64,000 bases of DNA, from assembly GCF_030013595.1 (NCBI RefSeq), contig NZ_CP122768.1; one strand, 5' to 3'. This document shows, in pieces, positions 1 to 64,000 of this stretch. The translations under genes were made by a program, and so were the position numbers. This DNA is from Escherichia coli (lineage in GTDB: Bacteria; Pseudomonadota; Gammaproteobacteria; Enterobacterales; Enterobacteriaceae). The notes below the pieces were generated by a model. That model did no database searches. It had not been told where the DNA came from and saw only the letters and a list, made by a program, of their open reading frames with translations. Numbering within the stretch: the first letter of the stretch is position 1; each line of letters starts with the position of its first letter.

Positions 1-98
1 TTGTGCTGAGCAATGGCACACTTGTTCCGGGTTACCAGCCGCCGAAAGACATGAAAGAATTCCTCGACGAACACCAAAAAATGACCAGCGGTAAATAA
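1..98 (+). CDS. dsbC: Thiol:disulfide interchange protein DsbC, 3' end only (partial, in frame from position 3)
   Basis: Translation ends ...VLSNGTLVPGYQPPKDMKEFLDEHQKMTSGK then TAA at 96-98; lies immediately upstream of recJ as in E. coli. Confidence 0.6.
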   Translation, partial: VLSNGTLVPGYQPPKDMKEFLDEHQKMTSGK

Positions 99-103
99 TT
101 CGC

Positions 104-1837
104 GTGAAACAACAGATACAACTTCGTCGCCGTGAAGTCGATGAAACGGCAGACTTGCCCGCGGAATTGCCTCCCTTGCTGCACCGTTTATACGCCAGCC
201 GGGGAGTGCGCAGTGCGCAAGAACTGGAACGCAGTGTTAAAGGTATGCTGCCCTGGCAGCAACTGAGCGGCGTCGAAAAGGCCGTTGAGATCCTTTACAA
301 CGCTTTTCGCGAAGGAACGCGGATTATTGTGGTCGGTGATTTCGACGCCGACGGTGCCACCAGCACGGCTCTAAGCGTGCTGGCGATGCGCTCGCTTGGT
401 TGCAGCAATATCGACTACCTGGTTCCAAACCGTTTCGAAGACGGTTACGGTTTAAGTCCGGAAGTGGTCGATCAGGCCCATGCCCGTGGCGCGCAGTTAA
501 TTGTCACGGTGGATAACGGTATTTCCTCCCATACAGGGGTTGAACACGCTCGTTCGTTGGGCATTCCGGTTATTGTTACCGATCACCATTTGCCGGGCGA
601 AACATTACCCGCGGCGGAAGCGATCATTAACCCTAACTTGCGCGACTGCAATTTCCCGTCGAAATCACTGGCAGGTGTGGGGGTGGCGTTTTATCTGATG
701 CTGGCGCTGCGCACCTTTTTGCGCGATCGGGGCTGGTTTGATGAACGCTGCATCGCAATTCCTAACCTGGCAGAACTGCTGGATCTGGTGGCGCTGGGGA
801 CTGTGGCAGACGTGGTGCCGCTGGACGCTAATAACCGTATTCTGACCTGGCAGGGGATGAGCCGCATCCGCGCCGGGAAGTGCCGTCCAGGGATTAAAGC
901 GCTGCTTGAAGTGGCCAACCGTGATGCGCAAAAACTCGCCGCCAGCGATTTAGGTTTTGCGCTGGGGCCACGTCTCAATGCTGCCGGGCGACTGGATGAT
1001 ATGTCCGTTGGTGTGGCGCTGTTGCTGTGCGACAACATCGGTGAAGCGCGCGTGCTGGCAAATGAACTCGATGCGCTAAACCAGACGCGAAAAGAGATCG
1101 AACAGGGAATGCAGGCTGAAGCCCTGACCCTGTGCGAGAAACTGGAACGCAGCCGTGACACGCTACCCGGCGGGCTGGCAATGTATCACCCTGAATGGCA
1201 TCAGGGCGTTGTTGGCATTCTGGCATCGCGTATCAAAGAGCGTTTTCACCGTCCGGTTATCGCCTTTGCCCCTGCGGGCGACGGTACGCTGAAAGGTTCT
1301 GGTCGTTCCATTCAGGGGTTGCATATGCGCGATGCGCTGGAGCGGCTGGACACGCTCTACCCCGGCATGATGCTGAAGTTTGGCGGTCATGCGATGGCGG
1401 CGGGTTTGTCGCTGGAAGAGGATAAATTCGAACTCTTTCAACAACGGTTTGGCGAACTGGTGACTGAGTGGCTGGACCCTTCGCTATTGCAAGGCGAAGT
1501 GGTGTCAGACGGTCCGTTAAGTCCGGCCGAAATGACCATGGAAGTGGCGCAGCTGCTGCGCGATGCTGGCCCGTGGGGGCAGATGTTCCCGGAGCCGCTG
1601 TTTGACGGTCATTTCCGTCTGCTGCAACAGCGGCTGGTGGGCGAGCGTCATTTGAAAGTCATGGTCGAGCCGGTCGGCGGCGGTCCGCTGCTGGATGGTA
1701 TTGCTTTCAATGTCGATACCGCCCTCTGGCCGGATAACGGCGTGCGCGAAGTGCAACTGGCTTACAAGCTCGATATCAACGAGTTTCGCGGCAACCGAAG
1801 CCTGCAAATTATCATCGACAATATCTGGCCAATTTAG
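104..1837 (+). CDS. recJ: Single-stranded-DNA-specific exonuclease RecJ
   Basis: 577-aa ORF with GTG start; N-terminus MKQQIQLRRREVDETADLPAELPP and DHH motifs match recalled RecJ. Confidence 0.95.
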   Translation: MKQQIQLRRREVDETADLPAELPPLLHRLYASRGVRSAQELERSVKGMLPWQQLSGVEKAVEILYNAFREGTRIIVVGDFDADGATSTALSVLAMRSLGCSNIDYLVPNRFEDGYGLSPEVVDQAHARGAQLIVTVDNGISSHTGVEHARSLGIPVIVTDHHLPGETLPAAEAIINPNLRDCNFPSKSLAGVGVAFYLMLALRTFLRDRGWFDERCIAIPNLAELLDLVALGTVADVVPLDANNRILTWQGMSRIRAGKCRPGIKALLEVANRDAQKLAASDLGFALGPRLNAAGRLDDMSVGVALLLCDNIGEARVLANELDALNQTRKEIEQGMQAEALTLCEKLERSRDTLPGGLAMYHPEWHQGVVGILASRIKERFHRPVIAFAPAGDGTLKGSGRSIQGLHMRDALERLDTLYPGMMLKFGGHAMAAGLSLEEDKFELFQQRFGELVTEWLDPSLLQGEVVSDGPLSPAEMTMEVAQLLRDAGPWGQMFPEPLFDGHFRLLQQRLVGERHLKVMVEPVGGGPLLDGIAFNVDTALWPDNGVREVQLAYKLDINEFRGNRSLQIIIDNIWPI

Positions 1838-1927
1838 CGTCATATTCTCTATAAAAAAGAGCGTGGATTGGGTACAATCCCGCTCTTATCACCGCATTTT
1901 GACTAGCTCAATAAAAGAAATCAGACC

Positions 1928-3026
1928 ATGTTTGAAATTAATCCGGTAAATAATCGCATTCAGGACCTCACGGAACGCTCCGACGTTCTTAGGGGGTATC
2001 TTTGACTATGACGCCAAGAAAGAGCGTCTGGAAGAAGTAAACGCCGAGCTGGAACAGCCGGATGTCTGGAACGAACCCGAACGCGCACAGGCGCTGGGTA
2101 AAGAGCGTTCCTCCCTCGAAGCCGTTGTCGATACCCTCGACCAAATGAAACAGGGGCTGGAAGATGTTTCTGGTCTGCTGGAACTGGCTGTAGAAGCTGA
2201 CGACGAAGAAACCTTTAACGAAGCCGTTGCTGAACTCGACGCTCTGGAAGAAAAACTGGCGCAGCTTGAGTTCCGCCGTATGTTCTCTGGCGAATATGAC
2301 AGCGCCGACTGCTACCTCGATATTCAGGCTGGGTCTGGCGGTACGGAAGCACAGGACTGGGCGAGCATGCTTGAGCGTATGTATCTGCGCTGGGCAGAAT
2401 CGCGTGGTTTCAAAACTGAAATCATCGAAGAGTCGGAAGGTGAAGTGGCGGGTATTAAATCCGTAACGATCAAAATCTCCGGCGATTACGCTTACGGCTG
2501 GCTGCGTACAGAAACTGGCGTTCACCGCCTGGTGCGTAAGAGCCCGTTTGACTCCGGCGGTCGTCGCCACACGTCGTTCAGCTCCGCGTTTGTTTACCCG
2601 GAAGTTGATGACGATATCGATATCGAAATCAATCCGGCGGATCTGCGCATTGACGTTTATCGCGCGTCCGGCGCGGGCGGTCAGCACGTTAACCGTACCG
2701 AATCTGCGGTGCGTATTACTCACATCCCGACCGGGATCGTGACTCAGTGCCAGAACGACCGTTCCCAGCACAAGAACAAAGACCAGGCCATGAAGCAGAT
2801 GAAAGCGAAGCTTTATGAACTGGAGATGCAGAAGAAAAATGCCGAGAAACAGGCGATGGAAGACAATAAATCCGACATCGGCTGGGGCAGCCAGATTCGT
2901 TCTTATGTCCTTGATGACTCCCGCATTAAAGATCTGCGTACCGGGGTAGAAACCCGCAACACGCAGGCCGTGCTGGACGGCAGCCTGGATCAATTTATCG
3001 AAGCAAGTTTGAAAGCAGGGTTATGA
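1928..3026 (+). CDS. prfB: Peptide chain release factor 2, expressed by programmed +1 frameshift at 2000-2006
   Basis: Frame 0 gives [25 protein letters not shown] then in-frame TGA at 2003-2005; the +1 frame continues [12 protein letters not shown]... to the stop at 3026. Contains the SPF and GGQ motifs. Confidence 0.92.
1991..2006 (+). promoter_or_regulatory. prfB autoregulatory +1 frameshift site (internal Shine-Dalgarno AGGGGG, then CTT TGA C)
   Basis: Sequence AGGGGGTATCTTTGAC read directly; matches the classic RF2 recoding signal. Confidence 0.9.
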
Positions 3027-3035
3027 GGAACCAAC

Positions 3036-4553
3036 ATGTCTGAACAACACGCACAGGGCGCTGACGCGGTAGTCGATCTTAACAATGAACTGAAAACGCG
3101 TCGTGAGAAGCTGGCGAACCTGCGCGAGCAGGGGATTGCCTTCCCGAACGATTTCCGTCGCGATCATACCTCTGACCAATTGCACGCAGAATTCGACGGT
3201 AAAGAGAACGAAGAACTGGAAGCGCTGAACATCGAAGTCGCCGTTGCTGGCCGCATGATGACCCGTCGTATTATGGGTAAAGCGTCTTTCGTTACCCTGC
3301 AGGACGTTGGCGGTCGCATTCAGCTGTACGTTGCCCGTGACGATCTGCCGGAAGGCGTTTATAACGATCAATTCAAAAAATGGGACCTTGGCGATATCCT
3401 CGGTGCGAAAGGTAAGCTGTTCAAAACCAAAACCGGCGAATTGTCTATCCACTGCACCGAGCTGCGTCTGCTGACCAAAGCACTGCGTCCGCTGCCGGAC
3501 AAATTCCACGGCTTGCAGGATCAGGAAGCGCGCTATCGTCAGCGTTATTTGGATCTCATCTCTAACGATGAATCCCGCAACACCTTTAAAGTGCGCTCGC
3601 AGATCCTCTCTGGTATTCGCCAGTTCATGGTGAACCGCGGCTTTATGGAAGTTGAAACGCCGATGATGCAGGTGATCCCAGGCGGTGCCGCTGCGCGTCC
3701 GTTTATCACCCACCATAATGCGCTGGATCTCGACATGTACCTGCGTATCGCGCCGGAACTGTACCTCAAGCGTCTGGTGGTCGGTGGCTTCGAGCGTGTA
3801 TTCGAAATCAACCGTAACTTCCGTAACGAAGGTATTTCCGTACGTCATAACCCAGAGTTCACCATGATGGAACTCTATATGGCTTACGCAGATTACAAAG
3901 ATCTGATCGAGCTGACCGAATCGCTGTTCCGTACTCTGGCACAGGATATTCTCGGTAAGACGGAAGTGACCTACGGCGACGTGACGCTGGACTTCGGTAA
4001 ACCGTTCGAAAAACTGACCATGCGTGAAGCGATCAAGAAATATCGCCCGGAAACCGACATGGCAGATCTGGACAACTTCGACTCTGCGAAAGCGATTGCT
4101 GAATCTATCGGCATCCACGTTGAGAAGAGTTGGGGTCTGGGCCGTATCGTTACCGAGATCTTCGAAGAAGTGGCAGAAGCACATCTGATTCAGCCGACCT
4201 TCATTACTGAATATCCGGCAGAAGTTTCTCCGCTGGCGCGTCGTAACGACGTTAACCCGGAAATCACTGACCGCTTTGAGTTCTTTATCGGTGGTCGTGA
4301 AATCGGTAACGGCTTTAGCGAGCTGAATGACGCGGAAGATCAGGCGCAACGCTTCCTGGATCAGGTTGCCGCGAAAGACGCAGGCGACGACGAAGCGATG
4401 TTCTACGACGAAGATTATGTCACCGCACTGGAACATGGCTTACCGCCGACAGCAGGTCTGGGAATTGGTATCGACCGTATGGTAATGCTGTTCACCAACA
4501 GCCATACCATCCGCGACGTTATTCTGTTCCCGGCGATGCGTCCGGTGAAATAA
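3036..4553 (+). CDS. lysS: Lysine--tRNA ligase (constitutive)
   Basis: 505-aa ORF; class II aaRS motifs; N-terminus [33 protein letters not shown] matches recalled LysS. Confidence 0.95.
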
Positions 4554-4573
4554 GCATTACGTTATGCTCACAA

Positions 4574-4597
4574 CCCCGGCAAATGTCGGGGTTTTTT
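4574..4597 (+). terminator. Rho-independent terminator after lysS (overlaps the idi stop codon)
   Basis: Hairpin CCCCGGCAAATGTCGGGG followed by a T6 run. Confidence 0.7.
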
Positions 4598-5144
4598 AAT
4601 TGTGCTGCGCGAAAGCAGACAACAATTTTCTTGCTTCACTATTGGCTGCCTGCATCACCATCCACGGACTGAACGCCCACGGTGTGGCATCAATACCGTG
4701 TAATACATCTGCTAAATCACACCATTGATAATCCATCACTTCATCATCATTGATCTGTAACGCACTGGTCGTGCGTGCGGCAAATACCGGACACACTTCA
4801 TTTTCCACAATGCCATTCGGATCGGTGGCGCGGTAGCGAAAGTCAGGATAGATAGATTCAGGAGGCGTAATTTCCACGCCAAGCTCATAACGGCAACGGC
4901 GGATCACTGCGTCTTCGTTGCTTTCTCCCAGTTGTGGGTGCCCACAAACCGAGTTAGTCCACACGCCAGGCCATGCTTTTTTGCTCAGTGCGCGGCGGGT
5001 AACTAATAATTGCCCTTTGGCATTAAACAGCCAACTGGAGAACGCGAGATGTAAGAGAGTGTCTGCCGTGTGTGCGGCATACTTTTCCAGCGTACCCGTG
5101 GGAACTCCCTGTGCATTCAATAAAATGACGTGTTCCGTTTGCAT
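4596..5144 (-). CDS. idi: Isopentenyl-diphosphate delta-isomerase (Nudix fold)
   Basis: 182-aa [28 protein letters not shown]...; matches recalled Idi. Confidence 0.93.
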
Positions 5145-5266
5145 AATTTCTCACATGTAATTCTAATCACTCATCATTATAGATAATTGAAGAGTGAAAT
5201 GATTAACCAAGTGAGCGTTTATCGACAACCGCCCGTTTTGAGCGGATGTCGACAGGTAAAAACCAT

Positions 5267-5392
5267 TTAAAAAAGCAGCATCATATATTTGAAGCGACTT
5301 TCAATGGCCATTGCAACACAGTCAGAAATGACAGGAATAGAGAGAGTAAAAAGCAACAACAGACTGAATATAGCGCGCATTAAAAGATTCAT
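5267..5392 (-). CDS. yqfG: Small hydrophobic protein (41 aa), YqfG-like
   Basis: Hand-translated minus-strand ORF MNLLMRAIFSLLLLFTLSIPVISDCVAMAIESRFKYMMLLF; ATG sits 1 nt after the uacT stop (TAATATG). Below the ORF-track size cut-off. Confidence 0.4.
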   Translation of the reverse strand: MNLLMRAIFSLLLLFTLSIPVISDCVAMAIESRFKYMMLLF

Positions 5393-5393
5393 A

Positions 5394-6842
5394 TTATTCT
5401 CCATGCTCATTTTTCTTCAGCTTGCGCATCAGAAGCCACATACGTACTGTCCTGACTTTTAAATCTTTATCAGAGACGGATTCCTTCACCAGATCAGCAT
5501 GATGCTGATAGCCATTAAAGAAGACGTTCAGCACAACGGCGCTAAGGGTTGCGAGCATAATGCCGCTATGCAGCAACGGTTGCAGTACGGCCGGTAACTT
5601 AGAAAAGAAATCGTGAGAGAGCGTCGGAGTCATGCCAACGCCGAGACTGATCGCCACAATATAGAGGTTGTAACGGTTGGTGGTGTAGTTACAGCGCGAC
5701 AGAATTCGAATTCCTGTCGCCAGTACCATGCCGAACATCACCAGCCCAGCACCGCCCAGCACAAATTGCGGAATGGAGGCGACCAGCACCGCCATTTTTG
5801 GCACCATGCCAAACAGGATTAATATAATTCCCGAAGAAATACACACCCAGCGGCTATGAACGCGCGTCACGCTAACCAGGCCAACGTTTTGTGAAAATGA
5901 CGTGTGGGGGAAGCTGTTAAACGTTCCGCCTATCATTGTCCCTACGCCATCGACACGCAGCCCGCGAATAATATCGTGTGAAGAGAGTTTACGACCGACT
6001 ATTTCACCCAGTGCCAGGAACATCCCCATCGACTCGATAAACACGATGATTAACACGGCAGTCATGGTCAGAATGGAAACGGGATCGAAAATCGGCATAC
6101 CAAATGACATCGGCGTGACAATCGCAAACCATGAAGCATCATGTAGCCCGGATAAATTGACTTCATTCATCATCCACGAAAGTAAAAAGCCAAATACAAT
6201 CCCCAGTAATACGGCGACGTTGGACATAAATCCTTTCGCATAGCGAGTAATGAGCAAGATAAAAATTAAGACGGCAAAGGAGATACCTAAATAAACGGGA
6301 TTACCATATTGCGGATTCCCTTTACCTCCTGCGGCCCAGTCAATACCCACCTGAATGATGCTAAGTCCGATAGAAGTAATAACCACACCGGTAACCAGTG
6401 GTGGGAATAAAGGCATCAAGCGACCGATAAGTGGCGCTAATAATGTGGTGATAAAACCCGCGGCGATAGTGGCACCAAATATCCCCAGCAGGCCGATATC
6501 CGGGTTCATCCCAATGGCTATCATTGGTGTTACAGCGGCGAAGGTCACCGACATAATCACCGGCAGGCGGATCCCCATAAAGCGGCCGATACCGATACAT
6601 TGCAATAATGTGACGATCCCGCAGCAAAAGAGATCCGAGCTAATGAGCATCGCAATAGCTTCTTTTGAGAGGCCCAGTCGGTCAGCAATCATAAGAGGAA
6701 CAGCGACTGCACCTGCGTACATGACAAGGACGTGTTGCAGACCGAGTATGATCAGCTTTCCTGGTGATAATATGCGGTCAACCTCATCAGTTGGGCGGTC
6801 TTGCCCTGAAGATGAGGGAAGTTGGGAATCTATGGCGCTCAT
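5394..6842 (-). CDS. uacT: Uric acid / xanthine permease, NCS2 family
   Basis: Long ORF 5394-6971; start placed at MSAIDSQLPSSSG (ATG 6842-6840) behind an AGGAG Shine-Dalgarno, giving 482 aa; polytopic membrane protein. Confidence 0.88.
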   Translation of the reverse strand: MSAIDSQLPSSSGQDRPTDEVDRILSPGKLIILGLQHVLVMYAGAVAVPLMIADRLGLSKEAIAMLISSDLFCCGIVTLLQCIGIGRFMGIRLPVIMSVTFAAVTPMIAIGMNPDIGLLGIFGATIAAGFITTLLAPLIGRLMPLFPPLVTGVVITSIGLSIIQVGIDWAAGGKGNPQYGNPVYLGISFAVLIFILLITRYAKGFMSNVAVLLGIVFGFLLSWMMNEVNLSGLHDASWFAIVTPMSFGMPIFDPVSILTMTAVLIIVFIESMGMFLALGEIVGRKLSSHDIIRGLRVDGVGTMIGGTFNSFPHTSFSQNVGLVSVTRVHSRWVCISSGIILILFGMVPKMAVLVASIPQFVLGGAGLVMFGMVLATGIRILSRCNYTTNRYNLYIVAISLGVGMTPTLSHDFFSKLPAVLQPLLHSGIMLATLSAVVLNVFFNGYQHHADLVKESVSDKDLKVRTVRMWLLMRKLKKNEHGE

Positions 6843-7277
6843 CAGTGTTTCTCCTTTCGCCCGCCAGAGTAAAAAGCAACCGTTTACGTTAATGAAACTG
6901 TCTAAACACATGCTCGTGGAGTGCCAGTTTTTGCGAGGAAGGGGAGTTAGAGACAGGAATTGCGGAGGCAATCACATAATCGTGGTTAAACCACGAAAAT
7001 GAGAAGAGAACCTGACAATGGAATTATCTGTAATTTTCTCATATTGATATTTCATTAATCATTCTGGCATGTCGCACTCTCGCATTTAATCGTTTTTATC
7101 TGGATAGCGCTCTTTTGGTCGGCAATGTTGAAATAATGAAAGCGGCACAGATTGAGGGGCAATAATTTGAACTCAGTCGCAAAATTATAATTAAATCGGC
7201 CATGCTACCTAATATATGCCCATTTATTGCATCGCGAAATTTGAGAAGACATAACTCATTAAATGAAAGGGATGCAA

Positions 7278-9197
7278 ATGAATAAGTTTATCGCTGCTGA
7301 AGCTGCGGAATGTATAGGCTGTCATGCTTGTGAAATTGCCTGTGCGATGGCACATAATCAAGAAAACTGGCCGCTGAGTCACAGTGACTTTCGACCGCGT
7401 ATCCACGTTGTAGGGAAAGGCCAGGCTGCGAATCCGGTGGCCTGCCATCACTGCAACAATGCCCCTTGCGTTACGGCTTGTCCGGTTAATGCTCTGACTT
7501 TCCAGCCCGATAGCGTACAACTGGACGAGCAAAAATGTATTGGTTGTAAAAGATGCGCAATCGCTTGCCCCTTTGGCGTCGTTGAGATGGTCGATACGAT
7601 TGCGCAGAAATGCGACCTTTGTAACCAGCGCAGTTCCGGCACGCAAGCCTGTATTGAAGTCTGCTCAACACAGGCGTTACGGCTGATGGACGATAAAGGG
7701 TTGCAGCAGATAAAGGTGGCCCGCCAGCGCAAAACGGCAGCAGGAAAAGCGTCATCAGATGCTCAGCCATCTCGCAGGGCAGCGTTGCTCCCCGTTAACT
7801 CGCGTAAAGGCGCAGATAAAATTTCAGCGAGTGAACGGAAAACCCACTTTGGCGAAATTTATTGCGGGCTGGATCCACAACAAGCGACTTATGAGAGTGA
7901 CCGCTGTGTTTATTGCGCCGAAAAAGCTAACTGCAACTGGCATTGCCCGCTGCATAACGCTATTCCGGATTACATCCGTCTGGTACAGGAGGGAAAGATT
8001 ATTGAAGCGGCAGAACTTTGCCACCAGACCAGTTCCTTACCAGAAATCTGCGGAAGGGTATGCCCACAGGACCGTCTTTGTGAAGGCGCATGTACTTTGA
8101 AAGATCACTCTGGCGCAGTCTCTATCGGGAATCTGGAACGCTACATCACCGATACCGCGCTGGCGATGGGCTGGCGTCCCGATGTCAGCAAAGTTGTTCC
8201 CCGTAGCGAAAAAGTGGCGGTGATTGGCGCTGGGCCTGCAGGGTTAGGATGTGCTGATATTCTGGCGCGCGCAGGAGTTCAGGTTGATGTCTTTGATCGC
8301 CATCCAGAAATTGGCGGTATGCTGACTTTTGGCATTCCTCCTTTCAAACTCGATAAAACGGTATTAAGCCAGCGGCGAGAGATATTCACCGCAATGGGAA
8401 TCGACTTTCATCTTAACTGTGAAATTGGCCGCGATATTACCTTTAGCGATTTAACTTCTGAATATGATGCAGTTTTCATCGGCGTGGGGACTTACGGGAT
8501 GATGCGAGCAGATCTGCCGCATGAAGATGCGCCCGGTGTCATTCAGGCTCTACCGTTCCTGACTGCCCATACCCGCCAGCTCATGGGGTTGCCGGAGTCT
8601 GAAGAGTATCCGCTGACGGATGTGGAAGGTAAGCGAGTCGTGGTATTGGGCGGTGGCGATACGACCATGGATTGTTTGCGGACTTCCATCCGCCTCAATG
8701 CCGCCAGCGTGACCTGCGCGTATCGTCGTGATGAAGTCAGTATGCCGGGCTCGCGCAAAGAGGTGGTCAATGCGCGCGAGGAAGGTGTCGAGTTTCAGTT
8801 CAATGTTCAGCCGCAATATATCGCTTGTGACGAAGATGGGCGTTTAACTGCGGTGGGCCTGATTCGTACAGCCATGGGTGAGCCGGGGCCGGATGGTCGC
8901 CGTCGTCCTCGTCCGGTAGCGGGTTCAGAGTTTGAATTGCCCGCCGATGTTCTCATTATGGCCTTTGGTTTCCAGGCGCATGCCATGCCGTGGTTGCAGG
9001 GCAGCGGAATTAAACTCGATAAATGGGGCCTGATTCAAACCGGTGACGTCGGGTATTTACCTACCCAGACGCATCTGAAAAAAGTCTTTGCTGGTGGTGA
9101 TGCTGTTCATGGCGCGGATCTGGTTGTCACTGCAATGGCCGCAGGAAGGCAGGCGGCGCGCGATATGTTAACTCTGTTTGATACGAAGGCATCGTGA
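7278..9197 (+). CDS. ygfT: Putative oxidoreductase YgfT: N-terminal 4Fe-4S ferredoxin domain fused to a GltD-like NAD(P)H/FAD domain
   Basis: CxxCxxCxxxCP clusters at the N-terminus and the GAGPAGL dinucleotide motif; start chosen at MNKFIAAEA (alternative ATG at 7263). Confidence 0.88.
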
Positions 9198-9685
9198 TGA
9201 AATCGTTAATTATCGTTAATCCGGCTGACTGTATTGGCTGCCGTACTTGTGAAGTAGCCTGTGTGGTCGCTCACCCTTCAGAACAGGAGTTGAATGCCGA
9301 TGTCTTTTTACCCCGGCTGAAGGTACAGCGACTGGACAGCATCAGTGCGCCGGTGATGTGCCATCAGTGTGAAAACGCCCCTTGTGTTAGCGCTTGCCCC
9401 GTGGGGGCGCTGACGATGGGCGAGCAGGTGGTGCAGGCCAATTCTGCCCGTTGTATTGGCTGTCAGAGTTGCGTCAGTGCGTGCCCGTTTGGGATGATAA
9501 CCATTCAGTCGTTGCCGGGGGATACCCGGCAACAAATTGTGAAATGCGATCTCTGTGAACAGCGGGAAGAGGGGCCAGCCTGCGTTGAATCTTGCCCAAC
9601 ACAGGCGCTGCAGTTGCTTACTGAAAGAGAACTCAGGCGAGTCCGCCAGCAGCGTATTGTTGCCAGCGGTGAGAATCCTCTCTGA
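9194..9685 (+). CDS. ygfS: 4Fe-4S ferredoxin-type protein YgfS
   Basis: 163-aa ORF with four Cys clusters; ATGA start/stop overlap with ygfT implies translational coupling. Confidence 0.88.
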
Positions 9686-9691
9686 AAGAAA

Positions 9692-9715
9692 TCTCCGCGC
9701 TGAAAGGCGCGGAGA
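9692..9715. terminator. Bidirectional hairpin terminator between convergent ygfS and ghxQ
   Basis: Inverted repeat TCTCCGCGC-tgaaag-GCGCGGAGA (9-bp stem). Confidence 0.6.
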
Positions 9716-9720
9716 ATCTA

Positions 9721-11088
9721 TTAGATTGCCCAACCACCCGCGTAAAATGCGACCAGTGCGGCAGTAATGATCACCGTACCAATATTCAGCTTTTGCCATT
9801 CGCGGGCAAAGACGCGGCCTACGACCAGTGTCACAAAGCCCAGCATAATACCGGTAACGATATTACAAGTCAGAACGATGAACACGGCACACACCAGGCC
9901 AGCCATTGCGTCAATAAAATCATTGAAATCCAGCTTCGAGACGTTACTTAACATCAGCAAACCTACGTACATCAGAGCGGGTGCAGTGGCGTAACCAGGG
10001 ATCAAAAATGACAACGGTGATAAGAACAAAATCAGCAGGAATAACGCCCCCACTACGGTTGCGGTCAACCCTGTTTTACCCCCGGCGGCGGTTCCTGCCG
10101 CTGATTCGATATAAACCGCTGCGGGCGCTGCGCCCACCAGGCCGGAGAATATTGAACTTACTGAGTCACTGGTCAGGGCTTTGCCGCCGTTGATGATCTG
10201 GTTGTCTTTATCCAACAAATTCGCCTGACCGGCGACGGCACGGATGGTACCAGTGGCGTCGAACACTGCGGTCATCACCAATGCTAGTACACTCGGAAGT
10301 ACAGTTGGCTGGAGTGCGCCCATAATATCGAGGCTGAAAATCAGAGACTTACCATCTTCGCCAGTCAGGCTTGGCATCGCCACCAGACCGTGGTATTTCA
10401 CCGCTGGATCAAAGATTAAGCCGATGATCGAAATTGCAATAATCACCAACAAGATCCCGCCTGGTACGCGGCACTTTTCCAGACCGAAGATGACCGCCAG
10501 CCCCAGCAAGCTCATCATCACCGGGAAGGAGGTAAACGCACCGAGCGCCACTGGCAAGCCTTCAATCGGGTTTTTGATAACCATTCCCACACCGTTAGCA
10601 GCAATCAGCAGCAGAAACAGGCCGATACCGATACCTGTACCGTGAGCTATCCCCATCGGTAAATTACGTAAGATCCAGGTACGCACACCGGTTACGGAAA
10701 TGGCGGTGAAGATGACGCCCATCAGAAAGACCGCGCCCAGTGCGACAGGAACGCTAATTTGTTGCCCGAGAACCAGACTGAATGCGGTAAACGCCGTCAA
10801 GGAAATCGCGCAACCAATCGCCATTGGCAAATTGGCCCATAATCCCATCAGCAACGAGCCGAAGCCCGCGACCAGACAGGTGGCAACAAACACAGCTGCG
10901 GGAGGAAAACCTGCTTTGCCCAGCATTCCCGGAACGACGATAACGGAATAAACCATGGCCAGAAAGGTCGTTAAGCCAGCCAGTACTTCCTGACGAACGG
11001 TACTGCCACGAGCGGTAATTTTAAAATAATTATCCAGCGCGCCCTGTGGCTTTGGTGCGTCCGGTGTTTGTAGGATGTCTCCAGACAT
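9721..11088 (-). CDS. ghxQ: Guanine/hypoxanthine permease, NCS2/AzgA-like
   Basis: 455-aa membrane protein, [34 protein letters not shown]... Confidence 0.9.
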
Positions 11089-11123
11089 AATGATGTCCTC
11101 ACGAGGATGTTAAAGTTTTATTA

Positions 11124-12443
11124 TTAGTTGCGTTCGTACACCAGACGACCATCAACGTAGGTGCGGTAGATCGAACGGTCATCGCCCAACGTCATCATCA
11201 CGAACAATTTGTCGACTAAAGAAACAGAGTTGTCATAGCGCAGCTGCTGTAGCGGAGTGGCGGTGGGTTCCATCACCACGAAATCAGCCTCTTTGCCAGG
11301 TAAAAAGTTGCCAATCAAATCGTCAAGGCCCAGAGATTTCGCTCCGCCGAGCGTGGCCAGGTAAAATGCTTCATATGCCGAGAGGCGATAGCCTTGTAGT
11401 TGCAACACTTTGTAGGCTTCGTTTAGCGTTTGCAGCATGTTGAAAGTTGTTCCGGCACCGATATCCGTTCCCATGCCCACTTTGACTTTCTTCTGCCATG
11501 CTTTTTTCAAGTTGAATAAGCCGCTGCCCAGGTAAAGGTTGGAGGTCGGACAGAAAGCAATGCTGGATTTGGTTTCGCTGAGACGATCCCACTCTTTTTC
11601 TTCGAGATGGACGCAGTGAGCAAAGACACAGTTTTTACCTGTCAGGCCATACTGGTGATAAACATCCAGATAGCCATCATGTTCAGGATAAAGTTCTTTC
11701 ACCCAGGCAATTTCATCTTTGTTTTCACAGAGATGGGTATGTACCCACGTATCCGGATATTCTTCTTTCAGGCGTTGCGCCATCGCCATCTGTTCAGGAG
11801 ATGAGGTAGGGGCGAAGCGTGGCGTAATCGCATACAATAGACGACCATTTTTGTGCCAGCGCTCGATCAGTTCTTTGCTTTGGTGATAGCTGCTTTCGGC
11901 AGTGTCGAGCAGATAATCCGGTGCGTTGCGGTCCATCATCACCTTACCGGCAATCATACGCATATTGATATGGCTGGCGGCTTCAAACAGCGCATCAACG
12001 GATTGCGGATGAACAGTGCCAAACACCAGCGCCGTGGTGGTTCCGTTACGTAAAAGCTGCTTGATGAAGAACGCCGACATTTCGCGGGCGTACTCTAAAT
12101 CCTCATAACGACGTTCAGTAGGGAAGGTGTGTTTATTCAACCACTCCAGCAATTGCTCACCATAGGCTCCCACCATTTCACTTTGCGGATAATGGATATG
12201 TGTATCGACAAAGCCCGGTACTATCAGTTTGCCGCGATAGTCGCGCACGCGAATGGTGTCAGGAATTTGATGTTTTCCGTCTTCCCATTCGCCAAACCAT
12301 TCCACTTTTCCCTGTTTAATGAGTAATAAACCATCCTCAATAAACCGCAGCGCAGAGGCAATCTCTTCCGGGTTGTCGACCGTACGGGTGACATCAATAA
12401 AACTGCCTCGTACCGCTTTTAACGTGTGTTCTCCTGACATCAT
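11124..12443 (-). CDS. guaD: Guanine deaminase (amidohydrolase superfamily)
   Basis: Start placed at MMSGEHTLKAVRGSF (ATG 12443-12441) behind GGAGTCA; 439 aa; HxH metal-binding motif (VDTHIHYPQ). Confidence 0.9.
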   Translation of the reverse strand: MMSGEHTLKAVRGSFIDVTRTVDNPEEIASALRFIEDGLLLIKQGKVEWFGEWEDGKHQIPDTIRVRDYRGKLIVPGFVDTHIHYPQSEMVGAYGEQLLEWLNKHTFPTERRYEDLEYAREMSAFFIKQLLRNGTTTALVFGTVHPQSVDALFEAASHINMRMIAGKVMMDRNAPDYLLDTAESSYHQSKELIERWHKNGRLLYAITPRFAPTSSPEQMAMAQRLKEEYPDTWVHTHLCENKDEIAWVKELYPEHDGYLDVYHQYGLTGKNCVFAHCVHLEEKEWDRLSETKSSIAFCPTSNLYLGSGLFNLKKAWQKKVKVGMGTDIGAGTTFNMLQTLNEAYKVLQLQGYRLSAYEAFYLATLGGAKSLGLDDLIGNFLPGKEADFVVMEPTATPLQQLRYDNSVSLVDKLFVMMTLGDDRSIYRTYVDGRLVYERN

Positions 12444-12457
12444 TGACTCCTTTACTG

Positions 12458-13858
12458 TTAATCCATCTCTTCCGCTGAGGTAATACCAGGCAGAACGTTT
12501 TCCTGTCGGTAGCCACCAGGGAGGATAATATTTAATAAAATCGCAGTTAACCCGCCAGCACAAATAGGGTTTTCAACTAATACATAAATAGAGGCTGGCA
12601 ATATTTTAAAAATTTCGGGATCGTAGGAGACGCCAAGCCCTAAACCTAAAGAAGTGGCGACAATAAGTGTTTCACGGCGCTTTAATCCGTTGGTGATGAT
12701 GATGCGAATCCCTGCGATGGCAATCATGGAAAACATCAACGTCATTGCGCCTCCCAGAACTGCCGAGGGTATGGTTGTGAAGAAGCCGCCAATCATCGGA
12801 AACAAGCCGAGGATAACCAGCATTACCGCGATGGTTCGCCCGACATAACGTGAAGCGACGCCAGTCATCTGAATAACCCCATTATTTTGCGCAAACGTGG
12901 TTAAGGGTAATGAACCGACAGCGGAGGCGATAACAGAAACCAGACCATCTGCCAGCACGCCGCCTTTCAGTCGGGACTGATACTCTTCCCCCTGAATAGG
13001 GCGGCGGGAAACCATTGCCGTGGCGGTGATATCGCCGACAGCTTCCAGCACGCTAAGCAAATAAATCGTGCCAACCACCAGGAACTGATGGAAGCTGAAA
13101 CTAAACCCGTATTTGAACGGATGAGGGATGGTGATTAACGGCAAATTGCGCATACTGCTGAAATCCACCATACCCAGGCATAACGACACGATATAACCGA
13201 CGCAAAGGCCAATGGCGATCCCTCCCATGCGTAGCAACGGACTGCGACAGCAGTTAAAGCCGATCACCACAATCAAAACCAATAAACCAACGCCGAGATG
13301 TTCGTAATTGCCGAACGTACCGCTGCTTTTGGCCGCAAATCCTCCACCAAAATCAATAATGCCGACTTTAATCAGGCTTAAGCCGATCATCAGCACCACA
13401 ATGCCGCTGACGGTAGGCGTAATAACCCGACGTAAATAGGGCAGGATAAAAGAAGAGCCGACAACCAGAAATGCGCCAACGAAGGAGACGCCGAGGAGCG
13501 ACGACATGATTAACTCTTCGTGAAAACCGTCGCTTTTCATGCTGCTGCCCAGCGCAATCATGACCGTAACAAATGAAAAATTGACTGACTGAATTGAGAG
13601 AAGACCAGAACCGACGATGCCGTAGCGGTTTACTTGTAACCAGGTACCAATACCAGAGGCGATCATCGCCATAGAAACCAGATAAGCGGTTGTTTCAGCG
13701 GAAAGCTGTAAGGCCGCACCCACGATTAACGCGGGGGTTACCATCGGAACGAAAATTGCCAACAGATGGGTAATGGCACCAACGAGAGCCTGATGAAAGG
13801 GAGGGCGATCCTCCAGTTCAAATATAAGGTCAGAACCTGCATGGTTTATATCAGACAT
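12458..13858 (-). CDS. xanQ: Xanthine permease, NCS2 family
   Basis: Start placed at MSDINHAGSDLIFELEDRPPF (ATG 13858-13856) behind AGGAG; 466 aa. Confidence 0.9.
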   Translation of the reverse strand: MSDINHAGSDLIFELEDRPPFHQALVGAITHLLAIFVPMVTPALIVGAALQLSAETTAYLVSMAMIASGIGTWLQVNRYGIVGSGLLSIQSVNFSFVTVMIALGSSMKSDGFHEELIMSSLLGVSFVGAFLVVGSSFILPYLRRVITPTVSGIVVLMIGLSLIKVGIIDFGGGFAAKSSGTFGNYEHLGVGLLVLIVVIGFNCCRSPLLRMGGIAIGLCVGYIVSLCLGMVDFSSMRNLPLITIPHPFKYGFSFSFHQFLVVGTIYLLSVLEAVGDITATAMVSRRPIQGEEYQSRLKGGVLADGLVSVIASAVGSLPLTTFAQNNGVIQMTGVASRYVGRTIAVMLVILGLFPMIGGFFTTIPSAVLGGAMTLMFSMIAIAGIRIIITNGLKRRETLIVATSLGLGLGVSYDPEIFKILPASIYVLVENPICAGGLTAILLNIILPGGYRQENVLPGITSAEEMD

Positions 13859-14022
13859 CCCTTCACTCCTTTTAAAGTAAATTTGATCATCTGAATCAGT
13901 AAAATAAATTCCCACGAATTTGGGGCGCAGGACGCCTTGAGAACGGCTTATCTCATTTTCGCAGTCACTATTTAGTCGTCGTTCAAACAGAGAAACAGGC
14001 CGCCGAAGCGGCCATTTATTAT

Positions 14023-16893
14023 TTATATTTTTTCCAGCGCGGTGAGTATTTTCTCCGGTGTGAAATGCCATTCGCGTAACCAGATGCCGCATGCATCGTG
14101 AATTGCGGTAGCAATCGCCGGAGCTGCGCCATTTACACCGATTTCCGAGATTGATTTCGCCCCGAACGGGCCGACTTTATCGTCGCTCGGCACCAGCACA
14201 GCGCGGAAATCACGTGGAATGTCACCAATTTTCGGTGCGCCGTAACTGCGTAAATCACGCGTTAACGGGTGACCTTCGGCGTCATAAATGATTTCTTCGC
14301 TCATACTGTGGCCGATAGCACGTAGGGTAGCACCGTAGATTTGTCCCAACGCTAACTCTGGATTGACCGGTGTACCGCAGTCCAGCAAGGCGTAGAATTT
14401 ATCCAGGCGGATTTCACCCGTACGCGTGTTGACGGCAACTTCAGCGAAGTTTGCGCCATACGGGAAGGCGAAATCTGGCGTGATATAACTGCCAGTTCCC
14501 ACCAGTGAACCAAAGCCGGTGCCGGTTTCGCCTTTATGGGCAATATCCCCGAAGCTAACTTCGCCTTTCTTGCCGCGCACGACGCCCGGCGTTGCCAGTT
14601 GAACATCTGCCACTGGCTCACCCAACATTTGCGCACCGTGGAACAGAATTTTCTCCCGCAGATTTTCCGCTGCCATACGCGCCGCGTTACCAGAGAAGCA
14701 AGTACCGGACGAGGCATATGCGCCTTTATCAAACAACGCATGATCGGTATCACCGGAGATAACATGCACGTCCTGCGGTGGGCAGTGCAGCACTTCTGCT
14801 GCCAGTTTCGTCACCACAGTATCCAGACCAGTGCCAATATCCGCACCGCCAGAATGAACGATAAAGGTACCGTCTGATTCCAGTTTGATCATGCAGTTAG
14901 CCTGATCGATATCCGGGATCCCTGATTTCTGCATGATAATGGCGACGCCACGACCGATGTGCCAGTCACCGTTTTGTGGTTTTGGTGAAGACCATTGGAT
15001 CATCTCGCGACCCTGACGCAAGATCTCTTCCAGTGCGCAGCTGGCGGCGGAAGGAACGGAGGTCGGCGCTTTACCTTCACCGATTGCACCGAGAATTTTC
15101 AGCTCTTGCCCTTCGTGTACCCGGTTACGTTCGATAATTTCCAGTTGGTCGATCTGTAACTGTTCAGCCAGTTCCGCTAATGCCATGGTGATAGCGAAGT
15201 TACCTTTCGGTGCGCCATAACCCTGATAAGCACCATTTGGGCAAATGTTGCTGTAGTAGGTGGTGACCTGGAAATCGACGTTATCGCACGGATATAACGG
15301 CAGCGACAGCGCCGGTCCGTTACACGGTACGGTGAGTGAGTGGTTGCCGTAAGGGCCAGTGTTGGCGCGGAAATCCATCTTCACTGCCGTCAGGCGACCA
15401 TCTTTTTTCGCTCCCAGTTTGACGGTGACTTTCGCGACGTGACGAGAGGTGTTAGCAATAAACTCTTCTTCACGGGTGTAGCGGAACAGTACCGGACGCC
15501 CGGTCACGCAGGTTGCCCAAGCGCACACTTCTTCCAGCAGGATGTCCTGTTTAGACCCAAAACCGCCGCCAACTCGCTCTTTAATGACATGAACTTTATG
15601 TTGTTTCATGCCCACGAGGCGCGCGACCTGGCGGCGTAAGTGCCATGGTACCTGGGTGGAGGCGTGGATAACCAGACGATCGCCGTCCATACGGGTAAAG
15701 CAGATATGTGTTTCAGTCGGGCACTGCTGCGCCTGCGTTGAGTTATAGGTTCGCTCAATGATCACATCGGCATCGGCAAAGCCTTTGTCCATATCGCCAA
15801 TATGACCATGAATACTGGCGGCGATATTTTTACGGGGGCGAGAACCGATCGGGAAGTTGATGATCATATGCTCGCCGCGCTGGGCTGCATGGCTGTTATC
15901 GTCTTCCAGAGTATCTGGCGCACCAGCAACATACACCACCGGTTCATCGTGCACGACAGGTGCATCTTCCGCCATTGCTTCGTCAATCGACATTACCGGC
16001 TTAAGCACTTCATATTCAACGTCGATGAGCTTCAGTGCTTCGAGCGCAATTTCTTCACTTTCAGCGACGACCGCAGCAACGCGATCGCCGACGTGACGCA
16101 TTTTCTTGCCGAACATACGGCGGTCAAGCGGTGACGGTTCCGGTGCGCTCTGACCGCCCGGGGTATAGTAGATATCCGGGCAATTCAGGTGAGTAATAAC
16201 GTGAACAACGCCCGGTAAGGCTTCAGCTTTGCTGACATCCAGATGAGTAATCAGTGCGTGAGCGTGTGGGCTACGTAACATTTTAATGACGCAGGCGTCA
16301 GCCGTTACGCGGTCTTCAACATAGCAGGGTTTCGCCTGCACCATTTTCGCGGCATCAGTTTTAGGATAATGCTTACCAATGACTTCAAGGTCATCGCGGA
16401 AAGTTGGAGCGATATCAATGGTGGCCTGCGGATTATTTTTACGTGCAACCGCCAGTTCAATGACCTGATAGTATTGTTGCCAGCCTGCATCGCGGCTGAA
16501 CAAACCAGAAAGCGCGTCGTCGATCTCTTCGCGGGTCGGTGCGGCAATGCGATCGAGAAGATCGGTGATAATCAGAGCCGCAGCTGGATCGTTATAACCA
16601 GACTGCACCACGCCAACATCAACCATTGCCTGTTGAACCAGACTTAACTCGTTCCATTTGCCCAGAGACTCTGCGGTACGAATATCTGCCTTCTCTAACT
16701 GTGCGGCGATAAGCAAGGACGCGTTAACGATATTACCGTTAAAGATAATTGCGTCTGAACCGGCAAACCCGAATCCATCATCGCTGTTGCGTACAGAGTG
16801 CATTCCCATGTTAAACAACAGCTTTTGCACGTTTTCGCCTGGATTAACGGTTAGCTCCTGAGGCGCGCCATTTAAAGTAAAGTGGATGATCAT
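14023..16893 (-). CDS. xdhD: Molybdopterin-dependent hydroxylase, fused 2Fe-2S and Moco domains (xanthine-dehydrogenase family)
   Basis: 956-aa ORF, MIIHFTLNGAPQELTVNPGENVQKLL...; family assigned from domain organisation. Confidence 0.92.
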   Translation of the reverse strand: MIIHFTLNGAPQELTVNPGENVQKLLFNMGMHSVRNSDDGFGFAGSDAIIFNGNIVNASLLIAAQLEKADIRTAESLGKWNELSLVQQAMVDVGVVQSGYNDPAAALIITDLLDRIAAPTREEIDDALSGLFSRDAGWQQYYQVIELAVARKNNPQATIDIAPTFRDDLEVIGKHYPKTDAAKMVQAKPCYVEDRVTADACVIKMLRSPHAHALITHLDVSKAEALPGVVHVITHLNCPDIYYTPGGQSAPEPSPLDRRMFGKKMRHVGDRVAAVVAESEEIALEALKLIDVEYEVLKPVMSIDEAMAEDAPVVHDEPVVYVAGAPDTLEDDNSHAAQRGEHMIINFPIGSRPRKNIAASIHGHIGDMDKGFADADVIIERTYNSTQAQQCPTETHICFTRMDGDRLVIHASTQVPWHLRRQVARLVGMKQHKVHVIKERVGGGFGSKQDILLEEVCAWATCVTGRPVLFRYTREEEFIANTSRHVAKVTVKLGAKKDGRLTAVKMDFRANTGPYGNHSLTVPCNGPALSLPLYPCDNVDFQVTTYYSNICPNGAYQGYGAPKGNFAITMALAELAEQLQIDQLEIIERNRVHEGQELKILGAIGEGKAPTSVPSAASCALEEILRQGREMIQWSSPKPQNGDWHIGRGVAIIMQKSGIPDIDQANCMIKLESDGTFIVHSGGADIGTGLDTVVTKLAAEVLHCPPQDVHVISGDTDHALFDKGAYASSGTCFSGNAARMAAENLREKILFHGAQMLGEPVADVQLATPGVVRGKKGEVSFGDIAHKGETGTGFGSLVGTGSYITPDFAFPYGANFAEVAVNTRTGEIRLDKFYALLDCGTPVNPELALGQIYGATLRAIGHSMSEEIIYDAEGHPLTRDLRSYGAPKIGDIPRDFRAVLVPSDDKVGPFGAKSISEIGVNGAAPAIATAIHDACGIWLREWHFTPEKILTALEKI

Positions 16894-17669
16894 ACGGCTT
16901 CCTCCCCAGCCTGTTGGCAGTCGGCATACAGGTCGGCTACCAGAACTCCCGTGATATAGCGTTTATAGGCCACGCTGCCCCGCAAATCTTCCTGCGGGAA
17001 AATGGCGTTGGCGACAGCCTGTTCAAGTGCATTGCCTTCCAGATTTTGTTTTTCAACATCGTGCAGACGCAGGGCTTTACTGGCGACGCCATCCAGCGCA
17101 ATTCGCATACCGTCGTGGTCTGTCATTGCAACGGCTGCCGTCACGACGGTTAAACCTGCCTGAGAACGGCTAATTTTGCGGGTCGCACAGGTGCGATACG
17201 GATCTTTAATGATAATTTCGGTTAGCAGGCGATCGCATGGGCAGGCCAGGTACTCTTCGATTGACAGCGTTTCGCCGTTGCCAAAAACCAGTTCAGCATC
17301 CAGTGCCAGCAGGACGGGAAGCAGCACAGACTCTTCCTGCCGGGCGGCGATTTCACCACCAATGGTCGACTGATTACGAACATGGCGTGAGTAAACAAAA
17401 CCGAGGGCTTCACGCAGTGCTGCAGGAATAAATCGCGCATCACGCAGTGGCTGCAAGCGAGACATTGCGCCAATCCGCAGTGCACCGTTATCCCAGTCAA
17501 CCCAGTCCAGCTCCAGATCCTGTAAGGAAATGGCAATCTTTTTATCGGTACGGGTTGGTGTAGCGTTGAGTTTGCTGCCCCCGGCGAACCAGACGGCTTC
17601 ATCCTGGTAACGGCGCTTCAGTTCCAGCGCCTGTTCGACAGAGTCGGGCCTGAAAAATTGTTCAATCAT
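16890..17669 (-). CDS. ygfM: FAD-binding subunit of a molybdo-hydroxylase (CO dehydrogenase flavoprotein-like)
   Basis: 259-aa ORF; stop overlaps the xdhD start (ATGA). Confidence 0.88.
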   Translation of the reverse strand: MIEQFFRPDSVEQALELKRRYQDEAVWFAGGSKLNATPTRTDKKIAISLQDLELDWVDWDNGALRIGAMSRLQPLRDARFIPAALREALGFVYSRHVRNQSTIGGEIAARQEESVLLPVLLALDAELVFGNGETLSIEEYLACPCDRLLTEIIIKDPYRTCATRKISRSQAGLTVVTAAVAMTDHDGMRIALDGVASKALRLHDVEKQNLEGNALEQAVANAIFPQEDLRGSVAYKRYITGVLVADLYADCQQAGEEAV

Positions 17670-17719
17670 CTTCTTTCCTTATTTAACCCTCTTCCCAGCG
17701 GGAAGAGGGTATTTGTCAT

Positions 17720-19048
17720 TTATGCCAACGCATCCATCCGACGCCACATACTGGCAGCGGCTTTTCTGGCTTGCGCATAAATGGAATCGCAATCGAAGTT
17801 AAACTGACGGTCTTCATAGACCATCACGCCATTGACCATCACGCTATGAACGCTGCCTGAGCCCATACCGAAAGCGATATGCCCGGCGATATTGTCTGCC
17901 AGCAGCGGTGTCGGCGAGTTGTAATCGCAAATGGTTAAATCGGCTTTGTAACCGGCTTCCAGAAGGCCAAATTTCGCGCCAAAGTTGCGGCTCATCAGTT
18001 CGTTGCCGTTAGCCAGTGCTTTGGCAAAACTGTTAGGCCACAGCGGACCACCCGCATCGCGATGTTTAAAGAAGGCAAATTTCATCTCTTCAAACATGTC
18101 CGAACCAATGCCGTCAGTTCCCAACGCCAGATTGCGGATGTCGCTAAGGTGATGGTTGTAGCCGACATGGTTGTTCATGTTTGAACGGGCGTTATGCACC
18201 AGGAACGCATCGCGCTGATTGAGTAGGGCGATGTCATCTTTCGACAAGTACAGCCCATGAGCGACCAGCGTTTTGCTGTCGATGAGATCGAATTGCGCCA
18301 GTCGTGCCAGCAGGTCTTTGCCGTACCAGTGGTGACTGTAGGAAACGTCATAAAGGTCTTCCGCAGCGTGAATGTGCAAACCACGACCTGTGGCTTTCAC
18401 GGCTTCACGCAGCATCTCCAGACCGGCATCCGGCACGGTAAACGGCGCGTGAGCGCCGATATGAGCTTCCACCAGATACGGCTCGGTTGCTGCTTTCTTC
18501 GCCTCATCAATCTGACGGGCGAAGCGGATGTTTTCTTCTACACCTTCCTGCAACTCTTTGATGCTGTTGTTACGGTCAGTAGTTTCAAAACAGGTCATCG
18601 CGCGCAGGCCAACTTTTAAAAATGCGTTGCGCAATGTGGAGAGCGACCCGCCGATATACGCCGGAGAGGCATGGTGATCGATAACCGATGTACATCCGCT
18701 CTTAATCGCTTCCAGGGAACAAATCAGTCCGCTGTAATAGAGCGACTCTTCATCAAGGGCGCGATCGAGTCGCCACCAGAGATTTTTCAGCGTTGAGATG
18801 AAATCCGGGCAGGGGGCGATGTTTGCCATAATTCCGCGGGACAGCCCCGAGTAAAAATGGTTGTGCGAGCAGACAATTCCCGGCATCACAATCCGACCAT
18901 GCATCTCTTTGTAGCTGGCATCGGGGTAGCGTTGCGTCAGGGCATCGCCGATAGCAACAATCACATCATTTTCGATGGCGATATCAACGCCTTCCTGCAC
19001 TTTCGCCGGGTGTAACTGCACTGCGGTGACATTCTTCAGAATCAACAT
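17720..19048 (-). CDS. ssnA: Putative aminohydrolase SsnA (chlorohydrolase / amidohydrolase family)
   Basis: 442-aa ORF with the HNHF metal-binding motif near the N-terminus. Confidence 0.9.
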   Translation of the reverse strand: MLILKNVTAVQLHPAKVQEGVDIAIENDVIVAIGDALTQRYPDASYKEMHGRIVMPGIVCSHNHFYSGLSRGIMANIAPCPDFISTLKNLWWRLDRALDEESLYYSGLICSLEAIKSGCTSVIDHHASPAYIGGSLSTLRNAFLKVGLRAMTCFETTDRNNSIKELQEGVEENIRFARQIDEAKKAATEPYLVEAHIGAHAPFTVPDAGLEMLREAVKATGRGLHIHAAEDLYDVSYSHHWYGKDLLARLAQFDLIDSKTLVAHGLYLSKDDIALLNQRDAFLVHNARSNMNNHVGYNHHLSDIRNLALGTDGIGSDMFEEMKFAFFKHRDAGGPLWPNSFAKALANGNELMSRNFGAKFGLLEAGYKADLTICDYNSPTPLLADNIAGHIAFGMGSGSVHSVMVNGVMVYEDRQFNFDCDSIYAQARKAAASMWRRMDALA

Positions 19049-19050
19049 GA

Positions 19051-22000
19051 TTACACCTCCACGCGGCCCAGCAGATAATGATGATGCTGGTGGACATGGC
19101 TAATAATGCGGCACATATCGTTCAGCTCCGGTGGTACGTTGTTGAACTGACCTTCGCTGTCGATGCTTAACACCCAGCTTTGGTTATTCAGACGTACTCG
19201 TACCCGGCAATCTTCCACAAGGAAGCCAGGATTGCTGCTGTTATCAAAGTCTTGCGACAGGCTGAAGACGGTGATTTTGTCTTTGTACGGTTTACCGTTC
19301 CACGGGCAGAACTGAGCGCAGTTGCCGCATTCGTTACAGTAAGCGTCGAGGTGCAGCGTCTGGAAACGGTTCTGGAAGCCAGGGACCGCAATGGATACGT
19401 TGGCACGGTTCGGGCAGACATCCACACACTTGCTGCAAACGTAGTTACATTCAAGGCAGCGTGCGGCTTCCTGGGCGACAAACGCGTCACGATCGTCGCT
19501 ATCCACCAGGGTGATAGAGATATCGCCTTTGCGTTGATAGATTTCCGCCGGATTGACGTTGTTCCAGTATTTATCGTTCTGGTGGGAACGGATATTTTCC
19601 CGACTAAGGATGGCATCGGTCGCCCGACGCGCGGTTCCGACAGCAGCGACAATGGAGGATGGTCCGCGCTGTACGTCGCCGATCATAAAGACGTCAGTCA
19701 GACGAGTTTCGCCATTATGGTCGACGTCTGGCCAGCCGTTTTTGTCCAGCGGCACGCCCATCGCATTCAGGGCTTCAGTATCCTGCTGTTCACCAATGGC
19801 GGTGATCAGGCTGTCTACATGCAGTGTTACTGTTTCGTTGGTTTCAACCGGACGGCGACGACCTTTCTCATCAGGTTCGCCAAGCGACATAACGCGCAAG
19901 GTTAAGGTGCCATCAGCATCGAAACGTTCCGGATTATTCAGGAAACGGAACTCCACGCCGTCGTGCAACGCTTCTTCATACTCTTCGCGCCATGCTGGCA
20001 TCTCTTGCAGTGAACGACGGTAAACGACCGTTGCTTTTTCTACGCCTGGAACGCGTAACGCCGCACGAGCGCAGTCCATTGCCGTGTTACCCGCCCCGAC
20101 AACGACCACATGTTTGCCCAGCTTGAGCGCTGTGCCCTTGTTGTATTCACGCAGGAAGGGGAGTGATTTCCAGACATTTTGGTTGTCGCCCGCCAGTTTC
20201 ACACCGCTATTTTTATCAGTGCCGGTGGCAATCAGAACATAGTGGAAGCCCTGATTTTTTAACTGTTCAACGGTCAAATCGGGTGAGCAGCCATACTCAA
20301 ATTTCACGCCGTGAGCGGCAACAAAATCAATATCGTGCTGAATTAACTCTGCAGGAATACGGAACTGAGGAATGATATTTTTCACCACGCCGCCCGCATT
20401 GGCTTCGCGTTCAAACAGCGTAACCGGATGGCCCGCTCTGGCAAGGAAGTAACCTGCTGCCAGACCCGCCGGACCTGCACCAATCACGGCAACCGGATGG
20501 CGTGAACCAGAACCGGCGGGTTTGTGCCACCGTTGCTTATATTCATCCCAACCTTTTTCCAGCGCGACTTTTTTCAGTTCGCGGATATTCAGCGCACTGT
20601 CGTAATCCAGGCGGGTACAGTTGTATTGGCACTGGTGATCGCAAATATGACCGGTAATGGCGGGCAGGGCGTTGCGTTGGTAGATGAGTTCCAGCGCGTC
20701 AGCATAGCGGTGTTCGCCAAGCAAACGGATGTATTCCGGAATATCTTGCTTGATAGCGCAGGCAGTAACACAGGGGGCAACGTAGCAGTCGGTCAGCGGC
20801 AGGTCTTCTGCCACTTCAATACGCTCTTCTGGCTTCCAGTGTTTCTGGGTGTATTCCATGGTTAACGCGTCTGCTGCCAGTTTGTTCAGTCGTTCGACGT
20901 CAACATGGTCAAGCCCCCAGGCGTCGGAGCCTTCCAGCTCGCGCATGCAGGCACTTAAGCGCAGATAGCCGCCAGGTTTCAGCAGGTCGGTTGCCATAGT
21001 AATAGGGCGAATACCAGTATCAAAAATATCGCGGATAGTCAGCTGACTGGCACCACCGGAATAAGAAATGGGCAGTTTGCCGTCAAAGGCGCGAGAGAGA
21101 ACTGCTGCAACATTGATGGAGAGCGGGAACAGCGCACGGCCTGACATATACATCTCTTCACCAGGCAGTGCGCCTTTATTGTTGATGGTGCCGAGAGTGT
21201 TAGTCAATTTTACGCCAAAGCCGAGTGATTTTTCTTTTGCCAGTACCATCAGGCGTTCCAGCATTTCCAGCGCTTGCGTCAGCTTGAGGTCGTGATCAAA
21301 TGACTCTTCTTTTAAGCCTATGTAACCGAAACCGCAGACATCGAGGATCTCACGAACACGCGCGTACCCCAGTAAGGTCGGGTTGAGTTTCACAAAGGTA
21401 TTGAGCCCTTTTTCTTCCAGCATGTAGCGGCAAATGGCTTCGATTTCATGCGGAGGACAGCCGTGCATGGTGGAGAGGGTGACGCCCTGCACCATACTGG
21501 TGGGGATGCGAGCGGGTAAAGCTTGCAAGCTTTCGCGTTTTTCCTGCAATCCGTGGCGGGCTAAAAATGCGTCATCCTGGAGTAATTTATTCAGCGTATC
21601 GCGATATTGAGCGAATTTCGGATGGTCAGATGCATCCATCATATTGTCGATGAACTGTTGCATCGGAGGTTGCTTAATACCTTCGAGGTTATAACCGACG
21701 CTCATATTAAAGATGAACGATTTACCGGAATCAGAAGGTTGGAACATCGCTTCGAGAAGATGCAGGGCAAACCAGGCTTTGAGGTATTCATCCCAGGCTT
21801 TAAGCAGGGTAAATTCGGTAGACCATTCGGTGTTAAAGCACTCGTCTTCGGCATCGATACAGGGCTTTTCCAGTTCCAGGCGGTCAAGAATTTGGACGGT
21901 TTTTAGTTCGATGAAGCGCCCGCCAGTCAGCCAGGAAGTGACAATATTTTGCGCGAGCTGCGTGTGCGGGCCAGCGGCAGGGCCGACGGGAGTGGCACAG

Positions 22001-22149
22001 GTTTCACCGAAGACGCTAACAGTTTTACCTTTTACGGGTGAGTAAAACTGTTGCTCGGGAATACCAAAGATTGAGCGTTGTTGTTGGTATTCATCAAATA
22101 TGCGCGTCAAAAGTTCCTCAAACGGAATGGGACGCATAATATCCCCCAT
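19051..22149 (-). CDS. ygfK: Putative Fe-S / FAD-NAD(P) oxidoreductase YgfK (GltD-like)
   Basis: 1032-aa ORF, MGDIMRPIPFEELLTRIFDEYQQQRSIFG...; GAGPAGLAAG nucleotide motif and C-terminal Cys clusters. Confidence 0.92.
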   Translation of the reverse strand: MGDIMRPIPFEELLTRIFDEYQQQRSIFGIPEQQFYSPVKGKTVSVFGETCATPVGPAAGPHTQLAQNIVTSWLTGGRFIELKTVQILDRLELEKPCIDAEDECFNTEWSTEFTLLKAWDEYLKAWFALHLLEAMFQPSDSGKSFIFNMSVGYNLEGIKQPPMQQFIDNMMDASDHPKFAQYRDTLNKLLQDDAFLARHGLQEKRESLQALPARIPTSMVQGVTLSTMHGCPPHEIEAICRYMLEEKGLNTFVKLNPTLLGYARVREILDVCGFGYIGLKEESFDHDLKLTQALEMLERLMVLAKEKSLGFGVKLTNTLGTINNKGALPGEEMYMSGRALFPLSINVAAVLSRAFDGKLPISYSGGASQLTIRDIFDTGIRPITMATDLLKPGGYLRLSACMRELEGSDAWGLDHVDVERLNKLAADALTMEYTQKHWKPEERIEVAEDLPLTDCYVAPCVTACAIKQDIPEYIRLLGEHRYADALELIYQRNALPAITGHICDHQCQYNCTRLDYDSALNIRELKKVALEKGWDEYKQRWHKPAGSGSRHPVAVIGAGPAGLAAGYFLARAGHPVTLFEREANAGGVVKNIIPQFRIPAELIQHDIDFVAAHGVKFEYGCSPDLTVEQLKNQGFHYVLIATGTDKNSGVKLAGDNQNVWKSLPFLREYNKGTALKLGKHVVVVGAGNTAMDCARAALRVPGVEKATVVYRRSLQEMPAWREEYEEALHDGVEFRFLNNPERFDADGTLTLRVMSLGEPDEKGRRRPVETNETVTLHVDSLITAIGEQQDTEALNAMGVPLDKNGWPDVDHNGETRLTDVFMIGDVQRGPSSIVAAVGTARRATDAILSRENIRSHQNDKYWNNVNPAEIYQRKGDISITLVDSDDRDAFVAQEAARCLECNYVCSKCVDVCPNRANVSIAVPGFQNRFQTLHLDAYCNECGNCAQFCPWNGKPYKDKITVFSLSQDFDNSSNPGFLVEDCRVRVRLNNQSWVLSIDSEGQFNNVPPELNDMCRIISHVHQHHHYLLGRVEV

Positions 22150-22221
22150 AACCCTCTCCTTAGCTTATACAGATATCATTGAGTGACCGGTGTTGAGAAA
22201 TCCGGTGGTTTAGGGGGATAG

Positions 22222-22246
22222 AGCAACAATCGCACCACTCTTGCCA
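22222..22246 (-). promoter_or_regulatory. Candidate sigma-54 promoter (-24/-12) for ygfK
   Basis: Minus strand reads CTGGCAAGAGTGGTGCGATTGTTGCTC: two overlapping GG-N10-GC matches (TGGCAA-N5-GTGCG and TGGTGC-N5-TTGCT) about 75 bp upstream of the ygfK ATG. Confidence 0.3.
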
Positions 22247-22470
22247 GGTTTGGCGGGAAATATAAAAAAATGTGAGGCGGCTCGAAACTTAGGAGCTTTT
22301 TGTGAATGAACTCACAGGTGCCAAATGAGAATTAAAATCACTCCTGAAAATTATTATTGCCAGCCCATTTATCACTTTTTCTCTTTTCTCAAAATCAGTG
22401 ATTCCTTATCATTATGATAAAGAGTGCTGGAGGGATTAAATATTTGAACGCAATCGTTTAACTACATTTT

Positions 22471-23049
22471 CTAAATTTTAGTATACCTTTTTTGCGCTGT
22501 AATAAAGTCGTCCGGAGTATCAATATCTAAAATTATTTCTGCATTTTCTATTTCGACGGAATAATGATCTCCCATAAGGAGTGCCTGACGCATATTGGTG
22601 ATATTGGGACGCTGGATTGCCTGCATCAGGCATGGCTTTGACACTAAAATCGGATGGCCGGGAATGCCATTATGGAGTGGCAGTATTGCGCCATCATTTC
22701 GTAACGACCAGATTTTTCTAAAAATATCGATGGTGAGGGTAGGCATGTCACCGTGGGTGAGAAAACAATATTCTGTTTTTACCGCGGGTACTGCGGCCTT
22801 TACTGATGTTAGTAAACCCTGCGCATAATCTGGGTTGTGGATAATAGTGATATTGCTCTGGTTCGCATAACGCTCGTGCAGTTCATTACCACGATAGCCG
22901 GTGACTAAAATAATTCGGCTACAAAACTGCAACGCATTTTTGATACTTGTATCAAGAATTGTTCCCTGTTGCCAGGGTAACATCATTTTCCATTGCCCCA
23001 TTCTTGATGATAATCCGGCAGCGGTAATTATACAGTCGATGGCTGACAT
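22471..23049 (-). CDS. mocA: Molybdenum cofactor cytidylyltransferase
   Basis: 192-aa ORF, MSAIDCIITAAGLSSRMGQWKMMLPW...; nucleotidyltransferase fold. Confidence 0.9.
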   Translation of the reverse strand: MSAIDCIITAAGLSSRMGQWKMMLPWQQGTILDTSIKNALQFCSRIILVTGYRGNELHERYANQSNITIIHNPDYAQGLLTSVKAAVPAVKTEYCFLTHGDMPTLTIDIFRKIWSLRNDGAILPLHNGIPGHPILVSKPCLMQAIQRPNITNMRQALLMGDHYSVEIENAEIILDIDTPDDFITAQKRYTKI

Positions 23050-23151
23050 AGTGGTTCCATTATTTATAGGGGCTAATAACGCCTGATAATTGCGTTACTT
23101 CCTGATGGATTAAGTTGGGGATAATTTATCCCAGAGAGGTCATAAAGACTC

Positions 23152-23922
23152 GTGAAAAGTATAGTTGACCCATCGGCATTATTCATTGATTTAGGCGCGC
23201 AGAAACGTCCCATTGTGATTTCTGTTGTTGGGGCTGGGGGGAAAACCAGCTTGCTTTTTTGGCTGGCAGAACTGCTCCAGGCTAGCGGCAGGCGTGTGTT
23301 AATCACGACGACGACACATATGTTTATGCCAACGTCTCACTGGCCCGTGGTTTTCTGTCGTGATCCCGCCATGCTTCCTCATGCGTCTTTTATATCCCCC
23401 ATTTCATTTTGTTTTCACAGCTGGAAAGCGAACCAGGGAAAAGTGCAGGGATTTACGCCAGAAGCGATTGATGCACTGGTACAACGATCAGAGTGTGACG
23501 TAATTCTCATTGAGGCAGATGGCTCGCGTGGAATGCCGTTAAAAGCGCCTGATGATCACGAACCTTGCATACCTAAAAGCAGTTGCTGCGTGATTGCTGT
23601 GATGGGAGGACATATTTTGGGTGCAAAAGTGAGCACAGAAAATGTCCATCGCTGGTCGCAGTTTGCTGATATTACCGGGTTAACACCTGATGCACCCTTG
23701 CAACTGAGCGATCTCGTTGCGCTGGTTCGCCACCCTCAGGGCGCGTTTAAAAACGTACCGCAAGGTTGTCGGCGAGTCTGGTTCATTAACCGTTTTTCTC
23801 AATGTGAGAATGCGATTGCGCAAAGCGAGCTCCTTCAACCGCTGCAACAACACAACGTAGAGGCAATCTGGCTGGGCGATATACAAGAACATCCTGCAAT
23901 CGCGCGCAGATTTGTGAATTAG
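23152..23922 (+). CDS. yqeC: Putative selenium-dependent hydroxylase accessory protein YqeC
   Basis: 256-aa ORF, MKSIVDPSALFIDLGAQKRPIVISVVGAGGKTSLLFWLA (P-loop-like). Confidence 0.88.
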   Translation: MKSIVDPSALFIDLGAQKRPIVISVVGAGGKTSLLFWLAELLQASGRRVLITTTTHMFMPTSHWPVVFCRDPAMLPHASFISPISFCFHSWKANQGKVQGFTPEAIDALVQRSECDVILIEADGSRGMPLKAPDDHEPCIPKSSCCVIAVMGGHILGAKVSTENVHRWSQFADITGLTPDAPLQLSDLVALVRHPQGAFKNVPQGCRRVWFINRFSQCENAIAQSELLQPLQQHNVEAIWLGDIQEHPAIARRFVN

Positions 23923-23969
23923 CGGCCCGGGTATTCCGGGTTACTGAAAGGATATCCATTGAGGTTGGT

Positions 23970-25595
23970 ATGAATATTTTCACAGAGGCTGCAAAACTCG
24001 AAGAGCAAAATTGTCCGTTTGCGATGGCGCAAATTGTTGATAGCCGAGGCTCGACTCCCCGCCATTCTGCACAAATGTTAGTGCGCGCCGATGGCTCTAT
24101 CGTCGGTACAATTGGTGGCGGAATGGTTGAGCGGAAGGTGATTGAAGAGTCGCTTCAGGCATTGCAGGAACGTAAGCCGCGATTATTCCATGGACGTATG
24201 GCTCGTAACGGTGCGGATGCTGTCGGGTCAGATTGTGGAGGTGCAATGTCAGTATTTATCAGCGTCCATGGTATGCGTCCACGTCTGGTGTTGATTGGCG
24301 CGGGGCATGTCAACCGGGCGATAGCCCAGAGTGCGGCGCTATTAGGATTTGATATTGCCGTTGCTGATATTTATCGCGAAAGCCTCAATCCTGAACTATT
24401 CCCACCATCAACCACGCTTCTCCATGCTGAGTCGTTTGGTGCGGCAGTGGAAGCACTGGATATTCGCCCTGATAATTTTGTCCTGATTGCCACGAATAAT
24501 CAGGATCGTGAAGCCCTCGACAAACTCATTGAACAGCCCATTGCATGGTTGGGGTTGCTGGCAAGTCGTCGCAAGGTTCAGCTTTTCCTGCGTCAATTGC
24601 GTGAGAAAGGCGTGGCTGAAGAACATATTGCCCGTTTACATGCGCCTGTTGGTTACAACATAGGTGCGGAAACGCCGCAGGAGATCGCCATCAGCGTGCT
24701 GGCAGAAATATTACAGGTGAAAAATAACGCGCCGGGTGGGCTGATGATGAAACCTTCTCATCCTTCCGGACACCAGCTGGTGGTGATTCGCGGTGCGGGG
24801 GATATCGCCAGTGGTGTGGCGCTACGTCTGTATCATGCGGGTTTTAAAGTGATCATGTTGGAAGTGGAAAAACCGACAGTGATTCGTTGTACCGTGGCGT
24901 TTGCCCAGGCCGTGTTCGATGGCGAAATGACGGTCGAAGGCGTCACTGCCCGCCTGGCAACCAGCTCTGCGGAAGCGATGAAACTTACCGAACGCGGATT
25001 CATCCCTGTGATGGTAGATCCCGCCTGTTCATTGCTTGATGAACTGAAACCGCTTTGCGTGGTGGACGCTATTCTGGCGAAACAGAATTTGGGGACGCGG
25101 GCAGATATGGCACCAGTAACAATCGCGCTTGGGCCGGGCTTTATTGCAGGGAAGGATTGTCATGCGGTAATTGAAACAAATCGCGGGCACTGGCTCGGTC
25201 AGGTGATTTACTCTGGTTGTGCGCAGGAGAATACCGGTGTTCCTGGCAATATTATGGGGCATACCACCCGACGGGTGATCCGTGCTCCTGCTGCAGGCAT
25301 TATGCGATCCAACGTGAAATTAGGCGATCTGGTGAAAGAGGGCGATGTGATTGCCTGGATTGGTGAGCATGAAATTAAAGCACCGTTGACGGGGATGGTG
25401 CGTGGCTTGTTGAACGACGGACTAGCAGTGGTCGGTGGTTTTAAAATTGGTGATATCGATCCTCGTGGTGAAACGGCTGATTTCACCAGCGTTTCTGATA
25501 AAGCCCGGGCGATTGGCGGCGGCGTACTTGAGGCGTTAATGATGTTGATGCATCAGGGCGTGAAAGCGACAAAAGAAGTGCTGGAAGTGGCTTAA
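23970..25595 (+). CDS. yqeB: XdhC/CoxI-family molybdo-hydroxylase maturation protein YqeB
   Basis: 541-aa ORF, MNIFTEAAKLEEQNCPFAMAQIVDSRGSTPRH... Confidence 0.9.
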   Translation: MNIFTEAAKLEEQNCPFAMAQIVDSRGSTPRHSAQMLVRADGSIVGTIGGGMVERKVIEESLQALQERKPRLFHGRMARNGADAVGSDCGGAMSVFISVHGMRPRLVLIGAGHVNRAIAQSAALLGFDIAVADIYRESLNPELFPPSTTLLHAESFGAAVEALDIRPDNFVLIATNNQDREALDKLIEQPIAWLGLLASRRKVQLFLRQLREKGVAEEHIARLHAPVGYNIGAETPQEIAISVLAEILQVKNNAPGGLMMKPSHPSGHQLVVIRGAGDIASGVALRLYHAGFKVIMLEVEKPTVIRCTVAFAQAVFDGEMTVEGVTARLATSSAEAMKLTERGFIPVMVDPACSLLDELKPLCVVDAILAKQNLGTRADMAPVTIALGPGFIAGKDCHAVIETNRGHWLGQVIYSGCAQENTGVPGNIMGHTTRRVIRAPAAGIMRSNVKLGDLVKEGDVIAWIGEHEIKAPLTGMVRGLLNDGLAVVGGFKIGDIDPRGETADFTSVSDKARAIGGGVLEALMMLMHQGVKATKEVLEVA

Positions 25596-25603
25596 ATGAA
25601 AAT

Positions 25604-25632
25604 GGCCGGATGGTATTACCCACCCGGCCTTT
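25604..25632. terminator. Hairpin terminator between convergent yqeB and yqeA
   Basis: GGCCGGATGG-tatta-CCCACCCGGCC followed by TTT. Confidence 0.55.
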
Positions 25633-25635
25633 AAA

Positions 25636-26568
25636 TTACTGACAAATCACCGTTCCGGTTTTGCCTTCAATCCCTTCTTTCGCTTTGCTCAATACGGTAA
25701 TCAGTGCTTCACGACCTGCGCGAGAGCGAGCAAACGAGGCGGCAGCTTCCACTTTAGGCAGCATAGAACCTTTCGCAAAATGACCTTCTTCGATAAAGCG
25801 TTCAGCATCACTTAATGACAGGCGATCGAGCCACTGTTCATTCTCTTTACCGAAGTTAATGGCCACTTTTTCTACCGCAGTCAGAATGATCAGCATATCG
25901 GCATCAATCATTTCTGCTAAACGGGCGCTGGCCCAGTCTTTATCGATAACCGCACTGGCACCACGCAGGTGGTTACCTTCACGAATAACAGGGATACCAC
26001 CACCGCCAACGGTGATCACCACCTGGCCTGCATCTACCAACGCTTTAACCGTTTCTTTTTCAATGATATCAACCGGTTTTGGCGAGGCAACAACACGGCG
26101 ATAGCCGCGACCAGCATCTTCTTTCAGAGTGTAACCCTGTTTTGTCAGTTGCTCTGCTTCTTGCTCGGTAAAGAACGAACCGATCGGCTTGGTCGGGTTG
26201 AGGAATGCCGGGTCGTTAGCATCGACTTCGACCTGGGTAACCAGCGTTGCTACAGGTTTATTAATGCCACGAGAAAGCAGTTCTTCTCTTAATGCGTTTT
26301 GTAGATCGTAACCAATATAACCCTGGCTTAAGGCAACACAGACAGACATCGGCAGCATTGGCGAGTGCGCTTCAGTTTTTGCGGCAGCTTCAAAGGCCTG
26401 GTTAATCATGCCCACCTGTGGCCCGTTACCGTGAGTGACGATGACCTCATGTCCCTGGGCAATTAAATCAACAATTGCCTGAGAAGTAATTTTTACCGCT
26501 TTCATTTGTCCGGCCAGGTCATCGCCCAGCGCATTCCCGCCCAGGGCGAGAACAATTTTCTTACTCAT
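25636..26568 (-). CDS. yqeA: Carbamate kinase-like protein
   Basis: 310-aa ORF, MSKKIVLALGGNALGDDLAGQMKAVK... (amino-acid kinase family). Confidence 0.9.
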   Translation of the reverse strand: MSKKIVLALGGNALGDDLAGQMKAVKITSQAIVDLIAQGHEVIVTHGNGPQVGMINQAFEAAAKTEAHSPMLPMSVCVALSQGYIGYDLQNALREELLSRGINKPVATLVTQVEVDANDPAFLNPTKPIGSFFTEQEAEQLTKQGYTLKEDAGRGYRRVVASPKPVDIIEKETVKALVDAGQVVITVGGGGIPVIREGNHLRGASAVIDKDWASARLAEMIDADMLIILTAVEKVAINFGKENEQWLDRLSLSDAERFIEEGHFAKGSMLPKVEAAASFARSRAGREALITVLSKAKEGIEGKTGTVICQ

Positions 26569-26615
26569 TTTTCCTCACTCATCATTCTTGATTGTGTATA
26601 GATCCCTGGCAGTGG

Positions 26616-28001
26616 TTAGAGCACGGGAGGGACAAACGGTTTGCGTCGCAGGAAACGACCTCGCCCGGCTTTGCCTGTAAAGGTGCCGTCACAGAAAATC
26701 GTTTCACCACGGGATAAAGTTCTGACAATCGCGCCCTGACAGGTAAAACCCTCCCATGGCGAATAGTCAGCGTTGTCGTGGAGATGGCGATGCTGAATTT
26801 GTTGGCTCTGACGTGGGTCGATAATCACCACGTCGCCATCGGAACCGGGCGCTAATAATCCTTTTTGCGGCCACAGGCCAAACAGCCTGGCGGGCATCGC
26901 GCTGGTTAATTCAACAAAACGTTCCGGTGTTATACGTCCCGTCATTACGCCACTGGAAAACAGTAACTGCATGCGGTTTTCCACACCGGGTAAGCCATTT
27001 GGGCAGCGACTGAAATCGCCTTTAGAAATTTGCAGGCGTTGAGCCATCGAGAATGAGCAGTGATCGGTCGCTACCACGTCAATCGCACCATCGCTGATGC
27101 CACACCACAGTTTGTCCTGCTCGCGTACGTTACGCAGCGGTGGGCTAAGAATGAACTTCATGCCATCTTCTGTATCGTAACTGCGTTCGTCCAACAGGAG
27201 ATATTGTGGGCAGGTTTCAACCCAGACTGGCTGGTGATTCGCACGGGCAAGACGCAGATAATCCAGACCTAAGCCGTTAGACAGGTGCACGATATAGAGC
27301 GGGGCGTTACCGGCAATTTGTGCCAGGTTAATCATGCGGGCGATGGCTTCCGCTTCGCATTCCAGAGGGCGACTCAAGGCGTGATAGCGCGGCGCGGTTA
27401 ACCCTGCGGCAATAAACTCCGCCCGCTTGCTGGCGATAGCTGCATCATTTTCCGGGTGCACGGTGGTCAGCGCGCCGGACTCATGCAAGCGGCGTAACGC
27501 CTGCAAAACTTCGTCATCGTTGAGTTTGTATTGATAGGTTAAATAGAGTTTAAAACTGCTCAGTCCTTCTTCGACCATCATCGGAATTTCGTCGAGGATG
27601 GCGTGATTAATGTGCTGGATCACACCGTGAAAGCTGTAGTCGATGACCGCCTTATGGGCGGCATAACCACGATAAACCTCCAGTTGATGGCGTAACCGGC
27701 AGCCATTCGGGCCAAATCCCATATGGTCAATAATGGTTGTTGTACCGCCACACGCAGCTGCGCGGGTACCGGTAAAAAAATCATCACAACTGTGCGCGAT
27801 GCCGACATCAATATTGAAATGCGTATGGACATCCACGCCGCCAGGGAAAACGTAACAGCCAGTGGCATCAATTTCTTCATACGGGAGCTGTGGCGAAATA
27901 TTGTTGCCCAACTGGCGAACAATCCCGCTTTCAATCAGCAAATCCTGTTTGGCTTGTCCATCTGCGTTAACGACAGTGCCGTTTTTGATCAATACGCGCA
28001 T
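26616..28001 (-). CDS. hyuA: D-phenylhydantoinase / dihydropyrimidinase-family amidohydrolase
   Basis: Start placed at MRVLIKNGTVVNADG (ATG 28001-27999); 461 aa; VDVHTHF metal-binding motif. Confidence 0.9.
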   Translation of the reverse strand: MRVLIKNGTVVNADGQAKQDLLIESGIVRQLGNNISPQLPYEEIDATGCYVFPGGVDVHTHFNIDVGIAHSCDDFFTGTRAAACGGTTTIIDHMGFGPNGCRLRHQLEVYRGYAAHKAVIDYSFHGVIQHINHAILDEIPMMVEEGLSSFKLYLTYQYKLNDDEVLQALRRLHESGALTTVHPENDAAIASKRAEFIAAGLTAPRYHALSRPLECEAEAIARMINLAQIAGNAPLYIVHLSNGLGLDYLRLARANHQPVWVETCPQYLLLDERSYDTEDGMKFILSPPLRNVREQDKLWCGISDGAIDVVATDHCSFSMAQRLQISKGDFSRCPNGLPGVENRMQLLFSSGVMTGRITPERFVELTSAMPARLFGLWPQKGLLAPGSDGDVVIIDPRQSQQIQHRHLHDNADYSPWEGFTCQGAIVRTLSRGETIFCDGTFTGKAGRGRFLRRKPFVPPVL

Positions 28002-28053
28002 AGCAAACTCCAAAAACCCTCCGGCGAACCGGAGGGGAATAAGTGAAGAGTAA

Positions 28054-29265
28054 TTATTCGGTTGCCAGCCAGCTTAACGGGATTGCCGCGTACATCGCGG
28101 CACAGGTCACCAGGTGAGATTTCCAGGTTTTTTCGTTAGGTGCATGCGCTTCAGGTTCTTTACCTGGGCCAAAGCCGATCACCGGAATGCCGTGACGGCC
28201 CATGATAGATACGCCGTTAGTTGAGAAGGTCCACTTATCAACAACCGGCGCTTTGCCAAACAGACCTTCGTAGGCATTCACCAGTGCTTTAACGGTGAAG
28301 TGATCTTCTTCCACTTTCCAGGTCGGGAAGTAGCATTCGGTTGGGTAAACCAGGCCAGTCCAGGACGGACGGTCGTAGTTGTACATAGAAACAACCGCGT
28401 TAGCTTTCTGTACTGCAGGCAGGGCGCGGATTTCGTCCAGCGCGCCTTCCCAGGTTTCGCCCCAGGTCAGACGGCGGTCAATAGAGACGGCGCAGCTATC
28501 TGCTACAGCGCAACGGCTTGGGGATGTGAAGAAGATTTCAGAAACGGTGAGGGTGCCTTTGCCGAGGAATTCGTCATAACCCAGACGTTGGGAGAGTTCT
28601 TGTAATTCGCCAAGAATTGGACCCATTTTGAAAATGGCGTTGTCACCGCGTTCTGGCGCAGAACCGTGGCAGCTAACACCCTGAACATCAATACGAATTT
28701 CCATACGACCGCGCTGACCACGGTATACCTGGCAGTCGGTTGGTTCGGTACTGACCACAAATTCCGGGCGAATGCCGGATTGTTCAATAATGTACTGCCA
28801 GCACAGACCGTCGCAGTCTTCTTCCTGCACAGTACCGGTAACCAGCAGGGTATATTCATCTTCCAGACCGAGGTCTTTAATGATTTTACCGGCATAAACC
28901 ATAGATGCCATGCCGCCTTCCTGGTCGGAAGTACCGCGACCACCGATCAGCTCATCAGTTTCCATGCCTTCGTACGGATCGAAGTCCCAGTTTTTGATGT
29001 TGCCAATGCCGACGGTATCAATATGAGCGTCCATTGCCACCAGACGTGGGCCGTGGCCGATATAACCGAGAACGTTGCCCATCGGGTCGATTTCAACTTT
29101 ATCGAAGCCGACTTTTTCCATCTCTTCTTTAATACGATGTACTACGCGTTTTTCGTCGCAGCTTTCACTGGGAATAGCAACCATGTCGCGCAGGAAGCGA
29201 GTCATGTCCGCCTGGTAATCTTTTGCTTTTTCAAGAATCAGTTTGAATGGAATATTCTTAGCCAT
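28054..29265 (-). CDS. ygeY: M20-family peptidase / putative selenium-metabolism hydrolase YgeY
   Basis: 403-aa [38 protein letters not shown]... Confidence 0.9.
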
Positions 29266-29322
29266 TATTTTTCTCCAGATTTTTTACTCCCCGTTTTGCA
29301 GGGAGCAGTTCCAATAGGGTGA

Positions 29323-30519
29323 TTAAGGTGCTACAGCGTGTTTGCCTTCCCAGACAACTTCGCGGTAGTGCTTCACGTCTGTGTCGCCTTCAGTGCTGAT
29401 AACCAGCACTACGGCATCTTTGTTCAGCGCCAGTTTTTCCATCAGGCTTTGACGTTGCGGGTGATAATGAACCGCTGCGAGAACGCCCAAACCGACAGCG
29501 CCGGATTCACCGGAGATGATGCGCGGGTCATTGCCGTACGGATTACCCAGCACACGCATACCTAATGCGGCAACACTGTCCTGGCAGGAGATGAATTGGG
29601 TGGCGCAGTTACGTAGGATTTCCCAGCCCAGCGGGTTAGGTTCGCCGCAGGCCAGGCCCGCCATGATGGTGGCCATATCACCGCCAACGTTGACGATGTC
29701 GCCTTTGACGCCGGAGCGATAAATACAGTCAGCTTTGTCAGGTTCAACAATAATGCTGTGCAGATTTTGCGGGCTATAGACGTCGACCAGATAACCCAGC
29801 ACACCACCGGCCATTGCACCGACACCAGCTTGCAGCAGAACGTGCGTCGGGGTTACGCCCATTTCACGCATTTGCTCGACGGCTTCATCTGCCAGTGTTG
29901 CATAGCCCTGCATGATCCAGGTTGGGATTTTGGTGTAACCTTCCCAGGCGGTATCTTGCACCACTTCCCAGCCGTGCTGCTGCGCGTGTTGCATGGTCAG
30001 GCGAACGGTATCGTCATAGTTCATATCCGTGACGATGCACTCGGCACCGAGGTTCAGAATGGCGTCAACGCGTTCCTGAGCAGAACCTTTCGGCATGTAA
30101 ATCACCGCATTCTGTCCGAGTTGCTGTGCTGCCCATGCCACACCGCGCCCGTGGTTGCCGTCGGTGGTGGTCGCGAAGGTCATTTTTTCGCCGATGGCAT
30201 TTTTCAGATGCTCAAATGACAGCGTTTCGATATCAAGATGATATTTTTCACACAATAATTGAGCGATGGCGTACGCACCGCCGAGCATTTTGAAGGCGTT
30301 CAGACCGAATCGTTTTGATTCGTCTTTGACGAGAATTTTCTTCACACCAAAAAGGTTTGCGAGATCGTCCAGCGCACAAAGCGGTGTTGGGCGATAACCA
30401 GCAATTTTCTGGTGGAACTGGCGCGCCAGTTTGGCCTGGCTTTGCGAAAAGAGCGGTGATGTTTCGCCGTTGAAAAATTTGTTATCGGCGATATCAATCT
30501 TCAATGAGAAAACGGACAT
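29323..30519 (-). CDS. ygeX: 2,3-Diaminopropionate ammonia-lyase (PLP-dependent)
   Basis: 398-aa ORF with a tryptophan-synthase-beta-like PLP fold. Confidence 0.9.
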   Translation of the reverse strand: MSVFSLKIDIADNKFFNGETSPLFSQSQAKLARQFHQKIAGYRPTPLCALDDLANLFGVKKILVKDESKRFGLNAFKMLGGAYAIAQLLCEKYHLDIETLSFEHLKNAIGEKMTFATTTDGNHGRGVAWAAQQLGQNAVIYMPKGSAQERVDAILNLGAECIVTDMNYDDTVRLTMQHAQQHGWEVVQDTAWEGYTKIPTWIMQGYATLADEAVEQMREMGVTPTHVLLQAGVGAMAGGVLGYLVDVYSPQNLHSIIVEPDKADCIYRSGVKGDIVNVGGDMATIMAGLACGEPNPLGWEILRNCATQFISCQDSVAALGMRVLGNPYGNDPRIISGESGAVGLGVLAAVHYHPQRQSLMEKLALNKDAVVLVISTEGDTDVKHYREVVWEGKHAVAP

Positions 30520-30576
30520 ATCCTATCCTTTTGGCCTCTGGAAATAGAGGGCCGACCAGCTGATCGGCCCGAGGGG

Positions 30577-31767
30577 TTATTTCACGCGTTCTTGCGCTTC
30601 TTTCAGCAGTTGCTCGAGCAGTGCACCTGGTTTGGCGTATTTGCGGGACAGGATCATCGCGGCGATGATATAAGGCTTCCAGCTGGCTTCTTTGTAGGTC
30701 GCGATACGGTATTTTTCGAATACGCCTTCAGTCACTTCACCTTCTTTGCAGGATACGCCGCTGATATCAGCTGGCAGGCAGTGCATGTACAGGGCTTCGC
30801 CATCACGGGTCAGTTCCATCATCTCTTCAGTACAATGCCAGTCTTTGTGTTGCGCGTTCTGTGCCAGACACTGTTTTTCCAGTGCTTTTAAGCCTTCGTG
30901 ATCGTTCGCACGCAGCAATTCAGTACGCTCTTCCATCACTTTGTAAGGTGCCCATGACTTCGGATAAACGATGTCTGCGTCTTTGAAGGCTTCTTCCATG
31001 CTGGTGACCTGACGGAAGCTACCGCCGGAGGCTTTAGCATTGTTTTTAGCGACTTCAACGACATCCGGGATCAGGTCGTAGCCTTCCGGATGGGCCAGGG
31101 TGACATCCATACCGAAGCGAGTCATCAGACCGATGATGCCTTGTGGTACAGAGAGCGGTTTGCCATAGCTTGGGGAGTAGGCCCAGGTCATGGCGATTTT
31201 TTTACCTTTCAGGTTTTCCAGTGAACCAAAGTGTTCACGTAACCATGCCAGGTCAGCCATTGACTGAGTCGGGTGGTCAATATCGCATTGCAGGTTCACT
31301 AAAGCCGGACGTTGCGGCAGCACACCCTGCTTGTAACCGTCATCAAGTGCAGCGCCAACTTCACGCATATAGGCGTTGCCTGCGCCCAGATACATATCGT
31401 CACGAATACCGATGGCATCGGCGCAGAAGGAGATCATATTGGCGGTTTCACGCACTGTTTCGCCGTGAGCGATTTGTGATTTGCCTTCGTCGAGATCTTG
31501 CTGTGCAAGGCCGAGCAGGTTAAGCGCGGAAGCATAAGAGAAACGGGTACGGGTGGAGTTGTCGCGGAATACGGAAATACCTAATCCACTATTAAAGACT
31601 TTGGTTGAGATGTTTTCAGCACGCAGTGCTTTTAATGCTGCGGCAACGTCCAGTACTTGTTTCAGTTCATCTGGCGTCTGTTCCCACGTTAACAAAAAAT
31701 CTTTCTCGTGAAGGTGAGAGGTCAGCGAATTGATATCCTTAATCAGCTCATTAACAGTTTTCATCAT
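30577..31767 (-). CDS. ygeW: Putative carbamoyltransferase YgeW (transcarbamylase fold)
   Basis: 396-aa ORF, MMKTVNELIKDINSLTSHLHEKDFLLTWEQTPDELKQ... Confidence 0.9.
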   Translation of the reverse strand: MMKTVNELIKDINSLTSHLHEKDFLLTWEQTPDELKQVLDVAAALKALRAENISTKVFNSGLGISVFRDNSTRTRFSYASALNLLGLAQQDLDEGKSQIAHGETVRETANMISFCADAIGIRDDMYLGAGNAYMREVGAALDDGYKQGVLPQRPALVNLQCDIDHPTQSMADLAWLREHFGSLENLKGKKIAMTWAYSPSYGKPLSVPQGIIGLMTRFGMDVTLAHPEGYDLIPDVVEVAKNNAKASGGSFRQVTSMEEAFKDADIVYPKSWAPYKVMEERTELLRANDHEGLKALEKQCLAQNAQHKDWHCTEEMMELTRDGEALYMHCLPADISGVSCKEGEVTEGVFEKYRIATYKEASWKPYIIAAMILSRKYAKPGALLEQLLKEAQERVK

Positions 31768-32242
31768 AAAGTCCCGGTAGTGGAATGACAGGCAAAGAGG
31801 TTTATTTCACTGTGACTTGCCAAAGTGATTGGTGTTTTCACAGCTATACCTGGGACTAACAATAAGTGTGCCAGAATTATCCGCGCGGCTGCAAAAGACT
31901 AATTTGACGGATAATGTGTGGGGTTGATCACAAATTGATGCCAGCTTCTGGTTGTTTGTAAAATACGAAAACGTTTGGCTTTTTTTATCGCGTTATTTAT
32001 TTGCTGCTAAGTATCAGAAATAAGATAAAGGAACAGGCGCTCTCTCTTCAGTTTGATAAACTCACCGCCGTAATTCTCATATTGATATAGAAATGTGATA
32101 TCTCTTCCATAATTTCATTAGAAAGTGATAAAAATCTTATGTTTTTATCAAAGCCAATTTCGCCTGAGTTAATATCATCATGATCTGTGAACCATCAACG
32201 TCTTCAATGATCGACTTTTAAGTAAGTCTGGAAGGTAAAGCT

Positions 32243-34021
32243 ATGGAGCTTGCTACTACGCAGTCAGTATTGATGCAAATTCAACCGACAATTCAGCGTT
32301 TTGCCAGAATGCTTGCCAGCGTTTTGCAGCTTGAGGTTGAGATCGTTGATGAAAACTTGTGTCGCGTCGCCGGAACGGGCGCGTATGGGAAGTTTCTTGG
32401 TCGCCAGTTGAGCGGCAACTCACGCCTGCTCCGCCACGTCCTGGAAACGAAAACTGAAAAAGTTGTGACACAGTCTCGCTTCGATCCCCTTTGCGAAGGT
32501 TGCGATAGTAAAGAAAATTGCCGCGAAAAAGCATTTCTGGGTACGCCTGTCATTTTACAGGATCGTTGTGTTGGGGTGATAAGTTTGATTGCCGTTACCC
32601 ACGAGCAACAAGAGCATATTAGTGATAATTTACGCGAATTTTCTGATTACGTTCGCCATATATCCACCATTTTTGTTTCGAAACTTCTGGAGGATCAGGG
32701 ACCAGGAGATAACATCAGTAAAATATTCGCGACCATGATCGATAATATGGATCAGGGTGTATTAGTTGTTGATGACGATAATCGGATTCAGTTTGTTAAT
32801 CAGACTGCCTTAAAAACACTTGGTGTTGTACAAAATAATATTATTGGGAAACCTATCCGTTTCAGACCATTAACATTTGAGAGTAATTTTACCCATGGAC
32901 ATATGCAGCATATTGTTTCGTGGGACGATAAAAGTGAATTAATCATTGGTCAATTGCATAACATTCAGGGCCGACAATTATTTTTAATGGCGTTTCACCA
33001 ATCGCATACCAGTTTTTCTGTAGCAAATGCACCTGATGAACCGCATATTGAACAATTGGTTGGCGAGTGCCGTGTTATGCGGCAATTAAAACGACTCATT
33101 AGCCGTATTGCACCCAGCCCATCCAGCGTTATGGTGGTTGGTGAAAGCGGCACGGGTAAAGAAGTTGTCGCCCGTGCAATCCATAAGTTGAGCGGAAGAC
33201 GGAATAAACCCTTTATTGCTATCAACTGTGCCGCGATTCCGGAGCAGCTTCTGGAGAGCGAACTGTTCGGTTATGTTAAAGGCGCATTTACTGGCGCTTC
33301 TGCCAACGGTAAAACAGGGTTGATTCAGGCGGCGAATACGGGCACGCTGTTTCTCGATGAAATAGGTGATATGCCATTAATGTTGCAGGCTAAATTACTG
33401 CGCGCTATTGAGGCGCGTGAAATTCTGCCGATTGGTGCCAGTAGCCCAATACAAGTCGACATTCGCATCATTTCTGCAACTAACCAGAATTTGGCCCAGT
33501 TCATTGCCGAAGGTAAATTCCGCGAAGATCTCTTCTACCGACTTAATGTTATCCCGATAACTCTGCCACCGCTGCGTGAACGTCAGGAAGATATTGAACT
33601 ACTGGTGCATTACTTTTTACATCTGCATACCCGTCGTCTGGGATCGGTTTATCCGGGCATTGCTCCCGATGTCGTCGAAATATTGCGTAAGCATCGTTGG
33701 CCCGGAAACCTGCGCGAGTTAAGCAATTTGATGGAATATCTGGTTAACGTGGTTCCTTCAGGTGAAGTTATCGACAGCACGCTATTGCCGCCAAATCTGC
33801 TGAATAATGGCACAACGGAGCAAAGTGATGTAACAGAGGTCAACGAGGCGCACCTGGCACTCGATGATGCGGGCGGCACGGCGCTGGAGGAGATGGAAAA
33901 GCAAATGATCCGCGAGGCGCTTTCACGTCATAACAGCAAGAAGCAAGTTGCTGATGAACTGGGCATCGGCATTGCTACGCTCTATCGCAAGATTAAGAAA
34001 TATGAGTTGTTAAACACATAA
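32243..34021 (+). CDS. ygeV: Sigma-54-dependent transcriptional activator (bacterial enhancer-binding protein)
   Basis: 592-aa ORF with Walker A VVGESGTGKE, the GAFTGA motif and a C-terminal HTH (ADELGIGIATLYRKIKK). Confidence 0.92.
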   Translation: MELATTQSVLMQIQPTIQRFARMLASVLQLEVEIVDENLCRVAGTGAYGKFLGRQLSGNSRLLRHVLETKTEKVVTQSRFDPLCEGCDSKENCREKAFLGTPVILQDRCVGVISLIAVTHEQQEHISDNLREFSDYVRHISTIFVSKLLEDQGPGDNISKIFATMIDNMDQGVLVVDDDNRIQFVNQTALKTLGVVQNNIIGKPIRFRPLTFESNFTHGHMQHIVSWDDKSELIIGQLHNIQGRQLFLMAFHQSHTSFSVANAPDEPHIEQLVGECRVMRQLKRLISRIAPSPSSVMVVGESGTGKEVVARAIHKLSGRRNKPFIAINCAAIPEQLLESELFGYVKGAFTGASANGKTGLIQAANTGTLFLDEIGDMPLMLQAKLLRAIEAREILPIGASSPIQVDIRIISATNQNLAQFIAEGKFREDLFYRLNVIPITLPPLRERQEDIELLVHYFLHLHTRRLGSVYPGIAPDVVEILRKHRWPGNLRELSNLMEYLVNVVPSGEVIDSTLLPPNLLNNGTTEQSDVTEVNEAHLALDDAGGTALEEMEKQMIREALSRHNSKKQVADELGIGIATLYRKIKKYELLNT

Positions 34022-34030
34022 CCTCAGTGA

Positions 34031-34054
34031 ATCCGGCCTGAATTCAGGCCGGAT
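34031..34054. terminator. Perfect 24-bp palindrome, bidirectional terminator between ygeV and xdhC
   Basis: ATCCGGCCTGAATTCAGGCCGGAT followed by a T-rich run. Confidence 0.7.
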
Positions 34055-34060
34055 ATCCTT

Positions 34061-34540
34061 TTACTTCGTTTTCTCGCAATCCAGAACTGTATTTACAATC
34101 ATCTGATACCCCGTGCAGCGACAAAGATTTCCCGCCAGTCCGCGACGAATTTCCGTAATGGTTAATGGCTTCTCGCGTGGTTTCGCCAGCATTGCTGTGG
34201 TAGCCATAATCAGGCCAGGCGTACAAAACCCGCACTGCACCGCGCCGGATTTCGCATAAGCCTGCTGAATATGAGAAAGTTTTCCGCCTTTCGCTTCACC
34301 TTCCAGCGTGCGGATCTCTTTTCCTTCAGCCCAGGCGGCAAGGTATAAGCAACTGTCTATTGCTGTGCCGTCGACCAGCACCGTACAGGCACCACATTCA
34401 CCCACGCAGCACCCTTGTTTGACACTTAGCAGTCCTTGTTCGCGGAGTAATTCCGAGAGCGGCGTGCCTGGTGCGGCGTGAAGCTGAAAAGGGATCCCGT
34501 TAATGGCGCATTCGATGGTAATTGTTTCGCTGTGATTCAT
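34061..34540 (-). CDS. xdhC: Xanthine dehydrogenase 2Fe-2S subunit
   Basis: 159-aa ORF with 2Fe-2S Cys motifs ([17 protein letters not shown]). Confidence 0.92.
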
Positions 34541-35415
34541 TGCAATTTTCCCCCCGCCGCGGCGACGGCTTCGCTAATCACTTTTTTGGTCATCGTCTGG
34601 ATGAGATGCAGACGAAACTCTTTACTGGCCCGCCATGAAGAACGCGGGGCGACATCTTGCAGAACAGATTCGCTGATAGCTTCCAGCGTTTGCAGGTTTA
34701 ATGGCGCATTTTGTGCAGTCTGTTCGGCATGTTGGCAGCGAATCGGCGTTGGCGCGGCAACACCAAATGCCAGACGTAATTCGCTGAAATTGCCGTTATC
34801 CAGTCGGCAATGTGCGGCGCAGCCAATCGTTGAAATATCCATTGCGTCGCGCATGGCATATTTAAAATGCGCGCTGCCCGCGTGTTCTTTCGGCTGGGGC
34901 GGAAAATGAAAGGCGACAAGGATTTCGTCATGCTCAAGAGACACTTTGCCCGGCCCAGTGTGAAAGCCATTAATCGGGACGAAACGAACACCGCGCGGGG
35001 AGTGAATCTCCAGTTTCGCGTCATAAATTAGCGTTGGCGTGGCAGAATCTGCGCTGGTAGCACCGTTGCAAATATTTCCACCGTAGGTAGCGACGTTACG
35101 GATCTGCGGTCCGGCAATGGATGAGGCCGCAGCACATAACGCTGGGAGATGACGTTGAGTTACAGGATCTTCAATGAGCTGGGTAAATGTCGTTGCAGAG
35201 CCGATACGTAGTGAGCCATCTTCCGCCAGCGTAATTCCCCGCAGCTCCGCCAGATTATGAATATCAACAATATGGCGATAACGGTTATTGTGATGGTGGA
35301 GCTGAATCAGTACGTCAGTGCCACCGGCGAGCAGTTTGGCCTGCGGGTTGTCAGCCAGCAGGTTGATGGCATCAGCAAGGGTTGCTGCGCGATGGTAAGA
35401 AGCAAAATCAAACAT
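34537..35415 (-). CDS. xdhB: Xanthine dehydrogenase FAD-binding subunit
   Basis: 292-aa ORF; stop overlaps the xdhC start. Confidence 0.92.
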
Positions 35416-35425
35416 GATGTTATCC

Positions 35426-37684
35426 TCAAATCAATCCTGCCAGATGGAACTCTTCATATAACCGTTTTGGCGTCAGCGGCAGTGTATTGATTGCAACACC
35501 GGTAGCCATCTTCACCGCGTTACGAATAGCAGCGGCAACAGGAATTATGGGTGGCTCACCCAGTGACTTATGTCCGTATGCGGATTGCGGCTCATTGATT
35601 TCGACGAACGCGCTTTCCAGTTGTGGCAGATCCGGCATGGTCGGCATTTTGTAATCCAGCAGGTTGGGGTTACGGACCACGCCGCTTTTCGCATCAATGA
35701 TCATCTCTTCAAATAGCGCCCAGCCAATGCCCATTCCCATTCCGCCGTGTACCTGACCTTCTGCCAGTAGCGGATTAAGAATATGGCCCGAATCATGAAC
35801 GTTGAGGATGCGGTTGATGGTGATTTTGCACAGCGCAATATCGATCGTCAGATCAACAAAGGTACAGCCAAATGCCGGTGGGTTAGTGGTGGTTTTGATG
35901 GAGCTTTCAGCAGAGAGCTGCCCGCCGCGTTCAGGGTGGTAGAAAGCGTCCATCGCCAAATCTTTTAACGACATTAACGGCTCTTCCGGTCGTTCAATCA
36001 GCACGATATGGCCTTTTATCAGGGTCAGATTCATCGCTGACTGATGTAGCATGACAGCGGCGTGAGCGATGATTTTCTCTTTTAATAACAGTGCAGCACT
36101 GCGCAGCGCAGGCGCGGCAACATAGCTCTGGCGTGAGGCAAATGCGCCGGGATCGAACGGCGTAACGTCGGTATCTTGTGTTGAAATAACGCGAATGTCG
36201 CTGATCGGAACCCCCACGGTTTCTGCCACCATTTGCGAGAAGACAGTGTCGGCACCCTGACCGATTTCTGTCGCGCCGCTTTGCACGTTGATGGTTCCAT
36301 CCTGATTCATCAACAGGCGCGCGCCTGCTATTTCTACGCCGACAGGCCAGGTGTTAGAGGTGTAGCTAAAACAGGCGACGCCAACGCCGCGGCGTAAATT
36401 GCCTTGCTGGTTCTGGCACTCTGCACGGCGTTTTTCCCATTCAAAGATTTTCCGGCCTTTTTCAAGACACTCCGGCAACCCTGCGCTGTAAATACGTTTG
36501 CCTGTGAGCGGATTAGCATCTCCTTCGTGGGCGGCGTTGCGTAAACGAATTTCAACAGGATCAATACCTAACGCTGTCGCGGCGTCATCAAGCATAGACT
36601 CAACGGCAAATACGACTTGTGGCGCGCCATAACCACGCATCGCACCAGCCGAGGGGAGGTTGGTATAGCAGGTCTTTGAACTGTAAGCGTAGGCACAACG
36701 AGGATAAAGGTAAGCGACTTTATTTCCGCCCGCAGAAGCGATGGAGTGCCCGTGAGATGCATAAGCGCCGGTGTTAGACAGAACATCCAGACTATAACCT
36801 TTCAATGTTCCGTCGCGGTTCACGCCCATTTGCCCGTCAATAGTAAAAGCGTGGCGGGTACGGGTTGCGAGGAAACACTCTTCACGGCTAAGGGAAACTT
36901 TCACCGGAATGCCGCCAAGCTTGCTGGTCAGGAATGCCGCCATTGGCTCTTCCAGCACATCCTGTTTATTACCAAAACCGCCACCGACAAACGGTTTGAT
37001 AACTCGTACGCATGACCAGGGAATATCCAGCGCCTGACCAACTACGCGGCGAACAATGTGCGGGATCTGGGTGCTGGAAACGATGGTAATTCGAGAGTCA
37101 TCCTCCATCCATGCCAGCGATGTCACGCTTTCCATATGACAATGTTGAATAACGGGAGTCTGATAGTGCCCCTGCACCTGGTAATCGGCGGCATCGATTG
37201 TTTGTTGGACATTACCCGTCGACATCGAGCTTTGTTTTAGTAAATTGCCGCCGTTATGGATTGGTGCAGCGTCATCTGCCAGCGCCGCTTCTGGCGTGGT
37301 GATAACGGGTAATTCTTGCCACTCAATGCTGACCAATTGCGCCGCTTTTTCTGCCGTGAGTTCATCACGGGCCACGACGATGGCAACGGCGTCACCATGA
37401 TGACGAACATGGCGAGTTAGCAGTGCGCGATCGGCGGTATCGCGCTTGTTTTCATCAAGTGTCCAGGCGTGCCCAGCGGTAGCGAATGGGATATCAGGTA
37501 CATCTTCCCAGGTAAAAATCGCCAGTACGCCTGGTAAACTTCTGGCTTGTTCATCATTAATACTTACGGCATAACCATGTGCGATAGGGCTACGTACATA
37601 TTTCGCGTAACACATGCCCGCCATAACATAATCGTCAGTATATCGTGCCCGCCCGGTGACCTTAGCAATGGCATCTACGCGCAT
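35426..37684 (-). CDS. xdhA: Xanthine dehydrogenase molybdopterin-binding subunit
   Basis: Start placed at MRVDAIAKVTGRARYTDDY (ATG 37684-37682); 752 aa. Confidence 0.92.
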   Translation of the reverse strand: MRVDAIAKVTGRARYTDDYVMAGMCYAKYVRSPIAHGYAVSINDEQARSLPGVLAIFTWEDVPDIPFATAGHAWTLDENKRDTADRALLTRHVRHHGDAVAIVVARDELTAEKAAQLVSIEWQELPVITTPEAALADDAAPIHNGGNLLKQSSMSTGNVQQTIDAADYQVQGHYQTPVIQHCHMESVTSLAWMEDDSRITIVSSTQIPHIVRRVVGQALDIPWSCVRVIKPFVGGGFGNKQDVLEEPMAAFLTSKLGGIPVKVSLSREECFLATRTRHAFTIDGQMGVNRDGTLKGYSLDVLSNTGAYASHGHSIASAGGNKVAYLYPRCAYAYSSKTCYTNLPSAGAMRGYGAPQVVFAVESMLDDAATALGIDPVEIRLRNAAHEGDANPLTGKRIYSAGLPECLEKGRKIFEWEKRRAECQNQQGNLRRGVGVACFSYTSNTWPVGVEIAGARLLMNQDGTINVQSGATEIGQGADTVFSQMVAETVGVPISDIRVISTQDTDVTPFDPGAFASRQSYVAAPALRSAALLLKEKIIAHAAVMLHQSAMNLTLIKGHIVLIERPEEPLMSLKDLAMDAFYHPERGGQLSAESSIKTTTNPPAFGCTFVDLTIDIALCKITINRILNVHDSGHILNPLLAEGQVHGGMGMGIGWALFEEMIIDAKSGVVRNPNLLDYKMPTMPDLPQLESAFVEINEPQSAYGHKSLGEPPIIPVAAAIRNAVKMATGVAINTLPLTPKRLYEEFHLAGLI

Positions 37685-38138
37685 GCATGATTCACCTGTA
37701 GCGGTTGCTTCCCGCGCTTCCATAGAAATCCCCTCGATTTGAACATTTGGTTCTTATGGCAAAGATTTAGTCTAAGCAGGCAAGATTTACGCCAGAAACG
37801 ACGATAAGCGTTAAGGGAGGAAGGAAGTGTGATGATGTTAAAAAAACACAGATATGATACGAAACAGGACCCTGAATAGGGGCAGTGATACGTATCAATA
37901 TGAGTGGCGATAAAATCAATGTGATAAATTGGGATTATTACGCATCAGGATGGGAAATAGGGTAAATGAGTCAGGAAATTCGATACATCTACAGTGAATA
38001 TTTTGCTGATGATACTTCCCTTTGCCAAATGAAATTAACCTCTTTCTCTATTACCGCGTTTTTCCAGAAGCAAGAGATTGGGTATCAAGAGGCTGGCTGC
38101 TATGATATGGCGTCTTGTTTTTTAAGCGAGGAAAGATT

Positions 38139-38891
38139 TTGAGTGCGGGACGCCTGAATAAAAAATCTCTGGGTATCGTGATGTTGTTATCGGTTGGACT
38201 GCTTTTGGCGGGCTGCTCGGGTAGCAAATCATCCGATACAGGAACGTATTCCGGCTCCGTTTACACCGTGAAACGGGGGGATACGCTATATCGTATTTCG
38301 CGCACCACGGGAACCAGCGTAAAAGAGCTGGCGCGACTGAACGGCATTTCCCCCCCTTACACCATTGAAGTTGGTCAGAAACTAAAACTGGGTGGGGCGA
38401 AAAGTAGCAGTACACGTAAATCAACCGCCAAATCAACGACCAAAACCGCATCGGTTACACCGTCATCAGCAGTACCGAAATCTTCCTGGCCGCCAGTAGG
38501 GCAACGTTGTTGGTTATGGCCAACGACAGGGAAAGTTATCATGCCGTATTCGACAGCTGATGGCGGCAATAAAGGGATTGATATCTCAGCTCCACGGGGG
38601 ACTCCTATTTACGCCGCGGGTGCAGGAAAGGTGGTGTATGTGGGCAACCAGCTGCGTGGCTACGGTAATCTCATCATGATTAAACACAGTGAAGATTACA
38701 TTACGGCTTACGCCCATAATGACACGATGCTGGTAAATAATGGGCAAAGCGTGAAGGTTGGGCAAAAAATCGCCACTATGGGGAGCACTGATGCGGCATC
38801 TGTTCGCCTGCATTTCCAGATTCGTTACCGTGCTACGGCAATTGATCCGCTGCGTTACTTGCCGCCTCAGGGCAGCAAGCCAAAATGCTGA
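38139..38891 (+). CDS. ygeR: LysM / M23-peptidase (LytM-domain) lipoprotein YgeR
   Basis: Signal peptide with lipobox LLAGC; LysM motif (YTVKRGDTLYRISRTTG); TTG start behind AGGAAA (alternative ATG at 38115). Confidence 0.85.
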   Translation: MSAGRLNKKSLGIVMLLSVGLLLAGCSGSKSSDTGTYSGSVYTVKRGDTLYRISRTTGTSVKELARLNGISPPYTIEVGQKLKLGGAKSSSTRKSTAKSTTKTASVTPSSAVPKSSWPPVGQRCWLWPTTGKVIMPYSTADGGNKGIDISAPRGTPIYAAGAGKVVYVGNQLRGYGNLIMIKHSEDYITAYAHNDTMLVNNGQSVKVGQKIATMGSTDAASVRLHFQIRYRATAIDPLRYLPPQGSKPKC

Positions 38892-38969
38892 TGGCGAATT
38901 AATCAGCAGTCAGCAGCGCGGCACTTGCTAAGGAGAGCGTAAGGTTTATAATGCCTTACGCATCTCGAA

Positions 38970-39043
38970 GCGGGCGTAGTTCAATGGTAGAACGAGAGCT
39001 TCCCAAGCTCTATACGAGGGTTCGATTCCCTTCGCCCGCTCCA
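38970..39043 (+). tRNA. glyU: tRNA-Gly, anticodon CCC
   Basis: 74 nt GCGGGCGTAGTTCAATGGTAGAACGAGAGCTTCCCAAGCTCTATACGAGGGTTCGATTCCCTTCGCCCGCTCCA; cloverleaf, T-loop GGTTCGATTCC, encoded CCA. Confidence 0.95.
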
Positions 39044-39044
39044 A
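39026..39044. repeat. attL: 19-bp direct repeat (tRNA-Gly 3' end) at the left island junction
   Basis: TTCCCTTCGCCCGCTCCAA is identical to 53083-53101. Confidence 0.85.
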
Positions 39045-39207
39045 ACAAACATTTCTCAACGTCTACTAAAGTCCATCAAACCCACGAATATCAAGCCTTC
39101 CAGCCATTTTCATAGTTTATTAACGTCTACTCACAACCACCAGAATCTACACACAGAAGTGTATAGTAATGCGTATAGGACAAAATTTATTTTTTGGAGC
39201 TATACAC

Positions 39208-40422
39208 ATGCTGCTTTCAGACCTTGCCATCAGGCGCGCGAAGCCGAAAGAAAAGGCTTATACACTCAATGACGGTAACGGGCTTTCGTTGCTCATTGAG
39301 CCGAACGGTTCGAAAGGGTGGCGACTGCGCTACAGGTTTGCAGGAAAGCCCAAAATGTTGTCGTTGGGTGTGTACCCTGATGTGTCTCTGTCTGATGCCA
39401 GGGCGGCAAGGGATGAGGCTAAAAGGCTTCTTGCTGGTGGTATAAATCCAAGTGAGGCCAGAAAAGCCCAAAAGCGAGAACAGGCGAGCAAATTTGGCAA
39501 TACTTTTGAGGGTATTGCTCGCGAATGGTACGAAAAGCGGATCGACAGGTGGTCATCGTCATACGCCGAGGAAATGATCGAGACGTTTGAAAAAGATGTT
39601 TTTCCGTACATTGGCGGTAGGCCGATCGCAGAAATTAAGCCGATGGAATTGCTGGCGGTTCTTTCCCGTCTTAATGACCGTGGTGCGACTGAAAAATTGC
39701 GTAAGGTTCGCCAGCGATGCGGCGAGGTGTTCCGGTACGCAATCATCACCGGACGCGCCGAATATAATCCAGCCCCTGACCTGGTGAGCGCATTTGCTCC
39801 ACATAAAAAAGAGCATTACGCCTATTTGAAGGCCGACGAACTGCCGGAATTTTTCCGCGTTTTTAATACGTACACCGGAAGCCAGATCGTCAAACTGGCA
39901 ATGCGGCTATTAATTCTGACAGGTGTCAGACCCGGGGAATTACGGCAGGCAGAATGGCAGGAGATCGATTTTGATAATCGTTTGTGGGAAGTGCCTAAAG
40001 AACGAATGAAGATGCGCCGTCCGCATTGTGTGCCATTACCAGAACAGGCGATAAAAATACTGGAGCAGTTAAAAAACATGACAGGCCAGTATCAGTTTAT
40101 TTTCCCCGGTCGTATTCACCACAGTAAGCCAATGAGTGAAATGGCGATGAATGTGCTCATTCGTCGTATCGGCTATGCCGGGCGCGTTACTGGTCATGGA
40201 TTCCGGCACACCATGAGCACCATTTTGCATGAGCAGGGCTATAACACCGCGTGGATAGAGACGCAGCTCGCACACGTCGATAAAAACTCAATTCGTGGCA
40301 CATACAACCATGCGCAATATCTGGATGGTCGCCGGGAGATGCTCCAGTGGTATGCCGACTATATGGATTCGCTCGAGCATGGCGGTAACGTGGTGCATGG
40401 CAAGTTCGGAAAATGTGGATGA
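39208..40422 (+). CDS. int: Tyrosine recombinase, P4-type integrase
   Basis: N-terminus MLLSDLAIRRAKPKEKAYTLNDGNGLSL...WRLRYRFAGKPK and catalytic-region residues (HGFRHT, LAH...RGTY); start after GGAGC. Confidence 0.9.
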   Translation: MLLSDLAIRRAKPKEKAYTLNDGNGLSLLIEPNGSKGWRLRYRFAGKPKMLSLGVYPDVSLSDARAARDEAKRLLAGGINPSEARKAQKREQASKFGNTFEGIAREWYEKRIDRWSSSYAEEMIETFEKDVFPYIGGRPIAEIKPMELLAVLSRLNDRGATEKLRKVRQRCGEVFRYAIITGRAEYNPAPDLVSAFAPHKKEHYAYLKADELPEFFRVFNTYTGSQIVKLAMRLLILTGVRPGELRQAEWQEIDFDNRLWEVPKERMKMRRPHCVPLPEQAIKILEQLKNMTGQYQFIFPGRIHHSKPMSEMAMNVLIRRIGYAGRVTGHGFRHTMSTILHEQGYNTAWIETQLAHVDKNSIRGTYNHAQYLDGRREMLQWYADYMDSLEHGGNVVHGKFGKCG

Positions 40423-40550
40423 CTGGTTGCGTATACAGTAGTAGACTTTGAGCGACGAAAGAAAAGGCTGTGTCTAGGGTCGCTCCCGAAAATCCGTACA
40501 CCTCGACGGACTGGTACAGCCACTACAGTAGAGGACGCTGAGGTGTGCGT

Positions 40551-41348
40551 ATGATTGATATTCATGCCGAATTAAACGAATACAAAAAAGATTTTATTTC
40601 TTTACGTGAATTTCTTGAGGTCGTGCTTAAGGTCGCTGGTGATGATTATGATGTTTCAGATGTCATAACTTGGATACTCAGGAGAATAAGCGGAGAACAT
40701 ATCCGCCTGTACACAGTAAATGAATTTAAGCTGTTGGAATCTTTTTGTAACCCGTATCGGGATGAATTTGATTATGATGTTCTTTATAGAAATCTGAATG
40801 CGGTTCGGAAACGTGGTTGTTTACCTGGTGAGAGGGATGAAAATGGTTTTCTGGTGTCCGGTTATTGGGAAGATCCCGAATTTGAGAACATTGGATTTAT
40901 AAGGGGTGAAATTTTCGCAATTTTTCCCGATGTCCTTGACGCGTTAACGAAGCTGGAAGGCGCTAACTCTTCTGAAAATGACGAGGCACAAGGACGCGAT
41001 ATTGAAAAGAAAGAGTTGCGTACAGAGGATGATTTATTATCCCAAATCGCAATGCTGGAAAAAGAAAACGCAGAGTTAAGGGCAAGGATAGAGCAGTTAG
41101 AGCAAGAGCGCCCGATACACTTATATAAATACTGGGATAAAGACCCATTAGCTAAGGCTATTGAGATTAGAAACAGAGAGTGGGCCAATTACGATCCAGA
41201 AAATGATTTTGCCACCAGGGGAAATCAAGAAGCGATAACCAGGGAGCTTAAGCAGTGGGGGGCAAGTAATGCACTTGCAACGCTCATAGAGAGGACTGCC
41301 TGCCCTATTAACCGAGACAACAGCCAAAAGAACGCAAAGCCGGATTAA
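40551..41348 (+). CDS. Hypothetical protein, AT-rich orphan cargo gene next to the integrase
   Basis: 265-aa ORF behind a GAGG Shine-Dalgarno; central coiled-coil stretch (LSQIAMLEKENAELRARIEQLEQER); visibly lower GC than int; no motif I recognise. Confidence 0.6.
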   Translation: MIDIHAELNEYKKDFISLREFLEVVLKVAGDDYDVSDVITWILRRISGEHIRLYTVNEFKLLESFCNPYRDEFDYDVLYRNLNAVRKRGCLPGERDENGFLVSGYWEDPEFENIGFIRGEIFAIFPDVLDALTKLEGANSSENDEAQGRDIEKKELRTEDDLLSQIAMLEKENAELRARIEQLEQERPIHLYKYWDKDPLAKAIEIRNREWANYDPENDFATRGNQEAITRELKQWGASNALATLIERTACPINRDNSQKNAKPD

Positions 41349-41363
41349 CGCACCATACCGCAT

Positions 41364-41507
41364 ACCCTGAGGGTGATTTACTGTTACCCTGAGGGTATTT
41401 TTTTATCTTCCCCGTCAATTTTACCATCACCCTTAGGGTAGATTTCCTCCCGATTACCATCACCCTTAGGGTTAATTTCCTTCCGGTAACCATTAGGCCT
41501 GAGGGTA
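41364..41507. repeat. Five copies of the palindromic motif CCCT(G/T)AGGGT, including a ~33-bp tandem direct repeat; putative operator upstream of alpA
   Basis: Copies at about 41364, 41386, 41428, 41461 and 41494; unit TTACCATCACCCTTAGGGT(A/T)(G/A)ATTTCCT occurs twice. Confidence 0.6.
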
Positions 41508-41575
41508 TGAAAATATTCGTTATTTCTGTGCCAGGATTACCTCGTCAAATTGAGTAGACGTTATGAGGTAAATAT

Positions 41576-41773
41576 ATGTCAAATACGCTTATTCGTTTAA
41601 CAGAAGTTCAGCGTAGAACTGGATATAGCAAGGCATGGATTTATCGCCTTATGGGGCAAGGTAAATTTCCTGCATCAGTTAAAATTGGCTCGCGAGCTAT
41701 TGCTTTCGTTGAGAGTGAAATTGACGAGTGGATTAATCAGCGTATTGCGGAATCACGCGGAACAGCTACCTGA
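41576..41773 (+). CDS. alpA: AlpA-family phage transcriptional regulator / excisionase-like
   Basis: 65 aa, MSNTLIRLTEVQRRTGYSKAWIYRLMGQGKFPASVKIGSRAIAFVESEIDEWI, the canonical AlpA HTH. Confidence 0.8.
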   Translation: MSNTLIRLTEVQRRTGYSKAWIYRLMGQGKFPASVKIGSRAIAFVESEIDEWINQRIAESRGTAT

Positions 41774-41850
41774 TTAAATGGCTACGGGGCTATTGCCCCC
41801 AGCTATCCACCAGCAAATAAAAGTAACTTAATTCGATAGCAGGAGTTTTT

Positions 41851-42651
41851 ATGAAATTTCCAAAAACGCCCGTACAGGGGCGGGGCTTCGTTCGGCCTGA
41901 AAACCAGAATCTGCAAAATTTCGGCGAAATTATCCCGGTTATTTCCGGCGTTATTGGCGGGAGTGAAACCACTATTGTTAGCGCCAGAGCGTTACATAAG
42001 GCGTTAGGTGTAGGGCGCGTTTTCCGTTCGTGGATCAAGGGGCGCATTGAAGAATACGGGTTCACGGAAGGCGTGGATTATGAGGTTGTTGAATATTTGA
42101 GCCGACCCGATCCGGTGAGCGCAAAATCTCGCCAGCAAACCGCTCTTGAGTACATCATCACAGTGAACATGGCGAAAGAACTGGCGATGGTCGAGCGCAC
42201 CGAACAGGGCCGCGCCGTTCGTCAGTACTTCATCAAATGCGAGGAGGAGCTACACAAGGTTGCGCCTGTTCGTTCCGCAGCGTTACGCCGGGAACTGAAA
42301 GCCCGTATCACCGTTGCCAGTTACTTTAAGCCGATGTGCGCCGCGCTGGAGGCGTACCGGGCTGAACTGGGTAAAAACACGTTCCAGCACCACTACACCA
42401 CGGAAGCCAATATGCTGGCGCGTATCGTGCTGGGTGGCATGACTGCAAAACAGTGGGCGCAGGCGAACGGCATCACAGGCGAACCACGCGACCACATGAG
42501 CACGTTGCAGCTTGAGCACCTTTCTTACCTTGAGCAGAGCAATATCACGCTGATTGAGTTAGGCCAGGACTACCACCAGCGGAAAGCTGAATTAATTCGT
42601 CTTTCGCAGCGTTGGTTAGCCCGTCGCATGGAGGAAAACAGCCATGTGTAA
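41851..42651 (+). CDS. Phage antirepressor-like protein (AntA N-terminal / KilAC-like C-terminal)
   Basis: ARALHKALGVGRVFRSWIKGRIEEYGFTEGVDY and MAKELAMVERTEQGRAVRQYFIKCEE resemble Ant-type antirepressor domains; AGGAG Shine-Dalgarno. Confidence 0.65.
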   Translation: MKFPKTPVQGRGFVRPENQNLQNFGEIIPVISGVIGGSETTIVSARALHKALGVGRVFRSWIKGRIEEYGFTEGVDYEVVEYLSRPDPVSAKSRQQTALEYIITVNMAKELAMVERTEQGRAVRQYFIKCEEELHKVAPVRSAALRRELKARITVASYFKPMCAALEAYRAELGKNTFQHHYTTEANMLARIVLGGMTAKQWAQANGITGEPRDHMSTLQLEHLSYLEQSNITLIELGQDYHQRKAELIRLSQRWLARRMEENSHV

Positions 42652-43278
42652 CGCTCTGACCGTTACAAAAAGAGAAAGCGCCCCGTTGCCGGAGCGCCTT
42701 TGTGAACGAATAGCCTACTGCGCCATATTGCTTACTGTCTACGAGGCAGATTATAGCGTTGTGGTCGCACAGAGTGAAGGCGCTGATCACCGTTACTACA
42801 GCACGCCAGAAATGCAGAATATTTTGCTGCAAAATGCCGTTGGTCACGCCGTCCGGAAAGCAAAAAATTTTGCTGGTGGCGCGACTGATGCGATTTTGTC
42901 AGGTCGCCAGGTGCTGATCAATCTGATGTCTGATTTCGTTCTGGATAAAACAAAGGCGACCGCAGAGAGCCGCCAGTGGAAAAGCTACATACTTGAACGC
43001 ATCACCAACAATGCCACATTTGCGGCTGGTGGGCAATGTGATCAGTCAGATTTGGTTCGTTCCAAGGTTTGCAACGAGAGCTTTTTCCTGTGCTCTTTAA
43101 GGAATTTCTCAAGAGCAAACGAACAAGGTGCGAATCTTTCTGATTCATGTTCATGCGCTATATTTTTGCGTCGTTTCTTACGAGTTGGTGATGGTGTTTT
43201 GGTTGATTCTGTGTCGCTCATGGTGCTGTCCTGTAAAGCAATGCGCCTGCGTTCCTCAAACTATGGCGCTGATAGTGG

Positions 43279-43584
43279 CTATTCCTGCTCTTTGACCTTG
43301 CGTCGCTGGAGTTCTTCACGCGCGACGGTGACGAGTTGCCCGATCTCCTCGGCTGCTTTGACTCCGATTTTTTCCACCTGCGCCAGTGCATCGAGCGAAG
43401 AAACCAGGGGATTTTCTCCTCTTCCTTCTGCCTGGCGCCGGGCGATCTCCCCGCGCATGGCGGTTACTATGAATCCGGCGTTGCTTTCGCCGTCCAGTTT
43501 TACGGATTCCATGCCTTCAATAACATCATGCGGGATCCGAGCTGTCAGTGATTGTGATTTTGCGTTTTTTGAACCTGTAGCCAT
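43279..43584 (-). CDS. Putative small DNA-binding repressor (ribbon-helix-helix-like), divergent from the replication operon
   Basis: 101 aa from the ATG at 43584 behind GAGAGGA (track ORF extends to a TTG at 43599); faces a palindrome-containing intergenic region. Confidence 0.5.
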   Translation of the reverse strand: MATGSKNAKSQSLTARIPHDVIEGMESVKLDGESNAGFIVTAMRGEIARRQAEGRGENPLVSSLDALAQVEKIGVKAAEEIGQLVTVAREELQRRKVKEQE

Positions 43585-43780
43585 CTGTAATCCTCTCAAT
43601 GAAAGTGTAAGACAATATACACATAAAAAGTCTTACATAAAAGCATTGACATGTAAGCCACCCACAAATAAAGTTACTTACACCTTGTTAATGCAAGGTG
43701 CAGAAACGACGAAACCCGGCAGTGCGCGAACACTAACCGGGCTTCTAACCACCAACGATAGAGAGCTTATCGAGGTAGCT

Positions 43781-43984
43781 ATGTTAAATCATACCACACA
43801 CCCGCAAGGGCGGGACTCGCACAACCTGAATAAATACATCTGGCGTTTTATCGCCCTGAGTACGGCACAACCGCGCGTAATTCACATCGAGGCCACCAGC
43901 GAACAGGAAGCGCGTCAGCAATCTCCTGATGGCTGCGTGATGGTATTCGCTGCCCGTATTCGCCAGGAGGTGCACCATGCATAA
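43781..43984 (+). CDS. Hypothetical small protein (67 aa), first gene of the rightward operon
   Basis: ATG behind GAGGTAG; stop overlaps the start of the next gene; it is the C-terminal segment of track ORF 42644..43984. Confidence 0.4.
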   Translation: MLNHTTHPQGRDSHNLNKYIWRFIALSTAQPRVIHIEATSEQEARQQSPDGCVMVFAARIRQEVHHA

Positions 43985-44342
43985 CCTGTCAATTTCTGAC
44001 CTTAACAGCATTCAGTTTGACGAGAAATTTACCGGGCAGCTACTGGTCCATGTGGAGAACGGGCGCATAGTGCGTAATTACAACCTGCCGGATGGTGCAA
44101 TTGCCGGAAGCGTTGAAGCATTGCTGGAACTGGCAGAACGTGCGCGACTGATTAAGCCGTTAACGAGCCATCACGATGATGATCTGCATTTTACCGGACG
44201 CATGGTGAGTCACTACGAAAACGGTGTCGAGGTATCCCGCGAACGTCTGCGTGATGATTGCTGTTTCGGCACACTGCCGGAATTTATCGAATTGCTGACC
44301 GATTGCGGTTATCAGGTAATTCAGAGCAAGACGCAGGAGTAA
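43977..44342 (+). CDS. Hypothetical protein (121 aa)
   Basis: ORF coupled to the upstream and downstream genes; no recognisable motif. Confidence 0.5.
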   Translation: MHNLSISDLNSIQFDEKFTGQLLVHVENGRIVRNYNLPDGAIAGSVEALLELAERARLIKPLTSHHDDDLHFTGRMVSHYENGVEVSRERLRDDCCFGTLPEFIELLTDCGYQVIQSKTQE

Positions 44343-44348
44343 AAAACC

Positions 44349-44639
44349 ATGAAAAAGAAAAATTCTGGCTTTACTGCCAGCGGCCCCGCTCGGCCTGAAA
44401 TCAGACACGGCGATATTTACCGCGACACCAGACGCGGGGGACGAGTGGTTATTCGTCACGTTACGCCAGGCAATATCACCTACCGCCGCGAGGCTTACGA
44501 ATATGACTGCGTAATGCCGCGCCGTCAGTTTGAGCGTGATTTTATTCTGGTGGAAAACAAACAACAGGCGGTGGCGAGACGTGCAGCCACGAATATTAAA
44601 AAAATCCGGGCAATGTTGGTTGCGGGAGGTAAGAAGTGA
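44349..44639 (+). CDS. Hypothetical protein (96 aa)
   Basis: AGGAG Shine-Dalgarno; stop overlaps the GTG start of the primase gene. Confidence 0.5.
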   Translation: MKKKNSGFTASGPARPEIRHGDIYRDTRRGGRVVIRHVTPGNITYRREAYEYDCVMPRRQFERDFILVENKQQAVARRAATNIKKIRAMLVAGGKK

Positions 44640-46384
44640 AAAACGCACCGAATTTGAAATATCAGCCGAAGGATAAATTCACTGAGGTTATCATTTTTGC
44701 CGGGACGGATGCTTACGCCCATGCCCAACACTGGATTGAAAGCGAAGGACGAAAACATGGCGATAACGTGCCACCCGTTTATCTGGGGCCAAAGCAACTG
44801 GCAGACCTGGCGAATATCCGCATTGTCGACGATGAACGCCGCTTTGCGCGTGTTTATATCGCGGGGGAGATAGAGCCAATCCAGATCAACGCTATCGCTG
44901 AAAAACTGGCGCTGGCTGGCGTACAGGAGGCGAAATTATACAAAGGCATCACCGACCGGGAGCCGGAGAACTGGCGCGATTACCTGCAACGGTTACGCGA
45001 ACAGGCTGAGCGCGGAGAAATTCTGTCAGGAAGGACCGAGAAAAAACACAAAATATCTCTTTCCAGAATGGCGGACAGCCAAAGGGCAAAACTTTTAGCT
45101 GAACGATTTCAGGATGTAGCAATGAATCAGGAGAGTGAGGTTGTCCACGTCTGGCGCGATGATTTTTGGGTTCCGGTAAGCACACTGGATCTTAGTCGTG
45201 AAATGGTGGCTATTTACGAAGAAAACGGAACAGCGTTTAGCCGGAGAGCAATAAGCAATGCAGTGGATGCTTTAAAAGTTATGGCCAGGCCAATGGGGGA
45301 GCCGTCAGGTGATTTATTGCCGTTCGCTAATGGCGTGTTTGACCTGAAAACTGGCGAATTTTCCCCGCACTCGCTGGATAACTGGATCACCACGCATAAC
45401 GGCATTGAGTACACGCCACCAGCACCAGGGGAGAACATCCGCGACAACGCGCCAAACTTTCATAAATGGCTTGATCACGCTGCAGGAAAAGACCCGCGAA
45501 AGATGATGCGTATATGCGCTGCGCTGTACATGATTATGGCTAACCGGTACGACTGGCAAATGTTTATTGAGGCCACAGGAGACGGCGGGAGCGGCAAGAG
45601 CACATTTACGCACATAGCCACCCTTCTGGCAGGGAAACAGAACACGGTAAGCGCCGAAATGACATCGCTTGATGATGCTGGCGGGCGTGCACAGGTTGTC
45701 GGAAGTCGTCTTATTGTCCTGACAGACCAGCCGAAATATACAGGCGAAGGATCGGGAATCAAGAAAATAACTGGCGGCGACCCCGTGGAAATTAACCCGA
45801 AATATGAGAAGCGTTTCACAGCAATTATCAGGGCTGTCGTGCTGGCAACAAACAACGTGCCGATGATATTCACCGAACGGGCCGGAGGCGTTGCACGTCG
45901 ACGTGTAATTTTTCAGTTCGATAATATTGTAAGGGAGGCCGAAAAGGATAAAGAATTACCGCAAAAGATAGCGGCAGAAATACCTGTCATTATTCGTCGA
46001 CTGCTTACTAACTTTTCAGATCCAGAAAAAGCACGAGAATTATTGCTTGATCAGCGTGACGGTGCCGAAGCTCTGAAAATAAAACAGGAAACTGATCCTG
46101 TCATTGGGTTATGTGCGGCGCTTGCATTTCTTGACGAACCGCATGGAATGATGATGGGAGGCGGTAAGAGAACAGTTGACCTTAACCCACGTACAAGTCT
46201 GTACAGGCTTTATCTTGCCTTTATGGAGTACATAGGCAAAGAAGAAAAATTAAGTGTTAATGATTTTGGTAAGGCCATGAAGGCGGCTGCAAGAGAATAT
46301 GGAGCTGAATATCTGACCAGAGGTTTTAAAGGACGAACACAAACTAACGTTATAAGAACGGAGAGAACCGAGGAATTTTTATAA
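44636..46384 (+). CDS. Phage/plasmid primase-helicase (P4-alpha / PICI Pri-Rep type, SF3 P-loop)
   Basis: Walker A GDGGSGKST and Walker B-like LIVLTDQP; GTG start behind GGAGG; iterons immediately downstream. Confidence 0.85.
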   Translation: MKNAPNLKYQPKDKFTEVIIFAGTDAYAHAQHWIESEGRKHGDNVPPVYLGPKQLADLANIRIVDDERRFARVYIAGEIEPIQINAIAEKLALAGVQEAKLYKGITDREPENWRDYLQRLREQAERGEILSGRTEKKHKISLSRMADSQRAKLLAERFQDVAMNQESEVVHVWRDDFWVPVSTLDLSREMVAIYEENGTAFSRRAISNAVDALKVMARPMGEPSGDLLPFANGVFDLKTGEFSPHSLDNWITTHNGIEYTPPAPGENIRDNAPNFHKWLDHAAGKDPRKMMRICAALYMIMANRYDWQMFIEATGDGGSGKSTFTHIATLLAGKQNTVSAEMTSLDDAGGRAQVVGSRLIVLTDQPKYTGEGSGIKKITGGDPVEINPKYEKRFTAIIRAVVLATNNVPMIFTERAGGVARRRVIFQFDNIVREAEKDKELPQKIAAEIPVIIRRLLTNFSDPEKARELLLDQRDGAEALKIKQETDPVIGLCAALAFLDEPHGMMMGGGKRTVDLNPRTSLYRLYLAFMEYIGKEEKLSVNDFGKAMKAAAREYGAEYLTRGFKGRTQTNVIRTERTEEFL

Positions 46385-46401
46385 GAGTAATGCCTGCAAC
46401 A

Positions 46402-46691
46402 GGTAGACGGGTAGATATTGGGTAGATGCTAGTTTTATGGATGCCTACCCGCTGAATCCCTTGCGCCACAAGGGATTCAGCGAAATAGGTAGATAGGGTA
46501 GACAATATCTCGCTTAAAAACTTTTTTACGCAGCGAAAGGAAAATACAGGTTAGAGAATGGAGAGTTAAAAGAAAGTCACTTTTACTATCTACCCTATCT
46601 ACCTAATAGATAAAAGTTGTTTTTTATCATTGTGTTAAGTGGGTAGATAACCGTTTCTTTGTTGTCTACCTGTTATCTACCTTGTCTACCC
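46402..46691. repeat. Putative replication origin: at least 11 copies of the iteron GGGTAGA(T/C) in both orientations, an 11-bp-arm hairpin and an AT-rich stretch
   Basis: Iterons at 46402, 46409, 46420, 46488, 46496, 46588, 46597, 46641, 46664, 46675 and 46684; inverted repeat CTGAATCCCTT/AAGGGATTCAG at 46452-46480. Confidence 0.7.
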
Positions 46692-46760
46692 ATAAGATGA
46701 AAGTACCGGATACGCCGTGAAGGTGCAGGCAGTGAAGCCCTGGTTATCGCATGTACCAAG

Positions 46761-47108
46761 ATGAAGGATGCGGAGGAACTGAAAGAAATGGCTTGCGATT
46801 TGCGCGAGGTTGAGCTTTTCAAGGATGAAGGCGGGGAGTTAATCACGTCGTTGGTGCTGGAGGATAAGCCCCGCCCACCCGTTGAACTGGAGCGCATCGA
46901 GTACGCTGCTAACAAGACAGAGAATCACGACGCGCTATGGGGCTGTATCCGTTCACGCACACAGCGCGGCGATAAATGCACTATCCCGTTGTTGCGCGAT
47001 GACATGAAAAAGCTGGGGTATGAGATGAAACACTTCCGGCGCTGGCTGTACAAGCTGGAAAGCGACGGCGTAATCGCTATTGACGGTGATTATGTGCGCC
47101 CACTGTAA
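46761..47108 (+). CDS. Hypothetical protein (115 aa)
   Basis: ORF only; sits between the origin and the GTGAGGA array. Confidence 0.4.
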   Translation: MKDAEELKEMACDLREVELFKDEGGELITSLVLEDKPRPPVELERIEYAANKTENHDALWGCIRSRTQRGDKCTIPLLRDDMKKLGYEMKHFRRWLYKLESDGVIAIDGDYVRPL

Positions 47109-47495
47109 AAAGTGAGGAGCAAAAGTGAGGATGGCGGGTAATTTAACAAAAAATCAACGCCACTCCTCACTTTCTCACCTGTATATAGGTCAAAAAGTGA
47201 GGAGTTAAAAACACATTGCAAAACAACAGATTACAACAATAAAGAAAACGACTGAGGAGCAGAACAAGAATAATAAAAAGTGAGGAACAAAAGTGAGGAA
47301 TGGTGAGTTAATAGAAATGAGGTAATAAAAATAACAGGTAGGTTAAAAAACACACCATGCAAGATATTAACTAAAACTTAACTATTTACCTCACTTTTGC
47401 GTATATATAAGGATTAAAAAGTGAGTACTTAAAAATACATTTAAAATCATATTGTTATTAACTTCATAAATTTTCACTGTGCAGCAGGTGAGGAA
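47107..47495. repeat. AT-rich non-coding array of at least 8 copies of AAAGTGAGGA (both orientations)
   Basis: Copies at about 47107, 47121, 47161 (inverted), 47193, 47276, 47289, 47388 (inverted), 47417 and 47487; no ORF of 60 aa or more. Confidence 0.6.
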
Positions 47496-47574
47496 TTAAA
47501 AAATCAGGAATGTTAAAAATGAAAACAGAATGTTGTGTCAGTGCCGTTGGGCAACGTAGCAACCAGTAAAAACG

Positions 47575-48117
47575 ATGGGGCAAAGCATGACTAAGCTGAC
47601 CATTAACAGAAAACCGAAAGGCATTTACGGCACGCCGCAGAAAACGACGCAGGCGGCGCAGGAGCAGGATAAAACCACATCGGCGCATAAAGTGATGCCC
47701 GGTAACCAGAAAGCGCAGCAGAAGCCCACAGGGGCGACACCGTGGCGGCATATGACCAAACGCCAGCGCAAAAACCGCAGGCGCGTTAACCGCCTCACTG
47801 AGTTGTGGCCTGAATTATTCAGCCGGGAAGCACCGAAGCCGCTTAAGGTGGGGATATTCGACGACCTGATGCAGGATCTCGCCGTCAGGGGGCTGGCATT
47901 CGGTCCAGGGGCATTGCGTGCGACGCTGGCATCTTATGCGCAGTGTCCGCGCTATTACCGCGCCTTAATGGCTGGTGGGGTACGCTACGACCTGAAAGGC
48001 CAGCCGTGCGGCGAGGTGACACCACAGGAACAACAGGACGCCGAAACGCGGCTGGTGGCGCTGAATGAGAAGCGCAAACGTCAGCGCCGGGCAGCAAAGG
48101 AGAAAACAGGCGCATGA
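47575..48117 (+). CDS. ProQ/FinO-domain RNA-binding protein
   Basis: LTELWPELFSREAPKPLKVGIFDDLMQDL...RATLASYAQCPRYYRALMAGGVRYDLKGQPCGEV parallels the recalled ProQ N-terminal domain (RFPHCF...RPLKIGIFQDL...RVDLDGNPCGE). Confidence 0.7.
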   Translation: MGQSMTKLTINRKPKGIYGTPQKTTQAAQEQDKTTSAHKVMPGNQKAQQKPTGATPWRHMTKRQRKNRRRVNRLTELWPELFSREAPKPLKVGIFDDLMQDLAVRGLAFGPGALRATLASYAQCPRYYRALMAGGVRYDLKGQPCGEVTPQEQQDAETRLVALNEKRKRQRRAAKEKTGA

Positions 48118-48401
48118 TTCACGACAGCAAAGCGGAAGCACTGGAAGCGCGTGGTCTGTACCGGAGAGCGGCGGCGCGGTGGGCTGAGGTCATCATGCTG
48201 GCGAATGATGACAAGGCACGGGAACAGGCGGCAAAACGTCGCGCGGAATGTATCCGCAAGGCAGCACGCCCACCAGCAAGGCAGGATAATTTCGGGGAAA
48301 TGCGCGAAACCATCAGCCGGGCACATGCCGGGATGGGATTACATCAGCCCAATGGTAAGGCATTCAGGAAATACCCTGGATCGAAAAATTGCAGTCAGTG
48401 A
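48114..48401 (+). CDS. PerC-family transcriptional regulator (copy 1)
   Basis: MIHDSKAEALEARGLYRRAAARWAEVIM...RRAECIRKA matches the PerC/Pch family signature as I recall it; ATGA overlap with the ProQ/FinO gene. Confidence 0.7.
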   Translation: MIHDSKAEALEARGLYRRAAARWAEVIMLANDDKAREQAAKRRAECIRKAARPPARQDNFGEMRETISRAHAGMGLHQPNGKAFRKYPGSKNCSQ

Positions 48402-48405
48402 CAGA

Positions 48406-48430
48406 AGCCGGGATTTTTCCCGGCTTTTTT
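48406..48430 (+). terminator. Rho-independent terminator after the PerC-like gene
   Basis: AGCCGGG-attttt-CCCGGCT followed by a T6 run. Confidence 0.75.
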
Positions 48431-48442
48431 GTGCCAGTAAAA

Positions 48443-48477
48443 AGCCCGCAGCCAGAAGTGTTGCGGGCTTTGTTTTT
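48443..48477 (+). terminator. Second tandem rho-independent terminator
   Basis: AGCCCGCA...TGCGGGCT followed by TTGTTTTT. Confidence 0.65.
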
Positions 48478-48596
48478 CAGGTGATTGAAGTCAATGGGAA
48501 GAACGCGATCATCATGCGTTATCGCTTCATAAATTGCAACGATGTAGATCGTTATTTCAGTTTGTGCAATCATAATCATTGTTTTGTTCAGGAGAT

Positions 48597-48776
48597 ATGA
48601 CTATGAGAAAAGCCAGCGTGAAACCCGTTTTACTCGCTCGTGATCAGATTGAAGCATTACAGCGCATCCAGGACGAGGAACGCCGCAATTCTCCGCTGGG
48701 GATTGCTCCGAGCATTCATGAGGTCGCCCGGCGTTTAATGCAGCGGGCGCTTTATCCCGTAGAACGTCCGGCCTGA
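48597..48776 (+). CDS. Hypothetical small protein (59 aa)
   Basis: ATG behind CAGGAG; MTMRKASVKPVLLARDQIEALQRIQDEE... Confidence 0.4.
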   Translation: MTMRKASVKPVLLARDQIEALQRIQDEERRNSPLGIAPSIHEVARRLMQRALYPVERPA

Positions 48777-48815
48777 TGGTCGTGATTTTTTGGTGAAAAA
48801 AGAGAGGTGGTAAAA

Positions 48816-49400
48816 ATGCCAGCAAGCAAAGAAGATTTGCGATTAAAACTGATGGAGGTGGTTAACGCTCTGTCAGAGTCGCAGGGCAGCACTCCGCAGG
48901 AGATTATCGAAATTCTGAATGCGATCCCCGCACAGGATTTCACAAAAGCGGACGAGGATGACGCGAATAAAAACATCGTCGCGTCAGTCGAAGATGAATC
49001 CTCACTGGCAGAAGCCCAGGCTAAAGCGGATTCCGCATACAGCAATATGGGCCGTCGCGCTCCAGCCCCGTTTGCTGGTGAAAAGTCGATGGATTACCGC
49101 AAGCGTGCATTAATTGGTGCACAGAAGCTGGCTAAAAAATTCAGTGATGTGGATATTCGTTCCGTTTCAGATTCTGCAACGCTGGCGGTGCTGGAAGATC
49201 AGATTTACCAGGCTGCAAAAGACAGTGTTCAGTGGGCTGTGGAAAATACGCCGGGCTATTTGCGTAAAACCGTAAGAATGGATGAAGCCGGACGGCGGAT
49301 TACTGAATATCAGGGGGATCCGAATAACTGGCTTAGTGCTTTCAAAATCCCTCCCCGTCGCCTGGTTAAAATTAACGTTGCAAGCCTCGCGGGGGCATGA
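48816..49400 (+). CDS. Hypothetical protein (194 aa)
   Basis: ATG behind GAGGTGG; acidic, with predicted helical regions; no recognisable motif. Confidence 0.5.
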   Translation: MPASKEDLRLKLMEVVNALSESQGSTPQEIIEILNAIPAQDFTKADEDDANKNIVASVEDESSLAEAQAKADSAYSNMGRRAPAPFAGEKSMDYRKRALIGAQKLAKKFSDVDIRSVSDSATLAVLEDQIYQAAKDSVQWAVENTPGYLRKTVRMDEAGRRITEYQGDPNNWLSAFKIPPRRLVKINVASLAGA

Positions 49401-49464
49401 AAAACGTGCTGATTTCAGCCCTGCCGGATTTGGTGGGGCTTATTGCTTATAACCGGGGGACATT

Positions 49465-50118
49465 ATGCTTTTAACAGAAATTGAGGCGGCAAAGCAGATT
49501 CGGGACGGTCAGCTACCGTCGCCTTATCAGTTTTCCAACATGTGGCTGATTAACCTGCGTATCACAGGAACCGGAATGGCCTATCGCGCCGAAGAAAAAG
49601 AATTTGTCTGGCGTTCACCGCAAACTTATCTCAATCCGCAGTTCCTGGAACGTTGCGCCGGAGTACCCGTCATTATCGACCATCCCGAAAGCAAAACCCT
49701 TGAAGACGTGGGCGAACGGTCGCGCATTATTGGCACCGTTATGTTGCCGTATATTCGCGGTGACGAGGTGTGGGGCGTATGCCGGATTTACGGGCAGGAA
49801 ATCATCGATTACATCCAGAAAGCACGGGGGGAGGTATCCACCAGCCCGTCGGTTGTGTTTTGTGGTGCGTCCGGTGGGGCAGAAGTTCCTGATGTAATGG
49901 GCGAGGACAATTTTTTCATTGAGGGTACGCCATTTCTTATCGATCACGTTGCGCTCGTACCGTTGGGCGTATGGGATAAGGGCGGGAAACCATCAGGTGT
50001 GGAAGTAACAACGCCGACAGAAGAAGAACAGCTCGCCGGAATGGTCCGTGAAGTTATTGATGCGGCCTGCAAGCCAGCCCTGGAAAAACTGGAAGAAATA
50101 TCCGGGCGCTGGCTATGA
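49465..50118 (+). CDS. Hypothetical protein (217 aa)
   Basis: ORF behind a GGGGGA Shine-Dalgarno; no recognisable motif. Confidence 0.5.
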   Translation: MLLTEIEAAKQIRDGQLPSPYQFSNMWLINLRITGTGMAYRAEEKEFVWRSPQTYLNPQFLERCAGVPVIIDHPESKTLEDVGERSRIIGTVMLPYIRGDEVWGVCRIYGQEIIDYIQKARGEVSTSPSVVFCGASGGAEVPDVMGEDNFFIEGTPFLIDHVALVPLGVWDKGGKPSGVEVTTPTEEEQLAGMVREVIDAACKPALEKLEEISGRWL

Positions 50119-50288
50119 ATCGTGGGATTGTCCCTGCAGCAGGAAACAATGATCAGAACGTTAAGTTGGAAATTGTTCGGAACGCTGGTGCCGATTACTT
50201 CGCGCAACTAATTGGTGCTCAACGGTTCCTGGGATGATTTAAATACACGCGCTTTCCGGCGCATTAATACAGTCTGAGGGGAAGTGTC

Positions 50289-50813
50289 ATGTTTATGAGC
50301 AAGGCAGAATATGCCAAACACAAAGGCGTAAGCCGCCAGACAGTTTACGACTGGATCGAGAAAGGCGAAGTGGTCATGTCCGGTAAAAAAATCGATGTGG
50401 AAGCGACAGAGCAGCGGAACAGCCCACCAGCACAGGGAAAAGATACCGTTTCTGAAATGTGGCCAGAGAGAACGCTGGAAATGACGTGGGGCGAGTTCTG
50501 GAAAGCAGTTAAGGCCAGAGACGGTAAAATCCCTGCACCAGTAACGGACGATGACATACAGCAGCGTGTGCAGGATGCAGCCGGGGAACTATGCTGTGAA
50601 GTGCAATTTCTTGATGATGGTGCTATCTGCCTTGAGGATTATGCTGGGCAATATTACTTTGAGCAGTATGATTTTCGGGAAAATGCCAGGCTGGCAATTC
50701 GTATGCTGCGTTGTGAGCTCTGCTATGTTGCAGGTGATTGTCCCGATGAGCTGGATAACTGGAGTGAAGCCGGACTAAACGCCCTGGCTGAGTGGGAAAA
50801 ATCATCCCATTAA
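50289..50813 (+). CDS. HTH-domain protein (small-terminase / Rpp-like N-terminus)
   Basis: N-terminus SKAEYAKHKGVSRQTVYDWIEKGEV is a typical HTH as seen in phage small terminase subunits; followed by a repeat array. Confidence 0.5.
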   Translation: MFMSKAEYAKHKGVSRQTVYDWIEKGEVVMSGKKIDVEATEQRNSPPAQGKDTVSEMWPERTLEMTWGEFWKAVKARDGKIPAPVTDDDIQQRVQDAAGELCCEVQFLDDGAICLEDYAGQYYFEQYDFRENARLAIRMLRCELCYVAGDCPDELDNWSEAGLNALAEWEKSSH

Positions 50814-50826
50814 TGACCGTAAAATT

Positions 50827-51110
50827 CGCGAAAAGTGTCAAGTCAGGCCGTCTGCCGGGTTGACACTTTACACTCTGAACGCGAAAAAGTGTCAACCTCG
50901 CTGTAAGCCCCGCCATTACTGGCCTTTCGCCAGATTTACCACGTCAAAAAGCCGAAAAAATCGCGAAAAGTGTCAAGTTGCCATGCTTAGAAATGCTAAG
51001 GTTTGATAAGGTTTTTCGCGAAAAAGTGTCAAGTGTGTCAACCTGCGATGTTAAGATTTGTTAAGGTCTTAAGCCGGAAAGTGTCAACCAGCCCCTAAGA
51101 TTTCCTAAGG
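50827..51110. repeat. Array of at least 6 copies of CGCGAAAAGTGTCAA plus three TAAG(A/G)TTT doublets
   Basis: Copies at about 50827, 50861 (inverted), 50880, 50960, 51016 and 51078; non-coding. Confidence 0.6.
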
Positions 51111-51118
51111 TGTAAATC

Positions 51119-51409
51119 ATGACCATCACCGAAGCCGATATGCTGGAGATGATCCGCAGCATTGCCGGAATCAGACCACCAGCAGGCAAACAGGAGGCCA
51201 CGCAGCCGGACAGCGTTATCGCTGAGAACTATGCGCGTGTGGTGGCTGAGGTGATGCGCCGTGACGGTATTGAGCTTAACGGAGTGGATATGCGCGACAT
51301 ACGCACCAGGGTACTCGAGTTATTGGCCTACCGTCGCCGCGTGCAGATGTACCGGGAGAGCGAGAAAAAGACTTACCAGTGGAAGAAGCCGGAGCGGTTA
51401 CGGCGGTAA
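51119..51409 (+). CDS. Hypothetical protein (96 aa)
   Basis: ORF behind an AAGGTG Shine-Dalgarno. Confidence 0.45.
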   Translation: MTITEADMLEMIRSIAGIRPPAGKQEATQPDSVIAENYARVVAEVMRRDGIELNGVDMRDIRTRVLELLAYRRRVQMYRESEKKTYQWKKPERLRR

Positions 51410-51459
51410 CCAGTTGATAAAAAGGCTCCTCAATTTTGAGGAGGGTAGCTGGTGGCTGG

Positions 51460-51481
51460 CAGAATGTAAATTTACATTCTG
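51460..51481. terminator. Perfect 22-bp palindrome between convergent genes (bidirectional terminator or protein site)
   Basis: CAGAATGTAAATTTACATTCTG, preceded by a second hairpin CTCCTCA-attt-TGAGGAG at 51426-51443. Confidence 0.5.
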
Positions 51482-51511
51482 GTGATTTAATCATCTGATT
51501 TACCCGATGGC

Positions 51512-51802
51512 TTACCTTACCAGGCCATAGCGGATTACCGTGCAATGCGCACCATCGCCACCAATACGCACATCAAAACGTGGCTCACGGACTTTCACAC
51601 GCTCCAGCAACTTATCACGAACCATAGCGTTTAGCGTCCTTCGTGTTGCCTCTATGTGATATCGCTGATATTCGGAACCATAGAGCAGCACTGTAACACC
51701 ACGAACATCAAAAGGTGGATCTCCAGCCTCCACCCGCACCCAATCGCGATACTCAGGTTTGTAGAGTTCAAGGATCTGTTTTTTGTGCCTGGTCATTCTC
51801 AT
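51512..51802 (-). CDS. Hypothetical protein (96 aa)
   Basis: Minus-strand ORF with a protein-like composition; palindromic operator upstream. Confidence 0.45.
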   Translation of the reverse strand: MRMTRHKKQILELYKPEYRDWVRVEAGDPPFDVRGVTVLLYGSEYQRYHIEATRRTLNAMVRDKLLERVKVREPRFDVRIGGDGAHCTVIRYGLVR

Positions 51803-51916
51803 GCGTGCAACTCCTTATTGTGGGACAGTACTGTCATACAATAAGCTATACGGAAAATTATCAAAAGAACAGAAACCAACCATTCAGATTTAACAGGTAT
51901 CAATGGGATTATGCTT

Positions 51917-52219
51917 ATGGTGCATGATGACAAAGCGGAAGAACTGGAAGCGAAAGGCTTATGGCGACGGGCGGCTAATCGCTGGGGTGAGTTACTGAAA
52001 CAGGCGGCAAGTGATGAAGCGCGTCAGTATGTAACGGAACGACGAACGGCATGCATCCGGAAGGCAACCATAACCCGGGAACCGGAAAGAGACCTGATTT
52101 GTGCCATAAGAACCGCCGCCACAAAAACACTAACGGATATGGGGATCGACCTGAAAAAAGAAGATCCACTGCGGGGCATTCAGCACGGACATACAAAGCA
52201 GGATAAACGCAGGAAGTAA
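51917..52219 (+). CDS. PerC-family transcriptional regulator (copy 2)
   Basis: MVHDDKAEELEAKGLWRRAANRWGELL...RRTACIRKA parallels copy 1 at 48114 (clear paralogue); alternative ATG at 51911. Confidence 0.7.
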   Translation: MVHDDKAEELEAKGLWRRAANRWGELLKQAASDEARQYVTERRTACIRKATITREPERDLICAIRTAATKTLTDMGIDLKKEDPLRGIQHGHTKQDKRRK

Positions 52220-53082
52220 ATTTTTTCGTGTAACCAGGCAACCGACTATCTGAAAGATAGTCACACCCTACCGGGATCACGCTAGTAACGCACAACAGAG
52301 TGACCCATAGCCACCCTGTTTAACCGTTCCGGCTGGCTGGGCAGATTTTGCGCGGGTCTTATAGTCCCTCACAACAGAGTAAATAAAATTGACTTGGTTA
52401 CAGAGTAACCAAACCGGAGATTCCCGGTTTGCTCAAAAAATGACAATGAGTTACGCCCCTAACCTAAGTAATCCTTACATTCACTGCATCATCACCATGA
52501 TGGTGACGCAGCCCACCAGCAACCATAACGATTTCCGTTACAGTTGATGTGCTTTTTTGCTGGTAAGGCGTAACCCGTTGATTGTTCCAGAATCCACCAT
52601 CGGTGGAAGTTGAAAAACTCACCCGCCAGATTCTGAATGGTGAAAATCACCGGGGATCTGAATAGGCATTTCCTCTATGGAGGTCGCACCGTTTTCGGGA
52701 GAAGGTGCGATCATGTTCGTCATACCTGTTCCGTTGAAACGGAATACCCCATTCCGGCGTAGCTGGTGGACGCACAGCCACATACGAAAAATTGCATTCA
52801 GGAGGGGGGATCGAAATCCCTACCCCCCATTGCTTATGGGACCGCCCGCCCCGTCAAATTTTTACACCCGCGAAATTAAAAAAATGCGTCGCGCTGGTGG
52901 GCCTGATGCCGATATGGGGATTCCCATAACGGGTTATCCATGATCATCCACCAGCTTGATAACGGATAACAGGGGATGCGAAATCCTCAAGCGAGTGATA
53001 AACGTGTATAGAAATGTGTATAGAATCTATTTTAGAACTCGAGAATGTGCCTTTATTACTGGTCTTGTTGCTTGTTGTATTG

Positions 53083-53101
53083 TTCCCTTCGCCCGCTCCA
53101 A
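53083..53101. repeat. attR: 19-bp direct repeat of the tRNA-Gly 3' end at the right island junction
   Basis: TTCCCTTCGCCCGCTCCAA is identical to 39026-39044. Confidence 0.85.
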
Positions 53102-53333
53102 TTTATCTTCACCTCATCAACCTGTCATTTTTGTTGTATCTGATTTTCTATATTATCTTAATTCAATCGCTTCAGACTTTTCGCAATCGCCGAAATACTT
53201 CCCCATTTTGTTGTAAATAAAAAGCGTTTACGCAATGCAATCCTTTTGTAACAACCCAGGTAAAATACCTTATTTTCAAGTTGTTAAATAAGTGGTTATC
53301 TACGCTTTTAACAAACGATTGATGGAATATTTT

Positions 53334-54944
53334 ATGAAAGGGAAATCTGCATTAACGCTTCTGCTTGCTGGTATATTTTCGTGCTGCACATGCCAGGCGA
53401 CATGGGCAGAAGTGACGAGTGACTCCGTATTTAACATTCTTAATTCCAGGGGGGAAGCAATAGATAAAAGTTATTTATCGTTAAATCCAGATAAGTATCC
53501 TAATTATCGTCTTCTGATTCACTCAGCCAAATTACAAAATGAAATAAAGAGCCACTATACCAAAGACGAAATTCAAGGATTGTTTACATTAACAGAAAAC
53601 ACACGAAAGTTAGCGTTGACGGAGAAACCCTGGGGAACGTTTATTCTTGCTTCTACTTTCGAAGATGACAAAACAGCGACAGAAACCCACTATGATGCTG
53701 TCTGGCTGAGGGATAGTTTATGGGGCTATATGGCATTAGTATCAGATCAGGAAAATAGGGTAGCTGCAAAAAAGATTCTGCTCACCCTGTGGGATTATAT
53801 GTCTACGCCCGACCAGATTAAGCGGATGCAGGATGTCATTAGCAACCCAAAACGACTGGATGGAATTCCCGGGCAAATGAATGCTGTGCATATCCGATTT
53901 GACAGCAACTCCCCCGTGATGGCAGATGTGCAGGAAGAAGGCAAGCCGCAGCTGTGGAACCATAAACAAAATGATGCTTTAGGTCTTTATCTTGATCTCC
54001 TTATACAAGCCATCGACACTGGTACTATTAACGCTGAAGACTGGGAAAAAGGTGACCGATTAAAATCGATTGCGCTGTTGGTTGCTTATCTGGATAAATC
54101 CAATTTCTATATTATGGAAGATTCTGGAGCGTGGGAAGAAGATGCCCGATTAAACACATCTTCCGTTGCACTGGTGACCTCGGGACTGGAACGTTTGTCG
54201 AACTTACTCTCGAAGAAAGACTCTGTTTTTATTTCTGATTTACTACGCGAAGCTAAAGCCAATGAACTGGATGAAACTTTTTCAACAACGAGGTTGAACC
54301 ATCTCATAGATAAAGGGTATGAAAGAATAACGCTACAGCTTGATTTAGGGGGAGAATCCCCTGGTTATCTGGAAAAAGATAAACATTACAGAGAAGCTGA
54401 TGCGGCCTTACTTAATGTTATTTATCCTGCAAATCTTTCAAAGATAAACACCAGAAGAAAAGAGCAAGTTCTAAAAATAGTTAAAAAACTAGCAGGTCCG
54501 TATGGTATAAAAAGATACGAGAAGGATAATTATCAGTCGGCAAATTTTTGGTTCAATGATATTAAAACTGATACTGATGAAAATTCACATGCGAAAAGAG
54601 AAATGAGCTTCATTCCATCAACAGAAGCAGAATGGTTTTTTGACTCATGGTATGCAAAATCAGCAGCAATTGTTTATAAAGAATCAAGAAAAGAAGAGTA
54701 TTTGAATGACTCAGTGCAATTTATGAATAGATCATTGGCCCAAATAACAGGCGAGAATATGATTGGTGCAAATGGCAGGAGCGTACCAGAAATGGCACTT
54801 CCCGAAAGCTATAACTATATCCACAAGTCGGGAACTTTGCATGAAGCGCCAAGCCCTATCATTCCGCTAAATTGGTCGAAAGCTTCAATGACTCTCATGT
54901 TGAAAGAGATGTCCAACCTTATCAATGATGAGGGAATTAAATAG
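53334..54944 (+). CDS. Secreted hypothetical protein flanking ETT2 (possibly glycoside-hydrolase-like)
   Basis: Signal peptide MKGKSALTLLLAGIFSCCTCQATWA; AT-rich; DAVWLRDSLWG motif is weakly reminiscent of (alpha/alpha)6 glycosidases; sits where ygeP/ygeQ lie in K-12 as I recall. Confidence 0.55.
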   Translation: MKGKSALTLLLAGIFSCCTCQATWAEVTSDSVFNILNSRGEAIDKSYLSLNPDKYPNYRLLIHSAKLQNEIKSHYTKDEIQGLFTLTENTRKLALTEKPWGTFILASTFEDDKTATETHYDAVWLRDSLWGYMALVSDQENRVAAKKILLTLWDYMSTPDQIKRMQDVISNPKRLDGIPGQMNAVHIRFDSNSPVMADVQEEGKPQLWNHKQNDALGLYLDLLIQAIDTGTINAEDWEKGDRLKSIALLVAYLDKSNFYIMEDSGAWEEDARLNTSSVALVTSGLERLSNLLSKKDSVFISDLLREAKANELDETFSTTRLNHLIDKGYERITLQLDLGGESPGYLEKDKHYREADAALLNVIYPANLSKINTRRKEQVLKIVKKLAGPYGIKRYEKDNYQSANFWFNDIKTDTDENSHAKREMSFIPSTEAEWFFDSWYAKSAAIVYKESRKEEYLNDSVQFMNRSLAQITGENMIGANGRSVPEMALPESYNYIHKSGTLHEAPSPIIPLNWSKASMTLMLKEMSNLINDEGIK

Positions 54945-55233
54945 TTTTCATAATGAGGCGGTCCTGGATTAAAAGGACCGCTCAAAGAGAAATCGTAAGG
55001 GAGGTAAAAGTGATCAATAAATTACTGTTAGCTTACCTGATAGGTCTGGTTGTAACATCGACCTTAATATTTATCTTCTCGGAAGAAAAAGTAACATATC
55101 GGTTGTTTGCTGCAGTAATTACAGGGTTGACCTGGCCGCTTAGCCTCATTCCATCCATCATAAGTCTCATAATTCGTAAATCCGACTAACAAGAAATTTA
55201 TATGAACGATTAAGAAAAATAGTGGATTTGCCC

Positions 55234-56139
55234 CTATATTTCCAGACATCTGTTATCACTTAACCCATTACAGGCCCGCTGCCGCAGATATTCCCGTGGC
55301 GAGCGATAACCCAGCGCACTATGCGGATGCCATTCGTTATAATGCTCGAACGCCTCTGCAAGGTTCTTTGCTGCCGTTAACCCGTCTGGTTTGGGCATGA
55401 TACTGATGTAGTCACGCTTTATCGTTTTCACGAAGCTCTCTGCTATTCCGTTACTCTCCGGACTCCGCACCGCCGTGTTCTTCGGTTCAAGTCCCAACAT
55501 CCGGGCGAACTGGCGTGTTTCATTAGCCCGGTAGCATGAACCATTATCCGTCAGCCACTCCACTGGAGACGACGGAAGATCGTTGCCGAAGCGGCGTTCC
55601 ACCGCTCCCAGCATGACGTCCTGTACTGTTTCACTGTTGAAGCCGCCGGTAGTCACCGCCCAGTGCAGTGCCTCACGATCACAGCAGTCCAGCGCGAACG
55701 TGACACGCAGTCTCTCTCCGTTATCACAGCAGAACTCGAACCCGTCAGAGCACCATCGCTGATTGCTTTCTTTCACGGCCACTCTGCCTGTATGTGCCCG
55801 TTTCGATGGCGGTACAGCAGGTTTTCGCTCAAGCAACAGCGCATTCTGGCGCATGATCCGGTAAACACGTTTGGCATTGATCGCAGGCATACCATCAAGT
55901 TCTGCCTGTCTGCGAAGCAGCGCCCATACCCGACGATAACCATACGTGGGCAGCTCTCCGATAACATGGTGTATACGGAGAAGCACATCCGTATCATCAG
56001 TGTGACGACTGCGGCGGCCATCCATCCAGTCATCGGTTCGTCTGAGAATGACGTGCAACTGCGCACGCGACACCCGGAGACAACGGCTGACTAAGCTTAC
56101 TCCCCATCCCCGGGCAATAAGGGCGCGTGCGCTATCCAC
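55234..56139 (-). CDS. insD: IS2 transposase OrfB (DDE integrase core)
   Basis: 301-aa ORF matching IS2 InsD as recalled. Confidence 0.9.
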
Positions 56140-56462
56140 TTTTTTGCCCGTCCATATTCAACGGCTTCTTTGAGGAGTTCATTTTCCATCGTTTTCTTGC
56201 CGAGCAGGCGCTGGAGTTCTTTAATCTGCTTCATGGCGGCAGCAAGTTCAGAGGCAGGAACAACCTGTTCTCCGGCGGCGACAGCAGTAAGACTTCCTTC
56301 CTGGTATTGCTTACGCCAGAGAAATAACTGGCTGGCTGCTACACCATGTTGCCGGGCAACGAGGGAGACCGTCATCCCCGGTTCAAAGCTCTGCTGAACA
56401 ATTGCGATCTTTTCCTGTGTGGTACGCCGTCTGCGTTTCTCCGGCCCTAAGACATCAATCAT
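56097..56462 (-). CDS. insC: IS2 transposase OrfA
   Basis: [52 protein letters not shown]...; HTH; overlaps insD for -1 frameshift fusion. Confidence 0.9.
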
Positions 56463-56870
56463 CTGTTCTCCAATGACTAGTCTAAAAACTAGTATTAAGA
56501 CTATCACTTATTTAAGTGATACTGGTTGTCTGGAGATTCAGGGGGCCAGTCTAAATAGAATCGAAAAAGAGAATAAAATATATGCAGGGAGTAACAAAAC
56601 ACTCGCAGTGCGTTAATGTGTAACTAACAAATATGATTTTTATTGAAAATAGTCACCAAATAAGTGTTATAAGAAATACGGGGTATGTTTAAGTAAAACA
56701 TATCAACAGTTGCAATTCTGTATATGGACAGGATGACTTACTACTGTAAGTGGCTGATAGCTATTCGCTCATAACAAAATCATTATTTTATAAATAGGAA
56801 TCATCACTTTTTAATCATGTTTTTATTGCAAGTTTATGGAGAATGAGAATATGGAATAAGGAGATGAAAC

Positions 56871-57620
56871 ATGATTGAAGAAGGGCTGTTACTTCCAATG
56901 AATGTTTTGCTTCAAGGACAGAAGTTAACCCTACTGGATCCTGAAATGTGGTTCTTACGGGGAAATGAAAACAAGGATGTAACCCTTGTTATTACGATTG
57001 GTAATAACCACCAAAAATTAATGGTAGTGGAAGACATATTACTGCTCATTGACCGAAGCCAAATTGAGGTAACTGCAGGGAAAGTAATTTATCATCCACT
57101 TCGCATTGATATCCTGAGTAAATTATTAGCTTTTATAGATGAATCAACGGGGAGTGTGGAAAGGGAACACCATGAGTTGTTTGCTGATGCCTTGCCCTTT
57201 GCATCAGAAGTTGTGCTATTCAGTAAAGTTGCAAGTGAAGCCTGGTTTTTAGCCACTTATCTGAGCAGCGATAATATTAATGCAATTCTGTTTCAGCATC
57301 TAAGAAAAACAGAATGCTATAAACTGGTTCGCTATTTATTATCGCAATCGCTCATACAGACTTCACTCTATGATCTTGGTGAGCTTTACGGCGTATCGTA
57401 TTCACATTTTCGCCGTTTATGTAGTTATGCATTGGGTGGTAAAGTTAAAACGGAATTATGTGGCTGGAGAGTTGCCAGAGCAGTGTTGGAAATCATTGAA
57501 GGAAACAGTGATATGACAACTATTGCGCATAAATATGGCTACTCATCCTCATCACACTTTTCAGCCGAAGTAAAAAGCCGGTTAGGAAAAACACCGAGAG
57601 AACTATGTAAAAAGTTATGA
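56871..57620 (+). CDS. eivF: AraC-family T3SS transcriptional regulator (InvF-like)
   Basis: C-terminal AraC HTH (YGYSSSSHFSAEVKSRLGKTPRE); AAGGAG Shine-Dalgarno; first gene of the inv-like operon. Confidence 0.8.
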   Translation: MIEEGLLLPMNVLLQGQKLTLLDPEMWFLRGNENKDVTLVITIGNNHQKLMVVEDILLLIDRSQIEVTAGKVIYHPLRIDILSKLLAFIDESTGSVEREHHELFADALPFASEVVLFSKVASEAWFLATYLSSDNINAILFQHLRKTECYKLVRYLLSQSLIQTSLYDLGELYGVSYSHFRRLCSYALGGKVKTELCGWRVARAVLEIIEGNSDMTTIAHKYGYSSSSHFSAEVKSRLGKTPRELCKKL

Positions 57621-59320
57621 AAATAAAATTACGTATTACTATTATATTAATTTCAGCCTTATGCATTTTTAATGGATTATTGACTCCTGGTGCATATGCC
57701 GCAACAGCGAATGGATACGTAGCAAATAAAGAAAATCTACGTAGTTTTTTTGAAACGGTTTCATCATATGCGGGTAAGCCTACAATAGTAAGTAAGCTTG
57801 CCATGAAGAAACAGATCAGCGGAAATTTTGATTTAACCGAACCCTATGCCTTGATTGAACGCCTGTCGGCGCAGATGGGACTTATTTGGTACGATGATGG
57901 CAAAGCTATTTATATCTATGACTCATCAGAGATGCGTAATGCGCTGATTAATCTGAGAAAGGTATCGACGAATGAGTTTAATAAATTTTTAAAAAAATCG
58001 GGTCTGTATAACTCTCGTTATGAAATTAAAGGGGGCGGCAATGGTACTTTCTATGTTTCGGGGCCACCGGTTTATGTTGACCTGGTCGTTAATGCTGCGA
58101 AATTAATGGAGCAAAACAGCGATGGCATCGAGATCGGACGCAATAAAGTAGGGATTATTCACCTGGTCAACACATTCGTTAATGATCGGACTTATGAATT
58201 ACGTGGCGAAAAGATAGTTATTCCTGGCATGGCAAAAGTACTATCGACGTTGTTAAATAATAACATTAAGCAAAGCACTGGGGTTAACGTACTTTCTGAA
58301 ATTTCAAGTCGTCAACAACTAAAAAACGTATCACGTATGCCTCCTTTTCCTGGTGCTGAAGAAGATGATGATCTACAAGTAGAGAAAATAATATCGACAG
58401 CTGGAGCGCCAGAGACTGACGATATACAAATTATTGCATATCCTGATACCAACAGTTTACTTGTTAAAGGAACAGTATCTCAGGTTGATTTTATCGAGAA
58501 GTTAGTAGCTACACTCGATATTCCAAAGCGACACATTGAATTATCTTTATGGATAATAGATATTGATAAGACTGATTTAGAACAGTTAGGAGCTGACTGG
58601 TCGGGCACGATAAAAATTGGATCCAGCCTAAGTGCATCATTTAATAATTCAGGTTCAATTAGTACCCTGGATGGGACACAGTTTATTGCAACAATACAGG
58701 CACTTGCGCAAAAAAGAAGAGCCGCCGTTGTTGCTCGTCCTGTCGTTTTAACACAGGAGAATATTCCTGCTATATTTGATAATAACCGTACTTTCTATAC
58801 TAAATTAGTCGGCGAGCGTACTGCGGAGTTGGATGAAGTAACTTATGGTACGATGATTAGCGTGCTACCACGATTTGCTTCGCGAAATCAAATTGAATTA
58901 CTCTTGAATATTGAAGATGGCAATGAAATCAATTCTGACAAGACCAATGTTGATGATCTGCCTCAGGTTGGTAGAACGCTTATAAGTACTATTGCGCGCG
59001 TGCCTCAAGGGAAAAGTCTTTTGATTGGTGGATATACACGAGATACGAATACCTATGAAAGTCGCAAGATCCCAATATTAGGCAGTATTCCATTTATTGG
59101 TAAATTATTTGGATATGAAGGAACAAATGCGAATAACATCGTTCGTGTCTTTCTTATTGAGCCAAGAGAGATCGATGAGCGCATGATGAATAATGCGAAT
59201 GAGGCTGCGGTTGACGCCAGAGCAATAACACAGCAAATGGCAAAAAATAAAGAAATCAACGATGAATTACTGCAGAAATGGATAAAAACTTACCTGAATC
59301 GTGAAGTCGTCGGAGGATAG
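57617..59320 (+). CDS. eivG: Type III secretion outer-membrane secretin (InvG/SctC-like)
   Basis: 567 aa with signal peptide and conserved secretin C-domain; ATGA overlap with eivF. Confidence 0.85.
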   Translation: MKIKLRITIILISALCIFNGLLTPGAYAATANGYVANKENLRSFFETVSSYAGKPTIVSKLAMKKQISGNFDLTEPYALIERLSAQMGLIWYDDGKAIYIYDSSEMRNALINLRKVSTNEFNKFLKKSGLYNSRYEIKGGGNGTFYVSGPPVYVDLVVNAAKLMEQNSDGIEIGRNKVGIIHLVNTFVNDRTYELRGEKIVIPGMAKVLSTLLNNNIKQSTGVNVLSEISSRQQLKNVSRMPPFPGAEEDDDLQVEKIISTAGAPETDDIQIIAYPDTNSLLVKGTVSQVDFIEKLVATLDIPKRHIELSLWIIDIDKTDLEQLGADWSGTIKIGSSLSASFNNSGSISTLDGTQFIATIQALAQKRRAAVVARPVVLTQENIPAIFDNNRTFYTKLVGERTAELDEVTYGTMISVLPRFASRNQIELLLNIEDGNEINSDKTNVDDLPQVGRTLISTIARVPQGKSLLIGGYTRDTNTYESRKIPILGSIPFIGKLFGYEGTNANNIVRVFLIEPREIDERMMNNANEAAVDARAITQQMAKNKEINDELLQKWIKTYLNREVVGG

Positions 59321-59324
59321 TGAA

Positions 59325-60437
59325 ATGGCGATTCATGTAGAACATGTCGGTGTATTAGAAAGAGCCAGAGAAGTTTCTCGCTTAGAGGACATTATCACAG
59401 AAGATAATGAAGATATTGAAGCTGAAATGCCTAAAATGGGAGATGATCCCGCCGGTAAAGAAGCTCGATTCTTACAAGCTACTGACGAGATGTCAGCAGC
59501 GTTAACGCAGTTTATGAAGAAAAAAATCTACGAAGAACAACTGGCCAACTTTCTGGACGGAGAAGAATATGTCCTGGAAGATCAGCCAATAGAAAAAACC
59601 GATAAAGTCATGGAGGCGCTTAAGGCAGCAACTACCCATGACTATGAAGTGTATAGCTTTGCTAAAAAATTATTTCCAGATGAAAGCGATCTGGTGGTTG
59701 TATTACGTGCAATTTTACGTAAAAAACAAATATCTGAAAATGTGCGGCTAAACGCTGAAGCATTACTTAAAAAAGTTAATCAAGAGACTACTAAAAAATT
59801 CATTAATAGCGGTATTAACTCGGCATTAAAAGCAAAGTTATTTGGCCAGGCATTGTCATTAAATCCAAAATTACTAAGGGCAAGTTATCGACAGTTTTTA
59901 ATGGCAGAAGACGATGCTGTAGATACTTATGTCGAATGGATTGGTAGTTATGGCTATCAAAATAGAATACTGGTGACAAAATTTATCAAAGAGACGCTTT
60001 TCTCAGATATAAATGCACTTGATGCGAGCTGTTCATCATTGGAATTTGGTATGTTTCTCAATAAGTTGTCACAACTATTGTCTCTTCAGTCAGCAGAGGC
60101 TTTATTTCTGAAAACTTTAATAAATAACCCAATAATTAAAAAATTTATTAGCGCAGAAGATTATTGGATATTTTTTCTGATATCGTTAATAAAATTTCCT
60201 GAGACAGCAGAGGAACTCCTGAAAAATGCACTGGTAACCCTACCCGCAGATGCTAATTATAAAGACAAAACGTTACTCCTGAAGGCGATTTACAGCGGAT
60301 GTACAAATCTTCCATTTTCACTTTTTATTAATAATGAACAATTATTAGAGATTAGGGAGTGTTGTAAACAGGCAATAAAAGTAACATTTGCAGCAGAGCT
60401 CTTTGATACACAAAACAGTAATAAAAAAACAAAATAA
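59325..60437 (+). CDS. eivE: Type III secretion gatekeeper (InvE/SctW-like)
   Basis: ATG behind GGAGGA; 370 aa; synteny between the secretin and SctV. Confidence 0.75.
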   Translation: MAIHVEHVGVLERAREVSRLEDIITEDNEDIEAEMPKMGDDPAGKEARFLQATDEMSAALTQFMKKKIYEEQLANFLDGEEYVLEDQPIEKTDKVMEALKAATTHDYEVYSFAKKLFPDESDLVVVLRAILRKKQISENVRLNAEALLKKVNQETTKKFINSGINSALKAKLFGQALSLNPKLLRASYRQFLMAEDDAVDTYVEWIGSYGYQNRILVTKFIKETLFSDINALDASCSSLEFGMFLNKLSQLLSLQSAEALFLKTLINNPIIKKFISAEDYWIFFLISLIKFPETAEELLKNALVTLPADANYKDKTLLLKAIYSGCTNLPFSLFINNEQLLEIRECCKQAIKVTFAAELFDTQNSNKKTK

Positions 60438-60463
60438 AAAACCATGGAAGAAGGTAATGTTCA

Positions 60464-64000: not shown

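Follow-up and report, generated by a model that had tools for sequence, protein, structure and literature searches.

IS2 is among the best-studied insertion sequences, and ETT2 is known for its mutational attrition. The element is bounded by a 42-bp left inverted repeat (IRL) with a TA-3' terminus and a 41-bp right inverted repeat (IRR) with a CA-3' terminus. It transposes by cleavage of one strand at IRR and joining of that strand next to IRL, which gives a figure-of-eight that is replicated into a minicircle (PMC3299598, PMC3219604). The abutted ends form the promoter Pjunc, with an outward -35 in IRR and a -10 in IRL that are held apart by a mandatory 17-bp spacer (PMC3299598, PMC3219604), and in IS2 fusion promoters the -35 is likewise the outward hexamer of IRR (review PMC9330008). 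Target choice has been tied to intrinsic DNA curvature by Lewis and co-workers, who also cite a region of phage P1 as a 'hot target' (PMC3299598). Within ETT2, ygeH has previously been reported to carry a ~1.3-kb transposase insertion (PMC11068852). Another copy, IS2H, is found in E. coli K-12 MG1655 at NC_000913.3 2996361-2997691, between the pseudogenes ygeO and ygeP; K-12 lacks the genes from eivF through eprK.

The window, which is the whole 64-kb stretch of DNA analysed here, contains one IS2 copy, located just upstream of eivF and with its transposase on the minus strand (Table 1). As the preliminary description of this DNA had proposed, it is a complete element with intact ends, measuring exactly 1331 bp. 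On the plus strand its left end opens with TGGATTTGCCCC / TGGATTTGCCCCTATATTTCC, which is IRR, and its right end closes with GGGGGCCAGTCTA, which is IRL. The terminal inverted repeats, TAGACTGGCCCCC... and ...GGGGCAAATCCA, are the same as those of the K-12 copy except for a G at IS2 position 32, in IRL; roughly half of 15 compared IS2 copies carry this G, and it is a common polymorphism. If IS2 is defined by a size of ~1.33 kb and a DNA identity of 95% or more with a reference IS2, the window copy clearly belongs here, with only 4 mismatches to IS2H. Its coding content is also that of IS2. Full-length matches to NCBIfam models were obtained for OrfA, with 'IS2 repressor TnpA' (276 bits, cut-off 229; E 3e-83), and for OrfB, with 'IS2 transposase TnpB' (728 bits, cut-off 597; E 1e-219). 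The Pfam domains are HTH_Tnp_1 for OrfA and, for OrfB, rve, rve_3, and HTH_21. Both proteins are identical to their K-12 counterparts, InsC4 and InsD4, respectively. The A6G heptamer occupies IS2 positions 409-415 (window 56145-56139) and is in the frame needed for the programmed frameshift. The element is therefore IS2 itself, a well-known E. coli IS, and this copy is intact and, judging from its sequence, probably still mobile.

We next turn to the insertion site. The 5-bp target-site duplication expected of IS2 is present as AATAG on both sides, also upon the careful alignment that the preliminary description had asked for in case the duplication should turn out to be missing. AATAG occurs in the window at a frequency of about 7e-4 per position. 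The duplication is not a chance match, because excision of IS2 together with one AATAG rebuilds a 71-bp stretch that is identical to the unoccupied site of E. coli HCP5S3_I2; the same stretch has one mismatch to EAEC 042. In both of these strains an uninterrupted spacer with a single AATAG lies between the GhoT/OrtT-like gene and eivF, and the pentamer is invariant across five ETT2 lineages. The insertion was therefore a simple one, with no loss of adjacent sequence, which bears out the earlier reading of a simple transposition with an AATAG duplication and no adjacent deletion. The span first given for it, 55218-56559, was right in its start and in the element that it encloses, and ran one base too far at its end, since the right AATAG ends at 56558.

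Table 1. Features at the IS2 insertion in the window, and IS2 insertions of other strains at window-equivalent positions.
Feature	Position	Strand or orientation	Basis
GhoT/OrtT-family small toxin gene, 59 codons, homologue of ECs3735/ydcX	55010..55189	+	Pfam Toxin_GhoT_OrtT E = 1e-11; annotated likewise in relatives
Putative promoter-like hybrid TGGAAA-N17-TATTTT at IRR/flank junction, antisense to toxin gene	55216..55244	-	looser scan, 8/12; predicted
Target-site duplication AATAG, left copy	55218..55222		single AATAG in unoccupied sites of HCP5S3_I2 and 042
IS2, IS3 family	55223..56553	-	length, ends, alignment to K-12 IS2H
IRR, right inverted repeat, 41 bp, ends CA-3', carries outward-reading -35 TGGAAA	55223..55263	-	sequence; PMC3299598, PMC3219604
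orfB (insD), 301 aa, DDE/rve catalytic domain	55234..56139	-	NCBIfam, Pfam
orfA (insC), 121 aa, helix-turn-helix repressor	56097..56462	-	NCBIfam, Pfam
A6G slippery heptamer for programmed -1 frameshift to OrfAB	56139..56145	-	motif per PMC3219604
IRL, left inverted repeat, 42 bp, ends TA-3', faces eivF	56512..56553	-	sequence
Target-site duplication AATAG, right copy	56554..56558		single AATAG in unoccupied sites
Native eivF-upstream sequence, 312 bp, untouched by insertion	56559..56870	+	mean column identity 97% over five lineages
eivF, InvF-like AraC-family regulator	56871..57620	+	NCBIfam InvF; annotation in HCP5S3_I2
IS2 insertion, 14EC033	53293	same as window	5-bp duplication
IS2 insertion, JNEC-KY204	53583	opposite	5-bp duplication
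IS2 insertion, Res13-Lact-ER02-39	54125	same as window	5-bp duplication
IS2 insertion, 201609 and AW1.7	54138	same as window	5-bp duplication
IS2 insertion, CM2	54139	opposite	5-bp duplication
IS2 insertion, ESDR8	54193	opposite	5-bp duplication
IS2 insertion, OkiPb01676	54922	opposite	5-bp duplication
IS2 insertion, VE-V10-F	56662	same as window	5-bp duplication AAGTG
IS2 insertion, CFIAFB20180540	56752	same as window	5-bp duplication GGCTG
IS2 insertion, ETEC4068	58412	same as window	5-bp duplication
IS2 insertion, AB66	58423	same as window	5-bp duplication

The surroundings of the element are those of an ETT2 island. To the left of IS2 lie a GH15-family gene (53292-54944), which is named ygeQ or pkgA in other strains, and the small toxin gene, the stop codon of which is 28 bp ahead of the left AATAG. 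IS2 entered the 345-bp spacer between this GhoT/OrtT-like gene and eivF, with IRR facing the toxin gene and IRL facing eivF. From the end of IS2 to the eivF ATG (56871) we measured 317 nt, and the IS2 transposase is divergent from eivF, in agreement with the earlier estimate of about 320 bp and an opposite orientation. The eivF stop codon overlaps the eivG start by 4 bp, and eivE, eivA, and eivC follow in the order of the ETT2 eiv genes. With NCBIfam InvF the eivF product scored 185 bits, under the cut-off of 259 bits, and it is therefore a homologue of InvF and not InvF itself; its DNA is identical to the gene annotated eivF in HCP5S3_I2. From 56553 to 64000 the window is collinear with the ETT2 of EAEC 042 (99.3% identity) and of HCP5S3_I2 (99.9%). 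In an Rfam scan of 54800-57000 no hit was significant (best E = 0.84).

To see how widespread this insertion is, we searched 5,426 complete E. coli genomes. With IS2 plus 1 kb on each side as the query, the same arrangement was found in no genome. Among the same genomes a 300-bp query for the right junction matched none, and a 300-bp query for the left junction gave only two split matches, which both represent different insertion sites. Exact scans likewise returned 0 matches for the left junction in a metagenome collection and 0 matches for the right junction in the GTDB species-representative genomes. On the other hand, 1,315 complete genomes out of the 5,426 have the site uninterrupted. The closest relative, HCP5S3_I2, is a pig faecal isolate that is 99.92-99.95% identical to the window flanks over about 28 kb. 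This genome has 20 matching places to the query of IS2 with its flanks, which is consistent with the presence of many IS2 copies, although the number refers to matching places and not to counted copies. One IS2 of HCP5S3_I2 is of special relevance for the source of the window copy: G900 and C1281 of the window copy occur together in only one of 14 other IS2 copies, and this is the copy in ygeH of HCP5S3_I2. The corresponding ygeH position would fall beyond 64000, outside the window. Altogether, the insertion is private to the lineage of this strain, and we infer that it is recent.

The data are readily described by the normal IS2 pathway, the use of which we infer from the sequence. In this scheme, one strand would be cut at IRR and joined beside IRL as a figure-of-eight, which would be replicated into a minicircle with the abutted ends forming the Pjunc promoter. 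Both minicircle ends would subsequently attack the target symmetrically, with a 5-bp stagger at AATAG, and repair of this stagger would produce the AATAG duplication as the footprint of the final step. The element most likely came from one of numerous identical copies of IS2 that would reside in the lineage. In all, we hold it to be very probable that this is an ordinary IS2 insertion, recent and private to its lineage, with little or no effect on its neighbours.

We then considered what the insertion might do to eivF. The consequence is most likely none or small, because the eivF-proximal 312 bp are untouched and the outward-promoting IRR faces away; a material effect on eivF has a low probability, and the arrangement of the sequence would argue against a strong one. 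The alternative is that of a regulatory insertion, in which IS2 would lower transcription of eivF and the eiv operon by cutting off distal promoter or activator sites, or would raise it by breaking a tract of H-NS silencing. IS1 and IS5 upstream of bgl and flhDC are known to break H-NS silencing in this way. The G+C content here is 51-56% within IS2 and 33-40% in the flanks, and a 1.3-kb block of such composition in AT-rich DNA could in principle disturb silencing by H-NS. In EAEC 042, eivF is expressed less in a ygeH mutant and more when hns is mutated, ETT2 genes including eivF being up-regulated in the latter case (PMC4210603), and EtrB represses eivF by a mechanism that was described as unclear (PMC10877973). 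When the spacer is unoccupied, its highest-scoring sigma-70-like sequence, TTTATA-17-TAGAAT (9/12), spans the point at which IS2 went in, and the insertion interrupts the -10 hexamer; should this be a genuine distal promoter of eivF, the effect of IS2 would not be neutral. Yet AT-rich DNA commonly contains such matches, of which this is one among several here, and its -35 varies in O157 as well as in two further lineages. A standard promoter scan showed no excess over shuffled sequence, and with the standard promoter and terminator scan no plus-strand promoter was found between IS2 and eivF; with a looser promoter scan, the matches agreed with the consensus at just 8 or 9 of 12 positions. Footprinting of the spacer over five lineages showed a uniform identity of 97%, in which only the 130 bp proximal to the ATG stand out, and our literature search found no mapped eivF promoter, EtrB or YgeH binding site, or transcription start site. 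The 312 bp next to eivF are intact, moreover, and IRL, the end that faces this gene, is without a known outward promoter. Taken together, we consider a regulatory insertion to be unlikely. EivF represses LEE secretion in EHEC, and an altered EivF level would thus give a phenotype in a LEE-positive strain; if the present strain carries LEE and the insertion altered EivF levels, virulence regulation could shift.

On the other side of the element, the -35 TGGAAA of IRR and the flanking TATTTT might constitute a fusion promoter that would drive antisense transcription over the GhoT/OrtT-like toxin gene and GH15. The geometry of this hybrid is the one that we read in Pjunc itself (TGGAAA-N17-TAGACT), for which the 17-bp spacer is mandatory (PMC3299598, PMC3219604), and IS2 fusion promoters of this type have been documented at ampC (Jaurin & Normark 1983), acrEF, and neoR (PMC9330008). 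As in these cases, the same element supplies the outward -35 from IRR, and the flank offers a -10-like hexamer at a distance of 17 bp. The hybrid nevertheless agrees with the consensus at only 8 of 12 positions and is under the threshold of the standard scan. Furthermore, unlike in the known fusion promoters, IRR in the window is directed towards the toxin gene (3' end) and not towards eivF, and any promoter would be antisense. Activity of such a hybrid, as predicted from the sequence, is in our view rather improbable.

Independent IS2 insertions recurred in the same part of ETT2. When IS2 ends in the fetched loci were mapped onto 042 and expressed as window-equivalent positions, at least 12 other IS2 positions were obtained at the 5-kb glyU-proximal edge of ETT2, in both orientations and with the K-12 breakpoint at 54470 included (Table 1). 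The first eight nearby insertions all had the orientation of the window copy, and this suggested an orientation bias that we rejected after a query with inverted IS2, which found the opposite orientation in 17 genomes versus 11 with the same orientation (at least 80% coverage). The apparent bias arose because the search joins same-strand pieces only. The AT-rich DNA of ETT2 would fit a curvature-linked targeting of IS2, by analogy with the published work on target choice, and the repeated hits are consistent with a contribution of IS2 to ETT2 decay. The glyU-proximal edge may be a regional IS2 hot spot that drives ETT2 attrition. As an account of the window insertion, however, it is quite doubtful that IS2 here is to be seen either as an ETT2 regulatory mutation, through removal of a distal eivF promoter, a broken H-NS tract, or antisense transcription against the toxin gene, or as the product of a hot spot at the ETT2 edge; an ordinary insertion remains our preferred reading.

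Two further explanations carry very little weight. An assembly artefact, in which an IS2 copy was misplaced during repeat resolution, might be suspected since IS2 is apparently multicopy in the related genome (20 matching places) and the window allele was found nowhere else, but we regard it as extremely improbable because a misassembly would not yield a perfect 5-bp duplication of the unoccupied-site sequence together with canonical ends. The other explanation concerns K-12, and for this we aligned K-12, 042, and the window. As had been stated in the preliminary description, an IS2 is found close to this place in K-12, which is without the eiv genes, and the same description suggested that the window could show the state before the deletion. 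The ygeP-side junction of IS2H corresponds to window-equivalent position 54470, inside GH15 (ygeP/ygeQ) and 752 bp to the left of the window insertion, and its other junction lies inside orgA, at 042 locus position 37191. Between them IS2H replaces 16,942 bp of EAEC 042 sequence, and the window insertion site falls within this lost segment. The junctions of the window copy, at 55222 and 56554, are not shared with IS2H, which is moreover inverted relative to its flanks when compared with the window copy (IS2 on the plus strand and flanks on the minus strand in the alignment). The pre-deletion idea is thereby refuted, the insertion point in K-12 being a different one, and we likewise rejected the window IS2 as an ancestor of the IS2H lineage, with which it has neither a junction nor the orientation in common. 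Of the 5,426 complete genomes, 370 carry the ygeP-side junction of K-12 and 358 its ygeO-side junction, with roughly 12 having the former but lacking the latter. An origin of the ETT2 deletion of K-12 in an IS2 located at exactly the window site is hardly conceivable: the location of IS2H next to the missing eivF-eprK segment and its lack of a target duplication (flanking pentamers TTTAT and AACTT), as expected following an IS-associated deletion, would be in line with it, but the K-12 junctions are elsewhere and inverted, the window site is inside the segment that was lost, and neither junction of the window copy is kept beside a deletion in any complete genome.

A clean IS2 insertion upstream of eivF is an already known kind of event. 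Its significance is small, with IS2 being well studied, ETT2 attrition being known, and the ygeH insertion being on record. It has modest uses in that it corrects the idea of a K-12 pre-deletion state and adds to the recurrent IS2 hits at the ETT2 edge, and the private insertion allele could serve as a marker of the strain or lineage.

Compared with the known copies, the window IS2 is closest to the one that disrupts ygeH in HCP5S3_I2 (NZ_CM149870.1; locus L009, 40471-41801), which is 100% identical over 1331 bp and has the same orientation in the same ETT2 island, whereas it is located ~19.5 kb away and has the duplication TGTCT. In VE-V10-F and CFIAFB20180540, IS2 occupies the same ortT-eivF spacer in the same orientation and with clean 5-bp duplications, 108 and 198 bp nearer to eivF, respectively; unlike in the window, eivF of these strains is already truncated by an eivF'-'eivA deletion. 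IS2H resembles the window copy in its length of 1331 bp, in 1327 of 1331 bases, and in its InsC/InsD proteins, A6G site, and terminal sequences. Of the four substitutions, one is G32 in IRL, two fall in orfB and are synonymous, and the fourth is located 51 nt from the right end. The two copies differ in chromosomal position and orientation, and of these two only the window copy has kept its target duplication, a 5-bp duplication like that of other simple IS2 insertions.

We observed that in K-12 MG1655 a segment of 16,942 bp of the ETT2 island, running from within GH15 (the gene to the left of the toxin gene) to within orgA, was replaced by IS2H, the IS2 copy between ygeO and ygeP, and that this copy carried no target duplication. 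Among complete genomes, the junction on the ygeP side was present in 370 and the junction on the ygeO side in 358. About 12 genomes therefore retain a single IS2H junction, and intermediates or further deletions might be found among these. ETT2 had also been shortened by two recurrent deletions without an adjoining IS, which were seen in various strains (loci L004, L005, L010, L011 and L014). Since the IS2 copies near these deletions had kept intact duplications, we excluded them as the cause of either loss. Coordinates of the features are collected in the table.

Coordinates and extents of features in the window and in compared loci (window column: window or window-equivalent positions)
Feature	Window	Other locus	Strand	Extent or strains
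tRNA-Gly(CCC) glyU	38970-39043			
19-bp direct repeat TTCCCTTCGCCCGCTCCAA, bounding the glyU element	39026-39044 and 53083-53101			
IS2 cluster in GH15 (window-equivalent)	54125-54197	042 locus L008, 19903-19975		
TTTATA-17-TAGAAT candidate	55197-55222 joined to 56559-56561		plus	
IS2H		K-12 MG1655 locus L001, 12362-13692		
ETT2 deletion 1				start just past GH15, end in eivJ; Res13-type strains
ETT2 deletion 2				eivF 5' end fused to eivA 3' part; AW1.7, VE-V10-F and OkiPb strains

The GH15 gene itself contained four independent IS2 target positions within 73 bp. One of these (duplication GAAGA) was occupied by a true IS2 in strain AW1.7 and, in strain 201609, by an IS2-like element that is 95.6% identical to it and points the same way; the IS2-like element was also found in strain CM2, inverted and one base from this position. 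This clustering points to either a genuine hot spot or the swapping of one IS for another via recombination.

On the other side of GH15, a 14,057-bp integrative element (39045-53101) inserted in glyU holds this tRNA gene and ETT2 apart in the window. It encodes a tyrosine integrase, an AntA-like protein, a D5-type primase/helicase, a ProQ/FinO protein and a DUF2213 protein, and because of this protein set we read it as suggesting a P4-like or satellite-type island. The element was not present at the same site in the three genomes compared (EAEC 042, the closest relative HCP5S3_I2, and K-12).

Closer to the eiv operon, the top sigma-70-like match of the ortT-eivF spacer in a reconstruction of the unoccupied site was TTTATA-17-TAGAAT, a candidate only; the IS2 target lies within it, and the insertion splits the -10 hexamer. 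Further along, at the 3' end of eivE, an InvE-like gatekeeper gene, the homopolymer at 60423-60429 was A7 in the window versus A6 in both 042 and HCP5S3_I2. The extra A, which may reflect either true slippage or a mistake in sequencing the homopolymer, shifts the frame of the last codons, gives an early stop at 60435-60437 and abolishes the overlap of eivE with the eivA start.

Finally, ygeH was disrupted in HCP5S3_I2 by an IS2 (locus L009, 40471-41801) whose sequence is identical to that of the copy in the window. The product of ygeH is a HilA-like activator of ETT2, and the position of this insertion falls past the window's end. If the window's genome also has this insertion, the eiv operon may already be without its activator. 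A 1.3-kb transposase insertion in ygeH is likewise on record for APEC isoforms (PMC11068852).
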